Positions 1 to 64,000 of a stretch of 64,000 bases of DNA are shown here, piece after piece. This DNA comes from a bacterium (GTDB taxonomy: Bacteria; SZUA-182; DTGQ01). How positions within the stretch are numbered: position 1 is the stretch's first letter; the number at the start of each line of letters is the position of its first letter. Position numbers and translations under genes: made by a program. Location: assembly GCA_040755755.1 (NCBI GenBank), contig JBFLZW010000041.1:2102-66101 (forward strand). The letters are read 5' to 3'. The notes beneath the pieces were generated by a model. The model did no database searches and was not told the origin of the DNA. It worked only from the letters and a program-made list of their open reading frames with translations.

Positions 1-937
1 GAATCCGGAAACTGAAAAATCCCCGGTTAAACCCTACGGTAGCGCTGTAGCGATCCAAAGCCAGATCGTTATTGACCTTGACTCCGTAATGGCTCAGCAT
101 ATCGTCCAGGTTGTGTTTGACCTGCTGGGACTGGAGCATGTTCTTCTTATCAAGTTTTATCGTATCCACAAGAAAAATGGCTTTGCCGCCGCGCATGATG
201 AACTGATCGATCTCATACTGGGCCCGCTCGCTGGTCTCCTCCGGCCCCATGACAATGAGGGTGGTGACTGAGGCAGGGATTTTTTCCCCCTTTTTCAGAT
301 CAAGAACATCCACCGTATACTGCTTGCTCAGATCCTCCCTGACCCTCGTAGTTTCTTCATTGAGCTCCTGCTCCGGCCTGTCCGTCAGAAAGGCCACTGT
401 TTTCGGTTCCTTCTGGGTAACCCGGATTATGGCGCTGGTCAGATCGTACTCGAGGTTTCTGGTATCCTGAATTACCGGGATGGTTTCTTTCTTATCCTGG
501 TAGAGGATCATCATCCCAAGATAAACATTGGTCAATTGAGCCTGGTCTTTCTGAAAGACATTCAACTGGACTTTCGGTATACCGATAAAATGCATCCTTT
601 GCTCCAGGGTCGGGTCCGAGGCAGGATCGATGAATTCGATCTGAAGGTTGCCGCCGCTATAAGCCTTGTATTCATCCAGCATGTCCTGTACCTGGCTGTT
701 CAAGGTGGCCAGTTGCGGAGGCAACTCCTTGGAAAAGTATACCTTGATATTAACCACATCATTTAATTTGGCCAGGGCAGTCTGGGTGGATTTCGATATG
801 CTGTACATCTTCTCTGCCGTAAGGTCAAGACGCTTGAAATGACGGATGGAGAGGAAGTTGACGACCGCCAGAATCCCCAGCAGGATAAGAGTTACCAGAA
901 AAAGGTTGCTGCTGTATTTTACTTTTCTCAATCCCAT
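1..937 (-). CDS. GldG-like ABC-transporter auxiliary component (partial; C-terminal part lies beyond the left window edge)
   Basis: An ATG at 937..935 opens a minus-strand ORF that runs more than 300 codons to the window edge without a stop (MGLRKVKYSSNLFLVTLILLGILAVVNFLSIRHFKRLDLTAEKMYSISKST...). It has an N-terminal TM helix and GldG/COG3225-like sequence features. It sits immediately downstream of the GldF-like permease. It is absent from the ORF track because it is truncated by the window edge. Confidence 0.6.
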   Translation of the reverse strand, partial: MGLRKVKYSSNLFLVTLILLGILAVVNFLSIRHFKRLDLTAEKMYSISKSTQTALAKLNDVVNIKVYFSKELPPQLATLNSQVQDMLDEYKAYSGGNLQIEFIDPASDPTLEQRMHFIGIPKVQLNVFQKDQAQLTNVYLGMMILYQDKKETIPVIQDTRNLEYDLTSAIIRVTQKEPKTVAFLTDRPEQELNEETTRVREDLSKQYTVDVLDLKKGEKIPASVTTLIVMGPEETSERAQYEIDQFIMRGGKAIFLVDTIKLDKKNMLQSQQVKHNLDDMLSHYGVKVNNDLALDRYSATVGFNRGFFSFRI

Positions 938-949
938 AATTATCTCCAA

Positions 950-1666
950 TTATCTCCATTTCCGGCTTTCGACGGATCGAATGTTAAGGAATAAGAAGAA
1001 GATAATGACTGACACATAGTAGATAAGATCGCGGGAGTCGATAACCCCTCTGCCGATGCTTTCAAAATGGGACCCCAGACCGAGGAAGTTAAAGAGCGGG
1101 GCCAGCCAGCTCGGCAACGCGGTAATCACGATCTGCTCGCCGATGATAAACAGGGCAAAGCAGGTAAAGATACTGATAATGAATGCCACGATCTGATTTT
1201 CAGTCAGGCTGGAAATGAACAGGCCGATCGAGAGGTAGGCAGCCCCCATGAGGAGCGCTCCCAGATATCCCCCGATGATCGGGCCAATGTCTGGCTTGTT
1301 CAGGTAAAAAAGGGTCAGGGGAAAGGTAAAGGTCAAAAGTACGGTAATGGCCAGGAAGAGAAAGGCGGCCAGAAATTTACCCGTGACAATCTCATAGTCA
1401 TTGAGCGGAAAGGTCATGAGAAGCTCGATCGTCCCCAGCTTTTTTTCCTCAGCCCACATTCTCATGGTAACAGCCGGGACGAAAAAGAGAAATTCCCAGG
1501 GGAGAATGGAGAAAAAGGGCCTCATGGTGGCTTCTCCAATCAGAAAAAATCCCCGGAAGAACAGCCATCCGCTGAAAACCAGAAAAGCGGTTATAAAGAT
1601 ATAAGCAATCGGAGAATTGAAGTAGCTCCGGAATTCTTTCTTGAAAATAGCGAATATATTGCTCAT
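950..1666 (-). CDS. ABC-2 type transporter permease (GldF-like)
   Basis: 238-aa polytopic membrane protein whose N-terminus is MSNIFAIFKKEFRSYFNSPIAYIFITAFLVFSGWLFF, typical of the GldF/ABC-2 permease family. It is adjacent to an ABC ATPase. Confidence 0.8.
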   Translation of the reverse strand: MSNIFAIFKKEFRSYFNSPIAYIFITAFLVFSGWLFFRGFFLIGEATMRPFFSILPWEFLFFVPAVTMRMWAEEKKLGTIELLMTFPLNDYEIVTGKFLAAFLFLAITVLLTFTFPLTLFYLNKPDIGPIIGGYLGALLMGAAYLSIGLFISSLTENQIVAFIISIFTCFALFIIGEQIVITALPSWLAPLFNFLGLGSHFESIGRGVIDSRDLIYYVSVIIFFLFLNIRSVESRKWR

Positions 1667-1668
1667 AG

Positions 1669-2607
1669 CTAATTTTCCTCAGTGGTAAGTTGTTTAAAGA
1701 CATCTTCCAGGGTAATCTGGGTTCTCATGAGCTCGGTTAATGACCATTTGTTATCGACCACCAGCCGGAAAAGTGATTCCCGGATATCCATTCCCTGCCG
1801 GCTTTTGACCTCGAATCGGTGGCCTCCGTTTTCCGAAGTCAAAAGACGAAACTCCTGAACACCTTCCAGGGCACCCAGTTGCTCCTGGATTTTATCGGAA
1901 GGCCCGTTAACAGTAATATAGACAGTTTCTCCTCCCCCCTGAGCCTGAGTTGCCAGCTCCTCCGGTGTTCCGCTGCCGACGATCCGGCCATCTTTGATGA
2001 TAATAATGCGGTTACAGGTGGCCTGCACTTCAGGCAGGATATGCGAGCACAGGATAACGGTTTTTTGCTGGCCGATCTCCTTGATCAGACTCCGGATTTC
2101 GATGATCTGGTTGGGATCAAGGCCGGTGGTCGGCTCATCGAGGATAAGGACATCCGGATTATGGATCAGCGTCTGCGCCAGTCCCACCCTCTGACGGTAT
2201 CCTTTGGACAATTGTCCGATGTTCTTGCCCAGTTCCTTGTCCAGCCCACACAGATGGGCTATTTCCCTGATCCTGCTTTTCCGTTTGGCCTGGGGAATTT
2301 TGCGGATTTCAGCCACGAATTTCAGGTAGTCGATGACCCCCATATCGTGGTACAGGGGAGTATTCTCCGGGAGATAGCCGATCTTCTCCCTGACTTTGAG
2401 GGAATCCTCAAGAGTATCCAGCCCGTCCACAGTGGCTTTGCCTTCATCCGGAGGCATATAGCAGGTCAGGATTTTCATCGTGGTACTTTTCCCCGCGCCG
2501 TTCGGTCCCAGAAATCCCAGAATCTCACCTTTCTGGACCTCGAAAGAGATATTATCTACAGCCAGGGTCGGGCCGTATCTCTTGGTAAGATTGGTTACGG
2601 TGATCAT
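1669..2607 (-). CDS. ABC transporter ATP-binding protein (GldA-like)
   Basis: Walker A motif GPNGAGKST is present, followed by an ABC signature LSKGYRQR, a Walker B motif ILDEPTTGLD and an H-loop. There is a 3-bp gap to the permease gene. Confidence 0.9.
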   Translation of the reverse strand: MITVTNLTKRYGPTLAVDNISFEVQKGEILGFLGPNGAGKSTTMKILTCYMPPDEGKATVDGLDTLEDSLKVREKIGYLPENTPLYHDMGVIDYLKFVAEIRKIPQAKRKSRIREIAHLCGLDKELGKNIGQLSKGYRQRVGLAQTLIHNPDVLILDEPTTGLDPNQIIEIRSLIKEIGQQKTVILCSHILPEVQATCNRIIIIKDGRIVGSGTPEELATQAQGGGETVYITVNGPSDKIQEQLGALEGVQEFRLLTSENGGHRFEVKSRQGMDIRESLFRLVVDNKWSLTELMRTQITLEDVFKQLTTEEN

Positions 2608-2641
2608 AATTTATCTTTTCCTTTCTCATGATGTTATAAGT

Positions 2642-3451
2642 TTAAAATGAGATTTTTTGAATATATTCGCTCTGCACCCAACCATTCAATCCGTTTTTGA
2701 TGGTAATCTGAAGCCAATCCCCCCTTTGCTGATGAATTGAAAAGGTTGTCCCTTCATGCAGGGAAAAAAGAGTGGCCAGATTTTCTTCGGGGCCGCTTTT
2801 GATTTCGACTGCTTTGGAAATAATGACTCCGAATTGGGCTGTCTTTAATTGAGAGATTCGATAGAAAAGCACCCCTGCGGCCAGAATAAATATGGCCAAA
2901 AAGAGGGTTAAAAGGTGAAACAGCCTCTTTCTGACACTCTCCTCTTTTTTCCGGATAATAAGGATTCCCAACAAAACCAGAATAAGATAGATGCCGGTAT
3001 TCATCAGGGTCAGTTCGTTCAGGGTCAGAAAATTGATTGCTTTCTCTCCCAGGGAGAGCAGCGCGGAAGGGTGTGATTCAATCTTATCGACAGTCAGGGA
3101 ATGAGCATAAGCAAGATTCTTCTGGATATCCTCATCCCGGGGAAGGAGCCGACTGGCTTTCTCATAATAAAGAATAGCCCTCCCCAATTCTCCGTTCTTG
3201 AAATAGGCATTTCCCAGGTTATAGTAAATAAAGGGGTCCTGGTATCCCTGTCGGATAAGGTCAAGGTAGCATTGAATAGCCTCGGAATATTTTTGTTTCC
3301 CGTAATATTCGGTAGCCTGCTTGAACCGGTCAAGGCCCGATAACTTCGCTGTGCTCTCCCCTCTCGCCGGGGAGGAAGCACCGATGATCAGGCAAAGGAG
3401 AAAAACGAGGAGCAGTGGATATCCCTGAGAGCGAGTGCTGTTTGTGGTCAT
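2642..3451 (-). CDS. batE: BatE-like protein with TPR repeats and a C-terminal SH3-like domain
   Basis: It has a signal peptide and TPR-type repeats (YYNLGNAYFKNGELGRAILYYEKA), then a TM segment, then a C-terminal SH3b-like end (GDWLQITIKNGLNGWV). Its position is last in the Bat operon. Confidence 0.55.
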   Translation of the reverse strand: MTTNSTRSQGYPLLLVFLLCLIIGASSPARGESTAKLSGLDRFKQATEYYGKQKYSEAIQCYLDLIRQGYQDPFIYYNLGNAYFKNGELGRAILYYEKASRLLPRDEDIQKNLAYAHSLTVDKIESHPSALLSLGEKAINFLTLNELTLMNTGIYLILVLLGILIIRKKEESVRKRLFHLLTLFLAIFILAAGVLFYRISQLKTAQFGVIISKAVEIKSGPEENLATLFSLHEGTTFSIHQQRGDWLQITIKNGLNGWVQSEYIQKISF

Positions 3452-5331
3452 ATTTTCTCCCTGGTAGCTTTTTCGAGGTTGTAAATAACCTGTTCCGCTT
3501 CGGCCAGTAAGCTCTTTCGTGCCCGGCCATTACTGGATGCAGCGGCAAAGCGTGCATAATCGCATTCATCGAGGCAGTGCTGCAGCTGGGTCAATACTTC
3601 CCGCGTTACTCCAAGGGCTTGAAACTGCTCAACCATCTGTTGACTGGTGAGCCCTGCGGCCTGGACATTGAGCTTGTCAGCCGCATATTCGGTCAGAGAT
3701 TTTGAGACCGCAGCATAAAACTCCTTCTCCTCTCCTTTCTTATCGTGAAGGAGTGCCTGGCCAAGTTTTTTTCTGGCCAGCCGGTGTGCCCGCTTCAGCC
3801 GGGCGTACCGCTGATCTCCCTGGAGCTTTTGTGCCCGCCGGTCCATCACAAAACAGGCAAGGAGTACAAGAAGCGGAACCAGAAGGAAACTTAAGAATAC
3901 CTTATTGTCGAAGAAAAATAAATCTTTTTTTAAAAATTTCAGGTCCGTTTTAATATATTGGATATCTCTCCGGGTTAAGGTGACTTCCTGCTGATAAACC
4001 GGTGCCCTGTTTCCGCCGGAAGCGGGAGAGCCTGCCGTAACAGTACGCTGGTCCGGGGCCGCCGGAGCTATTGATACCAGGATAGGATCAGTCGTCAGGG
4101 TATGGTATTTTTCATCCTCCGGATTGAAAAAGGAAAAATGGAGCGATGGAATTTGCAGGTTTCCTGCATTGCGGGGAATCAGGAGAAAGTCAAAGCACTT
4201 TTCACCCTGCAGCTCATTCTGTTTAATCAGATTTTTGGTGCTCGTGGTATCATACTTCTGAAAGCCTTCCAGGGTGGAGAATTCAGGTTCCGGCAGGCTT
4301 TCGATGTAGCCGGCCCCCTTAATCCTGACATGCAGGGTAATGGGCTCGTTTTGAACACCGCTTTTTCGATCCACCTTGGCCGAAAGGGTAAACTTGCCAA
4401 CCGCTCCGCGAAAATCCGCAGGTTTTCCCTTCTCAGGCAGGGGAAGCACCTCGATCGTAATCGGCTCTGTTTTGAGCATCCGGGGGGGTGAAAAGAACCC
4501 TGCCTGATAAGACAGGGTGGCAGGTCCGATGGTGTGCTTTCCCGGACTCATGGGAAAAAGTGCCCGTTTGATTTCCTGAACCCGGTACTGCCTTCCGTCA
4601 ACAACCCTGATATCAGATGTGGCGGGTGCCTCCAGGTCCTCCACCCAGAAACCTTCCAGAGGAGCCTGCTGATAAGAGGGACTTTGCCATAAATCGATCC
4701 GCCGGTAGAAGCCAAAGGTCAGAATAATCTGCTCATTCACATAGGCTTTGGTTTTGTTGACCGTGTTGGTGATAAAAATATTCCCCCGCGCTGGCCGCTC
4801 TTCCGCATCTCCCCACGGATCGGCTGAGCGGGGTGGCAGAGGAGAAGGGGCATATGGCTGCTGAGGAGACCGGGATCGTGAAGAGTCACCTGGTGAAGCA
4901 GCCTGCGATACAGTTACCGTGATCGGCTCAGTCTGATAGGTCCTGCCTTCGTGAGACAGTTTGATGGCTCCAATGGTGAGCTTCCCGGAGGCTTCAGGCC
5001 GCAGGATATATTTTATGGTCTTTGATACGGAGACCTTTCCGTTAATCCAGGAAAAGTTTGATCCCTGGTAGGAGTTGACAACCGAAAAGCCCGGCAGATC
5101 CGGGAGCTCAGGATCGGGAAGAGAGCCGATATTTGAGCCCTCGATAACCACGGACAGGGAGAGGTGGTCATCGAGACTCAATTCGGTCTTATCAACCGAA
5201 GCCTGAATCGAAATGGATTCAGCCCGGGCTGCACCCGCCATGAGGAAGGTACAAAGGACCAGGAATATCAGCGTGGCACTATACCGCCTGGTTTTTTCAG
5301 CCGGCATGCTCCTACCAGTCATATTCGACAT
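3448..5331 (-). CDS. batD: BatD-like oxygen-tolerance protein
   Basis: 627 aa with an N-terminal signal/TM, a large periplasmic beta-rich region and a C-terminal TM plus cytoplasmic tail. It lies between batC and batE as in canonical Bat operons. Confidence 0.65.
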   Translation of the reverse strand: MSNMTGRSMPAEKTRRYSATLIFLVLCTFLMAGAARAESISIQASVDKTELSLDDHLSLSVVIEGSNIGSLPDPELPDLPGFSVVNSYQGSNFSWINGKVSVSKTIKYILRPEASGKLTIGAIKLSHEGRTYQTEPITVTVSQAASPGDSSRSRSPQQPYAPSPLPPRSADPWGDAEERPARGNIFITNTVNKTKAYVNEQIILTFGFYRRIDLWQSPSYQQAPLEGFWVEDLEAPATSDIRVVDGRQYRVQEIKRALFPMSPGKHTIGPATLSYQAGFFSPPRMLKTEPITIEVLPLPEKGKPADFRGAVGKFTLSAKVDRKSGVQNEPITLHVRIKGAGYIESLPEPEFSTLEGFQKYDTTSTKNLIKQNELQGEKCFDFLLIPRNAGNLQIPSLHFSFFNPEDEKYHTLTTDPILVSIAPAAPDQRTVTAGSPASGGNRAPVYQQEVTLTRRDIQYIKTDLKFLKKDLFFFDNKVFLSFLLVPLLVLLACFVMDRRAQKLQGDQRYARLKRAHRLARKKLGQALLHDKKGEEKEFYAAVSKSLTEYAADKLNVQAAGLTSQQMVEQFQALGVTREVLTQLQHCLDECDYARFAAASSNGRARKSLLAEAEQVIYNLEKATREKI

Positions 5332-6217
5332 CTCTTCCTCCTCCTTCTCCGTGCTGCTGCTGCTGCTGCATCAGACGGAGTTGCTCCCGGACCTTTTTTT
5401 CCCGCTCATCCAGGGATTGCAGTATCCTGAGGGCATCCTCTCTGGACATCTTCTGATCTTTCTTGTCCTGGTTCCCGGAATCCGGCTTACTCATGGCCGC
5501 CTCCTGCTGCTGCCGGTTTGGGTCCTGCTGAGCAGATTTTGCCTTTTCCTGCTCGCTGTTCTTTTGATCTTTCCGGTCCTGCTGGTTTCCCTGTTTTTGC
5601 TGGCCTTGCTTATTCTGCTGATCCTGTTTGCCCTGTTGATTCTTCCGGTCTTGCTGGCCCTGCTTGTTTTGTTGGTCCTGTGGGTTTTGCTGTTGATTCC
5701 GGGCCATCTCTTTCAGTTTTCGTTTGGCCAGTTCCAGGTTGAATTTGGCATCCTGGTCATCAGGCTCAAGGCCGAGAGATTTTTCGTACTGCTTGACAGC
5801 TTCGGGAAAATCATTCTGGCGGAATTTACAATTCCCAAGGTTATAGTGGGCTTTGGCCTGCACGGTACGGTCTTTTGACTGGGCCGCCTTGTGGTATTCT
5901 TCCGCTGCCTGCTCGAACTTCTCCTGCTTGAACAAAATATCCCCAATATTGAAATGGAGCACTTCCGATTCAGGATGGTCGAGCTGGGCATCCAGATATT
6001 CTTTTAATGCCTCCTCATACTTCCCCTGAGCATAGAGCTCATTCCCTCGTCTGGTTTTATTGATGAACGGGTTAGTCCAGGCCGTGCAGCAGGGGGCTGC
6101 CATAAAAAACAACATAACCACACAAACCCAAAAGAACAGAGGTGGAAATACCCTGCTCCCCTCTGTGTCTCTGTGTCTCTGTGGTTTCTTTTCCCCAAGG
6201 TACTGGTGATTCCTCAT
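5312..6217 (-). CDS. batC: BatC-like TPR protein with a Q/K/D-rich low-complexity C-terminal region
   Basis: TPR repeats are present (AQGKYEEALKEYLD, HYNLGNCKFRQNDFPEAVKQYEKSL), followed by a long QQNKQGQQDRKNQQ-type repetitive tract encoded by ~30-bp imperfect tandem DNA repeats. The ORF track extends it to 6340. The start at 6217 (MRNHQY) was chosen because it avoids overlap with batB. Confidence 0.55.
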   Translation of the reverse strand: MRNHQYLGEKKPQRHRDTEGSRVFPPLFFWVCVVMLFFMAAPCCTAWTNPFINKTRRGNELYAQGKYEEALKEYLDAQLDHPESEVLHFNIGDILFKQEKFEQAAEEYHKAAQSKDRTVQAKAHYNLGNCKFRQNDFPEAVKQYEKSLGLEPDDQDAKFNLELAKRKLKEMARNQQQNPQDQQNKQGQQDRKNQQGKQDQQNKQGQQKQGNQQDRKDQKNSEQEKAKSAQQDPNRQQQEAAMSKPDSGNQDKKDQKMSREDALRILQSLDEREKKVREQLRLMQQQQQHGEGGGRDVEYDW

Positions 6218-6227
6218 GGCCAGTTTC

Positions 6228-7259
6228 TTATTCAAAACGTCCCTCCCAGGTTTTTTTAACCTTGCGGTGATCCCCGAGGAAGAATTCCAGAAGTAACAGG
6301 AGAAGGGCTGGAAATAAAAAGTATACAAACCGGTCCTCATACTGGATATATTTTTTCGATTGGAGATTTTTTTTCTCCATATTGTCTATATCCTGATATA
6401 CTCTGTCGAGCTCCAGTTCGGCAGTGGCTGCATGGTAATATTCCCCGCCGGTCAGGTGGGCGATTTTTTCCAGGGTAGTCTGGTCCAGTCTGGACATGAT
6501 GATCTGTCCGTGTCGGTCCTTTTGATAGCCAAGATGTGCTCCGTTCTGATCCCTTATGGGGATAGGCTCTCCCGCTTCCGAGCCCAGGCCGATAGTATAG
6601 ATCCTGATCCCATCCTGCGCCGCTTCTTTGGCGGCCTCGAGAGGCTGACTGCTGTGATCTTCTCCATCTGTCAGCAGAATGAGTACCTTATATTTTTTTT
6701 CTTCCTGGATAAAAGCCTTCCGGGCCTGCTGAATAGCCTCGCCAATTGCGGTCCCCCGGATGGGGACCGTTTCCGTATCAATTATTCTCAACAGAATTTT
6801 CGCTGCTGCATGGTCCAGGGTCAGGGGACAATGGACCATGCTGGTCCCGGCAAAGCAGATGAGGCCGATGCGGTCTTGCGGTAATTTATCGATCAGTCTG
6901 GCAATCTCATGCTTGGCCCTCTCCAGCCGGTTCGGTTTGATGTCCTCGGCTAACATGCTCTTGGAGGTATCGAGAGCGATTAGAACGTCGATTCCCTTCC
7001 GGTGGATAGTCTGCATCCTGACTCCCCACTGCGGGCGGGCCAGAGCCAGAATGAGGAGCGATAAGGCCAGGAGCACAAGTACGATCTTGCGGGCGGGCCT
7101 TTTCAACCCGGAGGAAGAGGAGGAAAGCTTGTGCAGGAGCAGCGGATTTCCAAACCGCTGCACGGCTTTCTGCCTTCTCCCGTCCGCCCAGAGACAGAAG
7201 AGCACCAGAGCGGGAATGAGCACGAAAAGATAGAACCATTGTGGATCAGCGAATCTCAT
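6228..7259 (-). CDS. batB: BatB-like von Willebrand factor A (vWA) domain protein
   Basis: It has N-terminal TM helices and a vWA MIDAS motif (DTSKSM ... LLTDGEDHS). Confidence 0.8.
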   Translation of the reverse strand: MRFADPQWFYLFVLIPALVLFCLWADGRRQKAVQRFGNPLLLHKLSSSSSGLKRPARKIVLVLLALSLLILALARPQWGVRMQTIHRKGIDVLIALDTSKSMLAEDIKPNRLERAKHEIARLIDKLPQDRIGLICFAGTSMVHCPLTLDHAAAKILLRIIDTETVPIRGTAIGEAIQQARKAFIQEEKKYKVLILLTDGEDHSSQPLEAAKEAAQDGIRIYTIGLGSEAGEPIPIRDQNGAHLGYQKDRHGQIIMSRLDQTTLEKIAHLTGGEYYHAATAELELDRVYQDIDNMEKKNLQSKKYIQYEDRFVYFLFPALLLLLLEFFLGDHRKVKKTWEGRFE

Positions 7260-7260
7260 G

Positions 7261-8265
7261 TTACGGTATTGTCCTGAATCGGGTATTTTCGAGAATAATA
7301 CTGATAGTGAACAAAAGGAGAGCTATAGGTATAAGATACTGAAACAATTCTCTATACTCCATGTAATGCTTGACTTCTCTCTTGGTCTTTTCGAGGCGGT
7401 CGATCTGCTGATAGATTTTTTTGAGACTGTCTCTGTCTATTGCCCGGAAATACTGTCCGCCGGTAATTTTGGCTATTTCCTTCAGGGTTTTCTCATCCAT
7501 CTGAGTCAGCACCGGACGTCCGTCCGGCCCTATGATATATCTTTTGCCATAGACAGGATCATAAACCGGAATTGGCGCTCCTCCCTCCCTGCCGACTCCT
7601 ACCGTATATACTTTAATGCCGAAGGACTGGGCTATCCGGGCAGCGGTGATGGGATCGATCTCCCCCCGGTTATTCTGGCCATCGGTGAGCAAAATCACGA
7701 TCTTGCTTTTAGCCCTGGTATCTTTCAGCCGGTTTACACAATTGGCCAGTGCCATGCCGATTGCCGTTCCATCTTCCAGCATATCGAACTGAACATTTTC
7801 CAATAAGCTGAGCAGGACGCTGTAATCCGAGGTCAGAGGGCATTGAGTAATGGATTGTCCGGCAAAGACAACCATGCCGATCTGGTCCGAATCCCTGCCT
7901 CGGATGAATTCGGAAACCACCTGTTTGGCCACATGAAGCCGGTTGTTGGGTTTAAAATCTTCAGCCCGCATGGATCCTGAAGCATCGATGGTCAGCATGA
8001 CGTCAATCCCCCGGGTGGTAATGTCCCTGTTCTTTTTTCCCGCCTGCGGCCTGGCCAAAGCCAGAATAATCAATGCTGCGGCCGTTGCCTTCAGAATAAA
8101 AACCAGATGCCGGTAGCGGAGCGACCGGGAAGGCCGTATCTGCTTCAGCAGGCTGATATCCGAAAACCGAAGAGTTGCCTTTCTTCGCCTTCTGGTCAGG
8201 TACCAGAAAACCATGACCGGAATGATGAGGAGCCACCACAACTGATATCCATACATGAATCGCAT
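7261..8265 (-). CDS. batA: BatA-like vWA domain protein
   Basis: It has N-terminal TM helices and a vWA MIDAS motif (DASGSM ... LLTDGQNN). There is a 1-bp gap to batB. Confidence 0.8.
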   Translation of the reverse strand: MRFMYGYQLWWLLIIPVMVFWYLTRRRRKATLRFSDISLLKQIRPSRSLRYRHLVFILKATAAALIILALARPQAGKKNRDITTRGIDVMLTIDASGSMRAEDFKPNNRLHVAKQVVSEFIRGRDSDQIGMVVFAGQSITQCPLTSDYSVLLSLLENVQFDMLEDGTAIGMALANCVNRLKDTRAKSKIVILLTDGQNNRGEIDPITAARIAQSFGIKVYTVGVGREGGAPIPVYDPVYGKRYIIGPDGRPVLTQMDEKTLKEIAKITGGQYFRAIDRDSLKKIYQQIDRLEKTKREVKHYMEYRELFQYLIPIALLLFTISIILENTRFRTIP

Positions 8266-8266
8266 G

Positions 8267-8965
8267 TCACTTCAGCTCCACTGCCTGCTGTCCCTGCCGG
8301 ACAGGGATGTCCTCCCGTGCCTCCCGGCTGCTGCTGTCCGCAGGCCGGGTATGGTCAATTATCTCATAGGCCATCCGGTACCTGTGTTCCGTTTCCTCCA
8401 TCTGCGGGATGTACTTGGCAAACTTGACCAGATCGCATCCGCTTAAAAAATCCGAAATCAGCATCCTGTGCTGAACCTGAAGCGGCTGGTCCCGGAGATC
8501 GTGCAGCAGCTCTTCGGTTGTGGCCTCAAGAGCATTGATCTGATAGCGCCGGGCAAGGTATTGGCGGATGATCTCGGATAAGCGAAAATAGAATTCCTTG
8601 ATTTTCCCATCTTGCTTGAAATCATTCCAGAGCCTTGTTAACTCCGCCAAAGCGGCCTCGTGGGCAGGCAAGGGGGTAATCTCTTCATCCGAAACCCTGG
8701 AAACCTTCTTCTTCCAATAATGGTGGATTCCCCACCAGGCCAGAAGTAAGGCGGCTGCGACCAGCCCTCCCCAGAGCAGCGCTTTCCAATAGGGAGCCCA
8801 GTTTCTTTTCATCTCGAGAGGCGGTTTGATATCCTTGATATCCTCCGGAGCCGTTTCAGCAACCCCGGGCACATATCCGGCAGGAGCAGCCACCACAGGG
8901 TGAAAAACAGAAAAACTCATGAGTACCATCAGAAAGAGAACAATCTGAATTTTCATCATCGCCAT
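8267..8965 (-). CDS. hypothetical membrane-anchored protein (DUF4381-like) of the Bat operon
   Basis: 232 aa with a signal peptide and one TM. It sits between the DUF58 protein and BatA, where Bat operons usually carry a DUF4381 protein. Confidence 0.45.
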   Translation of the reverse strand: MAMMKIQIVLFLMVLMSFSVFHPVVAAPAGYVPGVAETAPEDIKDIKPPLEMKRNWAPYWKALLWGGLVAAALLLAWWGIHHYWKKKVSRVSDEEITPLPAHEAALAELTRLWNDFKQDGKIKEFYFRLSEIIRQYLARRYQINALEATTEELLHDLRDQPLQVQHRMLISDFLSGCDLVKFAKYIPQMEETEHRYRMAYEIIDHTRPADSSSREAREDIPVRQGQQAVELK

Positions 8966-9834
8966 CTTTTGGCCCTCATCCGGAAAAATTTATTCAATTC
9001 ATCCACATATGGACGGTCGGTTACTACCTCGATGGAGTCCAGGCTCAGGGAGCGAAAAAGCTTCTGTCTCTCTGCCCGCTGCCGGTCGCTGGCCTGAAAA
9101 AACATCTCCCGGAAAGCCCGATCGGAGGTATCGATCAGGATTGTCTCTCCGGTTTCAGCATCTTCCAGCTCAATCAATCCTGCATCCGCAAGCTGCACTT
9201 CCCGGGGATCGGCGATGGCAATGGGAATGAGATCATGCTTTTGAGCAACGATCTCAAGAGCCTTCCGGTAGTCTGAGGAAAAAAAGTCGGAAATAAGAAA
9301 AGCAACACATTTTCGCCGGCTGACCCGGTATAAAAACTCGAGGGCTGCGCTCAGGCTGGTTTGCCGGCCTTGAGGCTGGAAATACAAAAGCTCCCGGATA
9401 ACCCGCAGGACATGCTTTTTCCCCTTTTTCGGGGTGATGAACTTTTCGATCCTGTCGGTAAAGATAATGAGGCCCACCCGGTCATTGTTCTTGATCGCTG
9501 AAAAGGCCAGAAGGGCACAGATTTCAGCCGCTATTTCGCCCTTCATCTGCCGGGCAGTCCCGAACTCTCCGGAAGAGCTGGCATCTACCAGGAGCATCAC
9601 CGTAAGCTCCCGTTCTTCCCGGTACTGCTTGATATGCGGATGGCCAGTCCTGGCCGTTACGTTCCAGTCGATAGACCGGATATCATCACCCATCTGGTAC
9701 TCGCGGACTTCTGCAAAGTCGATCCCCTGGCCCTTGAAGACGCTGTGGTATCCACCGGCCAGAAGATCGTTGACCAGACGGTTGGTGTAGATTTCGATAT
9801 GCCTGATTTTCTGAATGATTTCCTTGGGGAGCAT
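8956..9834 (-). CDS. DUF58-domain protein (MoxR partner)
   Basis: 292 aa containing a ...DWNVTAR...MLLVDASSS... DUF58 signature. It is directly downstream of moxR with a 10-bp overlap. Confidence 0.8.
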   Translation of the reverse strand: MLPKEIIQKIRHIEIYTNRLVNDLLAGGYHSVFKGQGIDFAEVREYQMGDDIRSIDWNVTARTGHPHIKQYREERELTVMLLVDASSSGEFGTARQMKGEIAAEICALLAFSAIKNNDRVGLIIFTDRIEKFITPKKGKKHVLRVIRELLYFQPQGRQTSLSAALEFLYRVSRRKCVAFLISDFFSSDYRKALEIVAQKHDLIPIAIADPREVQLADAGLIELEDAETGETILIDTSDRAFREMFFQASDRQRAERQKLFRSLSLDSIEVVTDRPYVDELNKFFRMRAKRWR

Positions 9835-9857
9835 AGCCGTTTATTATGGCACTTCTC

Positions 9858-10844
<987 letters not shown>

Positions 10845-11018
10845 CGTTCAATCCTCCCCGAAAGTATAGCTCAAAACAAAGCTCATGGAATAATGAAAAA
10901 GGGACTTCACGGATTAGATAAAATTCCTTATAACCCATTTGTCCCTTTTACGGTATGTCCGTACAACAGCACAAGAATCTGCGAATAGTTCAAACCAATG
11001 CAGGAAAGATTGGTATAA

Positions 11019-12509
11019 TTATTTCTCCTTGATAGCAGTATACAGTAAATGGTCGTCCTCACGTTTAATAAGAAGGAGCAGGGTCTTTCTATTCTTTTTG
11101 GCTATCTTCTGGAATTCACTGACATCGGTAACTTTTTGCCGGTTAGCTTCCATGATAATATCACCCCTGCGGATATTTGCCCTGTCCGCTGCACTGCCGG
11201 GGGTAACATTGGTTACCAGAACGCCGGTGGTTTCGGACAGGTCGAAATGGTCAGCCAGTTCCGGGGTAATATTCTGAAGGCTCATGCCTAATTCGGTTTC
11301 CACCGGACCTTTTGCCACCTGCGCCTCGCCGGTGAAGGTTCCAATCTCGACCGTGACTTCCTTCTTCTTCATATCCCGGATAATTTCCAGCCGGACTTTG
11401 GTTCCCGGACGGGTAAGCCCTGCCATTCTGGACAGATCGGTGTATTCGCTGATCTCTTTTCCGTTAAAGGAAATGACTACATCCCCCTGTTTGAGTCCTG
11501 CCTTGTCTGCCGGGCTTCCTTCCACAACTTCTGCTACCAGGGCTCCCTTGTTTTCTTTCAGCCCGAAGGATTTGGCCAGGTCAGGAGTAACTTTTTGAAT
11601 GACCAGTCCAAGCCAGCCCCTGGTGATTTTTCCCTTCTCTTTCAGCTCCGGCATGGCCTCTTTGACCATATTGATGGGAATGGCAAACCCGATTCCCTGG
11701 CCTTCAGCCGTAATAGCCGTGTTGATGCCGACCACTTCTCCCCTGATATTGAGCAGCGGGCCTCCGCTGTTGCCCGGATTGATGGAAGCATCGGTCTGGA
11801 TAAACGAATCATAGGGCCCCTGCCCGATCGGCCGCCATTTGGCACTCACGATCCCGGCAGTTACGGTATGCTCCAGGCCAAAGGGATTGCCAATGGCTAC
11901 AACCCATTCTCCGATTTCCAGCCGGTCAGAGTCTCCGAACCTGACGAGCGGCAGATCTTCCTTGGCCTCGATTTTCAGGAGAGCAATGTCCATGTCCTCG
12001 TCGGACCCAATGACTTTGGCTTCGTACTCGTTTTTATTGGTCAGGGTGATCTTGATATCTTCGGCATCCTTCACCACGTGATTGTTGGTAAAAATATAAC
12101 CGTCTTTGCTGATGATAAAGCCCGATCCCAGGCTTTTCCTCTTCATGTCGCCTTTTGGTATCCCGAAGAATTTGTTGAAAAAGTCATCACCGAAAAAGTC
12201 CCGGAAGGGGTCGTTCATGGGAGCACGGAATTGAAAATTCTTGACCACCTGGGTGGAGCTGACATAAACGACAGCCGGATTTGCATCTTTGGCGATTTTA
12301 ACGAAGATATTGCCGGGAATGAAAGTTCCTGCTGGTTCAGCAGGCGGCTCTTTCGGTCTGGTATTGGTCTCAAGCTGGACTGCGGTACTGTTTCCCGTCC
12401 AGTTGAAATGCGAGGCGATCATGATCCCGATGAACACCGAAATGAGACAGGATACAACAATTCCCGGTACAATAAGCCTTTTTTTATCCATCCTCTTTTT
12501 CTCCTCCAT
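11019..12509 (-). CDS. htrA: periplasmic serine endoprotease DegP/HtrA with two PDZ domains
   Basis: It has a signal/TM at the N-terminus and the catalytic triad context (TNNHVV, D, GNSGGPL), followed by two PDZ-like regions. Confidence 0.9.
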   Translation of the reverse strand: MEEKKRMDKKRLIVPGIVVSCLISVFIGIMIASHFNWTGNSTAVQLETNTRPKEPPAEPAGTFIPGNIFVKIAKDANPAVVYVSSTQVVKNFQFRAPMNDPFRDFFGDDFFNKFFGIPKGDMKRKSLGSGFIISKDGYIFTNNHVVKDAEDIKITLTNKNEYEAKVIGSDEDMDIALLKIEAKEDLPLVRFGDSDRLEIGEWVVAIGNPFGLEHTVTAGIVSAKWRPIGQGPYDSFIQTDASINPGNSGGPLLNIRGEVVGINTAITAEGQGIGFAIPINMVKEAMPELKEKGKITRGWLGLVIQKVTPDLAKSFGLKENKGALVAEVVEGSPADKAGLKQGDVVISFNGKEISEYTDLSRMAGLTRPGTKVRLEIIRDMKKKEVTVEIGTFTGEAQVAKGPVETELGMSLQNITPELADHFDLSETTGVLVTNVTPGSAADRANIRRGDIIMEANRQKVTDVSEFQKIAKKNRKTLLLLIKREDDHLLYTAIKEK

Positions 12510-12633
12510 TCGTTAGAAATTGAATAATTATTGTACTACACTCGAATTTGTTTATCAATACGTTTGTTATGCTTTTTCTTGCCTGAAATCTTATCGTCTT
12601 CAATGAGGGAGGCAGTCGAGACAGAGAGAAAAC

Positions 12634-12680
12634 AAAAAGCAGCCATGACAGAGCAAAAGCCCTGTCATGGCTGCTTTTTG
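12634..12680 (-). terminator. rho-independent (bidirectional-type) terminator downstream of the sigma-factor gene
   Basis: There is a perfect 13-bp stem (GCAGCCATGACAG...CTGTCATGGCTGC) flanked by an A-tract on one side and a T-tract on the other. Confidence 0.7.
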
Positions 12681-12733
12681 CTGACACTCACCCGGTGCGG
12701 ATTTATTGCAGCCCGCAAGCTTGTGGGTTGCAG

Positions 12734-13747
12734 TTACGATTTATTGATAAAATCTATCAGTGGCGAAATTCTGTTAGGCTGTTTAAGCCGCTGCAGGGCT
12801 TTCTCCTCGATCTGGCGGATTCTCTCCCGGGTAAGATGAAAGTATTTACCGATCTCTTCCAGGGTTTGCTCTTTATGGGTTCCGATGCCATATCTCATCT
12901 CGATGATCGTTTTTTCCCGTTTGGTCAGGGTCTTAAGGACCTTTTGGATCTGCTCGATGAGATTGACATCAAAGACCGTATCCATGGGAGAGGCGCTGTT
13001 TTTATCCTCGATGTAATCGACGATGTTATAATTTCCCAACTCGTCGATAGGGGTTTCAACGGAAATGGGGTTTTTGATGATCCCAACCAGTTCATGGATT
13101 TTCTGGACGGGAACTCCCATATCAATGGCGATTTCGGTTATCGTCGGTTCCTTTTTCATCTCCTGGGTCAACCTCTGATGGCTTTTCATCATATTTTTGA
13201 TAGCGTCAAGGGTGTGAACCGGAATACGGATAGTTCTTCCCTTGTCAGCCAGAGCCCTGGTTATTGACTGACGAATCCACCAGATGGCATAGGTGCTGAA
13301 TTTGCAGCCCTTGCGGTAGTCAAACTTTTCCACTGCCTTCATTAACCCGATGTTGCCTTCCTGTACGAGATCGAGAAACGGGAGCCCGCTGTTGATATAT
13401 TTTTTCGCTATGCTTACCACCAGGCGCAGATTGGCCTTGATAAGCAGCTCTTTTGCCTTTTCATCACCGGCCACGATTCTCTTGGCGAGCTCGATTTCCT
13501 CGTCCTTGTCCAAAAGAGGAACCTTTCCGATTTCTTTAAGGTAGACGCGCACCTGATTGTCGGTCTCTTCGAGAATGCCTGCTTCTTCATTTTTAGTCTC
13601 TACCTCAATGTCCGGCTCACCGTCAGACTCCTCTGAAGTATCACTCAAAGGATCTTCACTGCTTTCGGATTCAAATTCAATGCAATCATCGTCAATGCAA
13701 TCAAGGTCTTCCTTAAAAAAGAAACCGTATGAATTAAATGCTTCCAT
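12734..13747 (-). CDS. rpoD: RNA polymerase sigma-70 family factor, RpoD-like (compact, 337 aa)
   Basis: Region 2 ([53 protein letters not shown]) and region 4 ([43 protein letters not shown]) are present. It also has an acidic N-terminal segment. Confidence 0.85.
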
Positions 13748-13789
13748 GGTAGCCTTCTCCTCTTCTACTACTACTCTCTGAACCCTCTT

Positions 13790-14371
13790 TTACTCCCCAT
13801 ACCTGATTTCATGCCAGGTGAACCAGATACGGTGGATTGCAGTCTGGTGGCACAGGATCACCAATATCCAAAGTGTTGGTTTGAGATAATTTATCAGTGA
13901 TCCGGCTGAAAGAACGAGCACTCTTTCAGGTCGTTCCATAAGGCCGACATCGCATGCTTTTATGATATTCTCCGCTCTTGCCTTGGTATAACTTGTCATG
14001 ATAAATCCGGCTGTGGCTATCAGGCTGAGGAGAACATATGCGGGTTGATTGATCCGGGCATAATACAGGGTGATGCCCCCCATGATACTCAGGTCGGAAT
14101 ACCGATCGACTGTTGAATCCCAAAACGCGCCAAATTTGCTGACTTGGCCTTTGTATCTGGAGTAAGCACCATCAAGCAGATCAAAAAAACCGGCAGCCAG
14201 AAGAAGAAACCCTGCAAGTTGAATCTTCCCTGAACCAAAAGCACAACCAGCCGCAAGGCTCATGAGGAGCCCCAGACTGGTTATTTGATTCGGGGATATC
14301 CAGGATGGAATTTTCCCGCTTATTGAAAATAATATCTTATCCGAGGAGGCTTTTACATATTTGGCCAGCAT
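13790..14371 (-). CDS. CDP-alcohol phosphatidyltransferase (PgsA-like)
   Basis: The CDP-OH transferase motif DGAYSR...G...D..VD is present in a small polytopic protein. The ORF track start at 14383 is a TTG. The ATG at 14371 has a better Shine-Dalgarno sequence (GGAGAG). Confidence 0.7.
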   Translation of the reverse strand: MLAKYVKASSDKILFSISGKIPSWISPNQITSLGLLMSLAAGCAFGSGKIQLAGFLLLAAGFFDLLDGAYSRYKGQVSKFGAFWDSTVDRYSDLSIMGGITLYYARINQPAYVLLSLIATAGFIMTSYTKARAENIIKACDVGLMERPERVLVLSAGSLINYLKPTLWILVILCHQTAIHRIWFTWHEIRYGE

Positions 14372-14947
14372 CCTGCTCTCCAACCCCTTCCCTTGCCTAA
14401 CCCATCGTGATACTCTTCAAACCTTCCCCAGAGGGAGTACCATTAAAGCCGAAAACCTGCTCTTCCGTAGTCCTCCTGATGAGAATTTAGTAAATGTTCT
14501 CATTATAGCTCAAATTTCACAATTCGCAAGTTTGATTTCTCAATGATCCCGGAAAATGAATTCTTTCTTACTGGGCAAAAAAGTATGCAATAAAATTGCC
14601 AACCTTGCTAACCGATGCGCTCAGAGTGGGAAATCCCTTTGGTTTTATACCCTGCCCGGCTTCTCTATAACGCTGGAGGCTGACGTATTTTCCCTTGTTT
14701 TATCAGAGAGTTAATAAGGCAGGTCACTGATGGCGGGGAAGTTGAAAAAGGGATATTCCCACAGTGTGGAAGGAAAAGGGAATCCGTGAATCAGTATGCA
14801 AAATTTTTCTTAATGGTCATTTTATTTACAGGTGAGGGGGAACCGATTATCCGTTCAGTTCTTTCAGTGGGGCAGGGCATTTCCCGAAAAGCACAGCAGC
14901 CGGCGGTATATAAATTTTTCACACCTACATGAGTTTTATACATCGCA

Positions 14948-14990
14948 GGCAAAGCCCTCTTTGCAATTTGATTGCAAAGAGGGCTTTGCC
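14948..14990 (-). terminator. hairpin terminator downstream of groEL
   Basis: There is a 19-bp near-perfect inverted repeat (GGCAAAGCCCTCTTTGCAA ... TTGCAAAGAGGGCTTTGCC) about 40 bp after the groEL stop codon. Confidence 0.6.
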
Positions 14991-15028
14991 ATACAAACAC
15001 CAGTTTTTTCGTCCGGTAGTCAGTTCAA

Positions 15029-16693
<1,665 letters not shown>

Positions 16694-16699
16694 TTATGG

Positions 16700-16990
16700 T
16701 TAACCTTCAATGATTCCTAAGATATCATCCTCGCGCATGATGAGGTATTCCTCATCCTCAATTTTGACCTCGGTACCGGCATACTTGCCAAAAAGGATTC
16801 GCTGGCCGACTCTAACATCCAGAGGAATCTTGGTTCCATCATCTTTGATCTTACCGCCGCCTACGGCGATGACTTTCCCTTCCATAGGCTTTTCCTTGGC
16901 TGTATCGGGGATAATGATGCCGCCTCGAACCTGTTCCCCCACTTCAACGCGCTTTACCAGAATCCTGTCGTGCAATGGTTTTATGTTCAT
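16700..16990 (-). CDS. groS: co-chaperonin GroES (10 kDa)
   Basis: 96 aa, [16 protein letters not shown]..., lying immediately upstream of groEL. Confidence 0.95.
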
Positions 16991-17156
16991 AGTTTTAGGA
17001 TCTCCTTTTTCGTAAGCAGTTATAATGCTTATTGCTTGGTTGCTGCAATCCTCACCCGCCTAAGCTGGCACTTCCTTACACAAATGGAAAGACAATCACC
17101 TCCTTTCGTTCAGAAACAAGCGGAAAAGCCTCATTATTGCGCACGGTTCTAAATTA

Positions 17157-17183
17157 TTAGCACTCACCAGAAGTGAGTGCTAA
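17157..17183 (-). promoter_or_regulatory. CIRCE operator (HrcA binding site) upstream of groES
   Basis: The sequence TTAGCACTC-ACCAGAAGT-GAGTGCTAA is a perfect match to the CIRCE consensus TTAGCACTC-N9-GAGTGCTAA. It lies about 170 bp upstream of the groES start. Confidence 0.9.
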
Positions 17184-17184
17184 T

Positions 17185-17213
17185 ACTATATTGTTCCCCC
17201 AAGTAAAAGGCAA
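17185..17213 (-). promoter_or_regulatory. putative sigma-70 promoter of groESL (TTGCCT-17 bp-TATAGT) abutting CIRCE
   Basis: On the minus strand the sequence reads TTGCCT, then a 17-nt spacer, then TATAGT, immediately followed by CIRCE. This is the classic arrangement. Confidence 0.5.
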
Positions 17214-17326
17214 GTTGAAAAATCTGTAATGGTGGCCAAATTTTGGCCAAAGTTGTCTATTATTGCCTTTTTTTTGAATTTTGCTTTCTCTTGTCATGAT
17301 TTTCGCATAATTATTTCCAATTCAAC

Positions 17327-18346
17327 TTAGCGTAAATCCAGATCGTCGAGCTGCTTTCTCAGCCAGTCTTCGATTTCAGCCTCCTCCCAGGCGGAGAGTG
17401 TGGCTTGGGAAATTTTCCTTTTCCGGTAATAGCCCAGGAGGAAAACCAGGCTGATGATAAACCATAAGACCGCAGAGCTCGTCAGGACAGGAACCCAGGT
17501 ATAGACCAGGCGAAGGTGCTTTCTCCATTGAAGCTCCAATTCACCGGGGTCAAGACCGACAGCCGTGCGCAGGGCCTGATCAATCGAGTCCCCCCGGAGC
17601 AGGCAGTGAGTTATTGCCCGCAGGGCATCATGGCCATAAGTATCGCGGATAAAGGTAACCATGCTGATGCTTTGGGCATAGGCGGTCTGGAGATGGTCGG
17701 GATCGGTCGGAAAGGATTGATCGAGGTGGCGCAGGGGGATAAGATTGCGGGTTATGCAGATGCGGGTCATGAGAGCCTGATAGTGCCAATTCCATTCTTC
17801 GGCCTCGAGCATGCTTACCCCCTCGTTGAACCAGTGAGGGATGGATGCCGATGGTCGGCAGGATGCTCCGATAAGAATATGGGTAAGCTCATGGATAAAT
17901 GTTTTCTCAAGATGAATGGAACCTGCCGGGGCAGCTCTGGGAGAAAGGAGCAGTATTCGGGACAGGCCCGGATAGGCAAGCCCTGTGACTTGTTCACTCA
18001 CCGGCGACAGGGAGGGCTGGATGCGGGTGAAAAGTTCCCTGGAGTCGGCCAGGTAGATATCGATTTGGGTGGCGGGGTGAAGACCAAGGTGACCTGCCAC
18101 CCGGGTATAGGACCGTTCGGCAAGGAGTGCCAGCTCTTGTGAAAAATATTTATCCTGAGCCTGGTAGCGGATGAGGAAGTGAGGAGTTTGTACCGTAAGC
18201 CAGCCGGACGGGCCATCCGGCAGCAGCGACCGGCTCAAGGCTGTGCAGTTACCCGCACGGACTATAACCCACAGGCAGAGGATGATCGATCCGATGATCA
18301 GTCCGCAATGCCGGAGTCCGGATAATCTGAAGCGGTCTTGAACCAT
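17327..18346 (-). CDS. putative zinc metallopeptidase (HExxH) with N- and C-terminal TM anchors
   Basis: An HELTH zinc-binding motif is present, with a downstream NEG. There is a hydrophobic N-terminal segment and a C-terminal TM. It overlaps the comEC 3' end by about 49 bp, so the start may be later. Confidence 0.5.
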   Translation of the reverse strand: MVQDRFRLSGLRHCGLIIGSIILCLWVIVRAGNCTALSRSLLPDGPSGWLTVQTPHFLIRYQAQDKYFSQELALLAERSYTRVAGHLGLHPATQIDIYLADSRELFTRIQPSLSPVSEQVTGLAYPGLSRILLLSPRAAPAGSIHLEKTFIHELTHILIGASCRPSASIPHWFNEGVSMLEAEEWNWHYQALMTRICITRNLIPLRHLDQSFPTDPDHLQTAYAQSISMVTFIRDTYGHDALRAITHCLLRGDSIDQALRTAVGLDPGELELQWRKHLRLVYTWVPVLTSSAVLWFIISLVFLLGYYRKRKISQATLSAWEEAEIEDWLRKQLDDLDLR

Positions 18347-20826
18347 GAGGGGTGCCTCGATTTATCTGCAAAGATATCTGCATAGGTGGAAAATTTACAC
18401 TCGACTCCATCCGTCTCAGCCGTAATCGCTCCATCGAGATCGGTGCGGTAAATTCTGCACGGGAGTTTCCGGTACCGTTCCAGAGTCTTCGGATGAGGGA
18501 ACTTTTGCCTGCCATAACTTCGGCCCGAAAAAACAGCCGTCTGAGGAAGCACCATACGCAGGAAGGGAATAGAGCTTGAGGAGCGGCTTCCATGATGGGG
18601 AACCTTTAAGACCGTGGATCGCAGCTTTTCCCCGAGGGATAGAAGACAACGCTCAGCTTTCGCTTCTATGTCGCCGGTAAAAAGAAAGCTTACCTGCCGG
18701 TAAGATAGCTTCAGGACCAGGGATCGATTGTTTTCTTCCTTGTAGGTTATCTTTGAACTTATCGGCAGATCCGGTAAATTACCGGCAGCCAGAACCTGAA
18801 GAAAAACACCATCCAGTTCTGCTTCCTCTCCAGCGGCCACAATGTGGAGGGGGACTTTTTTCTCCCGGATTATGTCTTCAAAAAGCCGGTATTCCCGGCT
18901 GTCGGATCGCTCTTTGGTCTTCCAGACACAGGCGGTGTCAAAGTGCTTCAGGACGAACAACAGCCCGTTGAGGTGGTCCGGGTGCGGATGGGAGAGAACG
19001 ACAAGGTCCAGGCGGGGGATTCTCTTATGCCAGAGATAGGGGGCGATTAGCCGGTGTCCGAAATCGAACTCATTGTTATAGCTTCCGCCGCCGTCGATCA
19101 GAATGTATTTGCCACCCGGCGTCTGAATGACGCACGCATCCCCCCTCCCGACATCGAGGAAAGTTACGGTCAGCGTATCATTGGGAATAAACCTGGGGGG
19201 CCGGGTCATGAAAAGGAGAAGAAGGGGCATGAGAACAAATGCCAGGAGCAGAAACGCGATCAGCAGGCCGGTTTTTTTCCGGGGTGATATGCTCCTGGTC
19301 AGAAAGTGGAAAATGAAGGCCGCGATGACTAGGCTGCCATAAATGGCCATGATCGCGGCTTTCGGAGGAGACGGAAGGTAAACAAAGGCCCCTGCAATCC
19401 TGGTGATGGTCGCACTGAGGCTAATCATGAGACGGGCCAGAAAAGCCGCGATCCGGAAAAAGTGCGCGGCCAGACCAGGGTGCAGGGGAAGCGCCAGGAT
19501 ACCCCCCAGGCCGGCATAGAGAATCCCGCTGACGAGAGGAATGGCGGCCAGGTTGGTGACAATTCCGATCGGTGAGATCAGGTTGAACGTATAAGCGACT
19601 AACGGGCTGGTCATGAGAAATGCGGCCAGGGACAGGCAGCATGAAAGAAAAAGGCTGTCCTTGAGTCGGACCAGGATCCCCTGGAGCGAAAGGCCGGAAT
19701 CAGGATTCAAATGCCGGGGGAAATCGCAGGCAAGGATAAAAACTATTCCACTGGAGGCCAGGAAGGTCAACTGGAAATCGAGCTTGAATAAAGCGTCAGG
19801 CTGCCAGAGCAGGATAGCCAGGGCGGCCAGGACAAGAGGCCGGAAAAGACTTCTTCTTCTCTCAAAGAGCAGGGCAAGAAAATATGAACTGACCATAATA
19901 CAGGCCCGGATGGTGGTTGTTTTGCTTCCGGTCATGACGGTATAGAGAATGATTACCGGGATGGAGAATAGCGCGGCCAGGCTGGAAGGTCTGATGATGC
20001 AGCAGAGGATCTCGAACAGGCGGTCCGGCAAAGCCCGCAGGATGCCCCTGAAGCAGGCAAAGACGGCCAGGGCCAGAGTGGCGATATGGAAGCCGGAGAT
20101 TGAAAGAAGATGAATCGCTCCTGCTTCACTGAACAAGTCTTTGATGCGGTTAGATACCTTATACCTCTCCCCCAGCAGAATCGCCTGCAGGATGCTTGAA
20201 CCCGGCTGGGGAATGGTGTTTTCGATGTACTCTGAAGCACGCCATCGAAAGCCGTAGACAGCACGGAGTATGGACTTTGTCCATGGAATCGTTTTTGCTT
20301 CTTTACAGAGAGAAAGCATTCGAATGCTGCCGGTGGCGCAGATACCTTTTTGGGAAAGATACTTGGAATACGAAAATCCTCCAGGGTTTTTGTAGTCCTG
20401 GGGAGCCTCAAGATGCGCGGTTATCTGGACCGTATCATAAAATTGACACGGTATTTTGGGCTTGTACCAATTAAGCTGCGCTCTTGCGGATGTCATAATA
20501 TTTTGTTCAGGGAGAATAATTTTCTGCACCTCAAGGTGCAGGCGGACCCGCTGGGAAAATTTTTCCGGCGGCTCGATAATCCTGCCCACCAGAGTGATCG
20601 GCTGGGGGATGGAATTTGGGTCCTGAGGCAAATAATGCGTAAGGTGACAGGGGGACAGGTCGTCTATCTGGTCAAAGTCGGTGTGGAGACAGGATGAGCC
20701 CGCAGCAAGGATGATGCCCGCAAGGAGAGCCAAAAGCATCGCCAGAGGGCTGAACAGGCCACGATGAAAGCGAAGTGATTTTGACCAGGGAAAAAACGCC
20801 CCACCAAAATTATTTATTTTTTTCAT
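18298..20826 (-). CDS. comEC: DNA internalization competence protein ComEC/Rec2
   Basis: It has a polytopic competence domain plus a C-terminal metallo-beta-lactamase domain (HPHPDHLNGL ... HHGS). The ORF track extends it to 21066, but the start was placed at MKKINNF (20826) before the first TM. Confidence 0.85.
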   Translation of the reverse strand: MKKINNFGGAFFPWSKSLRFHRGLFSPLAMLLALLAGIILAAGSSCLHTDFDQIDDLSPCHLTHYLPQDPNSIPQPITLVGRIIEPPEKFSQRVRLHLEVQKIILPEQNIMTSARAQLNWYKPKIPCQFYDTVQITAHLEAPQDYKNPGGFSYSKYLSQKGICATGSIRMLSLCKEAKTIPWTKSILRAVYGFRWRASEYIENTIPQPGSSILQAILLGERYKVSNRIKDLFSEAGAIHLLSISGFHIATLALAVFACFRGILRALPDRLFEILCCIIRPSSLAALFSIPVIILYTVMTGSKTTTIRACIMVSSYFLALLFERRRSLFRPLVLAALAILLWQPDALFKLDFQLTFLASSGIVFILACDFPRHLNPDSGLSLQGILVRLKDSLFLSCCLSLAAFLMTSPLVAYTFNLISPIGIVTNLAAIPLVSGILYAGLGGILALPLHPGLAAHFFRIAAFLARLMISLSATITRIAGAFVYLPSPPKAAIMAIYGSLVIAAFIFHFLTRSISPRKKTGLLIAFLLLAFVLMPLLLLFMTRPPRFIPNDTLTVTFLDVGRGDACVIQTPGGKYILIDGGGSYNNEFDFGHRLIAPYLWHKRIPRLDLVVLSHPHPDHLNGLLFVLKHFDTACVWKTKERSDSREYRLFEDIIREKKVPLHIVAAGEEAELDGVFLQVLAAGNLPDLPISSKITYKEENNRSLVLKLSYRQVSFLFTGDIEAKAERCLLSLGEKLRSTVLKVPHHGSRSSSSIPFLRMVLPQTAVFSGRSYGRQKFPHPKTLERYRKLPCRIYRTDLDGAITAETDGVECKFSTYADIFADKSRHPSWFKTASDYPDSGIAD

Positions 20827-20851
20827 AGCACAGTAAGGAAATGAATTCTCG

Positions 20852-21205
20852 ATGCGCCAATTAAATATGGAAAAGATAACAAACCTTATCCATTGGGTTG
20901 TCTCTCGTAATATAAAGAATTTTATCTCCGATGGCAAGAGAGGATATGCCTCACCAGAATATGCAATTGGATTCATAGTTATGTATTCAATTTCATTTTT
21001 ATGTAATGCCTTGTTAAATAAGCTAATGCCAAAGGTGGTATTCAGGATGTATGAAAGTATTTTCATACCTTTTTTTCAAAAAGGTAACGGCCCGGATCGC
21101 GCGATGGAGGGAAAATCCTTTATCAGTAAGGCCAAGGTGAGAGGTTGGTCTGAGAAAGAGCTTGATAGAAAAAGCATTTCACTTATCCGTGATTGTATGG
21201 CATAG
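20852..21205 (+). CDS. hypothetical small protein in an AT-rich divergent intergenic region
   Basis: 117-aa ORF with an AT-rich codon bias and no recognisable motifs. It may not be a real gene. Confidence 0.2.
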   Translation: MRQLNMEKITNLIHWVVSRNIKNFISDGKRGYASPEYAIGFIVMYSISFLCNALLNKLMPKVVFRMYESIFIPFFQKGNGPDRAMEGKSFISKAKVRGWSEKELDRKSISLIRDCMA

Positions 21206-21469
21206 ATGTTGCAAAACATTTTTAAGAATATCACTGGCAGTATAGATGCTGACATAATATGGCAAAAAGTATAACTGGTTTAAGGTAAGGTATTGAGGTT
21301 GATCCTCTTCTCAAAAATATTTTTGGTTATGTTAGGAGGTGATCGTATGATCGGTGAAAAAAAGATAAAAAAGGAGGTGAATACCGGGGCGGGAATTTAA
21401 CTGACTGAGAATTTACAGGGTGTTGTAATTTAGGCTAAAGAGCAAGCTTTCTGAAGGAAGGAGATTTTT

Positions 21470-23833
21470 TTGAAAGGAGTCATGGTTATGAATAAAAAAG
21501 GGTTTTGGAAAGTATTAATGGTAAGTTTGTTTATGGCTACAGCTATCGGGTTGGTGGCCAGTGGGGCGATGGCTCAGAATGTGCCAACTCAAGTGATGCT
21601 CACAGATGAGTATGGACTACAGGTACCATCCAATGTGGGTGGGACGATAGTTCTGGATAACTTCCAGTATTGGAACAGCCCCCGGGATATGGGATGGGAG
21701 CCGATAGAGCCTGCATATCCAATCTGGGGTGCCGGCATTGGTTATGGCATGGTGGAAACAGTGGTGGATTTCCAGGAAGGCAGCAGGGTAATGGAAGTAT
21801 ATTGCCCTCCATCAGTCTTCATGCAAATGAATGCTCCCACTATGATGCCGTATACCATCTCCAAATTGGCTAAATACCGACCTGCTCCTAACGGCGAAGA
21901 ATTACTGGGTATCCCTGGTGCTTTCAGCAATATGACCTTTAAGATCAAAGCACCGGTCAGCGTTGAATTGTTCGATACCTTCAGGGTTATTGTCAGAGTA
22001 AGAACAATAACTGACGCTAACACCGCCGCTGCCGTTAACCTCGCCAATGGGAAAACCGCTGATATGGATACCGTTACGGCAGGAGTGCAGGATGCAGATA
22101 TTCCAATTGGCGCTACTCAGGTAGGTTGTCCAAATTGCTTCCCTGCAAATCCACTTGCATTTGGCATAGTTGATATCGAATTCACCCCCAGGGATTTCCC
22201 GGTAGGATGTACACCCGATAACGTGGCTGGAAGAATTTTAACTCCAGTTCCTGCTACAACCGCAATCACTCCAGAAAGTGCTATCTATACTAAAGGCGGA
22301 CAGGCAACTGGTGCTCAGCCGAGCCGGATTCAGGTAGCTATGGGAAGAACCTTCCAGGATGGCTCCTGGCATTTTGAGCAGGAACCTCTGGCTACTATCG
22401 TGGGTGCTGTATATGGGCAGCAGATATTTGAAATTCTCGGTGTAACCGTAAGAGGTAATGGATATCGGTTAGACGATGTAATGTTCACTGTTCCCGGCGC
22501 TGACATCTCTAACAATAATGCGCCCTACCTGTTCCGCATTGGTCCTGTGTATGGTCAGTTATTCCTCACTGGACAGAGCAGATTCATCTTTGCTGAAGAT
22601 GCTGATAACGTCTGGTTCATGACTGATGCCGCCATGTTAGCTAAAGCACAGCTTGACCCCGCCTTCGGGCAAAAACTTAACGCCATGGCAGCTTCAATAC
22701 CTGCTTTGAAAGCCAGATTGCAAGCAGCTACTGCTACACCTGACTTTCCGTTCATCGAAGACAATGCCGGAAATACCCCCGGAAATAAAAGGGCTGATGG
22801 TACAGCGGGAACCGGCTTTACCCTTAGCGAGGCCCGTTTCAGAATCGGAGGAACATCGGTGGCCGGTTTGACCCAGCCAACGATCTTCCAGTTCACCGTA
22901 GGCGATACCCTTGGTCCAATATCACAGAACCTTGCTCAGCCGGTTGATCTTGCGACTGCTCTTGGTAGTGGTAATACTGATTTACTTCCTCCTTATATTC
23001 CGCTGCTCGGAGTTCCCGCTCAGAGATGGGTAATGAATACCCCTGCAGCAGGCGCTAACAATCCGATGGTTATCATGGCAATGGCTATGGCCAATACCTA
23101 TGGCGAGTTTATGGGTGTCCGGGTTCTGAAACCTGCCACCGGGCAAGTTTTTGAGGATATGATTGTAACTTGTAGAGTTACTGATTCAATGGCATATGAT
23201 ATGGAAACCTTCCCAATCAGTGTCGTAAATTATCCGGTAACTAACCTTCCTCCAATGATTGAGCAGTTGGAAGATCAGTTCTTCCAGGTTGGATCAACCG
23301 GAGTCTATCAGATTACCGCTACTGATCCCGACATGATTGATATGGTAGGTGGCTTGACCTATAAGGCTACCTTGAACGGTCTGCCAAATTATCAGTATGG
23401 TCCCTGGATGAATCAAATCATCAGTCCGACAACTGGTACCGTTTCATTTGCCCCTCAATTCGAGGGTGCTCTGACGTGCGTAGTGACGGTTACCGATCCT
23501 CGCGGAATGCAGGCTATAGGCCATTTCACCATCTTCTGTGTCAACTCCGGAACATGGCTTAACCATCCGCCTATTGTTACGAGTATCATCGAATCTCCGC
23601 AGATTACCAAGGCCGGTCAGTTGTTCACTATCAGTGATCTGAACATTGTTGATCCGGATAATCAGCAACTGTACTACTCTTGCAATGTTGGTGCTGTTGG
23701 AAGAGGCGGCGTCTTCACCTTCCAGAGCGAGTTCCCTGGCGAGTACTTAGTCCAGATTACCGCTTACGACATCCTGGGTGGCGCTGTAACACAACAGTTC
23801 GTCCTGCAAGTAATGCCCTGGTGGTCTTTCTAA
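21470..23833 (+). CDS. large secreted protein (putative surface/S-layer or adhesin-like) with a signal peptide
   Basis: It has a strong Shine-Dalgarno sequence (GAAAGGAG) and a signal peptide (...LVASGAMAQ). It is 787 aa and Thr/Gly/Ala/Val-rich. The C-terminal half has NxPP-initiated beta-domain-like repeats. It is preceded by a 260-nt leader and followed by a strong terminator. Confidence 0.7.
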   Translation: MKGVMVMNKKGFWKVLMVSLFMATAIGLVASGAMAQNVPTQVMLTDEYGLQVPSNVGGTIVLDNFQYWNSPRDMGWEPIEPAYPIWGAGIGYGMVETVVDFQEGSRVMEVYCPPSVFMQMNAPTMMPYTISKLAKYRPAPNGEELLGIPGAFSNMTFKIKAPVSVELFDTFRVIVRVRTITDANTAAAVNLANGKTADMDTVTAGVQDADIPIGATQVGCPNCFPANPLAFGIVDIEFTPRDFPVGCTPDNVAGRILTPVPATTAITPESAIYTKGGQATGAQPSRIQVAMGRTFQDGSWHFEQEPLATIVGAVYGQQIFEILGVTVRGNGYRLDDVMFTVPGADISNNNAPYLFRIGPVYGQLFLTGQSRFIFAEDADNVWFMTDAAMLAKAQLDPAFGQKLNAMAASIPALKARLQAATATPDFPFIEDNAGNTPGNKRADGTAGTGFTLSEARFRIGGTSVAGLTQPTIFQFTVGDTLGPISQNLAQPVDLATALGSGNTDLLPPYIPLLGVPAQRWVMNTPAAGANNPMVIMAMAMANTYGEFMGVRVLKPATGQVFEDMIVTCRVTDSMAYDMETFPISVVNYPVTNLPPMIEQLEDQFFQVGSTGVYQITATDPDMIDMVGGLTYKATLNGLPNYQYGPWMNQIISPTTGTVSFAPQFEGALTCVVTVTDPRGMQAIGHFTIFCVNSGTWLNHPPIVTSIIESPQITKAGQLFTISDLNIVDPDNQQLYYSCNVGAVGRGGVFTFQSEFPGEYLVQITAYDILGGAVTQQFVLQVMPWWSF

Positions 23834-23883
23834 GCTGTGAGTCTCGGAAGATATTGAGACACTGTTCTCAATATCGCATCATA

Positions 23884-23927
23884 CAAGCGGGCAGCAGAAG
23901 TTCTTGCTGCCCGCTTGATTTTTTTCT
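23884..23927 (+). terminator. rho-independent terminator
   Basis: The stem CAAGCGGGCAGCAGAAGTTCTTGCTGCCCGCTTG is followed by ATTTTTTTC. Confidence 0.85.
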
Positions 23928-24158
23928 GGCGGGTATCATTCGAGGTCATCACGGGGATGGGAAGATTACAAAATTGTTCATCCTCAATTACTCTTTGGTA
24001 ATGAAAGAAAAAACCGCGATACAGAATTGTAATGGCTTACATGATACTCTCCCCAACCTCCCCCAAAATCCTTGATCCTTCCTTCCTGGTACAAAATTTG
24101 CCCTAAGAGCAGGGAGAATATCCGAGTAATAAGATTCCACTCACGGGGAGGAAAACCT

Positions 24159-24773
24159 ATGACTGCAATTTTCCAGGGGGGAAGTGTATTTACCTATAGT
24201 ATTTTCGCTATCTCAATAATTGCTTTGGGCTTGTTTTGCGAGCGGATTAATTACCTGTACTTTCGCTTGAAATTAAATGCTGATGATACCCTTCAGAGAA
24301 TTGTGCTCCTGCTTGAAAAAACAAATATCCGGGGCGCATTGGAAGAGTGTGTCAAGATTGAAAAGCATCCTCTTGGCCGGACCCTGAAGGCAGGGCTCCT
24401 CAGATTGAATAAAAAAGACAAGGAGATCGAAATGGCCATGGAAGAGAAAATCCTGAGAGAAATCCCGATCATCAGGGCGGGAATAAACTATATGGCTCTA
24501 TTCGCAATCATATCAATTCTCCTTGGATTTTTGGGGACGATAATGGGTTTAATAACTTTCCTCAAGGGAATGGGTCAGGAAAGCGGTACGCAGATAATTA
24601 TGGGGGGAATATCTCAGGCAATGCTCAATATTGCCCTGGGCTTGATTGTAGCCATACCATGCCTGATTGGGTATTTTATTCTCAATAACCGGGGAAATTA
24701 CCTCATTGGTCAATTGAAGGAAAAATCACTGGGCCTTTTCAATGCTCTTTCTACCCTGAGGAGCAATGCCTGA
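24159..24773 (+). CDS. MotA/TolQ/ExbB-family proton channel protein (orphan, with no ExbD/TolR/MotB partner adjacent)
   Basis: It has the TolQ-like 3-TM topology and the conserved TM2/TM3 motifs (GFLGTIMGL; ALGLIVAIPCLIGY). The ATG at 24159 is preceded by GGGGAGGA. The ORF track starts earlier, at 24072. Confidence 0.8.
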   Translation: MTAIFQGGSVFTYSIFAISIIALGLFCERINYLYFRLKLNADDTLQRIVLLLEKTNIRGALEECVKIEKHPLGRTLKAGLLRLNKKDKEIEMAMEEKILREIPIIRAGINYMALFAIISILLGFLGTIMGLITFLKGMGQESGTQIIMGGISQAMLNIALGLIVAIPCLIGYFILNNRGNYLIGQLKEKSLGLFNALSTLRSNA

Positions 24774-24830
24774 TAAGAAGGTAAAAATAAGGTTTAAATA
24801 CACGTGCATCAGAACAGTGAAGAGGAAAAG

Positions 24831-27041
24831 ATGAATCTGAAGACCGAACCGGAACAAAGCATATTGACAAATGAGTTCATCCTGAATAGTCCTCTTGTAC
24901 CAGCATGGGAAGGCAAAGAACCAGGGTTGCAGCAGGAGGATGGAAAATTCCTGGAATTTTCGATTTTCGAGGGGAAGGATTTTTTCAGGAGTGAGCGGTT
25001 CTCCAAGGGAAAGATAATCGTAGGCAAAAGCGAAGAAGCAGACATCATTCTCCAGGGGCGAAATATTTTTGATATCCACGCTTTTTTTTACCGGAACGGT
25101 GATCAGGTTTTTGTATCGGATGGAGATCTTGGCAGCGGTGTTATAGTAAATGGCAGATTTGTATCCTCCCGAGCATTAAATCCTCATGATTTAGTATTCA
25201 TAGGTCCATATACGATCAAAGTTCAGCTAGGCAAAGCTTACAGTCAGCCTTCAGGAGACGATTTTCCGGATACGAATACCGTGACAGTTCAGGCTCCGGA
25301 AGAAGATGATTCCCCGGTGACGGAGATGGATACGGATACGGTTACAACAGGCGAATATAGCAAAAATGAGCCTGATGGAATGCAGGGGATCATCCGATCA
25401 CTGGAAAATGAACCTGACCAGGTTTTTCACGACTATGAGAAGCCGGATTTGACCATACCCCCTGATGTCATGAAAGAGCAGGTTTCACCCGGAATTGAAT
25501 TATCGTGGCATGAGGAGGTAGATTTTTCCCCGACGGGTGAAGATCTGCAAATTTACTCTGATGGAGAATATCCCGATCCAGAGGTTCAAAGAATTGAAGG
25601 CAATAATGTGCCGGAAGAGGATGACCTATCGGATTTTCAATTTGAGCCGTTATTTGCTGATCCTCATCCTGATTCTCAACACGAATTGCAAGAGAAGAAA
25701 AATGAGCCGGAAGACGATTCCGGGAGCGAGAGCTATTACGATGATGCTATCTTATTAACCTTTCCTAGGGCTGAGGACAATGATCAGTCCCATTCTGAGC
25801 CGGTAGTTTTGGAAGTAGAATCGCATGAAGATCCGCGAGTGCCTCACATATTGGAATTAGATGTCAGTGCACAGGCAGAGGCTGACATCCTATCGCAGAG
25901 CAAAAGCAATGAGGTTAGACTAGATGTTCCCAATTTCCCCTTTCTGGATGAGGAGGGTGAAAATAGCCATCACCCCCACCCAACCTCCCCCCTCAAGGGG
26001 GAGGGGAAAGATGGATGTCCTCAGCAAAGATGGGGAACATCTGAGAGTGGACCGGGAACAACAATCCATTCCGAAAATCAGGAAAATCCCCAGGAGGTAT
26101 TAAAGCGGATCATCGATCAAATTTCGAATTTTTCAAGTACCGCTACTGATATACCTGCTATCCCCCAAGGGGAAAGGGACCGGACATTTACTCATCAGGA
26201 AGAGAATGATAAGTATCATGAGGACACTGAGAACCATGCCCTGGAATTTTCAACCCAGAGAGTCCAGGAACCTGGAGTCAGTGCTGGATGGACAGGGATC
26301 GAGGATCGGATTCAACCTCCCGGCATAGGATCGGAAATCGACATCCCGGCTAACCAGGTGAATAGGGAGAATACGTCCCAAGGTTCAGATATCGAACAGG
26401 TAAGAACTGGAATTCGGAGCTTTTTCCCAAAGATCCTTAGTTCAATTGAAATGGTAAAAAGAAAAGTTCAGAGTTTAACTTGTGGCCACATACTTCACAA
26501 GAAACCGGATGAAGCGGGTGATGAAGATGAGGAGATGGAGATAGAGGGAAGGGAGGATTTTGATCAGCCACCGCAACTATTGGCCAGCCAGAGTGCAGGA
26601 GAAGAAGATGATGAGGAGGAGGAAATCCTCCCCAGGATCATATTTCCGATAAAAGAAAGCCTTATGCAGTATCAGCAGCAGGAAACCATTCTGGATCCTG
26701 GCGAGGTAGTGCTTGAAGTATTGAAGTGCCGGGGAGATGATGTAGTCGATATGTGCTTTTTAACCAGGAAGGAGAAATACAGCAGTTTGAATGAATTTGG
26801 CCGGTTTTATGTGGCTGAAAACAAGGATCAGGAAACCTTTTACTTTTATTTTACCGATCAATTCAAGGGCAAAATCCAGTTCAGTGACAGTTATTCTATA
26901 GACATTGAAAGATTATCCATCATTGAAGAGGTATACCGGAAAAAAGGAAGGGTTTACCGGTGTCTGCTCCCGATGAACGGAGTAGTATCCCTGTATGACG
27001 GCAGCTATGACTATTACCTGCGACTCGTCAAGCCCGCTTAA
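24831..27041 (+). CDS. FHA-domain protein with a long acidic disordered linker and an uncharacterised C-terminal domain
   Basis: An N-terminal FHA-like fold is present (IIVGKSEEADIILQGRNIFDIHAFFYRNGDQVFVSDGDLGSGVIVNGRFV...LVFIGPYTIKV). It is followed by about 400 aa of D/E-rich sequence and then a roughly 140-aa conserved-looking C-terminal domain. The ORF track start at 24804 is a GTG. The ATG at 24831 has a GAGGAAAAG Shine-Dalgarno sequence. Confidence 0.7.
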   Translation: MNLKTEPEQSILTNEFILNSPLVPAWEGKEPGLQQEDGKFLEFSIFEGKDFFRSERFSKGKIIVGKSEEADIILQGRNIFDIHAFFYRNGDQVFVSDGDLGSGVIVNGRFVSSRALNPHDLVFIGPYTIKVQLGKAYSQPSGDDFPDTNTVTVQAPEEDDSPVTEMDTDTVTTGEYSKNEPDGMQGIIRSLENEPDQVFHDYEKPDLTIPPDVMKEQVSPGIELSWHEEVDFSPTGEDLQIYSDGEYPDPEVQRIEGNNVPEEDDLSDFQFEPLFADPHPDSQHELQEKKNEPEDDSGSESYYDDAILLTFPRAEDNDQSHSEPVVLEVESHEDPRVPHILELDVSAQAEADILSQSKSNEVRLDVPNFPFLDEEGENSHHPHPTSPLKGEGKDGCPQQRWGTSESGPGTTIHSENQENPQEVLKRIIDQISNFSSTATDIPAIPQGERDRTFTHQEENDKYHEDTENHALEFSTQRVQEPGVSAGWTGIEDRIQPPGIGSEIDIPANQVNRENTSQGSDIEQVRTGIRSFFPKILSSIEMVKRKVQSLTCGHILHKKPDEAGDEDEEMEIEGREDFDQPPQLLASQSAGEEDDEEEEILPRIIFPIKESLMQYQQQETILDPGEVVLEVLKCRGDDVVDMCFLTRKEKYSSLNEFGRFYVAENKDQETFYFYFTDQFKGKIQFSDSYSIDIERLSIIEEVYRKKGRVYRCLLPMNGVVSLYDGSYDYYLRLVKPA
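25922..26043 (+). mobile_element. MITE-like repeat copy (family with AGATGTTCCCCATCT termini) embedded in-frame in the FHA-protein CDS
   Basis: It shares about 120 bp of collinear similarity with the intergenic copy at 38984..39129. The shared parts are the left end AGATGTTCCCAAT, the CATCACCCCCACCCA...CCTCAAGGGGGAGG core and the right end AAGATGGGGAACATCT. Confidence 0.55.
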
Positions 27042-27205
27042 AAGCTAACAACTCACAGAATCTATTCTTTCTTCCTTGACTTTAGCTATCTCTATCTTTT
27101 AAAATTCTGTGTTGGTCTTGCAGGAGGGAAATACTTACTCAATTCCAAATTTTTCATATACTGCTATTCAGATCCAGCAGGTATTACAATATAAAAAACA
27201 GGGAA

Positions 27206-27523
27206 ATGGCTCCAATAGAATCTGTTTTAAATGAGATAGTGCGCAGAATCGTTGAAACTGTGCATCCAAAAAGAATTATTCTTTTTGGATCTGCTGTTCG
27301 AGGAAATATGGGACCTGACAGCGATCTGGACCTGCTCATTGTTGTATCATCGGGTGAGCATCGACGTAAGACAGCGCAGAAAATTTATAGAAATCTAATC
27401 GGCGTAGGTTTTGCAACCGATATCGTTGTGGTTACAGAAGGTGATCTGGAAAATTATAAAGATTGTATCGACCTGGTAATCCAACCGGCCCTCGAAGAAG
27501 GGAGAGTGCTCTATGCTGCGTGA
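27206..27523 (+). CDS. nucleotidyltransferase (MNT-type antitoxin) of a HEPN/MNT toxin-antitoxin pair
   Basis: The Pol-beta-like NTase motif GSAVRGNMGPDSDLDLL is present in a 105-aa protein that overlaps the following HEPN gene. Confidence 0.85.
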   Translation: MAPIESVLNEIVRRIVETVHPKRIILFGSAVRGNMGPDSDLDLLIVVSSGEHRRKTAQKIYRNLIGVGFATDIVVVTEGDLENYKDCIDLVIQPALEEGRVLYAA

Positions 27524-27926
27524 TCCGGGTGATTACCGTAATCCACATGAATGGATCAAAAGAGCAAAAAGTAATCTTATCCGTGCCCGGCAGCCTAAAG
27601 TGGAGGGGATATTATGGGAGGACCTTTGTTTTGACACTCAGCAGGCTGTGGAAAAGGCATTGAAAGCAGTGCTCTTGTCGCGGGGCATACGGTTTCGGTT
27701 TGTTCATGATATTGCTGAGCTGCTGACGATCCTTGAAAAACATGCTATTCACTTGCCTGATGAGATACGGGCCGCCGCCGGGTTGACCGATTATGCAGTG
27801 GAAACCAGATATCCGGGCACGGCTGAACCGGTTACCGAGGAGGAATTCAAAGAAGCACTCAGGACTGCTGAAGCAGTAGTCGTCTGGGCTCAGAGTTTGA
27901 TTGACGGCCCATCCTGCCAGAAGTGA
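27513..27926 (+). CDS. HEPN-domain protein (toxin partner)
   Basis: 137 aa with an Rx4H motif (RFRFVH). It overlaps the NTase gene by 11 bp, which is the typical HEPN/MNT module arrangement. Confidence 0.8.
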   Translation: MLRDPGDYRNPHEWIKRAKSNLIRARQPKVEGILWEDLCFDTQQAVEKALKAVLLSRGIRFRFVHDIAELLTILEKHAIHLPDEIRAAAGLTDYAVETRYPGTAEPVTEEEFKEALRTAEAVVVWAQSLIDGPSCQK

Positions 27927-28054
27927 ATACTCGAAGCTAGCAATATCGCCTATTCCCTTCAGTAATCAATCCCCTTTTGCGGCTCGATTCCCTGTCTGAA
28001 GGCATACGGTATAGGCCCTTTGAATCATCTGGGGAGAGCATCTGTGCCTGAGAG

Positions 28055-29335
28055 TTATTTCGGCATCCAGCCCAGGGTGAGGCCAAAGGTTATATCATCG
28101 GGTTGAAGCGGTATCAGGTCATTCCGTACAAAGGTCTTTCCATTCCATTGATATTGGCGTAAGAAGTGCTGATCGTCCGAGGCCACGTAAATTTCGTTCT
28201 TACCATCGTGATCGAGGTCAGAAATGAGGGTGGCATGCTCAAAGCCGCTGGATTGGTCGTCGATCAGGGACTTCTCCCAATTCCCCTGCTCCTTTTGCCG
28301 TAACACCCAGATACCGGATTGCATGGTCGAAGCCACGATGTCAATAGACCCGTCTCCATCCACATCGGCAGCCGTGAGATAGCGGCAGAGCATATCCGGC
28401 AGGTCTGCAATGATCTGTCCGCTCAACTGCCCGTTCACAAACCGGTATTGCTTGATCTTGGCAGTGTCCACAAGGCCCGGCTGTCCCTGGACAGTGCCCA
28501 TTTCGCCCTCGATAGCTGCAAACAGGTCAGGATACCCGGAGCCGGTGACATCGGCGGCCAGGATCTCTTTAACGTGACGGTTGGGGAATTCCTCAACAAT
28601 ATCGCTCAGGAATCGCTCTCCATCGAACCGGTACATGATGATCTTTCCCGGTTGGGGGCTTCCGTCAAGACGATTGGGAGCACTGGGTGTGGAAAAGAAT
28701 TCCTTCTTCCCATCGTGGTTAATGTCCCCGATTTCGATTTCATGAACGAAAGTGTCCGGGGTCCGGCCAAGCTCCGTGATAACCCAGGCTCCATCTTTCC
28801 ACTGAAGCACGGCCACAATACCCTGGTCATGGGTGGCGATAACAAGATCATCTCCACCGTCCCCCGTTACATCGCCAGTTTCTACATCCCTCAATCGGTT
28901 CTGTTCCCCCCCAAAAGTGGGGTTCCAGAGCAAAGTCCCTTTCCACTGGCCTGCCTCGTTCCGGTGCCACAGTTTGAGGGCGGCGGCATTGCCGGAAATA
29001 GTTAAAATTCCCGGTTGTCCTGATGGCGGATTGAACCAGAGAGCTTTATGAAAAACATTACTTTCCGGATCTTCCAAAAGAGTGCTTTTCCATCCATCCG
29101 GCGTCCTTTTGACCATCGTCAGTTTGGCGGCACCGGGGATGGACCGTGCTTCCCCGTCCGGTTGTTGTTCTGTCCGAAACTGCGCCTGAGCCAGAAAAAG
29201 TACAGCAGAGGAGGATGCGGCATGGCTCAGGCCATTTCCTGAGGGAGCATGCGCCGCCTTCAGGCATCCGGTAATACCACCCAGCAAGGCTGCCAGAAGT
29301 ATGAAGAAGCAAAAATTCCTGTACCTGTATTTCAT
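28055..29335 (-). CDS. FG-GAP repeat (beta-propeller) lipoprotein
   Basis: A lipobox is present (LLGGITGC). Repeated FG-GAP/Ca-binding-like motifs follow (DVTGDGGDDLV, ADVTGSGYPDLF, ADVDGDGSIDIV, SDLDHDGKNEIYV). The ORF track start at 29422 would overlap the upstream gene, so MKYRYRN at 29335 was preferred. Confidence 0.7.
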   Translation of the reverse strand: MKYRYRNFCFFILLAALLGGITGCLKAAHAPSGNGLSHAASSSAVLFLAQAQFRTEQQPDGEARSIPGAAKLTMVKRTPDGWKSTLLEDPESNVFHKALWFNPPSGQPGILTISGNAAALKLWHRNEAGQWKGTLLWNPTFGGEQNRLRDVETGDVTGDGGDDLVIATHDQGIVAVLQWKDGAWVITELGRTPDTFVHEIEIGDINHDGKKEFFSTPSAPNRLDGSPQPGKIIMYRFDGERFLSDIVEEFPNRHVKEILAADVTGSGYPDLFAAIEGEMGTVQGQPGLVDTAKIKQYRFVNGQLSGQIIADLPDMLCRYLTAADVDGDGSIDIVASTMQSGIWVLRQKEQGNWEKSLIDDQSSGFEHATLISDLDHDGKNEIYVASDDQHFLRQYQWNGKTFVRNDLIPLQPDDITFGLTLGWMPK

Positions 29336-29336
29336 A

Positions 29337-29780
29337 TTATTTGACTCCAGATGGGGGATTTTTGATATAAATGACCTCAAAAGGGGCTTCATGAAGAGAA
29401 GTCGAAATACGCTTCTGGGCAATGATCGTAGATACCTGCTTTTCTTTGGCCAGGCGCAGAATATTATCGATATACGGTCCCTTGATAACGATAAATTCGG
29501 TCTCCAGACCCTTCTCCCGTGCTTTTTGCTGAATGCTGTGCAGGGCTTTCAGAATGACTTCGCCCCGCTTCTCTTTAATCTCTTCCCGGAGCTGATCGAG
29601 CACCTTTCGACCGAGAAAGCTTACATCTTCCATCATCCGGCTGACTTTGCCCGACATATTGGCCTCCCGGATGTCAAGGACAATCAGCCGGGCTTTCTTC
29701 TGGAGAGCCATCTCGATAGCATAGCTTGCAATTTTATCCGAAATTTGGGTGGCTGAAAATACCACCATGATTGTTTCCAT
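29337..29780 (-). CDS. universal stress protein (UspA)-like
   Basis: 147 aa with an alpha/beta USP-like pattern (MVVFSAT...ARLIVLDI...STIIAQKR). The match is weak. Confidence 0.45.
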   Translation of the reverse strand: METIMVVFSATQISDKIASYAIEMALQKKARLIVLDIREANMSGKVSRMMEDVSFLGRKVLDQLREEIKEKRGEVILKALHSIQQKAREKGLETEFIVIKGPYIDNILRLAKEKQVSTIIAQKRISTSLHEAPFEVIYIKNPPSGVK

Positions 29781-29804
29781 AGCAGTTTCGCTTTCCTTCT
29801 TTTT

Positions 29805-31244
29805 TTACAGGGATACTCCCACCAGAGGCCAATACCATTTTACCAGAATTAAAAAAATGATCCAGCAGCAAATGTGCAGAATTATTCCTGCCTTGATAAT
29901 ATCCCTGATGTCGTAATACCCTGATGAATAGGCAATAGCATTGGCAGGAGAACCCATGGGCAGAATAAAGGGCAAACCGGCAGGGACGGCTACACCGAAA
30001 ACCATGGCCAGGGGATTGATGGCATTCGCACGACAAATGCTGAACCCGATAGGAAGAATGATGGCCACGCAGGCTACATTGCTGATCCCTTCCGTAAGCA
30101 GGAAGGAGAACAGGGAGAAGATGCCGATTGTCCAGAGAGGCGCTAAGTGGACCCTGCTCAGCAATTGATGGGCAATCCAGCGGGCCGCCCCGGTCTGATC
30201 AACAGCTTTGGCGATAACGATGGCCCCTCCGTACATCAGGATTACTCCCCAGTTAACATAGCTGTTGACATCATCCCAGGTAATGACCTTGGCTATAAAC
30301 AGGGTTACAGCCGAAAAAAGTGAGACCATAGCCATCTCAAACCAGTGATTGAAAATAATCCAGATCAGGATGGTGGTAGTAAGAATGACAAGAACCTTTT
30401 TTTCCGTTAAAGTCATCGGGCCGATTTCCCGTAATTCTTCTTCCAGCTTCTTCCTGGCAGGTCTCACATCGGCTATATCGAGATTGAAGCCGAAAATCAA
30501 AATAGCATAGGCCACAATGAGCGTTATTCCGACCAGAGGAAGAGCTACCCTGGACCATCCCCAGAAGCTCAGGGATTGATGGAAAGCCTCCTGTAACATG
30601 CCGACAGCCAGAGGTGCCCGCGCTCCTCCGAGAAGGGTCCCCACTCCGCCGATTACTGATCCCCAGGACATGGCCAGAAACAGGCCGGTTCCATATTGAC
30701 TCTCACGGGGCTGGGAATCCAGACTCAGGGCAATGGTTCCCACTACGGGAAACATCAGGGCGGCGACAGCATGCTCCGGTATGATCAAGGCCATGAAGCC
30801 GCAGGTAATGAGAATACCCAAAATTAAAATGCGGGGGCTGTGGCTGAAGTGGGTGAGGATGGCGAGAGCCGTACGCTTGCTCAACCCGGATTTTATGGTG
30901 GCAGAAGCCATAATAAAAGCGCCGAGAATGAAAAATACCGCACTGTTGCCAAAAAAGGAGTAAGCCTGCTCGGCTTTCATGACCCGCAAGAGAGGAATCA
31001 GCGCAATAACCAGCAAGCCGGTAACCGAAAGGGGAAGTGCATTGGTAACCCACAAAATCAAGGCCAGGGAAAAAATTCCCAGTGAGCGTTGTCCGGCAGT
31101 TGAGAGGTTGGCCGGGCTGGGGAGAACAAGGAAAATAAGAAGGGTGAAAAAGGCCAGGAAAAGAAAAGCGAGCTCTCGTCTGCTCCCTGCGACAGTATCT
31201 CTGGAGTTATTGCCTCCTGATGTATGGGTATGGTTTTTTACCAT
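29805..31244 (-). CDS. anion/ion permease of the ArsB/NhaD/DASS/CitMHS superfamily
   Basis: 479 aa with about 12 or more TM helices and an internally repeated hairpin-like organisation typical of this transporter fold. Confidence 0.6.
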   Translation of the reverse strand: MVKNHTHTSGGNNSRDTVAGSRRELAFLFLAFFTLLIFLVLPSPANLSTAGQRSLGIFSLALILWVTNALPLSVTGLLVIALIPLLRVMKAEQAYSFFGNSAVFFILGAFIMASATIKSGLSKRTALAILTHFSHSPRILILGILITCGFMALIIPEHAVAALMFPVVGTIALSLDSQPRESQYGTGLFLAMSWGSVIGGVGTLLGGARAPLAVGMLQEAFHQSLSFWGWSRVALPLVGITLIVAYAILIFGFNLDIADVRPARKKLEEELREIGPMTLTEKKVLVILTTTILIWIIFNHWFEMAMVSLFSAVTLFIAKVITWDDVNSYVNWGVILMYGGAIVIAKAVDQTGAARWIAHQLLSRVHLAPLWTIGIFSLFSFLLTEGISNVACVAIILPIGFSICRANAINPLAMVFGVAVPAGLPFILPMGSPANAIAYSSGYYDIRDIIKAGIILHICCWIIFLILVKWYWPLVGVSL

Positions 31245-31388
31245 GAGAGTCTTTTATCCGAAGTCAATGCTTTGCCAGTCAGGGTTGTTATTTGGCTTTT
31301 GATCTTTTCTTTTCGGATTTTCTGCAATAAAACCTGCCAGGGCAGTATATCAGGATTCCCTGCTAAAATAAATATTGAATTTCGATCT

Positions 31389-34300
31389 TCAGGGGTGGCA
31401 TTCCTGGCAGGACTTTTTGGACGTAGTCATAGGGCCGGTCATGTCGTGCATTCCATTTCTCTCTGGGTAGGTATATACTTTTTTGGGCAGAGAGTGGCGG
31501 TTTCGATGGCAGGCCATGCAATTTATACTCGCCTGTTTGGATACTCCCTTCTGACCATGCTGAATATCCTGGTGGCACCGGAAACATTCAATCGATTGTT
31601 TATTAACATGAACAGTGTGGATGAGAGGGGTATCTCCGGCCAGCTTGTTTTTAGAATTGATATGGCAGGTGAAGCATCGTTCTCTGGGAACCTGACCCTC
31701 TCCCTGGGTGACTTTGATGTGGCAGTCGGTGCAGAGAAGATTTTCGTTATTAGCCAGAAATTTTTCATGATTGAGCTCAACTCCTGCAAAATTTATCGAA
31801 ATACCGGGTAAAGAGTGACAGGTAATGCACCTTCCAACCCCGGTATCCTTTTCCTGTCTTCCTTTAAAGTGGCAGTTAAAGCAGATCGTTTCGGTTACCC
31901 GTACATGTTTGCCCTGGACGATTTGTGAATGGCAGGTAATGCACCCAAGATGCTTGCCGCGGGGAGAAGTTTTTAAATGCTGCTCATGGCTGAATCGGAT
32001 ACCATGCTTGAACAGCTTTTCTTCCTGGATTTCAGCCCATTGATGACATCCCTGCTGCAAACAGGCCTGATCACTGACCCTGGATTTGGGTAAAATGGAA
32101 TAGGTTCTCGCCAGAGCCCTGATGACAAGGCTGAATTTATTACGATCTTCCTGGTTCCCGGAGGTGCTGAGATGTTCATAGTGGCAGGTTACACAACTTA
32201 CCGCCTGATGAGAAGAAGTCTGCCAGGACTCGGTATAGGGGCGCATATAGTGGCAGCGGTTGCAAAATCCCGGGTAATTAATGATTTTTTGGGAATAGAG
32301 GGGAATCAAAATTCCGGGGAAAAAAGCCAGTAATCCCAGGCAGGCAAGGGCTTTCTTCCAGTGGACCTTGGAGCGGGAGGATGTATCTCCTTCCATCCAA
32401 CTTGCGGACGGGGAAAGGAACAGGAAAAGGCCCAGAAAACTGATCAGGTAGAGGGAGTAGGCCGACAGGTCGCTTATGCATCTTTGGTGGTTAACCGTGA
32501 AAAAATTGTAGGCCAATAGTCCAAGAGTAATGGTTGTCAGATACAGATAAAGTTCCCTGCCCAATTGAACTGCCAGGAACATATAAAGCACAGCCGAGAG
32601 AAGGAGAAGCTTCTGAGAAACTTCCAGGTTCCCGGAAAAGAAAGCCATGATGCAGCACGTCAAAGCCACGAGTGTAGCTACATCGAAGATTGGCTGTGTC
32701 CGGTCCCGCCCTTGTTTCCTTTTTATGAAATAGCCAATCAGACAAAGAAAGAAAGGATCAAAGAAAAAATACTGCAAGCGCATGGTGGGCAATAATCCAG
32801 GCACCTCTCGCAAGCCAAAATAGAAGCATATGGAGAAAAAGGCAGCGGCCAGAAAAGAGTGCTCATAGCAGGGCGATATCCAGCTCAAAGCCAGATAGAA
32901 AAACAGATAGACCAGAAGGGAAAGAAAAAGCCAGTATGTTTTTCCTGCACCCGGATTGATTAATGCCAGAAGAATAATCGCTGATACCCAAAGATGTCCG
33001 GCATTTTTAAACATACTTTTTCCCCACGGAAGAAACGGCCTAGCCCATAAGCTGCATCCATAGAAAAGCACGACCAGCGGGAGGGCGGCAGTAAGTATCA
33101 TATTTCCGGGAATTCCTCCTGTCAGAAGCCCTTTATACCAGACTGCGGCTAAAACGAGGCAGGCTGCGCCGATGTGCCAGACCTTGTTCGTTTGACAGGC
33201 CATAAACAGGTGAGCGGCAAATAAGATGCAACTCAGAAATAGACCGGATGGAAGGTCTTGGGAATACAGCCAGGCGAGGACCGAAATCAGGCTTAAAAGA
33301 TTCCCTGCCCAGTAAGATACTTTGCTCAATCTGGGAAACTGTTTATCGGCAAAACTATAAGCCAGATAATGGAGAAAAACACACATTGACAAGCCGTAGA
33401 GTGAGTCAGGTGAAGCATAATTCAAGGTTACCAGAAAAAATCCACTCAGAGTCAGCCATCCGAAATACCAGACTTGTGCCAGAGGATAGCCTTTCTGCTG
33501 TGATCGCATACCCAGTCCCAGCAGGAGAAAACCAGGGAGTAAAAAGAGGAGATTAGTCCCGCCGGAAGAGATAAGCTCTTTGGGAATCAAGTAATAGTAT
33601 ATGAATGCCACAACCAGCACGACGGGGAAAAGGAACTTCTGGTCCTCGGTGATCAGAAAGAATACCAGCATGGAAAAAAGATAGCCAAAACCCAGCATGC
33701 AGATGAAGTCCAGGGAATAGCTGGACAGTTGCAAAGGAATGAGGAAAGCGAGGAGGACCGTGAGAAATTGGACCTCATAGATTGTTTTGCTGAAAACAAG
33801 CCGCCCCATCTGCTGACCCAGGTGCCCAAGCCAGAAAAACAGCCAGATTAAAGGGATAGTGAGGATCAGATACCAACTGATTTCATAGACCGGGGAGTGA
33901 ATCAATAATCCCTCGAAAAAGGCGATATTCATGAAAAGGCCAAACAGGTAGGTGGAAATGCTTTGCTCCCCTTCAGTCTCAAAGTTATTCTGCCAGCCTG
34001 CAAGAAAGTACAGAAAAGCATAAGCCAGCCCGATTACCAGGTAAAAAAGGCCCACCGGAAAGCCATTCCAGGCAAAAAGAAAAAGGTAACCCAGGGCGAA
34101 AAGGTAAGAAATTACCAGGAATTTGTTCTGCTTTCGTGGCAGGTCCTTACCTGCGGTTCGAGATAACCTTGTGTGCAAAACATGCAAGCGGTAAAAATGG
34201 AAGGAGTAAAGAAATCCGATAATCATGAGCAAATTTACCCGTGAGCAATAATACCAGAAAGCGAGTGCGAGCCCGATAAATCCGATAACAAAAGCAGGAT

Positions 34301-35315
34301 GCCAGAATTTTTCCCCTTCCTCCCGCCTCTGCTGGTAAACGCCTGCATACATGAAGATCATGAATAGAACAATCAGATATAATCCGTAAGCCTGATGGGG
34401 AATGACCGGGATTTGATGAAGAAAAAAAACCAGAGAAAAGGAAAGACATCCCAGAGAGAGGTATAACCAGCCAGCCAGCCCCTGCTGTTTCAGTTTCGTC
34501 CGCCGAGTGAGCTGCCAGTAGTAAAAAAAGCTGTAAAAGCCAAGTGTACAGGCAGCAATACACGGATGCTTCTCCAGATATTCTCGGCATTGGATCAGCA
34601 CAGTGCCGATAAAAAAAAAGCCCATCAGACAGGCGGCATTATCCAGCGGATGGAGAGCCTCTTCAGCAAAGACTTTCAATCTCGTAAGCCCGAGCGATAT
34701 TCCTGACAGCAGCAGAGCGAGGGGAACAGAAAGCAGGGGCATAACCAGAGAGAAAGACGGCACCAGCCGGAACGCGGAGAGAAAGCAGGAGAAAATCAGT
34801 AACAAAGCAGCAGGATACATAAATATCCTGCCCAGTAACCGGGCAAAGGCAAAGCTCAGCACAGAAAAAAGCATGAGGATACCACTGCCGAGCAGGGGAT
34901 TGTCAATCAGAAACCCACGGCTGGCAACCAGCAGGCAAACGCCCGCCAGCAGGATCAAACCGTGGCTGAGCTGCCTCCATCCTCCCTTTTCCATCAATCC
35001 GATAGTGACTCGTTCTTCTCTACTTTCCATAACCGCCCAGACTTCACCAAAGGTACCAGGGTGCGCACATAAGACAATTTCCGCATAATTCATGCCGAAA
35101 AAGCGGGCTGAATGTTGAATTGGTGGAAGGAGCGGGGCGCAATGAGTAATTAGTTGATTTGTTGAGGCTTGCTTAATAGAAAGGCAAAAATGTGAGGAAA
35201 TGTCCTGAAAAAGGAAAAGGGAAAGGGCAGGTACCCATTTTTCATACTCCCGGCTCTCTTGAGCAAGGATAATCAAGTGGTACCAAAATTGGCAGGTGTA
35301 AGTCATACTATGCAT
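31389..35315 (-). CDS. giant polytopic membrane protein fused to a C-terminal multihaem c-type cytochrome domain
   Basis: About 950 aa of densely packed TM helices precede a roughly 330-aa C-terminal region carrying 10 CxxCH motifs (CNRCH, CVTCH, CITCH, CFNCH, CITCH, CTDCH, CFTCH, CFRCH, CMACH, CQECH). There is also one possible Cx4CH (CLQQGCH). The true start is uncertain: the longest ORF begins at 35315, and alternative ATGs lie at 35030 and 34991. None has a clear Shine-Dalgarno sequence. Confidence 0.75.
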   Translation of the reverse strand: MHSMTYTCQFWYHLIILAQESREYEKWVPALSLFLFQDISSHFCLSIKQASTNQLITHCAPLLPPIQHSARFFGMNYAEIVLCAHPGTFGEVWAVMESREERVTIGLMEKGGWRQLSHGLILLAGVCLLVASRGFLIDNPLLGSGILMLFSVLSFAFARLLGRIFMYPAALLLIFSCFLSAFRLVPSFSLVMPLLSVPLALLLSGISLGLTRLKVFAEEALHPLDNAACLMGFFFIGTVLIQCREYLEKHPCIAACTLGFYSFFYYWQLTRRTKLKQQGLAGWLYLSLGCLSFSLVFFLHQIPVIPHQAYGLYLIVLFMIFMYAGVYQQRREEGEKFWHPAFVIGFIGLALAFWYYCSRVNLLMIIGFLYSFHFYRLHVLHTRLSRTAGKDLPRKQNKFLVISYLFALGYLFLFAWNGFPVGLFYLVIGLAYAFLYFLAGWQNNFETEGEQSISTYLFGLFMNIAFFEGLLIHSPVYEISWYLILTIPLIWLFFWLGHLGQQMGRLVFSKTIYEVQFLTVLLAFLIPLQLSSYSLDFICMLGFGYLFSMLVFFLITEDQKFLFPVVLVVAFIYYYLIPKELISSGGTNLLFLLPGFLLLGLGMRSQQKGYPLAQVWYFGWLTLSGFFLVTLNYASPDSLYGLSMCVFLHYLAYSFADKQFPRLSKVSYWAGNLLSLISVLAWLYSQDLPSGLFLSCILFAAHLFMACQTNKVWHIGAACLVLAAVWYKGLLTGGIPGNMILTAALPLVVLFYGCSLWARPFLPWGKSMFKNAGHLWVSAIILLALINPGAGKTYWLFLSLLVYLFFYLALSWISPCYEHSFLAAAFFSICFYFGLREVPGLLPTMRLQYFFFDPFFLCLIGYFIKRKQGRDRTQPIFDVATLVALTCCIMAFFSGNLEVSQKLLLLSAVLYMFLAVQLGRELYLYLTTITLGLLAYNFFTVNHQRCISDLSAYSLYLISFLGLFLFLSPSASWMEGDTSSRSKVHWKKALACLGLLAFFPGILIPLYSQKIINYPGFCNRCHYMRPYTESWQTSSHQAVSCVTCHYEHLSTSGNQEDRNKFSLVIRALARTYSILPKSRVSDQACLQQGCHQWAEIQEEKLFKHGIRFSHEQHLKTSPRGKHLGCITCHSQIVQGKHVRVTETICFNCHFKGRQEKDTGVGRCITCHSLPGISINFAGVELNHEKFLANNENLLCTDCHIKVTQGEGQVPRERCFTCHINSKNKLAGDTPLIHTVHVNKQSIECFRCHQDIQHGQKGVSKQASINCMACHRNRHSLPKKVYTYPERNGMHDMTGPMTTSKKSCQECHP

Positions 35316-35588
35316 TTTGTTGCATAGTAGATATGTTTATGGAAAGGGAGAGAGATTGTTACTGTGATCCATGGGGAACATAAGCGCCATAGATCCCCAC
35401 GCCCGTGGGGAACATTTTCAGGATACCGTGCAAAAGATCTAGGCTGTGTATCAGATGTTCCCCATCTTGTATGAGAGGCTGTCTGAAAAATAAGTGGGGG
35501 TATCTTTGAGGTGATTTATAAGTAGGACTGCTCCGAAATAAGGTGTAAGAGTAGTACATCGATAAACCTTACGTGGAGCAGCCCCAAG

Positions 35589-35891
35589 ATGGCAAGAAAA
35601 GCATATCCTCCAGACCTTACGAGCATTGAATTGGTTGATACTATGGGATTAGTTCTGATGGTGGTTGTGCCCGCTGCCAATATTCAAGATCGGGATGGAG
35701 CAAAGTTAGTGCTCGAAAAGGTTCTTGGACGATTCCCTCGGCTAAAACTGATCTGGGCCGATGGTGGTTATTCTGGAAAGTTGATTGATTGGGTCAGGGA
35801 ACAATGCCAGTGGGTCTTGGAAATAGTCAAACGATCTGATCAGTCCAAAGCGGCTGCCGCCGTACAGGATGATAATTGGCCGTGTAGTTAG
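35589..35891 (+). pseudogene. IS5-family (DDE_Tnp_1) transposase C-terminal fragment (decayed IS remnant)
   Basis: 100-aa ORF ending ...LKLIWADGGYSGKLIDWVREQCQWVLEIVKR, which is the C-terminal DDE region of IS5-type transposases. The N-terminal two-thirds is missing. Downstream sequence continues the transposase tail out of frame. Confidence 0.6.
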
Positions 35892-36010
35892 GTAAGAGCC
35901 TACGGCTTCGGTAAGTGCCATTCGGATTAGGAAGGGATAAGGCTATCAACACTGCCTGTGAGCACAGGCGTGTAAGAAGTATGCCGGATAAATAAAACAT
36001 GCCAAAATAT

Positions 36011-36044
36011 AAAAAAAGAGCGGCACTTTGAAAAGCGCCGCTCT
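36011..36044 (-). terminator. rho-independent terminator of the cold-shock gene
   Basis: On the minus strand the stem AGAGCGGC...GCCGCTCT is followed by a T7 run. Confidence 0.6.
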
Positions 36045-36071
36045 CGGTAATTCAGGGAACAATCAGCCCAG

Positions 36072-36275
36072 TTAGCAGGGGCGTACGTTCACAGCCTGGG
36101 GTCCTTTGGGACCTTGCTGAATATCGAATTCTACCAGTTGGTTTTCCTGAATACTCTTGAAGCCTGATCCCGAGATTGCTGAATAATGTACAAAAACGTC
36201 TTTGTTTTCACCTGAAACCGTGATGAAGCCAAAGCCTTTCTGATCATTAAACCACTTTACTCGTCCTTGAGCCAT
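36072..36275 (-). CDS. cspA: cold-shock protein (CspA family)
   Basis: The sequence [18 protein letters not shown]...VFVHYSAI is present. The ATG is preceded by AAGGAGGG. A long AT-rich 5' leader lies upstream. Confidence 0.95.
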
Positions 36276-36692
36276 ACGAAATATCCCTCCTTTCATAACT
36301 GTTTCTTAAGTTGGGATGTTTCTGTAAAGCTCAGGAAAAGCTATAGGCTCCCATAGTTTCAGATAACCTATCCACAACTTAATGCGCCCCCCCAAGAGAA
36401 AACTTACCTTATTTAGATAATCTCCATCCCAGAGGCAACTGTTTCTAAGAATTTAAGAATACACTAATGAGATTTTATTGTCAAGGAATTTTTATTTCTC
36501 TTATTTGATGTCCAAAATTTTTGTAAGATTTTATGATACATTTTTTGCTTTCTGTCACTTATATTTCGCTATTTCATTGAAAATGAGTAGAAACCAGGCT
36601 TGACCGTAACTACTCAGATACAAAACTTGACAGCAATAAACCAGGCTTCCTCTGTGACAGGTGAGGGGCCAGCATGTTTGCCTTATCATACA

Positions 36693-36731
36693 CCCCCTCA
36701 CCCCGACCCTCTCCCCAAAGGGGCGAGGGAG
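36693..36731 (+). repeat. GC-rich REP-like hairpin repeat (CCCTCACCCCGACCCTCTCCCCAAAGGGGCGAGGG)
   Basis: It contains the palindromic core CCCTCTCCCC-AAA-GGGGCGAGGG. An inverted near-copy lies at 62107..62149, and a related core sits inside the MITE-like elements. Confidence 0.6.
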
Positions 36732-36991
36732 AAAAACACTACTCCTCAGCTTGCCAATATGAATTCCACCTCTGCGCCTCTGCGTCTCTGCGGGAGATCA
36801 TTCTTCCATGTCTCATTGTACTAACCGGCCATGATTACAAAATGCCACTTTGAAATGAGCAGGATTTATTCATATTATACGATAAATAGATGTCAGATTG
36901 AGGTAGGGAGTTCCCGCCACAGGGGCTCCCTGAAGGTAACAGGGGATGTCGGGTGGGGGTGATTTTTGTCGAGAGGAAGGTTATCGGAAAA

Positions 36992-37918
36992 ATGGGAATT
37001 ACTGAAACAGACGAAGGGAAAAAGGAATCTCTTGAGATACTCGACTCTGGAGACGGTTTTTCAGAATCGGGGGATTTGATTCAGAAAGCGCGCCTGCCCT
37101 GGGTCGCCGGTCTTTTAACCCTGTTTGTAATCGGGCTGGGGCAGGTCTATAACGGTGAGTTAATGCAGGGGATCCGATATTACCTGGGGTCATTCGGGTT
37201 GAGCCTGCTGGCAGCCTTTTTGATCCTTTTCCTCCCCTTTCCCCTGAATCTTATGACCCTCACCCTGGGCTTTATTTACTTTATCTATATCTTTCGGATA
37301 AGCTGGAAGACAGCGAAAAGCAAAGGGAGCAATTACTGTCTGAAGCCATACAACAAGTCTTCTGTCTATATCATCTTTATTTTCCTCAGCTGGTACGTTA
37401 TCAATCCCCTGTTCTCTCAAATCACCAAGGATAATATCGTTCATGCCTATCGGGTAGTGGCCACTTCCATGCTGCCCACCATTCTGGATGGTGACCATAT
37501 TCTGGTAAATGAGCTGGTTTACAAGTTTGCTCATCCGCAAAGGCTTGATGTGGTCGTGTTTAAATATCCCAAGAACGAGAGCCAGTATTTCATCAAGCGG
37601 ATTATCGGTCTTCCGGGAGAAACAATCTGGATCCACCGTAAACAGTGCTACATCAACGGACGGCGAGTTCAGGAAAAGTACATAATTCACGCAGGGAATC
37701 AGGTGGCAAATTATCCTGAGCTGGATAATTTCGGACCCTTGACCGTCCCGCCTGATTCTTTTTTTGTCATGGGCGATAACCGGGACTGGAGCATGGACAG
37801 CAGAACATTCGGACCGGTCAAAAGATCAAAAATCCTCGGCAAGGCATTTATGATCTATTGGCCCGGTGCCCTTCACGGGCAGACAATCTGGCACCGGATC
37901 GGAAAAAAGATCCGTTAA
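36992..37918 (+). CDS. lepB: signal peptidase I
   Basis: It has an N-terminal TM region, a catalytic Ser box (VATSMLPTI) and a Lys box (KRIIGLPGE), then GDNRDWSMDSR. The ORF track starts at GTG 36953. The ATG at 36992 was preferred. Confidence 0.85.
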   Translation: MGITETDEGKKESLEILDSGDGFSESGDLIQKARLPWVAGLLTLFVIGLGQVYNGELMQGIRYYLGSFGLSLLAAFLILFLPFPLNLMTLTLGFIYFIYIFRISWKTAKSKGSNYCLKPYNKSSVYIIFIFLSWYVINPLFSQITKDNIVHAYRVVATSMLPTILDGDHILVNELVYKFAHPQRLDVVVFKYPKNESQYFIKRIIGLPGETIWIHRKQCYINGRRVQEKYIIHAGNQVANYPELDNFGPLTVPPDSFFVMGDNRDWSMDSRTFGPVKRSKILGKAFMIYWPGALHGQTIWHRIGKKIR

Positions 37919-38070
37919 ATGCCTCCTTCTGGAAAGCAGGAAGGTTTTTTCAGTTGGCCACTGGTTTTAGCATGAGATAGTGGTGGGGCAAAAAAGTGCC
38001 CCACCCTCCGGTTCATTCTATTCCTCTCTGGTCACGGTCGATGAACGCGCCGTGAGATCCGGCCGCGATC

Positions 38071-38919
38071 TCAAGCCATTCTCTCCAACCGGGCAATTCT
38101 GTCTTGAAGCGGCGGATGGGTACTGAAGAGCGCCTGAAGTCCTCCGCCGTGCAGCGGGTTAATGATAAACATATGAGCAGTGGAGGGGTTGGCCTGCATT
38201 GGAACAACCCGGTTTCCCCGTTCGAGTTTGCGCAGGGCATTGGCCAGCCAGAGCGGGTGGCCGCTTATCTTTGCCCCCTCTTCATCAGCCATATATTCAC
38301 GGGACCGTGAGATAGCCATCTGAATCATCGCGGCGGCAATCGGAGCAAGGATCATCATCACCAGGGCGGCAAGAGCGTTTCCTCCTCCCCTGCGGTCGCG
38401 GTCACCGCCTCCCATTCCTCCGAAGATGAATGCCCATCTGGCCATTGAGGCCAGCATGGTAATAGCCCCGGCTATGACAGCGGCAATAGTGCTGATCAGG
38501 ATATCCCGGTGTTTGACATGCGACAGCTCATGGGCCAGCACCCCGGCCAGCTCATCGCGGTCGAGAATCCTGAGAATACCCGAAGTGACCGCCACGGCGG
38601 CATGCCTCGGATTTCTTCCCGTAGCAAAAGCATTGGGAGTATCCTGGGGGGTGATGTATATCCGCGGCATGGGAAGGCCGGCCTTTCTGGTCAGTGTTTC
38701 CACGATATCGTACAGCTCCGGTGCCTGCTCCCTGCCGACCTCCTGAGCCCGGTACATTGCCAATACAATCTTGTCACTGAACCAGTATGTGCCGACATTC
38801 ATGACGAGCGCCAACACGAAAGCCATAATCAATCCCTGTTCGCCACCTATGGCATTACCTGCAAGAACCAGCAGTACTGTCAGTAAAACCATCAAAAACG
38901 TTGTCTTGATTGAATTCAT
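38071..38919 (-). CDS. htpX: protease HtpX (M48 family zinc metalloprotease)
   Basis: It has 2 N-terminal TM helices, an HELSH zinc motif and a Gly-rich loop, and shows HtpX-like sequence throughout. Confidence 0.9.
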
Positions 38920-38983
38920 AGAGGTTCAACCTCCTTTCCTCAATGACCTCATTATATTTTATATTCAAGGGGATGCGGTTGTC

Positions 38984-39129
38984 TAAAGATGTTCCCCATC
39001 TTCCTTATTCTTAACGAGGATGGTAAAAATAACCATCACCCCCACCCAGCCTCCCCTGCCACAGGGGCTCCCTGCCTCAAGGGGGAGGAGTGGAAGGGAT
39101 GTTCCCATCAAAGAAGGGGAACATCTGAA
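38984..39129 (+). mobile_element. MITE-like element with terminal inverted repeats AGATGTTCCCCATCT / AGATGGGGAACATCT
   Basis: It is a ~145-bp intergenic element between htpX and fmt, with perfect 15-bp terminal inverted repeats and a GC-rich core (CATCACCCCCACCCAGCCTCCCC...CCTCAAGGGGGAGG). Related copies lie at 25922..26043 and, degenerate and inverted, at ~36886..36995. Confidence 0.6.
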
Positions 39130-39139
39130 GTTGCTGCCT

Positions 39140-40090
39140 CTAGGCTGTGCCTGACCATCGCTGGCCTTCCAGTTCCTGATCGCGAACTCCCTGGAGGTAT
39201 TCCCAGGCAGACATTGCCTGTTTCCCTTCATGCTGAAGCCGGGTAATAGCCAGCATGCTGTTTTCTCCTGCCTCGACAACCAGTCCTTCCCTTCGATCAG
39301 CATGTACGATTCTACCGGGACAATCACCTCCCTGCTGCTTGACGATTTGTGCCTGCAATAATTTTATCCGTCGTCCGTTCAAATAGGAAAATGCTCCTGG
39401 CCAGGGATTCAAACCGCGAATCAACCTGCAGATTTTTTCGGCCGGCTGAGTCCAGTCGATTGCACCGTCCTCCTTTTTTAACAGCCGGGTATAGGTAGCC
39501 AGATCATTGCGCTGCTTATGGCGAATTACCTTCCCCTCCTCATACATGGCCAGTGTTTCCATCAAAACCTCCGCTCCCAGCCGGGCCAGTCGAGGAGAGA
39601 GTGTTCCTGCCGTATCATCGGGCAGGATGGCAATTTCTTTCTGCAGCAGGATATCGCCCGTATCCATGCCCGCATCCATCTGGATGGTGGTCACTCCCGT
39701 GATTTCATCTCCCTCGATGATTGCCCACTGGATCGGAGATGCTCCCCGGTGCCGGGGCAGGAGTGAGCCGTGGACATTAACGCAGCCGTGGACGGGGATC
39801 GATAACAGACTTTGTGACAGTATCTGCCCGTAGGCAACCACCACCACCAGTTCCGGCCCGGCCTGCTGAACAAGCTCCCTGCCCTGCGGACTCGATGCTT
39901 TTTCCGGCTGCTCGACGCGAAGCCCTGTTTGCTGCGCCAGGACCTTGACCGGCGAGGGATACGGCCGCTGCCCCCGTCCCTTTGGACGGTCGGGCTGGGT
40001 AATCACCATTTCGACCTGATGGCGGCTGTGAACGAGGGCCTCAAGGGATGGGCAGGAAAAATCAGCGGACCCGAAAAAGACGATCCTCAT
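39140..40090 (-). CDS. fmt: methionyl-tRNA formyltransferase
   Basis: The sequence MRIVFFGSADFSCPSLEAL...HGCVNVHGSLLPRHRGASPIQWAI is present, and the gene lies downstream of def. Confidence 0.9.
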   Translation of the reverse strand: MRIVFFGSADFSCPSLEALVHSRHQVEMVITQPDRPKGRGQRPYPSPVKVLAQQTGLRVEQPEKASSPQGRELVQQAGPELVVVVAYGQILSQSLLSIPVHGCVNVHGSLLPRHRGASPIQWAIIEGDEITGVTTIQMDAGMDTGDILLQKEIAILPDDTAGTLSPRLARLGAEVLMETLAMYEEGKVIRHKQRNDLATYTRLLKKEDGAIDWTQPAEKICRLIRGLNPWPGAFSYLNGRRIKLLQAQIVKQQGGDCPGRIVHADRREGLVVEAGENSMLAITRLQHEGKQAMSAWEYLQGVRDQELEGQRWSGTA

Positions 40091-40179
40091 CGTATTGGTT
40101 CCTCCTTATTCTCCCTTCCCCCTCCCCTGCCTGTCGCTTCTTCCATATCAGGAACTCCCCGCTCCACTCTTCTGCTTTT

Positions 40180-40257
40180 CTCTGTGTACCTCTGTGCCTC
40201 TGTGTCTCTGTGGTGTCCTTTGTCTTTGTCTCTGTTTTTGCCTTTGTCTTTACTCCC
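40180..40257 (-). repeat. dispersed repeat family with (CACAGAG)3-4 heptamer core and an A-rich flank; copy between def and fmt
   Basis: The sequence GACACCACAGAGACACAGAGGCACAGAG plus an A-rich ACAAAG flank is present. Near-identical copies lie at 43824..43882 and 59897..59955. A shorter copy lies at 6161..6184 and a CTCTGCG variant at 36769..36793. Confidence 0.7.
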
Positions 40258-40768
40258 TGGCTGCCAGTTTGGCTTTTTTGCGCAGTTTCATTTTGAGCAG
40301 GTCCCGTTTGATCTTGCTCATCCGGTCGATAAACAGGACCCCGTCCAGGTGGTCCACTTCATGCTGGATCACCCGGGCTAAAAGGTTTTCTGCGGTCAGC
40401 TCATGCTCGATCCCGGCCAAATCGAAGAATTTCAGCCTGACACGCTGAAACCGGCTTACATCGCCCCATACTTCAGGAATACTCAGACAGCCTTCTTCCC
40501 CGGTTATCATCTCTCCATCGGAATGGATGATTTCGGGGTTGATGAGTATCAGCGGATCCTTGCCCTTGTCTTCAGTAGCGACGTCAATAACTACAATCCT
40601 TTGTAAAACTCCCACCTGCGGGGCCGCCAGGCCTACGCCCGGTGCACCATACATTGTTTCCAGCATGTCCGCGACCAGCTTTCTGACCGACAGGTCAGAC
40701 TGATTGACCACAGCAGCCTTTTCCCGCAAAACGGAAGCCGGATATTTGAAAATTTCCAAGATGGCCAT
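40250..40768 (-). CDS. def: peptide deformylase
   Basis: The three peptide deformylase motifs GVGLAAPQVG, EGCLSIP and HEVDHLDG are present. Confidence 0.92.
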   Translation of the reverse strand: MAILEIFKYPASVLREKAAVVNQSDLSVRKLVADMLETMYGAPGVGLAAPQVGVLQRIVVIDVATEDKGKDPLILINPEIIHSDGEMITGEEGCLSIPEVWGDVSRFQRVRLKFFDLAGIEHELTAENLLARVIQHEVDHLDGVLFIDRMSKIKRDLLKMKLRKKAKLAARE

Positions 40769-40848
40769 ACGATATTATCTCTTCGTTTTTCGATAGTTAC
40801 TGTTAAAGTCCTTTCTTTTCATAAGAATAAGACAAAATCCCCTGCTTG

Positions 40849-41616
40849 TCAATGGGTAACAGGACTTACCGGCTTTCCCGTATCCGGCACATCCTCATCG
40901 ATCACCTCCACGCCCCTGGGAGGAACGAAATGAAATATCGTATCCGCTAACCCCTGGTTGCGCTGAAGGTGGAGAAAATCGATATCATTGGTATTTCCGT
41001 AGGGATCAACCAGAATGATCCCGGTAATGCCCAGTTCCCTGGCCTCCAGTTTCAATTGCATCTTTTTTATATTGGCCTGTGCCCGGCGGGGCACCAGGTT
41101 GAGCAGAACGACTCCGGAGTCATCCGGCTGCGATCCTCCATCTGCCAGGCTGATGATAAAGCTCTGCTGCAAATTCCCGAGGCCGGAAAGAAAGGACAGG
41201 GGTGTCGTGTCCTGCAGGACCGTGCTGGCCTTTCGTTTCACTACCTGGGCATCCTCCGGTACATACCACCAGAAGTCTTTTTGATTGATGACATATATTT
41301 GCTTTTCGGGAGATTCGTAATCCCATTTCATCAGGTTCGGCTTTTTAAAATAGATTTTCCCTCTGGCCTCGGTGGTTGTGTTCAGGGTTTGACTGAAGCT
41401 CTTTTGCCGGAAATCCGCCTGAAGATCGGTGAGCTTATCATACCACTCCTGGACCCGCCGGACAACCGGCTCGGCTTTGACCGCCTGCGGCCCTCCCTCT
41501 AATTTCTTCCCCTGCGATTCTCCCCCCCATGAAGGATGAGGGCTGATCACCTGAAACAGTGCCGCCGATACCAGAAAAAAAGCCGCCATGCCATAATAAA
41601 CGATCTTATTTTTCAT
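40849..41616 (-). CDS. lolA: LolA-like outer-membrane lipoprotein carrier protein
   Basis: It has a signal peptide and LolA-family sequence, and shows the conserved ftsK-lolA synteny. Confidence 0.6.
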   Translation of the reverse strand: MKNKIVYYGMAAFFLVSAALFQVISPHPSWGGESQGKKLEGGPQAVKAEPVVRRVQEWYDKLTDLQADFRQKSFSQTLNTTTEARGKIYFKKPNLMKWDYESPEKQIYVINQKDFWWYVPEDAQVVKRKASTVLQDTTPLSFLSGLGNLQQSFIISLADGGSQPDDSGVVLLNLVPRRAQANIKKMQLKLEARELGITGIILVDPYGNTNDIDFLHLQRNQGLADTIFHFVPPRGVEVIDEDVPDTGKPVSPVTH

Positions 41617-43810
41617 AATCCCTGCCAATTAACACCTCCCTTGGTTTGCTTCCCTGGGGTTTACTTACCACTCCGTCACGCTCCATAAGCTCGATCATCC
41701 GTGCCGCCCGGTTGTATCCGATTCTCAGGCGGCGCTGAATCATGGAAATCGAGGCCTGCCTGGTTTTGATCACCAGGTCCACGGCCTTGTCATACAGGTC
41801 ATCGTACTCCTCCTCGTCCTGCTTGCTTCCGGGCTTGGCATCATCCCCGCAGAAGGACAGGATGGTATCGTCATATTCCGGCTTCCCCTGTGAAGCCAGG
41901 TATTTTACCAGCCGCTTGATCTCCCCTTCGGTAATGGAAGAGCCGTGAAGCCGGACCAGGTCGGAGCTTCCGGGCGGCAGAAACAGCATATCTCCCAGTC
42001 CCAGCAGTTTTTCCGCTCCATTGGCATCCAGAATGGTTCGGGAGTCGGTTTTCGAGGAGACCCGGAAGGATATCCGGCTGGGAAAGTTGGCTTTGATCAG
42101 GCCGGTCACTACGTCAACCGACGGGCGCTGGGTGGCGATAATCAGATGGATGCCTACAGCTCTGGCCATCTGGGCGAGGCGGATAAGCAGGGTCTCCACT
42201 TCGCGGGCCGACATGATCATCAGATCGGCGAATTCGTCGATAACAATGACGATGTAGGGCAGAGGGCTGTGGTGCAGTATCCCTGCCGGGGACTCTTCCG
42301 GCGATCCTTCAGGCGCGGGCGGGGAGGGCTTTTTATCCTCGGAGAGGACCTGGTGATTATACTGGCCGATGTTCCTGACTCCCCGGTCGGCCAGGATCCG
42401 GTAGCGGTTTTCCATCTCCTGGGTAGCCCACCGAAGAGCGCTGGCCGCCTCCTTCGGCTCCACCACCACCGGGGTCAAAAGGTGGGGAATGTCATTATAG
42501 ACTCCCAGCTCGAGCATCTTGGGGTCGATCATGATAAACTTCACCTCGTCAGGGGTGGCATTGAAAAGAATGCTGCAAATCAGGGCGTTGATGGCCACGC
42601 TCTTGCCTGATCCTGTTGCTCCGGCAATCAGAAGATGAGGCATCCTGGCCAGGTCGGTGACATAGGGGGTACCGGCAATGTCCTTGCCAAGGGCCAGGGT
42701 CAGCCGGGAATTTGCCTTGGTAAACTGCTCCGATTCCAGGATTTCCCGAAGGTACACCACCTCCCGCTGCTGGTTGGGGATTTCCAGGCCGACCACGCTT
42801 TTGCCGGGAACCGGGGCCACGATCCGCACCGACAGGGCTTTCATGGCCAGAGCCAGATCATCGGACAGATTGGCGATTTTGGAAATCTTGACCCCCGGTG
42901 CAGGCTCGAACTCATACCGGGTTACGACCGGGCCGGGAAGCACCTGAACGACCTTGCCCTGAACCGCAAAGTTCAGGAGCTTTTCTTCCAGCTTCCGGCA
43001 ACTGTCCTGAATCCACTGTTTGCTCTCGGCAGTCTCCGTTTTCTGGGTCTGTTCGAGCAAAGACAGGGGAGGAAGAGCCCCTTTAGGTCCGGACAGGATT
43101 TCCTCGAATGCATCTTCTTCATCAGCCTGAGACTGCTTTTCCTTGCGCTTTCCCTTGCCGGGTGATTTTTTCGATTGTTTTTTATCCTTCTTCCCGTGCG
43201 ATGAGGGCTTATCCTCGCTCCCCCGGCTGCCCCTGACCCGGTCCCAGAGGAAAGTCACAGCCTGGACCACGAGGGAGGGGAGGGGGAGAATGAGGTCGAG
43301 TACTGAAACCTGCGTCAGGAGGATCAGGGAAATCGAAAACATGGTCAGCAGGATGATAAAGGTGCCCAGGGTGCCGAACGAGGAAACCATTTGCAGGGAA
43401 TTGATGACCAGATAGCCGGTCAGCCCGCCGTGACGGAACCCGGCGAAGGTCTCGCCGTTTAAACCGCCCAGGATCAGCGACAGCAGGCCGCAGGTCGAAG
43501 GCAGCAGAAGAAGAATCCCCAGCCATTGAGAGAACGAGTGATTCCAGCCGCGTAGGGTAATCATACGCCAGCCCCAAAAAATGAGAACGAGAGGGATCAG
43601 GAAAGCGACGCCGCCAATAATGATCACGAGATGATCGGCCAGCCATGCGCCGAAGCTGCCCATGAGATTATGAACAGCATACGATCCGACGCTGCTGAAG
43701 GAGGGGTCCTGGGGATGGTAGCTCAACAGGCTCAGGAGAATGAAAAGGGCCAGGGCAAAAAAAACCACTCCGAGAATTTCCTGAACCAGCCGCTGCTTTA
43801 ATGAATCCAT
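41606..43810 (-). CDS. ftsK: DNA translocase FtsK/SpoIIIE
   Basis: It has N-terminal TM helices, a P-loop GATGSGKS, a DExx box VIVIDEFADL and a C-terminal gamma (winged-helix) domain. The start was placed at MDSLKQ (43810). Confidence 0.9.
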   Translation of the reverse strand: MDSLKQRLVQEILGVVFFALALFILLSLLSYHPQDPSFSSVGSYAVHNLMGSFGAWLADHLVIIIGGVAFLIPLVLIFWGWRMITLRGWNHSFSQWLGILLLLPSTCGLLSLILGGLNGETFAGFRHGGLTGYLVINSLQMVSSFGTLGTFIILLTMFSISLILLTQVSVLDLILPLPSLVVQAVTFLWDRVRGSRGSEDKPSSHGKKDKKQSKKSPGKGKRKEKQSQADEEDAFEEILSGPKGALPPLSLLEQTQKTETAESKQWIQDSCRKLEEKLLNFAVQGKVVQVLPGPVVTRYEFEPAPGVKISKIANLSDDLALAMKALSVRIVAPVPGKSVVGLEIPNQQREVVYLREILESEQFTKANSRLTLALGKDIAGTPYVTDLARMPHLLIAGATGSGKSVAINALICSILFNATPDEVKFIMIDPKMLELGVYNDIPHLLTPVVVEPKEAASALRWATQEMENRYRILADRGVRNIGQYNHQVLSEDKKPSPPAPEGSPEESPAGILHHSPLPYIVIVIDEFADLMIMSAREVETLLIRLAQMARAVGIHLIIATQRPSVDVVTGLIKANFPSRISFRVSSKTDSRTILDANGAEKLLGLGDMLFLPPGSSDLVRLHGSSITEGEIKRLVKYLASQGKPEYDDTILSFCGDDAKPGSKQDEEEYDDLYDKAVDLVIKTRQASISMIQRRLRIGYNRAARMIELMERDGVVSKPQGSKPREVLIGRDYEK

Positions 43811-43823
43811 TGGGGTTGTCCAC

Positions 43824-43882
43824 AAATAAATAAAATACAAATACCAATACCAACGACACCACAGAGGCACAGAGACACAGAG
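43824..43882 (+). repeat. copy of the (CACAGAG)n repeat family between uppP and ftsK
   Basis: The sequence AAATAAATAAAATACAAATACCAATACCAACGACACCACAGAGGCACAGAGACACAGAG is present. Confidence 0.7.
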
Positions 43883-43933
43883 ATACCCGGAGAAAAGACA
43901 GGGAGTAATGTATTCATAGACAGCTCCATAACC

Positions 43934-44761
43934 TCAGACTTTTTTCAGATAGAGAAGCAGCCCGCTGCCGATCGCCACCAGCCAGCAGTACCAGGCAAAC
44001 AGGGACAGCCGCTGTCGGGAGAGGAGCTTGAGGAGGTATTTGATGGCCAAATAGCCGACAACGGCGGCTGCCAGGGTGCCCGCCAGGATGGCCGGTAAGT
44101 TGATACCCGGCTGCCAAAGAAGATGCATGCTGTCCTTTGCCTCCAGAACTGTGGCCCCCAGTATGGCCGGAATGGACAGCAGGAAGGAATACTCGACACA
44201 GGCCGAAGGCTCCAGGCCGCAAAAAAGACCCATGGCAATGGTCGCCCCGGAGCGGGATATGCCCGGAGTTATGGCAATCCCCTGGAAAAGGCCGATGAGC
44301 AGTGCATCCTGGATAGTCATCTTTTCCAGCTTCCGGGTGGCATTCATGCGCCTGCTGGCAAGCATTAACAGCCCGCCGGTAATACAGAGGGCCAAAAGTA
44401 CGAGATAAGTGTTTGAAAAGATTTGCTCGAAGAAATCCTTGGAGGCAAATCCGATTATGGCCGTTGGCACGGACCCGATCACCATCATGAGAAAAACCTT
44501 CCGCCCGCGCTGAAGAGCCCCGGCCCCCGGATCGGGCTTCCATCTCAGGAGCCCCTCGATAATCCGGGCAATTTCCTTGCGGTAATAGGCGAAAACAGAC
44601 AAAAGTGTGCCCAAATGGAGGAAAATTTCGAATAATAATCCTGGACGGTCAAAATTTTTTAGAAAAGATTCGATAATTACCAGATGACCTGAACTGCTTA
44701 CCGGGAAAAACTCGGTCAGGCCCTGAATAATTCCCAGGAGTATGGAGTGAAAGAAGCTCAT
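43934..44761 (-). CDS. uppP: undecaprenyl-diphosphate phosphatase
   Basis: The sequence MSFFHSILLGIIQGLTEFFPVSSSGHL... is present in a polytopic BacA/UppP-family protein. Confidence 0.9.
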   Translation of the reverse strand: MSFFHSILLGIIQGLTEFFPVSSSGHLVIIESFLKNFDRPGLLFEIFLHLGTLLSVFAYYRKEIARIIEGLLRWKPDPGAGALQRGRKVFLMMVIGSVPTAIIGFASKDFFEQIFSNTYLVLLALCITGGLLMLASRRMNATRKLEKMTIQDALLIGLFQGIAITPGISRSGATIAMGLFCGLEPSACVEYSFLLSIPAILGATVLEAKDSMHLLWQPGINLPAILAGTLAAAVVGYLAIKYLLKLLSRQRLSLFAWYCWLVAIGSGLLLYLKKV

Positions 44762-44998
44762 TGGACTTTTTCCCTTACGGTGCCGGCTGCTCGACGATGA
44801 TGCAGGCAGGGTTCTTGGTTACAGTTACTTGAATAGGTAAGTATATATCGTTCTTAATCTTGTGTAAAGACCAAAATGAGGAAACAGAAAGTACCTTGAT
44901 AAATCATCGGGAATATACTATTATTTTAGCTTTCATTTCTGGTTATAGTGAAAGAGGAGAGGTTAGAATTACATTTGGTTGGAAGGGAGTGACGAAAA

Positions 44999-47900
44999 AT
45001 GCGCGAAAAATCTGAGGGCAGGAAAAAGATATTGTGTCTTGGGATTGACATCGGATCGATCAGCGTCGACTTTGCCCTCGTTAACCAGGATCGTGAGATT
45101 ATCAGGACTTCCTATCACCGGGTCAAAGGACAGCCTATTCTCAAGACCCTTGAAGTGCTGGAGAAAGAGTTTGCCGATTTTCTGGCCGAAGATTCCATCA
45201 GCCTGTCGTTTACCGGGACCGGCGGACTGATCCTGAGCCATCTGCTGGATACGTTCTTTATCAATGAAATCATCGCCCAGATGAAAGCGGTCATCCTGCT
45301 TCATCCCGAGGCCAGAACCATTATCGAAATCGGCGGCGAGGATTCCAAACTCATTCTGCTCGACTACCAGCAGTCCTCACAATCTCTGGTCCTGAAGGAT
45401 TTTGCCATGAATACCATGTGCGCTGCGGGTACCGGCTCTTTTCTCGACCAGCAGGCTTCGCGGCTCGGCATCTCGATCGAGGAAGAGTTCGGCGAACTGG
45501 CCATGAAGTCGAAAAACCCGGCCCGTATTGCCGGGCGGTGCAGCGTTTTTGCCAAATCGGATATGATCCACCTCCAGCAGGAGGCCACCCCGGACTATGA
45601 CATCATTGCCGGGCTGTGCATGGCTATGGCCCGAAACTTCAGGGGAAGCATCGGCAAGGGGAAGGAGTTCCAGAAGCCCATTCTCTTTCAGGGAGGAGTT
45701 GCCGCCAATAAGGGCATGGTGAGGGCGTTTGAGACGCTTTTCAAGCTCGCTCCGGGAGAGTTGATCATCCCGAAGTACTATAACTGCATGGGCGCTATCG
45801 GAGCTGCCCTGGTCGCGCTCGAAACCCCGAAATTCATCAGGGGAAGGAATGTCCTGAAAACGATAGCCGATTATTTGAACCAGGACCGCTATCAGGAATC
45901 CCACCTGCCGCCGCTGCACGCTGGCAAGCCCCCGTCTTCGGGAAAACGCCCTGCGGATGCGGGAAAACCATCCGGGGCAGGGAACGGCCAGAGCGGGAGA
46001 GACGCAAAGCCGATTCCGGCCTTTCTGGGAATCGACGTCGGCTCGATCAGTACCAATGTGGTAGTGATCGACAGCAACAAAAAGGTCCTGGCAAAAAGAT
46101 ACCTGATGACTGCCGGACGCCCGATCGAAGCGGTCCGCACGGGGCTTGATGAAGTCGGGCGGGAGCTCCAGGACCGGGTCAGAATCTGCGGAGTGGGCAC
46201 CACCGGATCGGGAAGATACCTGATCGGGGATTTCGTGGGGGCCGATATCATCAAAAACGAGATCACCGCCCAGGCCAAGGCCGCGGCAGCCATTGACCGG
46301 CAGGTCGATACTATCTTCGAAATCGGCGGCCAGGATTCCAAGTACATCAGCCTCGATCAGGGTGCGGTCGTGGATTTCGAGATGAATAAGGTGTGCGCTG
46401 CCGGAACCGGCTCTTTCCTGGAAGAGCAGGCGGAAAAGATCGGCATCAATATCAAGGAGGAGTTCGGAAACCTGGCCCTCTGTGCTTCCGCTCCCGTAAG
46501 GATGGGGGAGCGCTGTACCGTATTCATGGAGTCTGACCTTGTCCACCATCAGCAGAGCGGTGCCGCCAAGGAGAACCTGGTGGCCGGTCTCAGCTATTCG
46601 ATCGTTCATAACTACCTGAACCGCGTGGTGGCCGGACGCAGGGTTGGAAACCGGATATTCTTCCAGGGCGGAGTGGCAGCCAATAAAGGCGTGGTCGCTG
46701 CCTTCGGGCAGGTCCTGCAAAAGCCGGTGATCGTTCCCGAACACCACGAAGTTACCGGGGCCATCGGCGTGGCCCTGATCGCCCAGGAGGAGCAGACCTG
46801 GACCCAGAGCAAATTCCGGGGATTTGATCTGAGCCACCGCCGCTATGAAATCGAGAGCTTTGAATGCGCAGGATGCGCCAATCACTGCCAGATTAAAAAG
46901 GTCGTGCTCGATCAGGACCGGCCGCTTTTCTACGGCAGCCGGTGTGACCGCTACGATGAAAAAAAAGGAGAAAAACTCTCCGCCCATCCCCTCGATCTGT
47001 TTGCCTTCCGGTCACAGGAGCTTCACCGGCAGTACCTGACTCCAGCCGGGGATTCATCTTCTTCCAGCGCGCCTCGCACAAAGATAGGTATCCCCTTATG
47101 CCTGTTCTTTCACGAGTGGCTTCCCTTCTGGCGGACCTTCTTTACGGCCCTGGGGCTTGAAGTCATCCTCTCTCAGGCAACGAACAAGGAGATCATCAAC
47201 CAGGGGGTACAGGCGGCTGTGGACGATACCTGCTTTCCCATCAAGGTGGCCTATGGACATATCCATAACCTCCTCCGGCAAAAGGTCGATTATCTCTTTT
47301 TGCCCAGCATCATCAACATGCCAACCGAGCAGAACGGTATCCATGACAGTTTCAACTGTCCCTACGTCCAGACGATTCCCTACACCGCCGCCGCGGCTAT
47401 CAATATCGAACAGAGCGGGACAAAGCTTCTGCGGCCTGTGGTATACCTGCGAAGAGGACTGAAATCTATCCGCAAAAGCCTCATCCCCCTTGGCCGAAGC
47501 CTGGGAAAATCCGCGGCGGACACCGGAAAAGCCATTGACCGGGCTTACGCTGCCCAAAGCTCCTTCCATGCCGCCCTCCAAAAAAAGGGAGAAGAGATTA
47601 TCAGCACACTCCCGGAACAGGAGAAGGCAATGGTCCTGATCAGCCGGCCCTACAATGGCTGCGATTTCGGGCTGAATCTGGAGATTCCCAGAATTTTTCG
47701 CGAAATGGGCTTTCTGATCATTCCGATGGACTTTCTGCCGCTCCACCAGAACCAGATCGCCGAAAACTGGCCCAATATGTACTGGCGCTACGGGCAAAGA
47801 ATCCTGAGCGCTGCCCGGTTTATCCGAACACGGGCAAACTTGTATGCCATCTACCTGACGAATTTCAGCTGCGGCCCTGATTCGTTCATCACCCAGTTTT

Positions 47901-49291
47901 TCCAGCACACGATGAGTGGAAAGCCCTACCTGCAGATCGAGGTTGACGAGCACAGCGCCGGTGCCGGAATAATCACCCGCTGTGAAGCCTTTGTCGATAG
48001 TCTGCGAAGCCGGCAGCGGCAGCAGGCTGTGGCCGGTGATATGCCTGAAACCGTGATGTGCCGGACGGTCTCTTCAAATTCATGCCGGAAGGATACCTAT
48101 TCTCACCGCAAGCTCTACATTCCCCCCATGGCCGGACATGCCCATGCCCTGTGTGCCGCCTTCAGATCCCAGGGAATAATGGCCGAGGTCATACCGGAGT
48201 CCGACGAGCAGACCCTGCAGTATGGCCGGATGTACACCTCCGGCAAGGAGTGCTTTCCCTGCCTGGTAACAACCGGCGACATGGTAAAAATCACCCGTTC
48301 ATCCCAGTTCGATCCTGAAAAGAGCGCCTTTCTCATGCCTTCCGGCGATGGTCCCTGCCGGTTCGGGCAGTACTATCAGCTGCACCGGCTGGTCCTCGAC
48401 CGCCTGGGTCTTCCCGAAGTGCCAATCTATTCTCCGAGTCAGGGGGAAACTTTTTACCGTGAGCTGGGGATCATGGGGAGAAAGTTTATTCGTCTTGCCT
48501 GGCAGGGGATCGTTATTACCGACTACCTCGAAAAGTGGCTTCTGCAAAACCGGCCCTATGAAAGCTCTCCCGGGGAGGCAGACCGGATTTATAACCAATG
48601 CCTGTCCCTGCTCTGCCAGACTATCGAAACTCAAGGGGCTGCCTTTCCGGTTATCGGGCAGATCCTGCGGATCCTCGGCGAATTTCGCCGGGAGCCGAAA
48701 ACACAGCGGCCAATCATCGGTATTGTGGGCGAGATTTTTGTCAGGTCCAACCGCTTCAGTAACAACGACCTGATCCGCAGAATCGAAGCCCTCGGCGGGG
48801 AGGTCTGGATGCCGCCAATTACCGAGTGGTTCCATTATATCAATTACACCAGCAAGATTCACAGCCTGGTCAATCAGAATCTGAAAAACCTGCTTTCGAC
48901 CATGATCCGGGATATTCTGCAAAAGAAGGACGAGCGCAAAATTCACCGCCTGCTCTGCCCGGCCATTCTCGACGGAAAAGACCCTTCGATCGAGCAGCTC
49001 CTCGATAACAGCCGCCCCTACCTGCATTCCTCCTTCGAGGGTGAGGCCATCCTGAGCATTGGCAAGGCCATAGATTATGCCGCTAAAAACATGGACGGAT
49101 TGATCAATGTCATGCCCTTCACCTGCATGCCGGGAACCATCGCTTCCACGATCATGAAACGAGTGCGGATGGACTACCGCGATTTTCCTTTCCTGAACCT
49201 GGCGTATGACGGCCTCGAGCAAACCTCCATCAAGACCCGGCTGGAGGCATTCCTGTACCAGGCCCGGCAATTCCAGGAAAAGGCGCGGTAA
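44999..49291 (+). CDS. CoA-substrate-specific enzyme activase fusion (two BadF/BadG/BcrA/BcrD-type ATPase domains plus a 2-hydroxyacyl-CoA-dehydratase-like DUF2229 domain)
   Basis: Two ASKHA ATPase repeats are present (LGIDIGSISVDFAL...CAAGTGSFL; LGIDVGSISTNVVV...CAAGTGSFL), followed by a Cys-containing dehydratase-like C-terminal half. The protein is 1430 aa. Confidence 0.85.
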   Translation: MREKSEGRKKILCLGIDIGSISVDFALVNQDREIIRTSYHRVKGQPILKTLEVLEKEFADFLAEDSISLSFTGTGGLILSHLLDTFFINEIIAQMKAVILLHPEARTIIEIGGEDSKLILLDYQQSSQSLVLKDFAMNTMCAAGTGSFLDQQASRLGISIEEEFGELAMKSKNPARIAGRCSVFAKSDMIHLQQEATPDYDIIAGLCMAMARNFRGSIGKGKEFQKPILFQGGVAANKGMVRAFETLFKLAPGELIIPKYYNCMGAIGAALVALETPKFIRGRNVLKTIADYLNQDRYQESHLPPLHAGKPPSSGKRPADAGKPSGAGNGQSGRDAKPIPAFLGIDVGSISTNVVVIDSNKKVLAKRYLMTAGRPIEAVRTGLDEVGRELQDRVRICGVGTTGSGRYLIGDFVGADIIKNEITAQAKAAAAIDRQVDTIFEIGGQDSKYISLDQGAVVDFEMNKVCAAGTGSFLEEQAEKIGINIKEEFGNLALCASAPVRMGERCTVFMESDLVHHQQSGAAKENLVAGLSYSIVHNYLNRVVAGRRVGNRIFFQGGVAANKGVVAAFGQVLQKPVIVPEHHEVTGAIGVALIAQEEQTWTQSKFRGFDLSHRRYEIESFECAGCANHCQIKKVVLDQDRPLFYGSRCDRYDEKKGEKLSAHPLDLFAFRSQELHRQYLTPAGDSSSSSAPRTKIGIPLCLFFHEWLPFWRTFFTALGLEVILSQATNKEIINQGVQAAVDDTCFPIKVAYGHIHNLLRQKVDYLFLPSIINMPTEQNGIHDSFNCPYVQTIPYTAAAAINIEQSGTKLLRPVVYLRRGLKSIRKSLIPLGRSLGKSAADTGKAIDRAYAAQSSFHAALQKKGEEIISTLPEQEKAMVLISRPYNGCDFGLNLEIPRIFREMGFLIIPMDFLPLHQNQIAENWPNMYWRYGQRILSAARFIRTRANLYAIYLTNFSCGPDSFITQFFQHTMSGKPYLQIEVDEHSAGAGIITRCEAFVDSLRSRQRQQAVAGDMPETVMCRTVSSNSCRKDTYSHRKLYIPPMAGHAHALCAAFRSQGIMAEVIPESDEQTLQYGRMYTSGKECFPCLVTTGDMVKITRSSQFDPEKSAFLMPSGDGPCRFGQYYQLHRLVLDRLGLPEVPIYSPSQGETFYRELGIMGRKFIRLAWQGIVITDYLEKWLLQNRPYESSPGEADRIYNQCLSLLCQTIETQGAAFPVIGQILRILGEFRREPKTQRPIIGIVGEIFVRSNRFSNNDLIRRIEALGGEVWMPPITEWFHYINYTSKIHSLVNQNLKNLLSTMIRDILQKKDERKIHRLLCPAILDGKDPSIEQLLDNSRPYLHSSFEGEAILSIGKAIDYAAKNMDGLINVMPFTCMPGTIASTIMKRVRMDYRDFPFLNLAYDGLEQTSIKTRLEAFLYQARQFQEKAR

Positions 49292-49894
49292 TAGGCAACC
49301 GGATTTTTCGGGGGGTGTTGGGTTTACCGTGAAAACATACGGCTTCCCTTAATCGTTCGCCTCCACCACCGACAGAGAAAGTCCTTGTGAAAGCAAAGTG
49401 ATGCAGTATATCCGGTGTGGCGCTTTTGTGCTTGATAGGATTTAAGAATCCATGCCGGTGAAGCATTTGGGCACAGGAGGGGATGAGGGGACAGGCATGA
49501 TAAGAAAAGGGATGAGGCAGATTCCTTCCGACTCACGCAGGCTGAGCTTGGCGCACTCAGGATATGACACCATCTTCACTTCACGAACTTTACCTTAAAA
49601 GCCCCAAGGCAATCTCCAACCTGCGATTTATTTCATCCATTAAATCCTTATCCATTTTTTCTCAGAGACGGAGTATCAACGAGTTATGGAGAACTGTTAA
49701 TTTATGCACTCTCAGCACTGAGCGTTGCTTCAAAACTGCCACGCATCACTATTTGTCGGGCCATTGGATTGGCTCACCATCTTCAGGCGAGTGAATATCC
49801 TCTTGGATCGATCAAGCATTGGATAGGCTGGTATTTGGTCTCCGGGTCTACTTTGGTCCGACCCGGACACCACGGACCCCAACGGCTCAGTATA

Positions 49895-51640
49895 TCACCA
49901 CAGGAACCCACTCAACCCGGTATAGCCGAAGATGCTGCCTGTCCCAAAACCGAAACCATACGCCGGACTGGAGGAGTAACCATACGTGCCGGAGAATTGG
50001 CCATAAGTTATGGGCGAACTGACCACACTCGTGAAGCCGAAGCTGCCCACGGGGCTGTACCAGCCGGAGGACATGCTGCCAAAGCCGCTTCCACCTCCCC
50101 CCCCACTTCCCCCATAGCCGAAGCCAGCCGCTGGACTGTATGCTGCGGGGCTATAGTTATACGCAGCGCCATAGTTGTACGCCGTGCCGCTGTACAGGCG
50201 GGGGGACTGGCTGTATGCAGCAGACTGGCCATAGGAAAAGGATGAGGGGCTGAGCGGACTGGCGGGATTAAAACTGACCACAGGGGTAACGCCACCGCTG
50301 GAGACAAAGCTCCCTGCCGGGCTATAGCCGGAGAATGAACTGCCAAAGCCGCCAGTGATTCCCCCTCCAAACCCAGGAGTATATCCGGACGCAGGAGGAG
50401 TATAGCTGCTTGCCTGTCTGCCGGGTGTTGATTGACCGGCGGTGCTGGATGTATGGGCAGGGTTGGCGGAAGAAGCGGGGTTGTTTCCGGTTGGACTATT
50501 CGAGGCCACAGGACCGGCCGGGGCAACCGATTGACTGACGGCACCGGGAGTAACCTCGAGGGAAAGAGCATAGTCACCGGCTGTGATATCATCTGTCTTT
50601 CTCAGGCAATTGATGTGAACTACATCGTTTTTGATCTCAAACACCAGGCCAGTCTCTGCCTGAGTAACCGAAGGGGCGGCATGATAGTAAGACCATGAGA
50701 TTGCTGACAGATCGGAATTATCTCTTCCATGAGCCTCCTTGAGGCGAAAGATATCGACGTGGTGAATATCGCGCTGGGCATCATACGGAATCCAGCCAAG
50801 TTCAGGATAGTAAACCTCGACCCAGGAATGAGGGCCGGTAAGCCAGCTCGTATAGTAGGTCGAATAGCCGATCGACCAGTCATACATTCTGGCCAGACTG
50901 ATTCCCGAAACGAAGCGGGCGGGGATTCCTCCGGCCCGCAGCAGGGCACAGGCAAGATGAGCAAAATTGGTGCAGACCCCTTTTCTGAGCATCAGGGTAG
51001 AGCGGGCATCAGAAGCTGGATTTGCATCGTACTCGATGTTGTTCAATATCCACTTGACGATATTTTCAACCGCCTGGAATTGATGGGTACAGCCGGCTAC
51101 CAGCTCATCAGCCTTGGCTTTGATCGCCTGATCGGTGGATTGAACCATACCGGTACCTGTGAGATATTGCTGTACATCAAGTGGCAGAGTCCCTTGATTG
51201 ACCGGGAAAGGATCACTGCTCACCAGGGGGTCGAGTATCGCCCTGACAGTTGCCTGCTGGGTTATGGTAATGTCCAGAGCAGTATTCCCGATGCCCTTCC
51301 AGATCAGATCGGTATACGAATTCCCATACTTATCGGTCCCCGGCCGCTGAATGTCCGGCTCTGATGAGAAGGAAAGGGAAAAGGCGCTGTCTTCCTGAAC
51401 ATTCGTGCGGTAGGTATACTGAGCAGGGTGAAAGTAGCGGTAGGAGAATTCGCTGACCGCTCCCGTGATCTGGAAGGTAAGTGTCTGCTCGGTAACGATA
51501 TCCGCTGACATGTTGCCGGTAATATAAAAGTATTCTGCCCTCAAGATGCCTGCCTTCATGAATTGCTGAAAAAAGAGCGAGATACACAGCAAAAAGATCA
51601 ACTTCGATTTGAGCAACAAAATTTTATCTATTTTCTTCAT
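49895..51640 (-). CDS. secreted transglutaminase-like cysteine protease domain protein with a ~230-aa Gly/Ser/Tyr/Ala-rich low-complexity C-terminal tail
   Basis: It has a signal peptide and the transglutaminase core (GVCTNFAHLACALLRAGGIPARFVSG ... HSWVEVY ... D). The tail is made of SGY/FG-type repeats and ends GLSGFLW. Confidence 0.75.
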   Translation of the reverse strand: MKKIDKILLLKSKLIFLLCISLFFQQFMKAGILRAEYFYITGNMSADIVTEQTLTFQITGAVSEFSYRYFHPAQYTYRTNVQEDSAFSLSFSSEPDIQRPGTDKYGNSYTDLIWKGIGNTALDITITQQATVRAILDPLVSSDPFPVNQGTLPLDVQQYLTGTGMVQSTDQAIKAKADELVAGCTHQFQAVENIVKWILNNIEYDANPASDARSTLMLRKGVCTNFAHLACALLRAGGIPARFVSGISLARMYDWSIGYSTYYTSWLTGPHSWVEVYYPELGWIPYDAQRDIHHVDIFRLKEAHGRDNSDLSAISWSYYHAAPSVTQAETGLVFEIKNDVVHINCLRKTDDITAGDYALSLEVTPGAVSQSVAPAGPVASNSPTGNNPASSANPAHTSSTAGQSTPGRQASSYTPPASGYTPGFGGGITGGFGSSFSGYSPAGSFVSSGGVTPVVSFNPASPLSPSSFSYGQSAAYSQSPRLYSGTAYNYGAAYNYSPAAYSPAAGFGYGGSGGGGGSGFGSMSSGWYSPVGSFGFTSVVSSPITYGQFSGTYGYSSSPAYGFGFGTGSIFGYTGLSGFLW

Positions 51641-52000
51641 ACCGTTTCCTCCGTTTGACCAGGCTGAATCCTGCCTGCCGACAGCTTCATCCGGTTTGGC
51701 TTGGGAGCAATTATGGAAAGTAAATGAGAATAGAACTGGATATTAGATAGTATACAAAATTACGTCTGATTTTGAAAGAGAAAGTTTCCAGCAGGATGGA
51801 TGATACCTGCAGGGTTTTTTTCCGATAAGTACGATAGCAAAGTTTTTGAAAAATGATCTCTCTGAATTTAACTCGACCGGACAGGAACTTCCATTCTATC
51901 TCTGGAGAGTTTCAGCACCAGCGCAGGATAACGCCGTGCGCCACTGGCCACTGACCACTTACTACTTACCTTAAACCTGGTACGGAGGATACAACTGACG

Positions 52001-53218
52001 ATGGAGGATAAGAAGGGTGTACTCAGGGAGCTTCCGGTGAATATTTTACACATCCTGGACCATTCTCTCCCGTACGTTACCGGATACAGCCTGAGAAGCC
52101 ATACCATGATAAAACTGCAACGGGATTTGGGGTTCAATCCTCTGATCATCACTTCTTCCCGGCATGCCCTTGTCTCTAATCCCGTGGAGTTGATCGATGG
52201 GATTTATCACTACCGGACCTTTTTTCCGGAAGAAGGGGAAAATTTCGGGAAACACTGCCTTTTGGGGAAAGAAAAGCTCCTGATTTCTCTCCTGAATCGG
52301 GCTGTTTCGAAGATAGCGGCCCAGCAGAGGGTAGATTTGATCCATGCCCATTCTCCCTGTACCAATGGACTGGCCGCTCTGGAAGTCTGCCGGAGAAAGA
52401 GAATACCCCTGCTGTATGAGATTGATGATGTTCAGGACACCTTAACTGCCGGCCGCAAGGAGGAAACTCCGCTGTCGAGCCCTGTTTTGAGGAGAAATCT
52501 GGAAGCTTTTTTATGGCAGCAGGCCGGGGCTGTGGTGGTCAGGGAAGAAAGACAGCGGGAGGAAATCATCCGTTCGGGAATTCCCGGAGAAAATGTTTAC
52601 GTAGTTCCCCGGGAAGATGGCTGCACCAGAGAGACAAATTTGCAGGAGGATAATCAGACAGCAGGTTTCATCTGCTCTCTGTATCATCTGCAAGGGGTCA
52701 GTTCCCTGCTCGGAGTATTTTTGAAAGAAAGAAATTCAACCGGCGGCTCCCTCGCTGTTCCCGGCACGGAAGGAGACAGGAGGAAGAAAAAATCAGGAGT
52801 CAAATCCCAAGGTTCTGATACTTCAGGGCATATTATTTATATCGGTCAGGTCAAGCCCCGGAATTCCCGACGCCTGCATCCGCTCATCAATGTTCTGGTT
52901 TATCCGTGGTTAGCGGCGGGTCCAATCGGGGAGAAAGTTCTTTCTTCAGATCCGATCGATGCCCTGCTTATCGATGGAGGTGCTGCGGCTGGTGAAGCAG
53001 CCGATTTATGGGAGATGAAAGCGGATAAGCAGGCGCAGTCAACTTTAGGGGCTGAAGATATTTCCGAATTAACCGGCAGGTGTCTCAAGCTTCTCATAAA
53101 CAGGCAAATCAGGCACATTTGTGAGGAAAGATGCAGGCAGCAGGCCGGGAAGAATCCCTCCCGGCTTGAAGTAATGGAGCAGTATCTCAAAATTTATAAA
53201 ACGCTGCTCTCTCTCTAG
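52001..53218 (+). CDS. GT4-family glycosyltransferase-like protein (resembles the exosortase-locus-associated subfamily; C-terminal half divergent)
   Basis: The N-terminus ILHILDHSLPYVTGYSLRSHTMIKLQRDLGF...DLIHAHSP is typical of the GT4 N-domain. The C-terminal region is poorly conserved. Confidence 0.5.
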   Translation: MEDKKGVLRELPVNILHILDHSLPYVTGYSLRSHTMIKLQRDLGFNPLIITSSRHALVSNPVELIDGIYHYRTFFPEEGENFGKHCLLGKEKLLISLLNRAVSKIAAQQRVDLIHAHSPCTNGLAALEVCRRKRIPLLYEIDDVQDTLTAGRKEETPLSSPVLRRNLEAFLWQQAGAVVVREERQREEIIRSGIPGENVYVVPREDGCTRETNLQEDNQTAGFICSLYHLQGVSSLLGVFLKERNSTGGSLAVPGTEGDRRKKKSGVKSQGSDTSGHIIYIGQVKPRNSRRLHPLINVLVYPWLAAGPIGEKVLSSDPIDALLIDGGAAAGEAADLWEMKADKQAQSTLGAEDISELTGRCLKLLINRQIRHICEERCRQQAGKNPSRLEVMEQYLKIYKTLLSL

Positions 53219-53356
53219 TTCCCTTCCCGAAGGGGAAATTACCTGGTGAGCATCCATAAAGTTCCGATAAGAACACTGATGGGTTTTCAACTGGCAGAGG
53301 GAACCTTGTGATCTCGATTTGTCATTCTTCCCCGGAATTTCAGCGGAGCGCGAATC

Positions 53357-55294
53357 ATGGGCGGAATTGTCGGAGCTTACGGATATTACAATCAGCAGCC
53401 GGTTCAGGAAGGGTTGATTCGGAAAATGACCAATACCTTAAAGCACCGGGGGCCGGACGAGAGGGGTGAATATCATGACCGGGAGCTTGCCCTGGGACAT
53501 CGGCGGCTGTGCATTATTGATAGGGAAGAAGGACAGCAGCCGCTGTTCAATGAAGACCGTTCAAAAGTGCTGGTCCTCGATGGAGAGATTTATAATTATC
53601 GAGAGCTGCAGCAGTATCTGAGGGGCAGGGGGCATTATTTCCAGACCGACTCCGATGCGGAAGTTGCTCTCCACCTCTATGAGGAAAAAGGAGTACAATT
53701 TCTTGGCGATCTGCAGGGCATGTTCTCCCTGGCACTGTGGGACAAGAAGGCCAGGCAACTGGTGCTGGCCCGCGACCAACTGGGCATCAAGCCGCTGTAT
53801 TACTGTTCTGACGGATACCGGCTGCTGTTTGCCTCCCAGATCAGAGCGCTTTTCCAGGACCGGACTGTGGACCGGGAGCTTAATCCCCGCAGCCTGGCCG
53901 ACTACTTGACTTACCTGTATGTTCCGGCACCCAAAAGCATTTTCCTGGGGATTTATAAAATCCCTCCGGGCTATTATCTGCTCTGTTCTCCGGAAGGGTA
54001 TGTGGTGCGAAAGTACTGGGATCTTGAATTACCTTCCCAGGAAGAGGAGGGGTCGTCTTGGGAGGAGTATCAGCACACCCTGCTCGATCTGCTTTCGGAG
54101 TCGATCAGCAGTCATTTGCCTGCCGGCATGCCGGCAGAGGTGTTCCTGAGTGGAGGGCTCGATTCGGCGACCCTGCTGGCTGTGGGGCATCGGCTGGGGG
54201 CAGACCTGCGGGCTTATACTCTCGGATTTGATGGGTCAGACATGGATGAGCGGCCCTTTTCACGCCTTCTGGCCCATTATTTCGACATTCCATACCGGGA
54301 ATGGGTCGGGAACCCGAAGATGATGCTGAAACGGTTGGACCAGGTGGTCCAGTCATATGATGAACCCCTGGGCGATGCCGCAACTGTTTTGACCTATGAA
54401 ATGGCCCGGCAGGCAGCAGGACAGCATACCAGAGTAGCCCTGTCCGGAGAAGGAGGGGGAATGATCTTTACCCCCTGCTGCCGGTATGGCCTGAACCGGG
54501 AGGATAATTGCATCCAGCGCTTGTGGTCAGACGGCATGGTGAATACTTATTCTCCGGGAGCGGGGAGCTGTTTGGGAGTTGGATGGATAGGTCGATTACT
54601 TCAGAGGCAACCCGGCCAGTCCGGGGCATCTTTGGCCCGTACGTACTTTAACTCCCTGGCCTGTTTTTCGGCCGAAGAGATCCATCGGCTTTTGAGCAGG
54701 GATTTCTTTTCCGAACTTCGCGGGTATGATCCATTTGTTCTGTTCCATGATCTCTACCAGAAGGCAGCCAGTCCCGACCCCTGCTCACGGCTGCACTATG
54801 TGGAGATGAAGAGCTATTTACCGGATAATGTACTGGCCAAAGTCGATCGAGCCGGTATGGCCAATTCCCTGGAAATCCGGCTGCCGCTTCTGAATCACCG
54901 GCTGGTGGAATTTCTCGTCCGGGTGCCGGTCCGGTTCAGGCTGAAGGGAACAGAAGAAAGATATCTTTTAAGAAAAACCCTGGAAGGGATTCTTCCGTCG
55001 GTAATTGTCTGGCGCAGGGAACAGAAAGCCGATCTCCTGTTCCGAAACCTGCTTTTGGATGACAGTTGCCTGACAGAGGAGGATTTGGGGCAGAGCAGTC
55101 ACTGTTCTCTTTTATCTGAAATCCTGAACTTTGACGAAATAACTTCCATCCGTCAGCACCATCGGCGGGGAAACCGGGATTACTCCAGGCAGATGTGGGC
55201 TGTACTTTTTTTGTGCAAATGGTACCGCCAGTACATGTCCAGAACCACCAGCAATGCCCGTGAAGAGGCTGAGCCATCGCTGGTGGTGTGCTAA
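53357..55294 (+). CDS. asparagine synthetase (AsnB)-family amidotransferase lacking the N-terminal nucleophilic Cys (MGGI instead of MCGI)
   Basis: It shows strong AsnB-like sequence (HRGPD, DGEIYN, the PP-loop SGGLDS), but codon 2 is GGC (Gly) rather than Cys. Confidence 0.85.
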   Translation: MGGIVGAYGYYNQQPVQEGLIRKMTNTLKHRGPDERGEYHDRELALGHRRLCIIDREEGQQPLFNEDRSKVLVLDGEIYNYRELQQYLRGRGHYFQTDSDAEVALHLYEEKGVQFLGDLQGMFSLALWDKKARQLVLARDQLGIKPLYYCSDGYRLLFASQIRALFQDRTVDRELNPRSLADYLTYLYVPAPKSIFLGIYKIPPGYYLLCSPEGYVVRKYWDLELPSQEEEGSSWEEYQHTLLDLLSESISSHLPAGMPAEVFLSGGLDSATLLAVGHRLGADLRAYTLGFDGSDMDERPFSRLLAHYFDIPYREWVGNPKMMLKRLDQVVQSYDEPLGDAATVLTYEMARQAAGQHTRVALSGEGGGMIFTPCCRYGLNREDNCIQRLWSDGMVNTYSPGAGSCLGVGWIGRLLQRQPGQSGASLARTYFNSLACFSAEEIHRLLSRDFFSELRGYDPFVLFHDLYQKAASPDPCSRLHYVEMKSYLPDNVLAKVDRAGMANSLEIRLPLLNHRLVEFLVRVPVRFRLKGTEERYLLRKTLEGILPSVIVWRREQKADLLFRNLLLDDSCLTEEDLGQSSHCSLLSEILNFDEITSIRQHHRRGNRDYSRQMWAVLFLCKWYRQYMSRTTSNAREEAEPSLVVC

Positions 55295-55836
55295 GTTGAG
55301 TTTGGCATGCCATTTGCATTAATGAACGTGGTAACGAAATAAATGCCCAGACCGGGGAGCTTCAACATGGCGGTGAATTGTGGGGGATGTTCGAAAACAT
55401 ATTGGAGCCCTTCCGGCCACGACAACTGAAGCGGAAAATCTGATTATTGCGAATTGTGAACGGTAATTTTCTCTGGTGACTGCGAACAAACTACTTGCGG
55501 AGCTTCGACTACACACGACAAATCCTATGACTGCTGGGTGAATGCTGCTGCTCACGAGGTATGGGAACTTTGCTCTCTGATCTGGGCTTTTATTACTGTC
55601 ATGGCACTGTTATGAGTGATTGTTGCCAGAGCCGACAGGAATTCTGCACTCAAATCTTGCTGGGCGGAATCCGGAAAGAGCGTGGCCGGCGTGCCCCTGT
55701 TGTGGACTGGCCTTCCAGAATCTGTATAAATTTTTACCAGGCACGATAGTGAGCTCGTCTCTCAGATCGAGGTATAGTATCTATATGTAATATTTATTCA
55801 TAACTTATACTAATTAATAACTATTTTAGCTTTATT

Positions 55837-55936
55837 TCTCCTGACTTCTGGCTCCTGATTTCTGACTTCCGGTTTCTGACTCCTGACTTCGCTCTCCTGA
55901 CCACGGACCATTGACTTTTGGCTCCTGACTCCGGGC
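55837..55936 (+). repeat. tandem heptamer/14-mer repeat array (CTCCTGA CTTCTGG)n upstream of the wza promoter
   Basis: It consists of 14 consecutive 7-bp units with TGA/TGG at fixed phase (ctcctga cttctgg ctcctga tttctga cttccgg tttctga ctcctga ...). Confidence 0.8.
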
Positions 55937-56006
55937 TTGGATCTCCTTAACTTGTAATTTACTAAATTTTACAATAAGTTTCTTACATAGCTGTCTGAAA
56001 AACTAG

Positions 56007-56035
56007 TTGACAAAGGGGTGGGCATGGTTTAATAT
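56007..56035 (+). promoter_or_regulatory. putative sigma-70 promoter (TTGACA-17 bp-TAATAT) about 210 bp upstream of wza
   Basis: It has a perfect -35 hexamer, a 17-bp spacer and an AT-rich -10 hexamer. Confidence 0.5.
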
Positions 56036-56247
56036 ACGTTCCGAAAAGCTGGCAAGAAATTATTACAATTAATTCAACTTCTACACTATAGTATGTCAAT
56101 TATCAAATGAGCTTCCTCGGGTGACAATTATCAACTAATTTTACTCACTTTTTTCTCGCTGTACAGAGTTTCGCGGATATTTTTGCCTGGAGGAGAGATT
56201 TCCCCGGTCACGAGTGCCCAATACGATAACTCCAATACGGGAAGGGG

Positions 56248-57249
56248 ATGAGAATGCTAACTATACTTATATTTATGCCTATGCTCCTGAAGGTCGGCTT
56301 ATTTTCCTGGGCTAGAGCTTGCTTTTTCTTCTCTGTTCAATTAAGGCGTCTGGCAGCGGTTCTCTTTTCCCTGGTTATCACCTGCCTTATCTCATCATCT
56401 TCCATCTCCATAGAGTTGAAGGATTATTCTATAGGTCCTCAGGATGTTTTAAAAATCGAGGTCTGGGATAATCCCGATTTATCGAGGGAAGTGACGGTCT
56501 CATTGAAAAATACCATTTCCTTCCCGCTGATAGGAGAAATGCAGGTTGAAGGGTATACCGTAGAGAATCTCCAGCAGAAGATCCGGACCCGTCTGGCAGA
56601 TGGTTATCTGGTTAATCCCCAGGTTACGGTAACGGTCAAGGAATATAACAGCAAAAAGGTTTATGTGCTGGGAGAGGTCGAGAAGCCCGGCTATTATCCC
56701 TTCTCCAAAGTAACCACCATGGTCGAGATCATCTCGATGGCTGGCGGACTTACTCCCGATGCCGGGCAGGAAGCTTATATTATCCGGTCTCCGGAGAAAA
56801 TTGACCCTGACGATATCAAACACCTCATTCAGGGAGGAAAAAACGACCTTCCCTCCGAAACTGCAATCAACAGCTCAAACACCATCCCCGGCAAGGGTTC
56901 TGCATCCGAGGGTGCAGTCAAAAACCAGGTTATTACTCTTAACCTGAACGACTTTAATCAGGGCATCAATCTCAATTTCGAGCTTCAGAATAATGATACT
57001 CTCTACATTCCCAAGGCCCAGTTTTTCTATGTGATTGGGGAAGTGAAATCTCCCGGACGGTTCAAGCTGGAAAAAGAGGTTAATGTACTGCAAACCATCT
57101 CGATGGCAGGCGGGCTTACTCAGAAGGCCAGTGAAAGAAAGATCAGGATCATCAGGACCCTGGATGGCAAGGAGCATGAGATAAAAGCCAAAATGACGGA
57201 TCTGGTTTTGCCGGATGACATAATCAAGGTTCCTGAGAGTTTCTTTTGA
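56248..57249 (+). CDS. wza: polysaccharide export outer-membrane protein (Wza/Poly_export + SLBB domains)
   Basis: The Poly_export motif IGPQDVLKIEVWDNPDL is present, followed by two SLBB-like repeats (...ISMAGGLT... twice). The exact start is uncertain. Confidence 0.85.
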   Translation: MRMLTILIFMPMLLKVGLFSWARACFFFSVQLRRLAAVLFSLVITCLISSSSISIELKDYSIGPQDVLKIEVWDNPDLSREVTVSLKNTISFPLIGEMQVEGYTVENLQQKIRTRLADGYLVNPQVTVTVKEYNSKKVYVLGEVEKPGYYPFSKVTTMVEIISMAGGLTPDAGQEAYIIRSPEKIDPDDIKHLIQGGKNDLPSETAINSSNTIPGKGSASEGAVKNQVITLNLNDFNQGINLNFELQNNDTLYIPKAQFFYVIGEVKSPGRFKLEKEVNVLQTISMAGGLTQKASERKIRIIRTLDGKEHEIKAKMTDLVLPDDIIKVPESFF

Positions 57250-57431
57250 ATTTAGCTGTTTATCCATCAAAGTTTATCTCCTCATAAGTTATATCTCAAG
57301 GTTTGGGTTTTCCCTTTCAGCATCACCATGCAGCGTTTTATTTGAAGTATGTATGTGCAGGAATAATTGTCGGTGTGGTTGTATGGCCGGGTTATCATTG
57401 CATCAGGTAACTCACAGGGCGAAGCTATTTT

Positions 57432-57503
57432 CAGGAGTCAGAATCCAGAAGTCAGAAGTCAGGAGAAGAGGATTGCTTATTCTGACTCCTGACTCCTGAC
57501 TCC
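57432..57503 (+). repeat. inverted array of the same heptamer repeat (AGTCAGA/TCTGACT) forming a long imperfect palindrome between wza and wzc
   Basis: The sequence CAGGAGTCAGAATCCAGAAGTCAGAAGTCAGGAG ... TTCTGACTCCTGACTCCTGACTCC is present. Confidence 0.75.
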
Positions 57504-57566
57504 AGGGTACGATATAGTTCAAACTTAAGGATAGTTGCCACAATCAGTATAGGGGAATACTTATCT

Positions 57567-59879
57567 ATGGAGCATCAACAATTGAGCTTTCAAGAGGAAG
57601 AGATACATCTTCGGGACTATTGGCGGGTCGTCATGAAGTATCGATGGACCGTCGTCACCCTCTTTATCATCGTGTTCGTAACCGTAGCTATAGCTACTTT
57701 CAGCGCCGAGCCGGTCTACAAGGCCACTGCCCAGATTCTCATCGATAAGGAAAACCCCAATGTTCTCTCAATCCAGGAGGTCATGTCCCTGGATGCTCAG
57801 GATCTTGACTACTATCAGACGCAATATAAAATTCTCCAGAGCCGGTCCCTGACCAGGGCGGTCATCAAGGCCATGGACCTTGCCCATCACAAGGAGTTTG
57901 ACAGTACTCAGCAGGAAAAAGGGCTGATTGCCACAGTCGCCAGCTCTATCAGGGAATCGCTCAGCTCCCTGCTGCATACCTTCTTTCCTTCCCGGCCTGA
58001 TTCTTCGGCAACAGCCACTCTGACTCCTCAGGAGATCCGTGACCGGGAGGAAGGCAGGCTGATCGATGCCTTTCTCGACAAGCTGCAGGTCGAGCCGATC
58101 AGAAACAGCCACCTGGTCAACATCAGCTTTCTGGCCCATGACCCGACCCTGACGGCAAGGGTTGTCAATGTCCTGGCCGATCAGTACATTCAACACAACC
58201 TGAAGCTCAAGTTCGAGGCCTCGATGGATGCCTCCGAGTGGTTGAACCGGAATGTGGGCGAGCTCAAGAAGAAGGTGGAAACCTCCGAGGAGGCCCTTCA
58301 CTCCTATAAGGAGGAGAATAAGATTGTCTCTCTTGAGGAAAAGCAGGACATTATCGTCCAGAAGCTTTCCGAGCTCAACACCGCAGTCACGGATGCCAAA
58401 ACCAAGAGGATCCGTCTTGAGACCCTCTATAATCAGGCAAACAAATTTAAAGCCAGCGGGGAGATGCTCGAATCCCTCCCTTCGGTCATGAATAACCCTC
58501 TCATCCAGGAGCTGAAAAAGGATTATATCTCTCTTCTGGCCGAGTATAACCGGGAGTCCAAACAATATGGTTCCAAGCATCCGCACATCATCAAGATCAG
58601 CTCTCAATTGACCTCTCTCAAGAACAGGATTCAGTCCGAGGTTCAAAAGATTGCCAACAGCATCAAGACCGAGTATGAAATCGCCGTAGCCCAGGAGCAG
58701 GTCCTGATCGAGGCCCTGAACGAGCAAAAGGAAGAGGCCCTGGAGCTGAACAAGAAGGCGATTCAATACAACGTCCTGAAGCGGGATGCCGAAAGCAACC
58801 AGCAGATGTTCGAGGTGGTCCTGAACCGCCTGAAAGAGACCGATCTGACCCGCGGCCTGAAGAACAGCAACATCCGGATCATCGACCGGGCCGAAGTGCC
58901 CGAATTTCCGATCAAGCCCAATAAAAAGCTCAACCTGTTACTGGGTGCGATCGTCGGGCTGTTTGCCGGTATCGGGCTGTCCTTCTTCTTTGAATATCTG
59001 GATAATACTATCAAGACCCCGGAAGACCTCAAGCGCTATCTTAACCTTACCTTTCTCGGTCCGGTTCCCCATCTGGATTTATCCGAAACAGAGGGACTTC
59101 CCTGCCCTGAGATGATAGCCCTGCACAAACCCAAAAGCCATACCAGTGAGGCCTACAAGGGCCTGCGGACCAGCGTCCTGTTCTCCTTCCCCGACCATGA
59201 TCCCAAGGCATTGCTGATTACCAGCGCCTCTCCTTCTGAAGGAAAGACCATTACATCGACCAATCTGGCCATCACCATGGCCCAGGGAGGCTCGCGGGTG
59301 GTCATGATTGACTGCGATATGCGCAAACCCCGTCTTCACCGCCTGTTGAATATGAAGAATGAAAAGGGAATTTCGAACCTGCTCATCGGCCAGTGCCCGA
59401 TCGAGGATGTTCTGCAGAATGGACCGGTGGACAATCTCAAGATTATAACCTGCGGCCATCGCCCTCCCAATCCTTCCGAGCTTCTGGTTTCTGATAACCT
59501 GAAAAATATCCTGACTGAGCTTAAAAAACGGTTCGATCATATCATCATCGACTCACCCCCGCTGGTTGCGGTAACGGATTCGGTAATCATCAGCCGCATT
59601 GTCGATGGTGTCATTCTGGTGATCCACGGAGGTGTGACCAGCAGGGAAGTCATCAAGCGGGGTTATGACCTTTTGAAAAATGTCAATGCCCCGATGCTCG
59701 GTGGAATCATAAATAATATTGACCTTGGCAAGCGAAGCTACTATTATTACTACCAGTATTATTATTACCAGTATTATGGAGACGGGGAAACGAAAACACA
59801 CAAGCGGCGCACGAGGAAAAAACGCGTACAGCATGCTGAGCACGAGGTAAACGAAAGCCGGGAGGTTGCCTGGAAATAA
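57567..59879 (+). CDS. wzc: polysaccharide co-polymerase / tyrosine autokinase (Wzc-like: Wzz chain-length domain + BY-kinase)
   Basis: It has 2 TM helices flanking a coiled-coil periplasmic domain, a Walker A motif SASPSEGKT and a C-terminal Tyr cluster YYYYYQYYYYQYY, followed by a basic tail. Confidence 0.9.
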   Translation: MEHQQLSFQEEEIHLRDYWRVVMKYRWTVVTLFIIVFVTVAIATFSAEPVYKATAQILIDKENPNVLSIQEVMSLDAQDLDYYQTQYKILQSRSLTRAVIKAMDLAHHKEFDSTQQEKGLIATVASSIRESLSSLLHTFFPSRPDSSATATLTPQEIRDREEGRLIDAFLDKLQVEPIRNSHLVNISFLAHDPTLTARVVNVLADQYIQHNLKLKFEASMDASEWLNRNVGELKKKVETSEEALHSYKEENKIVSLEEKQDIIVQKLSELNTAVTDAKTKRIRLETLYNQANKFKASGEMLESLPSVMNNPLIQELKKDYISLLAEYNRESKQYGSKHPHIIKISSQLTSLKNRIQSEVQKIANSIKTEYEIAVAQEQVLIEALNEQKEEALELNKKAIQYNVLKRDAESNQQMFEVVLNRLKETDLTRGLKNSNIRIIDRAEVPEFPIKPNKKLNLLLGAIVGLFAGIGLSFFFEYLDNTIKTPEDLKRYLNLTFLGPVPHLDLSETEGLPCPEMIALHKPKSHTSEAYKGLRTSVLFSFPDHDPKALLITSASPSEGKTITSTNLAITMAQGGSRVVMIDCDMRKPRLHRLLNMKNEKGISNLLIGQCPIEDVLQNGPVDNLKIITCGHRPPNPSELLVSDNLKNILTELKKRFDHIIIDSPPLVAVTDSVIISRIVDGVILVIHGGVTSREVIKRGYDLLKNVNAPMLGGIINNIDLGKRSYYYYYQYYYYQYYGDGETKTHKRRTRKKRVQHAEHEVNESREVAWK

Positions 59880-59896
59880 CCCGTGCAGGATAAGGC

Positions 59897-59955
59897 AAAA
59901 TACGAAATACAAAATGAAAATACAAAGGACACCACAGAGACACAGAGGCACAGAG
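59897..59955 (+). repeat. copy of the (CACAGAG)n repeat family between wzc and rfbD
   Basis: The sequence AAAATACGAAATACAAAATGAAAATACAAAGGACACCACAGAGACACAGAGGCACAGAG is present. Confidence 0.7.
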
Positions 59956-59981
59956 AAAAGCGAAGATAGATCAGGGAGATC

Positions 59982-60869
59982 ATGGTGAAAATTTTGCTGA
60001 TTGGATCCGGCGGCCAGGTTGGATGGGAGCTTGACAGGACATTGCAGGTTCTGGGCGAGGTCATCGCCCTGGATTATCCGGCAATCGATCTGACCAGCCC
60101 GGAGCAGATACGGAAAACGGTACGGGATATCCGTCCCGCGCTCATCGTCAATGCCGCCGCCTACACAGCCGTGGACAAGGCGGAGGAAGAGCCCGATGTC
60201 GCCCTGGCGATCAATGGCCGGGCACCGGGCATTCTGGCTGAAGAGGCAAAAAGGGTCGGGGCCGCTATCGTGCACTACTCCACCGACTATGTGTTCGATG
60301 GCCGGGGAAGCTCCCCCTATACCGAAAACGATACACCCAATCCCCTGAATACTTACGGTCGCACCAAGCTGGAGGGTGATCTGGCTGTCCAGGCGGCGGG
60401 TGTGCCGCATCTCATCCTGCGGGTCAGTTGGGTGTACGGAGCCCGGGGGAAGAATTTCCTGCTCACCATGCTGAAGCTGGCCGGGGAGAGGGAGGAAATC
60501 CGGGTGGTGGATGACCAGATCGGCAGCCCCACCTGGTGTCGGATGATCGCCGAGGCCACGGCCCAGATTCTGGCCCAGGGAGTGAGTGACCTTTCGGGGT
60601 TCCTCCGGGACCGGGGCGGGCTCTATCACCTGACCGCCGCAGGAAAGACAAGCTGGTTTGGCTTCACCAGGGCGATTCTGGCCGCAGATCCTCACCGGAA
60701 TGAGCACAAAGCCGTGCGGCTCATCCCGATTTCAACGGCTGAATATCCCACCAAAGCCAGGCGGCCTGCTTATTCGCTGTTATCATCCGAGGCTGCCCGT
60801 GCAGCGTTCGGTATCCGGCTTCCCGGATGGGAAAGCTCACTGAACCAGGTGTTATCAACTACAACCTAA
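59982..60869 (+). CDS. rfbD: dTDP-4-dehydrorhamnose reductase
   Basis: The sequence MVKILLIGSGGQVGWEL...YHYSTDYVFDG is RmlD-like. Confidence 0.9.
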   Translation: MVKILLIGSGGQVGWELDRTLQVLGEVIALDYPAIDLTSPEQIRKTVRDIRPALIVNAAAYTAVDKAEEEPDVALAINGRAPGILAEEAKRVGAAIVHYSTDYVFDGRGSSPYTENDTPNPLNTYGRTKLEGDLAVQAAGVPHLILRVSWVYGARGKNFLLTMLKLAGEREEIRVVDDQIGSPTWCRMIAEATAQILAQGVSDLSGFLRDRGGLYHLTAAGKTSWFGFTRAILAADPHRNEHKAVRLIPISTAEYPTKARRPAYSLLSSEAARAAFGIRLPGWESSLNQVLSTTT

Positions 60870-60904
60870 TAGAGTCAAGATAGAGTAAAGATAGAGTAAC
60901 GCCA

Positions 60905-62059
60905 ATGGGAAGATCATCTTTTGTGCAATTTTCGCCAATACCCCGGTCTCCGCAATCTCATCAGGTTATTCTGGTCACCGGCGGGGCGGGATTCATCGGA
61001 TCGAATTTCATTCGCTCCGCGCTTGCCAGCCGGCCCGGCTGGCGGATCGTCAACCTCGATGCCCTGACCTATGCCGGGAATCTGGCCAATTTCAGCGACC
61101 TCCCCCCCCAAGATGCGCAGCGGCACCGCTTTGTTCAGGGCGATATCAGGGACACGAAGTGTCTGAAGCAGATTTTCGAACAGGAAGCGATAAGCGCAGT
61201 CGTTCACTTTGCCGCCGAGTCCCATGTTGACCGCTCCATCCTCGGCCCCGATGCCTTTGTCGATACCAATGTCCTGGGAACCTTCCGGCTGCTGGAAGCG
61301 GCACGGGCCTGTTGGGAAGGCAGGGGCAGGCCCGAAGCTTTCCGGTTTCTGCATGTCTCGACCGATGAGGTATATGGAAGCCTCGGCCCCACGGGCCGCT
61401 TCCATGAGGACACCCCCTACGATCCTTCGAGTCCGTACTCGGCCTCGAAGGCTTCTTCGGACCATTTCGTGAGGGCATATTACCGCACCTTCGGTCTGCC
61501 GACCCTGGTCACGAACTGCTCCAATAACTACGGACCCTATCAGTTTCCCGAAAAGCTCATTCCGCTGATGATCATCAACATCATCGAAAAAAAGCCCCTC
61601 CCGGTCTACGGGGACGGGAAAAACGTCCGCGACTGGCTCTACGTGCTCGATCACTGCGAGGCCCTGCTCAGGGTTCTTGAGGCAGGGGTGCCGGGTGAGA
61701 CCTATAATGTCGGCGGAGGGGCCGAGCGGGGGAACATCGATATCGTCCATCAACTGTGCGACCTTCTCGACCGCCGCCTGATGAGACCGGCAGCGGATTC
61801 GAGCCATCAGCTCATCCGCTTCGTTCCCGACCGCCCCGGCCACGACCGGCGCTACGCCATCGATTCCTCGAAGATTCGGCGGGAGCTGGGCTGGTCGCCG
61901 CAGCATGATTTCGAGCAGGCCCTTGCGGCCACGGTTGACTGGTACCTGAACCACCTCGATTGGGTCGAGGCTGTCCGCAGCGGAGAATACCGCACCTGGA
62001 TCAGCCTGAATTACCAGAACCGGGAGGAATGGTGTAAAAAAGAAGACACGGTGGGGTAG
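60905..62059 (+). CDS. rfbB: dTDP-glucose 4,6-dehydratase
   Basis: The sequence VTGGAGFIGSNF...YSASKASSDH is RmlB-like. It carries a ~25-aa N-terminal extension relative to the typical start. Confidence 0.9.
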   Translation: MGRSSFVQFSPIPRSPQSHQVILVTGGAGFIGSNFIRSALASRPGWRIVNLDALTYAGNLANFSDLPPQDAQRHRFVQGDIRDTKCLKQIFEQEAISAVVHFAAESHVDRSILGPDAFVDTNVLGTFRLLEAARACWEGRGRPEAFRFLHVSTDEVYGSLGPTGRFHEDTPYDPSSPYSASKASSDHFVRAYYRTFGLPTLVTNCSNNYGPYQFPEKLIPLMIINIIEKKPLPVYGDGKNVRDWLYVLDHCEALLRVLEAGVPGETYNVGGGAERGNIDIVHQLCDLLDRRLMRPAADSSHQLIRFVPDRPGHDRRYAIDSSKIRRELGWSPQHDFEQALAATVDWYLNHLDWVEAVRSGEYRTWISLNYQNREEWCKKEDTVG

Positions 62060-62106
62060 GTATAATCCCTCCCCGTGGAGGGCACCCTCATCTCGTGGAA
62101 AATACA

Positions 62107-62149
62107 CTCCCTCGCCCCTTGGGGGAGAGGGTTGGGGTGAGGGGGATGG
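62107..62149 (-). repeat. second copy of the GC-rich REP-like hairpin repeat, between rfbB and rfbA
   Basis: The sequence CTCCCTCGCCCCTTGGGGGAGAGGGTTGGGGTGAGGGGGATGG is the reverse complement of the 36693 copy, with a few substitutions. Confidence 0.6.
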
Positions 62150-62205
62150 CAGTTAGCAGGGTTTGGGGAAGGATTTTCGTCAGGAAGGAAGGATAAGGAA
62201 GGATT

Positions 62206-63099
62206 ATGAAAGGTATCATTCTTGCCGGGGGGTCGGGAACACGGCTGTATCCCATCACCCAGGTTGTGAGCAAGCAGCTTATGCCGGTGTATGACAAGCC
62301 GATGATTTACTATCCCTTGTCGGTACTCATGCTGGCCGGGATCCGGGAGATTCTGGTCATTTCCACGCCGTCGGATTTGCCCCGGTTCCGGGAGCTTCTG
62401 GGGGACGGGACCCAATGGGGTCTTTCCTTCTCGTATGCCGAGCAGCCCCGTCCGGAGGGCCTGGCGCAGGCTTTTATCATCGGCCGGGAATTTGTCGGCA
62501 GCGACTCGGTTTCCCTGATCCTGGGGGATAATATCTTCTATGGCCATGATCTGGTGAAAATCCTCCGACGGGCAGCAGCCCAGAGCGAAGGAGCGACCAT
62601 TTTCGGCTATTGGGTGCGGGACCCGGAACGCTACGGGGTGGTGTCCTTCGATGAGAGCGGGCAGGCAATAAGCATCGAGGAAAAGCCGGCCCGGCCGAAA
62701 TCTCACTATGCCGTGACCGGCCTGTATTTCTATGACAGCCGGGTCCTGGACATAGCCCTTGGCCTGAAGCCTTCGGCCAGGGGAGAGCTGGAAATCACCG
62801 ATGTCAATCGGACGTATCTTGCATTGGGGGCTCTCAAAGTGGAAAAACTGGGCCGGGGCATTGCCTGGCTGGATACCGGGACCCATGAGTCCCTGCTTCA
62901 GGCATCGAACTTTATCGAAGTCGTCGAGCACCGCCAGGGGCTGAAAATTGCCTGTATCGAGGAAATCGCCTACCGCCTCGGCTATATCGATGCCAGCCAG
63001 GTGGAGAGCCTGGCCGGATGTCTGGCCAAGAACAGCTATGGTCAATACCTGCTGCATATGCTGCAAGCAACTGACCGGGAACAGGACATAGCGCCATGA
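62206..63099 (+). CDS. rfbA: glucose-1-phosphate thymidylyltransferase
   Basis: The sequence [18 protein letters not shown]...LGDNIFYG is RmlA-like. Confidence 0.95.
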
Positions 63100-63194
63100 A
63101 CGTTTTCCGTACGTTAGATGTTCCCCATCTTGTATAGAAGTATCCAATACACTATAATGATACAAGCAGTGGAGAACTTTCCAGGAGGCAAGCT

Positions 63195-63416
63195 ATGAAA
63201 CAGGATATAAAAATCACTTCTCAGCACGAGCAAAGCCTTGTTGAGAAGATCCGCAGTCTTTCGCCTGAGAGGATTGCCGAGGTGGAAGACTTTATTGACT
63301 TCCTGTGTCAGCGCGACCTGGATCATCGTCTGACCCAATCGGCTGCCAGGCTCTCTGAACCAGCATTTCAAAAGGTATGGGATAATCCTGACGATGCAGA
63401 CTATGATCAGCTATGA
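63195..63416 (+). CDS. putative type II antitoxin
   Basis: 73-aa ORF overlapping the start of the downstream MazF/PemK-like toxin. Its own sequence is not diagnostic. Confidence 0.5.
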   Translation: MKQDIKITSQHEQSLVEKIRSLSPERIAEVEDFIDFLCQRDLDHRLTQSAARLSEPAFQKVWDNPDDADYDQL

Positions 63417-63759
63417 ATTTGGTGATGTTGTCCTTGTCCCGTTTCCTTTCACCGATCAGTCAGTCAGCAAAAAACGCCCGGCCATAGTCGTCAGCTCCAG
63501 CGCTTATCACCGGGAGCGTCAAGATATTGTCCTCATGGCGGCGACGAGCCAGATAAAACCATCGGCATCTTTTGGCGAAGTTACGATCGCTCAATGGGAG
63601 CAAGCCGGTCTCCTTAAACCATCAGTAATTAAGCCGATCTTTACCACGATCGAGAAGCTGCTTGTCTTGAGAAAGCTCGGAAGGCTCGATAAACGAGACA
63701 GGCGGAATCTTCAAGAGAGCCTTCGAGAGATTCTGGGCGAAGACGATGGTCACGGTTAA
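63403..63759 (+). CDS. MazF/PemK-family toxin (mRNA interferase-like)
   Basis: The sequence MISYEFGDVVLVPFPFTDQSVSKKRPAIVVSS is the PemK/MazF N-terminal signature. The ORF track start is 63394. Confidence 0.7.
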   Translation: MISYEFGDVVLVPFPFTDQSVSKKRPAIVVSSSAYHRERQDIVLMAATSQIKPSASFGEVTIAQWEQAGLLKPSVIKPIFTTIEKLLVLRKLGRLDKRDRRNLQESLREILGEDDGHG

Positions 63760-63789
63760 CCAGGTAAGTTTAGTAGGATAGGAAAGAGC

Positions 63790-64000
63790 ATGAATATTTA
63801 TCATACCTCACTCGAAGGAATACTGCTGATCGAGCCGCGTGTTTTCGAGGATTACCGGGGGTTCTTTCTGGAAACTTATCACCAGCGAAGGTTCCAGGAA
63901 GCGGGAATCAATCAGGCTTTTGTCCAGGATAACCATTCCCATTCCGTGCGGAATACGCTGCGGGGCCTGCACTACCAGCTTCAGCACCCGCAGGGGAAGC
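63790..64000 (+). CDS. rfbC: dTDP-4-dehydrorhamnose 3,5-epimerase (partial; continues beyond the right window edge)
   Basis: The sequence MNIYHTSLEGILLIEPRVFEDYRGFFLETY... is RmlC-like. The ATG at 63790 is preceded by AGGATAGGAAAG. Confidence 0.85.
   Translation, partial: MNIYHTSLEGILLIEPRVFEDYRGFFLETYHQRRFQEAGINQAFVQDNHSHSVRNTLRGLHYQLQHPQGK

Follow-up and report, generated by a model that had tools for sequence, protein, structure and literature searches.

The AsnB-like gene at 53357..55294 (+) of the 64-kb stretch of DNA analysed here (the window) raises the question of what a glutamine-dependent amidotransferase homologue can still do when its catalytic nucleophile is missing. Its 645-aa product combines an Ntn-amidotransferase-like N-terminal domain (about aa 1-200) with a C-terminal Asn_synthase/PP-loop domain, and it begins with MGGIVGAY. 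The ATG at 53357 is followed by GGC (Gly; codon 2, 53360..53362, +), where the Ntn nucleophile Cys1 is expected, and then by GGA ATT GTC GGA, which gives MGGIVG. The sequence-only reading had described an AsnB-family protein of two domains with an SGGLDS PP-loop and no Cys nucleophile, and this description holds: Pfam detects GATase_7 (6.8e-43) and Asn_synthase (6.4e-60), SGGLDS is found at aa 265-270 (54149..54166, +), and the N-terminal Cys absent here is found in every one of 242 canonical paralogues.

The anomaly would vanish if the sequence or its assembly were wrong, or if a mis-called start masked an N-terminal Cys, and only the general prior for errors in MAGs speaks for this. Against it, the frame is stopped by a TGA (53309..53311, +) located 15 codons 5' of the start, and the interval from this stop to 53357 contains no ATG, GTG or TTG, the codon before the ATG being ATC; the earlier expectation that no upstream start supplies a Cys was thus correct. 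A Shine-Dalgarno-like GGAG (53345..53348, +) is positioned 8 nt 5' of the ATG, with an equivalent GGAG or GGGG in the orthologues. In addition, the identical 645-aa protein was recovered from NCBI and Logan assemblies, on two contigs, one of them in three samples. Conservation of the Cys-less state, proposed earlier as a check, was found throughout: six orthologous proteins (56-81% identity) and a further genome copy, L011, all start with MGGIVG[AV]YGYY and use GGC as codon 2. Among 269 retrieved homologues only this clade is Cys-less at the N-terminus, the other apparent exceptions being truncated or having mis-called starts. Since the Gly codon is common to all full-length orthologues, a read error is ruled out, and the chance that any such artefact accounts for the change is vanishingly small.

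The affinities of the protein lie with amidotransferases of exopolysaccharide loci. Its best family is TIGR03108, which it matches over positions 1-623 of 628 with 461.6 bits, below the curated cut-off of 816.9; the clade as a whole scores 420-475 bits, and its nearest Cys-bearing relatives (37-39% identity) score 764-835. In a search of 1.84e9 representatives the clade formed a single cluster, after which the next match fell from 967 to 428 bits. The general AsnB model TIGR01536 is exceeded (394 bits against a cut-off of 267), which, together with the two-domain AsnB fold, explains the NCBI name 'asparagine synthase (glutamine-hydrolyzing)'. An AF2 model derived from 120 sequences reached pLDDT 85 and pTM 0.87 (the seven clade sequences alone gave pLDDT 32), and Foldseek matched it to TsnB9 (7ylz, 5e-33), AsnB (1ct9, 2e-28), ASNS (6gq3, 3e-25), beta-lactam synthetase (beta-LS, 1jgt) and carbapenam synthetase (CarA, 1q15). 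Neighbouring genes in the window match stp3, pepcterm_export, pepcterm_ChnLen and pepcterm_TyrKin, all below their cut-offs, and no exosortase was found within the 64 kb. Two other assignments were rejected. The lasso peptide isopeptide-bond cyclase model (NF033535) gave 257.9 bits against a cut-off of 525, with polysaccharide neighbours and no lasso genes, and N-acetylglutaminylglutamine amidotransferase was ruled out on score and context. The reading favoured here, held with moderate confidence as a single claim, is that the protein descends from XrtA/PEP-CTERM-type AsnB-family amidotransferases, would have lost catalysis in both half-reactions, and would have been kept as a lineage-restricted, non-catalytic protein, that is, a pseudoenzyme.

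For the first half-reaction the residues leave little doubt. Arg49, Asn74, Gly75, Glu76 and Asp98 have described roles in the oxyanion hole and glutamine pocket (PMC6748925). Codon 75 (GAT, 53579..53581, +) specifies Asp where canonical enzymes invariably have the oxyanion-hole Asn (AsnB/ASNS Asn74), and Asp is found there in 7/7 clade members. The glutamine-pocket loop at aa 48-62 (53498..53542, +) reads HRRLCIIDREEGQQP against the canonical HRRLSIIDLxGGHQP, is modelled with low confidence, and in P0006 contains a 26-aa Q/Y-rich insertion. The Arg49 equivalent, R50 in the window copy, is His in 3/6 orthologues. The Gly75 and Glu76 equivalents are retained, the latter (E77) in all members, and the Asp98 equivalent (D100) is kept in the window copy and replaced by Glu in P0005. 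The protein thus departs from class II (Ntn) amidotransferases both in the N-terminal Cys and in the oxyanion and pocket residues. Because the Cys nucleophile is absent, loss of glutamine hydrolysis is near certain, and the Asn74-to-Asp change in all members reinforces this conclusion.

Loss of glutaminase activity need not end synthesis, and E. coli AsnB C1A and C1S mutants retain ammonia-dependent synthesis. The main rival is a glutaminase-dead, adenylation-competent homologue that would proceed via an acyl-AMP intermediate and use free ammonia or another nucleophile to amidate the carboxylate of a sugar or polymer, or to alter it in another way, possibly at a rewired site with K557 standing in for K555. 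The sequence-only reading had likewise assumed an intact adenylating domain using ammonia or a beta-lactam-synthetase-like reaction. Several features agree with such an enzyme. SGGLDS is intact in the window copy, and E365, the equivalent of AsnB E348, is kept and is E or D in all members. Furthermore, the clade does not vary at D335-E336-P337, K485 and D497-R498, nor at K557, which lies two residues past a lost Lys. The C-terminal domain is under purifying selection (omega 0.19-0.29). In the window, the gene and its GT4-like neighbour belong to a polysaccharide locus, and GT4 genes (generic ones, with stp2 as best match) flank canonical paralogues in 8/10 sampled loci. Beta-LS and CarA are active without the Cys. 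Uronamide formation has been linked to WbpS-type enzymes (PMC6025236).

The synthetase site itself argues the other way. At aa 363-374 (54443..54478, +) the window protein has SGEGGGMIFTPC instead of the canonical SGDGGDENFAGY, aligned to 'SGEAADEIF' of 7ylz. Within this degraded motif, SGEGGGM replaces SG(E/D)G(x)DE: D368 (AsnB D351) has become Gly and E369 (E352) Met, at positions that are invariant or 99% conserved in canonical paralogues, and the following GY (G373/Y374; AsnB G356/Y357) has become Pro/Cys. In human ASNS, D367A (the equivalent of AsnB D351) is inactive, as are E364A and E364Q, and Lys-466 (AS-B Lys449) is described as 'essential for catalytic activity' (PMC6748925). The invariant canonical Lys (AsnB K449) is Glu in the window protein, where codons 555-557 (55019..55027, +) read E-Q-K and the following canonical Gly-Phe is Lys-Ala. 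The synthetase domain of the window protein has SGGxDS and lacks both SG(E/D)G(x)DE and the K449 Lys. A segment of about 55 residues that is conserved after this motif in canonical enzymes is replaced at aa 373-430 (54473..54646, +) by variable, disordered sequence with dN/dS of 0.3-1.1 and pLDDT below 50, into which orthologues carry low-complexity insertions (58 aa in P0004). Altogether, the window protein shows C2G, N75D, G261E, D368G, G373P, Y374C, K535R and K555E at canonical-conserved sites.

The substitutions also differ from one orthologue to another. Across the seven members, in order, the D351 position reads G, G, R, E, D, E, D, and the PP-loop Asp position reads D, D, D, D, N, D, G, with Asn in P0005 and Gly in P0007, which leaves SGGxDS intact in 5/7. 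At the otherwise invariant SLEVR Glu the residues are E, E, R, H, Q, Q, Q, a loss in 5/7, and at the K449 position they are E, E, E, K, K, K, K, with Glu in the window copy, P0002 and P0003. Given that active-site substitutions vary in this way under the same selective regime, and that the PP-loop Asp is lost in two members, a shared adenylation function would not be expected, as it would not tolerate such variation. The active Cys-less or variant relatives encountered in this comparison keep these motifs, for instance 'SGEAADE' in TsnB9. Of the 39 columns invariant in the 242 canonical paralogues, canonical proteins differ at 0.07 on average (maximum 2) and clade members at 7-9. Of 60 C-domain columns conserved at 90% or more, they deviate at 15-24 against a canonical mean of 1.9, and at 61 N-domain columns the deviation is 5-10 against 2.0, so that the synthetase site is more degraded than the glutaminase domain. 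The intact adenylating domain assumed earlier is contradicted by D368G, E369M, G373P/Y374C and K555E and by the differing substitutions of the orthologues. On these residues, the acyl-adenylate is probably no longer formed, and an adenylation-competent enzyme is rather unlikely, though a real contender. The pseudoenzyme reading has to accommodate the residues listed above that persist in its disfavour, K557, which might act as a 'migrated' catalytic residue, and a synthetase-domain dN/dS of 0.2, a value that an enzyme turned to a new substrate could also show; it is conceivable that a rewired active site carries out new chemistry in which the canonical Lys and Asp have no part. The favoured non-catalytic protein may still bind phosphate or a nucleotide, as the invariant PP-loop backbone elements (S-G-G-x-x-S, S-G) suggest.

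If catalysis has gone, the gene could simply be decaying, a pseudogene or non-functional relic of a former amidotransferase. Many conserved residues are gone, low-complexity insertions have accumulated, and the rate of change exceeds that of the neighbouring genes. Between the window and L011, whose GroEL proteins are 95% identical, the AsnB-like gene has dN 0.21 and omega 0.18 and its degraded GT4-like neighbour dN 0.33 and omega 0.21, against dN 0.09-0.14 and omega 0.08-0.13 for Wza, Wzc and RmlDBA; selection on the AsnB-like gene is relaxed relative to its neighbours in this comparison. However, the reading frame is intact in eight independent assemblies and full length in all lineages at dS above 1, no orthologue carries a frameshift, and the ribosome-binding site is conserved. 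NG86 dN/dS, far from 1, is 0.17-0.25 for the whole gene, 0.08-0.15 (about 0.11) for aa 1-200, and about 0-0.1 for aa 1-20, a stretch that is nearly invariant. The gene is under purifying selection, which is strongest on the N-terminal domain and its first 20 residues, and decay is very improbable. With enzyme homology, absent catalytic residues and purifying selection, the protein has the three properties by which a pseudoenzyme is operationally defined.

That selection is strongest on the former glutaminase domain points to a non-catalytic role for this fold. One version of such a role is ligand sensing, in which the N-terminal domain would bind glutamine, or the C-terminal domain a nucleotide, without turnover, and would couple nitrogen or energy status to polysaccharide production. 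The strong constraint on the N-terminal domain, the presence of E77 in all members and of R50 and D100 in the window copy, and the predicted sigma-54-type promoter downstream are in line with this proposal. It is made quite improbable by the pocket itself, in which the Arg49 equivalent is His in half of the six, the loop is variable and receives the 26-aa insertion in P0006, and D100 has become Glu in P0005. Under the broader pseudoenzyme reading, selection would maintain a binding or scaffolding role.

The surroundings of the gene indicate where such a role might be exercised. Immediately upstream, at 52001..53218 (+), lies the degraded GT4-like gene, whose only family match is TIGR04063 (stp3, PEP-CTERM/XrtA glycosyltransferase), at 154 bits where the cut-off is 442. 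Its product has insertions in the C-terminal half, where a conserved EX7E motif is missing, a sequence search of the PDB gave no match at E <= 1, and its omega of 0.2-0.3 and pattern of degradation resemble those of the AsnB-like protein. In the window, L006, L008, L009 and L011 it adjoins the AsnB-like gene and shares its strand, and no homologue of it was detected by tblastn in 79 loci carrying canonical paralogues. Downstream, the block 56248..59879 (+) encodes a Wza-like OPX exporter (56248-57249, +) and a Wzz/BY-kinase Wzc-like protein (57567-59879, +); rmlD, rmlB and rmlA come next, and the Wza-Wzc-rml arrangement is syntenic in L006, L007 and L011. A conserved, predicted sigma-54-type promoter is located directly 3' of the AsnB-like gene. 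A candidate intergenic RNA, putatively a sigma-54-driven sRNA or leader, would extend over about 250 nt, from roughly 12 nt past a TTGCA at 55314-55318 to a U-tract at 55591. It had no match in Rfam and none by ARAGORN, and a metagenome scan added only one copy of it, nearly identical to that of L006. The polysaccharide locus in which the gene had first been placed is thus real in the window (GT4-like gene, Wza, Wzc, RmlDBA). It is not a general feature, as the orthologues of L001, L003 and L004 adjoin MacAB-OEP and a response regulator gene, have no GT4-like partner and lie outside a polysaccharide locus. The partnership of the two degraded genes is consequently not obligatory, which counts against the part of the pseudoenzyme reading that depends on it. 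Elsewhere, the AsnB-like protein probably acts with its equally degraded GT4-like neighbour, with which it is predicted to be co-transcribed, and in most genomes its role would be tied to the adjacent Wza/Wzc export genes.

These observations can be combined, tentatively, into a conserved two-gene module of 'dead' enzymes, one of them GT4-like and eroded in its sugar-nucleotide domain, the other AsnB-like and eroded in both active sites. The pair would derive from XrtA-type glycosyltransferase and amidotransferase genes and may, in this uncultured lineage of bacteria, have been repurposed as a non-catalytic scaffold, regulatory or ligand-sensing part of exopolysaccharide production by Wza/Wzc. 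To our knowledge, this module, if true, would be the first AsnB-family pseudoenzyme described; no description of one was found in the literature searched, an absence that is no proof, and nothing directly relevant was found there on the function of PEP-CTERM amidotransferases or on Cys-less AsnB proteins in EPS loci. The conservation of degraded glycosyltransferase-like and amidotransferase-like genes beside wza and wzc suggests that accessory, non-enzymatic parts of the EPS machinery would be missed by homology-based annotation. The NCBI name would be wrong for this protein, which almost certainly hydrolyses no glutamine and probably carries out no synthesis, and metabolic reconstructions of the MAGs that bear it would wrongly credit them with an AsnB. 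By GroEL, the nearest neighbours down to about 82% identity all come from MAGs classified only as 'bacterium', with Nitrospinota and Methylomirabilales following at about 80%. The case is confined to a handful of uncultured genomes, which limits its weight.

Comparison with known systems sets these features in context. The XrtA/PEP-CTERM amidotransferases (TIGR03108, 'eps_aminotran_1'), which belong to exosortase-linked EPS loci, have the same length and the same two-domain architecture; the clade protein differs from them in lacking Cys1, Asn74 and several invariant synthetase residues, in the replacement of the central conserved segment, and in its sub-cut-off score. With AsnB and human ASNS (1ct9, 6gq3) it shares the fold, the GATase_7 and Asn_synthase domains, the PP-loop and the E348 equivalent; unlike them, it lacks the equivalents of Cys1, Asn74, D351/E352 and K449 and has an XrtA-type C-terminal extension, and on NF006949 it reaches 253 bits, short of the cut-off of 499. 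The AsnB family offers a textbook case of an N-terminal domain retained after loss of glutaminase activity: in beta-lactam and carbapenam synthetases (1jgt, 1q15) the N-terminal Cys nucleophile is absent, and a complete ATP/Mg2+ site and the catalytic Lys are kept. The clade protein resembles both in its AsnB fold and its retained, non-glutaminase N-terminal domain. It is Cys-less without the intact adenylation site that defines their type, its similarity to 1jgt is marginal (E = 1.2e-6), and no beta-lactam genes are found in its context; here erosion appears to have reached the adenylation site while selection continues.

The closest solved structure is the hydroxyamidotransferase TsnB9 (7ylz), the best match both by sequence (4.8e-47) and by fold (5e-33, TM 0.75-0.83), which, at 22% identity, keeps SGGLDS and SGEAADE in the aligned region and functions in a context of secondary metabolism. 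WbpS-type proteins of O-antigen and N-glycan loci, acting on UDP-GalNAcA to give GalNAcAN (PMC6025236), are also AsnB-like and encoded in polysaccharide loci; compared by description, they are proposed to be active amidotransferases, whereas the clade protein lacks the catalytic residues. Among pseudoenzymes, the herpesviral pseudo-glutamine-amidotransferases provide a parallel of another amidotransferase class, in which catalytic residues are absent and the protein is maintained nonetheless (PMC7605207, PMC5106787).

The AsnB-like ORF at 53357..55294 (+) encodes 645 aa and opens with ATG GGC GGA ATT GTC GGA (MGGIVG), with a GGAG 8 nt 5' of the ATG. Upstream, the in-frame translation reads ...GTL, stop, SRFVILPRNFSGARI M: a TGA at 53309-53311 shuts the frame, and ATG, GTG and TTG are all absent from the 15 codons that separate it from the gene's start, so that, as the sequence-only reading had held, no in-frame start supplies a Cys. 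The glutaminase-type and synthetase domains it had seen in this AsnB-family protein are likewise recognized by Pfam (GATase_7/GATase_6 at aa 33-166; Asn_synthase at aa 242-623). The orthologues, P0002 (81% identity), P0003 (67%), P0005 (60%), P0006 (57%), P0004 (56%) and P0007 (55%), form a clade with the window protein, beyond which the identity of homologues found by search drops sharply to 39% or less. All full-length members begin MGGIVG[AV]YGYYNQQP, carry GGC at codon 2 and have an SD-like GGAG or GGGG before the start; P0007 is N-truncated by a contig end, and the apparent extra length of P0005 results from an over-extended start call. Gly in place of the N-terminal Cys was thus read correctly, and the Cys-less variant is kept in orthologues. 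A sequencing or assembly artefact was rejected, since P0001, the database protein identical to the window copy, also occurs in Logan assemblies besides NCBI (one contig is present in three samples) and GGC stands at codon 2 throughout the orthologues. Of the 269 homologues retrieved, those outside the clade have Cys at this position, except truncated or mis-started entries.

The clade is narrowly distributed. Among 1.84e9 representatives clustered at 50% identity it forms one cluster (967 bits), the next match scoring 428 bits, and only two of 185,579 species-representative genomes carry the gene, the unclassified MAGs JAILZY01 'HOT.CON.50' and JBFMGO01 'MAG299'. By GroEL, the organism groups with unclassified 'bacterium' MAGs, the nearest named lineages being Nitrospinota and Methylomirabilales at ~80%.

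To map the losses, 242 full-length paralogues that retain Cys were aligned with the clade; 121 columns reach at least 90% conservation among the paralogues. In the glutaminase domain, every member has Gly for Cys1 and Asp for the oxyanion-hole Asn74; the Arg49 equivalent is His in three of six members, the 'SIIDLxGGHQP' loop has changed, and P0005 has Glu at the position of Asp98. In human ASNS, Arg48, Val52, Asn74, Gly75, Glu76 and Asp96 serve substrate recognition and thioester stabilization (PMC6748925). Judged from these residues, glutamine hydrolysis is almost certainly lost. The top NCBIfam match is TIGR03108 (XrtA/PEP-CTERM system amidotransferase), covered entirely at 461.6 bits and below the cut-off of 816.9 bits; because the protein passes the generic model TIGR01536 (394 vs a cut-off of 267), P0001 bears the NCBI name 'asparagine synthase (glutamine-hydrolyzing)', which must be wrong, given that neither the Cys nucleophile nor the oxyanion Asn is present.

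The bulk of the losses lies in the C-domain, where clade members deviate at 15-24 of 60 columns vs a canonical mean of 1.9, compared with 5-10 of 61 columns vs a mean of 2.0 in the N-domain. At 39 invariant columns, each member has 7-9 deviations vs 0.07 +/- 0.28 (maximum 2) in canonical, Cys-bearing paralogues. The window protein has SGGLDS as its PP-loop, whereas P0005 and P0007 have Asn and Gly, respectively, in place of the Asp. Where canonical paralogues have SGDGGDENFAGY, the window protein has SGEGGGMIFTPC, retaining the E348 equivalent and losing those of D351, E352, G356 and Y357 (AsnB numbering); no clade member combines the two canonical acidic residues, Asp in the PP-loop and Asp at the D351 position. 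In human ASNS, E364A/Q and D367A are inactive, and Lys-466 is conserved and, in AS-B, essential (PMC6748925). Furthermore, five members have R, H or Q for the invariant Glu of SLEVR; the window protein, P0002 and P0003 have Glu for the invariant Lys that aligns with AsnB K449; and Lys-x replaces the Gly-Phe after that Lys throughout the clade. A rewired ligase, in which K557 would take over from K555, appears rather unlikely as an account of these changes.

Residues 373-430 stand in for a segment that the closest canonical relatives conserve well; in the clade this region varies in length, is of low complexity and has pLDDT below 50 in an AF2 model that is otherwise confident (120 sequences, pLDDT 85, pTM 0.87), with TsnB9, AsnB, human ASNS, beta-lactam synthetase and carbapenam synthetase as top fold matches. 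P0006 carries a 26-aa Q/Y-rich insertion (aa 60-88; window aa ~59) exactly at the former glutamine-pocket loop, and P0004 a 58-aa A/S/Y-rich insertion (aa ~395-455; window ~395) after the degraded SGxGxDE motif; such lineage-specific low-complexity insertions are consistent with freedom to vary in both former active-site regions. Taken together, the sequence data show the synthetase site to be the more eroded of the two, and eroded unlike between orthologues under one and the same selective regime.

Selection was measured as Nei-Gojobori dN/dS among seven orthologues. Whole-gene values are 0.17-0.25 (0.38 for the nearly identical pair of loci L001-L003), with 0.08-0.15 in the N-domain, that pair excepted, and 0.19-0.29 in the C-domain; the first 20 residues give ~0-0.1 in most pairs and residues 373-430 give 0.3-1.1. 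Between the window and locus L011, the AsnB-like gene (dN 0.21, omega 0.18) and the GT4-like gene upstream (dN 0.33, omega 0.21) evolve 2-3 times faster than those for Wza, Wzc and RmlD/B/A (dN 0.09-0.14, omega 0.08-0.13). From these values and the faster rate, the gene is under relaxed yet clearly definite selection. A pseudogene was rejected, the ORF being intact in all orthologues and whole-gene dN/dS 0.17-0.25.

The adenylation chemistry suggested earlier, as in beta-lactam synthetase or CarA and whether ammonia-dependent or other, presumed an intact synthetase site and is not supported, that site being the more eroded one, with orthologue-specific erosion. On the most economical reading, the function kept by selection would need no adenylation, because the site is eroded differently across orthologues. 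We lean, with caution, towards a pseudoenzyme that probably acts with the GT4-like protein and the EPS export genes; a ligand sensor would be a sub-case of this model.

The window order is a transglutaminase-like gene (-), the GT4-like gene (52001-53218, +), the AsnB-like gene, a 950-nt spacer, a Wza-like OPX gene, a Wzz/BY-kinase gene and rmlD, rmlB and rmlA; no exosortase lies within the 64-kb window. The GT4-like and AsnB-like genes are neighbours in L006, L008, L009 and L011, and the order AsnB-like-wza-wzc-rml is kept in L006, L007 and L011. The only family match of the GT4-like protein is TIGR04063 (stp3, XrtA-system GT), full length at 154 bits vs a cut-off of 442; Pfam recognizes its N-half only, and no PDB sequence match was found. 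Its C-half, the sugar-nucleotide domain, contains low-complexity insertions and no conserved EX7E motif, whereas GT4 genes beside canonical paralogues match many GT4 families via their C-domains. With an omega of 0.2-0.3, it is possibly a second pseudoenzyme, co-transcribed with the AsnB-like gene. The P0004/P0006 lineage (L001, L003, L004) is without the GT4-like gene: the AsnB-like gene has as neighbours a response regulator and a MacAB-OEP operon of opposite orientation, which lies 3' and is convergent (OEP-MacA-MacB), and the 0.8-1.3 kb 5' of the AsnB-like gene (L003 8680-10001; L004 921-2240; L001 2752-3526) holds no called genes and no GT remnant by tblastn. The AsnB-like gene therefore persists outside a polysaccharide locus.

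Directly 3' of its stop, a conserved sigma-54-type promoter, TGGCATGCCATTTGCA, is predicted at 55303-55318 (+), with counterparts TGGCACACCATTTGCA in L011 and L091 and TGGTACACTATTTGC in L007; the window holds two such matches vs 0.23 expected. It precedes a conserved block of ~250 nt at 55341-55591 (+), between the AsnB-like gene and wza; promoter and block together span 55303-55591 (+) in the window, 11948-12358 in L011, 1925-2242 in L007, 3962-4237 in L006 and 7170-7445 in L091. The initial ~100 nt and final ~25 nt of the block are nearly identical across genomes whose coding-gene dS exceeds 1, while the middle varies and species differ by 2-nt indels. A 15-bp closing helix (GCCCAGA.CCGGGGAGC / GCUCUCUG.AUCUGGGC) with a U-tail and an MFE of -76.2 (z = -2.6) make the block a candidate sigma-54-driven sRNA or leader; it has no Rfam, tRNA or tmRNA match, and covariation (three compensatory pairs of 56) is uninformative because only three distinct lineages carry it. 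Five direct repeat copies built around CTCCTGAC(T)T, with a unit of 36 nt in the register of the finder or of about 14-21 nt when measured from start to start, occupy 55821-55947 in the spacer 5' of wza in the window copy, and are absent from L011 and L007; in L011 and L091, AT-rich repeats of the ATAGATAA type instead separate the sigma-54 promoter from the block. A sigma-70-like promoter (TTGACA-17-TAATAT, 10/12 matches) is predicted at 56007-56035 (+) 5' of wza, in sequence (TTAGTTGACAAAGGGG.AGGCATGGTTTAATATAC) kept in L011 and L007.

Elsewhere in the window, the only other TGGYAY-N5-TTGCW match (21198-21213, +) lies ~260 nt 5' of a 787-aa ORF (21470-23833, +) with no Pfam family. A 1430-aa protein (44999-49291, +) with two BcrAD/BadFG-type activase ATPase modules and DUF2229 adjoins the 581-aa transglutaminase-core protein (49895-51640, -), which is divergent from the GT4-like gene. 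The C-terminal multihaem cytochrome c domains (Cytochrome_C7, MtrC/MtrF-like) of a 1308-aa protein (31389-35315, -) suggest a host with the capacity for extracellular or periplasmic electron transfer.

No account of a pseudoenzyme in the AsnB family emerged from a literature search, and the variant is restricted to few uncultured genomes. Its likeness to beta-lactam synthetase and CarA is the absent Cys only. By comparison, it descends from and works like the XrtA-type AsnB-family amidotransferases, but falls below their cut-off and is without their catalytic signature.

Follow-up and report, generated by a model that had tools for sequence, protein, structure and literature searches.

What the short tandem repeats on either side of the polysaccharide-export gene wza do, i.e. 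whether they form a control element for export or are ordinary repeats of intergenic DNA, is the question raised by this locus. The window analysed is a bacterial DNA stretch of 64,000 nucleotides (64 kb), in which wza belongs to a polysaccharide-export cluster with the following genes:

52001-53218, GT4 glycosyltransferase gene
53357-55294, asparagine-synthase-like gene
56254-57249, + strand, wza (Poly_export and SLBB by Pfam)
57567-59879, + strand, wzc (Wzz, GNVR and P-loop by Pfam)
downstream of wzc, rmlD, rmlB and rmlA

The recorded wza product begins at the second ATG and has 331 aa, and exact-protein look-ups made with our own open reading frame coordinates for wza (333 aa) and wzc (770 aa) gave no match. 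Elsewhere the window consists of ordinary chromosomal DNA, with groEL, a sigma-70 family factor, comEC, ftsK, def-fmt, lolA and a multihaem cytochrome; the closest named sequences to its GroEL (~80%) come from Nitrospinota, Methylomirabilales and Acidobacteriota. Modules of the toxin-antitoxin type are also present, namely a nucleotidyltransferase/HEPN pair (27206-27926) and a MazF/PemK-like toxin gene (63394-63759), the latter directly downstream of rmlA.

The first of the two repeat tracts lies upstream of wza:

55837..55936, + strand, about 14 degenerate tandem heptamers, consensus YTYCTGA (CTGACTY register)

An earlier note on this DNA had counted 14 seven-bp units at 55837-55936, and this count is confirmed by direct reading, by Tandem Repeats Finder (periods 7, 14 and 21, with 65-72% matches) and by lag identity, which is 0.61, 0.64, 0.58 and 0.62 at lags 7, 14, 21 and 28, respectively, the shuffle mean being 0.28 (z 6-7.6). 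The lag values make 7 the basic period. The alternation of CTCCTGA and CTTCTGG, as originally described, is a simplification; what stands of it is a real but slight 14-nt super-period, with exact CTCCTGA at 55838, 55852, 55880, 55894 and 55922, all in a single 14-nt phase. On the wza sense strand the array is pyrimidine-rich and without a paired arm; four consecutive units are within one mismatch of the heptamer, and perfect tandem repetition extends over no more than 13 nt (1.9 units). The double-unit pattern YTYCTGAYTYCTGA, allowing at most one mismatch, has 10 matches in the 64 kb when 0.62 are expected (~16-fold), a number reached in none of 100 shuffles, and nine of the 10 fall within two sites flanking wza, which bears out the claim that heptamer arrays lie on both sides of the gene. 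Indeed, only two YTYCTGA arrays are found in the 64 kb and they occupy neighbouring spacers, an arrangement with a rough chance estimate of ~0.06, which was counted against neutrality.

The second tract lies between wza and wzc and is an inverted pair of arrays:

57431..57465, + strand, left purine-rich arm, five reverse-complement units (TCAGGAG, TCAGAAT, CCAGAAG, TCAGAAG, TCAGGAG)
57466..57478, + strand, loop or spacer of the pair, a 13-nt gap (AAGAGGATTGCTT)
57479..57503, + strand, right pyrimidine-rich arm, 3.5 units (ATTCTGA, CTCCTGA, CTCCTGA, CTCC)

An inverted array able to form an imperfect hairpin had been proposed for 57432..57503, and it is real (57431-57503), with a predicted minimum free energy of -32.8 kcal/mol as RNA (z -2.6) and of -15.8 as DNA (z -3.0). 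The order of the arms is - then +, i.e. purine arm first, and the right arm holds the sole perfect tract of at least three units (22 nt, 3.1 units, 57482-57503). The pair is placed 181 nt past the wza stop (57249) and 64 nt ahead of the wzc start (57567), and since the two genes are co-directional, both being on the + strand, it would be transcribed if they share an mRNA. The reading of the hairpin as an intrinsic (Rho-independent) terminator was rejected because CCAGGGTACGATA comes next and no U-run follows the stem; a scan for + strand terminators in 55200-57650 returned none. Rfam gave no gathering-level match in the window, the hairpin producing only chance matches to miRNA precursors (E 0.2-0.65), and the heptamer arrays here have no G-quadruplex potential.

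The upstream array has a single inverted partner, namely the pair's left arm at a distance of 1.5 kb: over 35 nt, 55852-55886 and 57431-57465 are 91% complementary and, at 1544 nt from each other, bracket the promoter and wza. A switch by inversion between these repeats was considered and set aside because the nearest relative (L003, see below) is without the downstream arm and no assembly contains the inverted arrangement. In the Logan assembly of the same organism (L001), an independent contig terminates inside the left arm (11178-11207, equivalent to ~57433-57462 of the window), which may reflect copies of the repeat elsewhere in the genome or heterogeneity of the population.

The upstream array is one of several features of the ~950-bp stretch 55295..56247, which had been taken as simply non-coding. 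It contains no open reading frame of 90 aa or more, in agreement with that description, but it is far from featureless, as it also holds a sigma-54-type motif and an RNA-like element:

55303-55317, + strand, sigma-54-type promoter motif (TGGCATGCCATTTGC; TGGCAY-N5-TTGC in syntenic loci)
55345-55594, + strand, conserved ~250-nt RNA-like element, its ends forming an invariant 15-bp stem, with a terminal U-run
55595..55951, + strand, hypervariable spacer between the U-run of the RNA-like element and the ATTTACYAAATTT box, with the array in its 3' part
55952..55974, + strand, conserved promoter-upstream box (ATTTACYAAATTT box), a palindrome TTGTAA-N11-TTACAA containing ATTTACTAAATTT
56007..56035, + strand, sigma-70-type wza promoter, TTGACA-17-TAATAT, outside the repeat

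The near-consensus sigma-70 promoter that had been noticed downstream of the array matches 10 of 12 positions, and the array lies 71-170 nt upstream of it, its end being 71 nt from the -35 hexamer and 311 nt from the wza start codon.

Relatives, i.e. syntenic loci from other assemblies, were reached through Wza homologues. L001, the Logan assembly of SRR25621602, is from the window's own organism; Wza identity to the window is 86% for L003, 76% for L002 (= L124 = L210), 68-73% for L126 (= L204) and L205, 72-80% for L129 (= L208), 74% for L206 and 70% for L207, the last having a different upstream context. The order of elements is the same in all syntenic loci, namely asparagine-synthase-like gene, sigma-54-type motif, ~250-nt RNA-like element, variable spacer, ATTTACYAAATTT box, sigma-70 promoter and wza. 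The sigma-70-type promoter is kept in all of them, with 36-37 nt between the ATTTACYAAATTT box and the -35 hexamer; in L207 this distance is 34 nt, so that the spacing is fixed at 34-37 nt across six related wza loci. On the basis of this sequence comparison, the palindromic box at 55952-55974 is a candidate, and likelier than the array, for the regulator site of the wza promoter. The segment 55303-55594, with its sigma-54-type motif and RNA-like element, is present in five syntenic relatives and has no Rfam match; covariation within the element is weak (six sequences), and the segment may be a small RNA or leader, dependent on sigma-54, adjoining the exopolysaccharide (EPS) genes.

What lies between these conserved blocks behaves differently. 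In the six loci with an RNA element (the window included; L207 is without the element), the spacer from the U-run to the ATTTACYAAATTT box ranges from 32 to 362 nt:

window, spacer 362 nt, heptamer array in the 3' part
L003, spacer ~240 nt, heptamer array
L208, spacer 273 nt, five or six TTTTTCTTAA-type repeats at ~21-nt spacing
L204, spacer 183 nt, three ~20-nt repeats, CTTTTCTTAACGGATGGGG
L124, spacer 78 nt, vestige only
L206, spacer 32 nt, no repeat

In L207 the ATTTACYAAATTT box and the promoter are present without RNA element and without array. The place of the window's heptamers is taken by ~20-nt repeats of the TTTTCTTAAC type in L204 (2520-2560) and L208 (2540-2720), and in L002 a ~190-nt AT-rich block of ATAGA-type repeats (9260-9420) is found between the sigma-54-type motif and the RNA-like element. 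An array of the operator or iteron type, conserved with the promoter at a constrained distance, is contradicted by L124, L204, L208, L206 and L207. The claim that the array is a control element for the export genes is not supported by this comparison, in which promoter and box are kept while the array is absent or replaced and the spacer varies from one extreme of the range to the other; nor is the more specific proposal of repeated sites for a dimeric regulator of the wza promoter, as the array is not conserved with the promoter module. Close relatives keep the promoter without the arrays, and therefore the arrays are probably not a dedicated wza switch.

The same holds for the spacer between wza and wzc, where the inverted pair fills a second variable segment:

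57429..57505, + strand, hypervariable wza-wzc segment, preceded by the block ending GGGCGAAGCTAT (57385-57428) and followed by the sequence that leads up to the wzc ribosome-binding block

Here the block ending GGGCGAAGCT and the wzc ribosome-binding block are conserved, and the enclosed segment differs in every lineage, being the heptamer pair in the window, a small GC hairpin in L003, CACAC-AAA-GTGTG in L002 and (TATGAGTACTTGT)x3 in L204. No consistent hairpin is predicted at that position in the relatives, and the possibility of a hairpin conserved in this spacer was discarded, the equivalent segment folding no better than shuffles (z +0.96 in L003, -0.28 in L206). The block upstream of wzc (57385-57428, + strand), GGCCGGGTTATC..GGTAACTCACAGGGCGAAGCTAT, is kept in all relatives and contains a small GGTTAC/GTAAC hairpin followed by CACRGGGCGAAGCT; by analogy, its position recalls the leader elements of polysaccharide operons. 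When 481 kb (the window and more than 80 Wza-related loci) were scanned with relaxed criteria, the window, L001 and L003 were the only ones to show YTYCTGA arrays, and a search through asparagine-synthase homologues yielded no further close relative with the array.

How such arrays change can be seen from the window and L003, the nearest relative, whose upstream arrays are set apart by point changes and by two indels, one of exactly 14 nt and one of exactly 7 nt; whole-unit indels are the signature of slippage, here on an evolutionary time scale. Both sites carry an intergenic head-to-tail heptamer repeat of the kind known as STRR-like, varying between relatives. The L003 array contains a perfect (TTCTGAC)x5, and an internal array segment, CTGACCACGGACCA, is identical in the window and L003, its retention in two lineages having been counted against neutrality. 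Within strains, as far as assemblies (which are consensus sequences) tell, L001 equals the window across the upstream array, and L002, L124 and L210 are mutually identical across the spacers compared.

Furthermore, repetition is common in the spacers of this chromosome. In the window, the density of tandem repeats, which have many kinds of unit, is ~5 times higher in intergenic than in coding DNA (1.5 and 0.31 per kb, p 3e-5), and each spacer of the wzc-rmlD-rmlB-rmlA series has a separate tandem repeat of its own:

59896-59926, CAAAATA x4.6
60869-60899, ATAGAGTAAAG x2.8
62119-62149, a 14-mer x2.3
62185-62204, AAGGAAGGAT x2

The heptamers at wza are one case of this general repeat habit of the genome. 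An octamer family, CTCTGTGT/CACAGAGA, also occurs in ~3 tandem copies at four intergenic sites (6161-6183, 40180-40212, 43860-43883 and 59933-59956), one of them 26 nt upstream of rmlD, and an CACAGAGG-type repeat akin to this family is found in the wza-wzc spacer of L204.

The heptamer itself is not peculiar to this lineage. Heptamers are over-represented among the simple repeats of bacterial intergenic DNA and vary greatly between close relatives (PMC4692102, PMC4679880). The nearest counterpart is in the Geobacter metallireducens genome paper of 2009, where eight pairs of 'class 3 predicted global regulator binding sites' are listed, 15 of the 16 sites being five tandem heptanucleotides with the consensus MTYCTGA; each pair has one site per strand, with a gap of varying length between them, and is annotated as lying 3' of a gene and 5' of the one that follows (Table S4), and their function is given as a hypothesis only, that of a regulator of the IHF/HU type (PMC2700814). 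The window shares with them the units CTCCTGA, CTTCTGA and ATTCTGA, about five units per site and the (-) site at the lower coordinate. Tandem units are present in the left arm (5), the right arm (3.5) and the upstream array (14); the opposite-strand arrangement is present in the pair 57431-57465/57479-57503, as are the purine-arm-first order and the location between co-directional genes. By contrast, the upstream array is unpaired, longer and more degenerate than the Geobacter sites, the host is not a Geobacter and the number of heptamer sites within the available 64 kb of its genome is two. By sequence and architecture, the heptamer pair and the array at wza belong to this already known, uncharacterized class of heptamer repeats.

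Other published heptamers are more distant. The TAACTGA direct repeats of marine Beggiatoaceae, some Cyanobacteria and Bacteroidetes (MacGregor 2015, PMC4679880) are likewise intergenic, have a CTGA core and stops in all frames on one strand, and are similar to the window's heptamer in their patchy cross-phylum distribution and unknown function; however, they mostly have 2-6 units, lie a few nucleotides upstream of starts and form 169 direct sets and 1 indirect set (PMC4679880), whereas the window arrays are 311 and 64 nt from start codons and one of them is an inverted pair. Cyanobacterial STRR-type repeats and the GGGAATC repeats of Xanthomonas share the intergenic location, the variation between relatives and occasional inverted pairs that could form stem-loops, as in the window, but the repeats of Rehm et al. 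are G-rich and quadruplex-forming, and the window's unit differs from them (Rehm et al. 2015, PMC4692102).

A scan for CTGACTY x3, with one genome per species, gave at least 120 loci in many phyla, the matches listed including filamentous cyanobacteria, Acidobacteriota, Verrucomicrobiota, Bacteroidota, Nitrospirota, Planctomycetota and others; the genome of the window is not among the matches listed, of which 105 of 136 arrays are wholly intergenic by crude open reading frame calls. No consistent association of the motif with promoters emerged in other genomes. In viral contigs CTGACTY x3 occurs in 112 stretches, as compared with 45 and 12 for two composition-matched permutations (TAACTGA x3, 107), and this 2.5-9-fold excess was also counted against neutrality.

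Two regularities of the class were obtained from more than 230 genome and viral loci among the matches listed (L004-L123, L211-L322), with inverted pairs taken within 300 nt. Among these loci, 31 inverted pairs have the purine arm first and one has the reverse order (one viral pair being a duplicate); the window pair and all eight Geobacter pairs are also purine-arm-first, and the sequences between the arms of the 31 pairs are unrelated and 1-172 nt long. Since an inverted repeat reads identically on both strands, the bias in arm order does not come from the direction of transcription and suggests that some property of the class, structural or at the level of RNA, lies behind it. Furthermore, arrays in the purine sense lie within 30 nt past the upstream stop codon in 83 of 198 cases and those in the pyrimidine sense in 14 of 136 (odds ratio 6.3, p 9e-11, with crude longest-ORF calls). 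Array-to-start-codon distances were discarded as unreliable, because the pyrimidine strand has TGA in all frames and the longest-ORF rule places starts right after the array. Simple counts of single arrays gave no strand bias relative to the flanking genes, the bias appearing only with stop-codon distance, and no arm-to-arm covariation of unit variants was detected in register (Stouffer z 0.8; z -1.8 for the window itself). Neither arm order nor stop-codon polarity is mentioned in the publications consulted. Both are non-neutral regularities of the class and were counted against neutrality.

What, then, would the arrays do at wza? That the upstream one is a phase-variation device, in which slippage would alter promoter geometry and toggle capsule or EPS export, is very improbable. 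The whole-unit indels that separate the window from L003 and the five perfect units of L003 are what such a device would leave behind, and to that extent the earlier suggestion of a slippage-prone tract has held up. Repeats upstream of the -35 hexamer are also known to modulate promoters, as in nadA of Neisseria meningitidis, where a TAAA tract has this position and effect. Tracts of the nadA type resemble the present array in being tandem repeats upstream of the -35 of a surface-structure gene; however, they are perfect and hypermutable within a strain, whereas the window's array is degenerate, with fewer than two perfect units, and invariant in the available assemblies. The long perfect tract expected of frequent slippage is found neither in the array (13 nt) nor in the right arm (22 nt), and with a longest perfect tract of less than two units and identical assemblies of the same strain, a fast phase switch, i.e. 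high-frequency phase variation at the upstream array, is unlikely in the window strain. Moreover, the array ends upstream of the ATTTACYAAATTT box, 71 nt off the -35 hexamer, so that changes in unit number would spare the promoter core, and spacers of 32-362 nt are tolerated among the relatives. Binding of a nucleoid-associated or 'global' regulator to the arrays, as multimeric sites from which the export genes would be controlled, is less far-fetched and still rather unlikely. An IHF/HU-type protein is what the Geobacter paper proposes for the paired MTYCTGA sites (PMC2700814), in Nostoc, reporter output was affected by the deletion of heptamer repeats close to promoters (Pradhan et al. 2022 preprint, bioRxiv 10.1101/2022.06.06.494920), the fixed relative orientation of the arms (31:1) would suit an oriented filament or loop, and the weak 14-nt super-period goes in the same direction; yet no binder of the YTYCTGA motif is known, relatives have the same promoter module without the array, the units are highly degenerate, the spacing or loop length of the pairs goes from 1 to 172 nt, and the relation to stop codons, being strand-specific, speaks for RNA or translation rather than for duplex DNA.

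For the inverted pair in particular, insertion between wza and wzc of a small mobile element of the REPIN/MITE type with heptamer-array ends may be thought of, as the pair fits exactly a segment that differs between relatives and has conserved blocks on either side, the fixed arm orientation resembles terminal inverted repeats, and the break of an independent assembly in the left arm could reflect multiple copies. This origin is nevertheless quite improbable, in that the cores of the 31 pairs have no common sequence, no target-site duplication is seen, the L003 segment is replaced rather than simply empty, the arms vary by slippage as ordinary arrays do and the window contains no transposase candidate. 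The REP/BIME and REPIN of enterobacteria and pseudomonads, extragenic palindromic units that are often found between co-directional genes of operons, are ~35-nt palindromes mobilized by RAYT transposases and can stabilize the upstream mRNA. Like them, the window pair lies between co-directional genes and is not conserved between relatives, but REPs are unique ~35-nt palindromes, unlike slippage-prone heptamer arrays, and no RAYT is seen in the window. Alternatively, the paired array, and perhaps the whole class, may be a selected RNA element, acting in protection from 3' decay, in translational coupling or in hiding a C-rich Rho-loading tract. The arm-order bias, being the same on both strands, can be told apart only by an RNA or structural property, purine-sense arrays are close to the upstream stop codon, every Geobacter pair is placed 3' of a gene N and 5' of gene N+1 (PMC2700814), the wza-wzc pair has a stable predicted fold and 16 of 18 classifiable pairs lie between co-directional genes, although this last count depends on crude open reading frame calls and is not clearly above the genomic background. 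Against such a role, which remains doubtful, the window pair touches neither wza nor wzc, relatives have no equivalent hairpin and the arms are without covariation. A bolder form of the same idea makes MTYCTGA arrays a cross-phylum, strand-polar element of operon mRNAs and the wza-wzc pair a functional one, tuning the channel:kinase ratio: the purine arm would bring AGGAG-like repeats just past a stop codon, the pyrimidine arm CUCCU and UGA in all frames ahead of the next gene, and the element could act in translational coupling, mRNA stabilization or Rho shielding. To this only a low probability is assigned.

The explanation that is favoured, as somewhat better than an even bet, is that the arrays are neutral heptamers generated by slippage in hypervariable spacers, with the upstream one outside the promoter module and the pair having at most a modest effect at the RNA level. 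Both tracts are made of one heptanucleotide, YTYCTGA, which belongs to a widespread intergenic class whose arrays expand, contract and decay through whole-unit replication slippage and which, at wza, fills two hypervariable segments between strongly conserved non-coding blocks. The conserved control module of the wza promoter consists of the ATTTACYAAATTT box and TTGACA-17-TAATAT; the upstream array is outside it and, presumably neutral, would have no sequence-specific regulatory role at wza and at most that of spacer DNA between the terminator-like end of the RNA element and the promoter. The downstream tract is a purine-arm-first inverted pair of the Geobacter metallireducens 'class 3' MTYCTGA kind, able to fold into an imperfect stem-loop if transcribed on a shared wza-wzc mRNA; any effect of it would probably be a modest shift in how strongly the wza and wzc mRNA are expressed, or how stable they are, relative to each other.

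As for the likely control of wza, attention shifts from the repeats to the conserved ATTTACYAAATTT box with its sigma-70 promoter, and to the conserved sigma-54-type promoter with the ~250-nt RNA-like element upstream. The cross-phylum regularities of the heptamer class are of greater interest than its part in wza control and, should they hold under proper gene calls, a repeat class listed in 2009 would become a testable candidate for an RNA-level element of operons.
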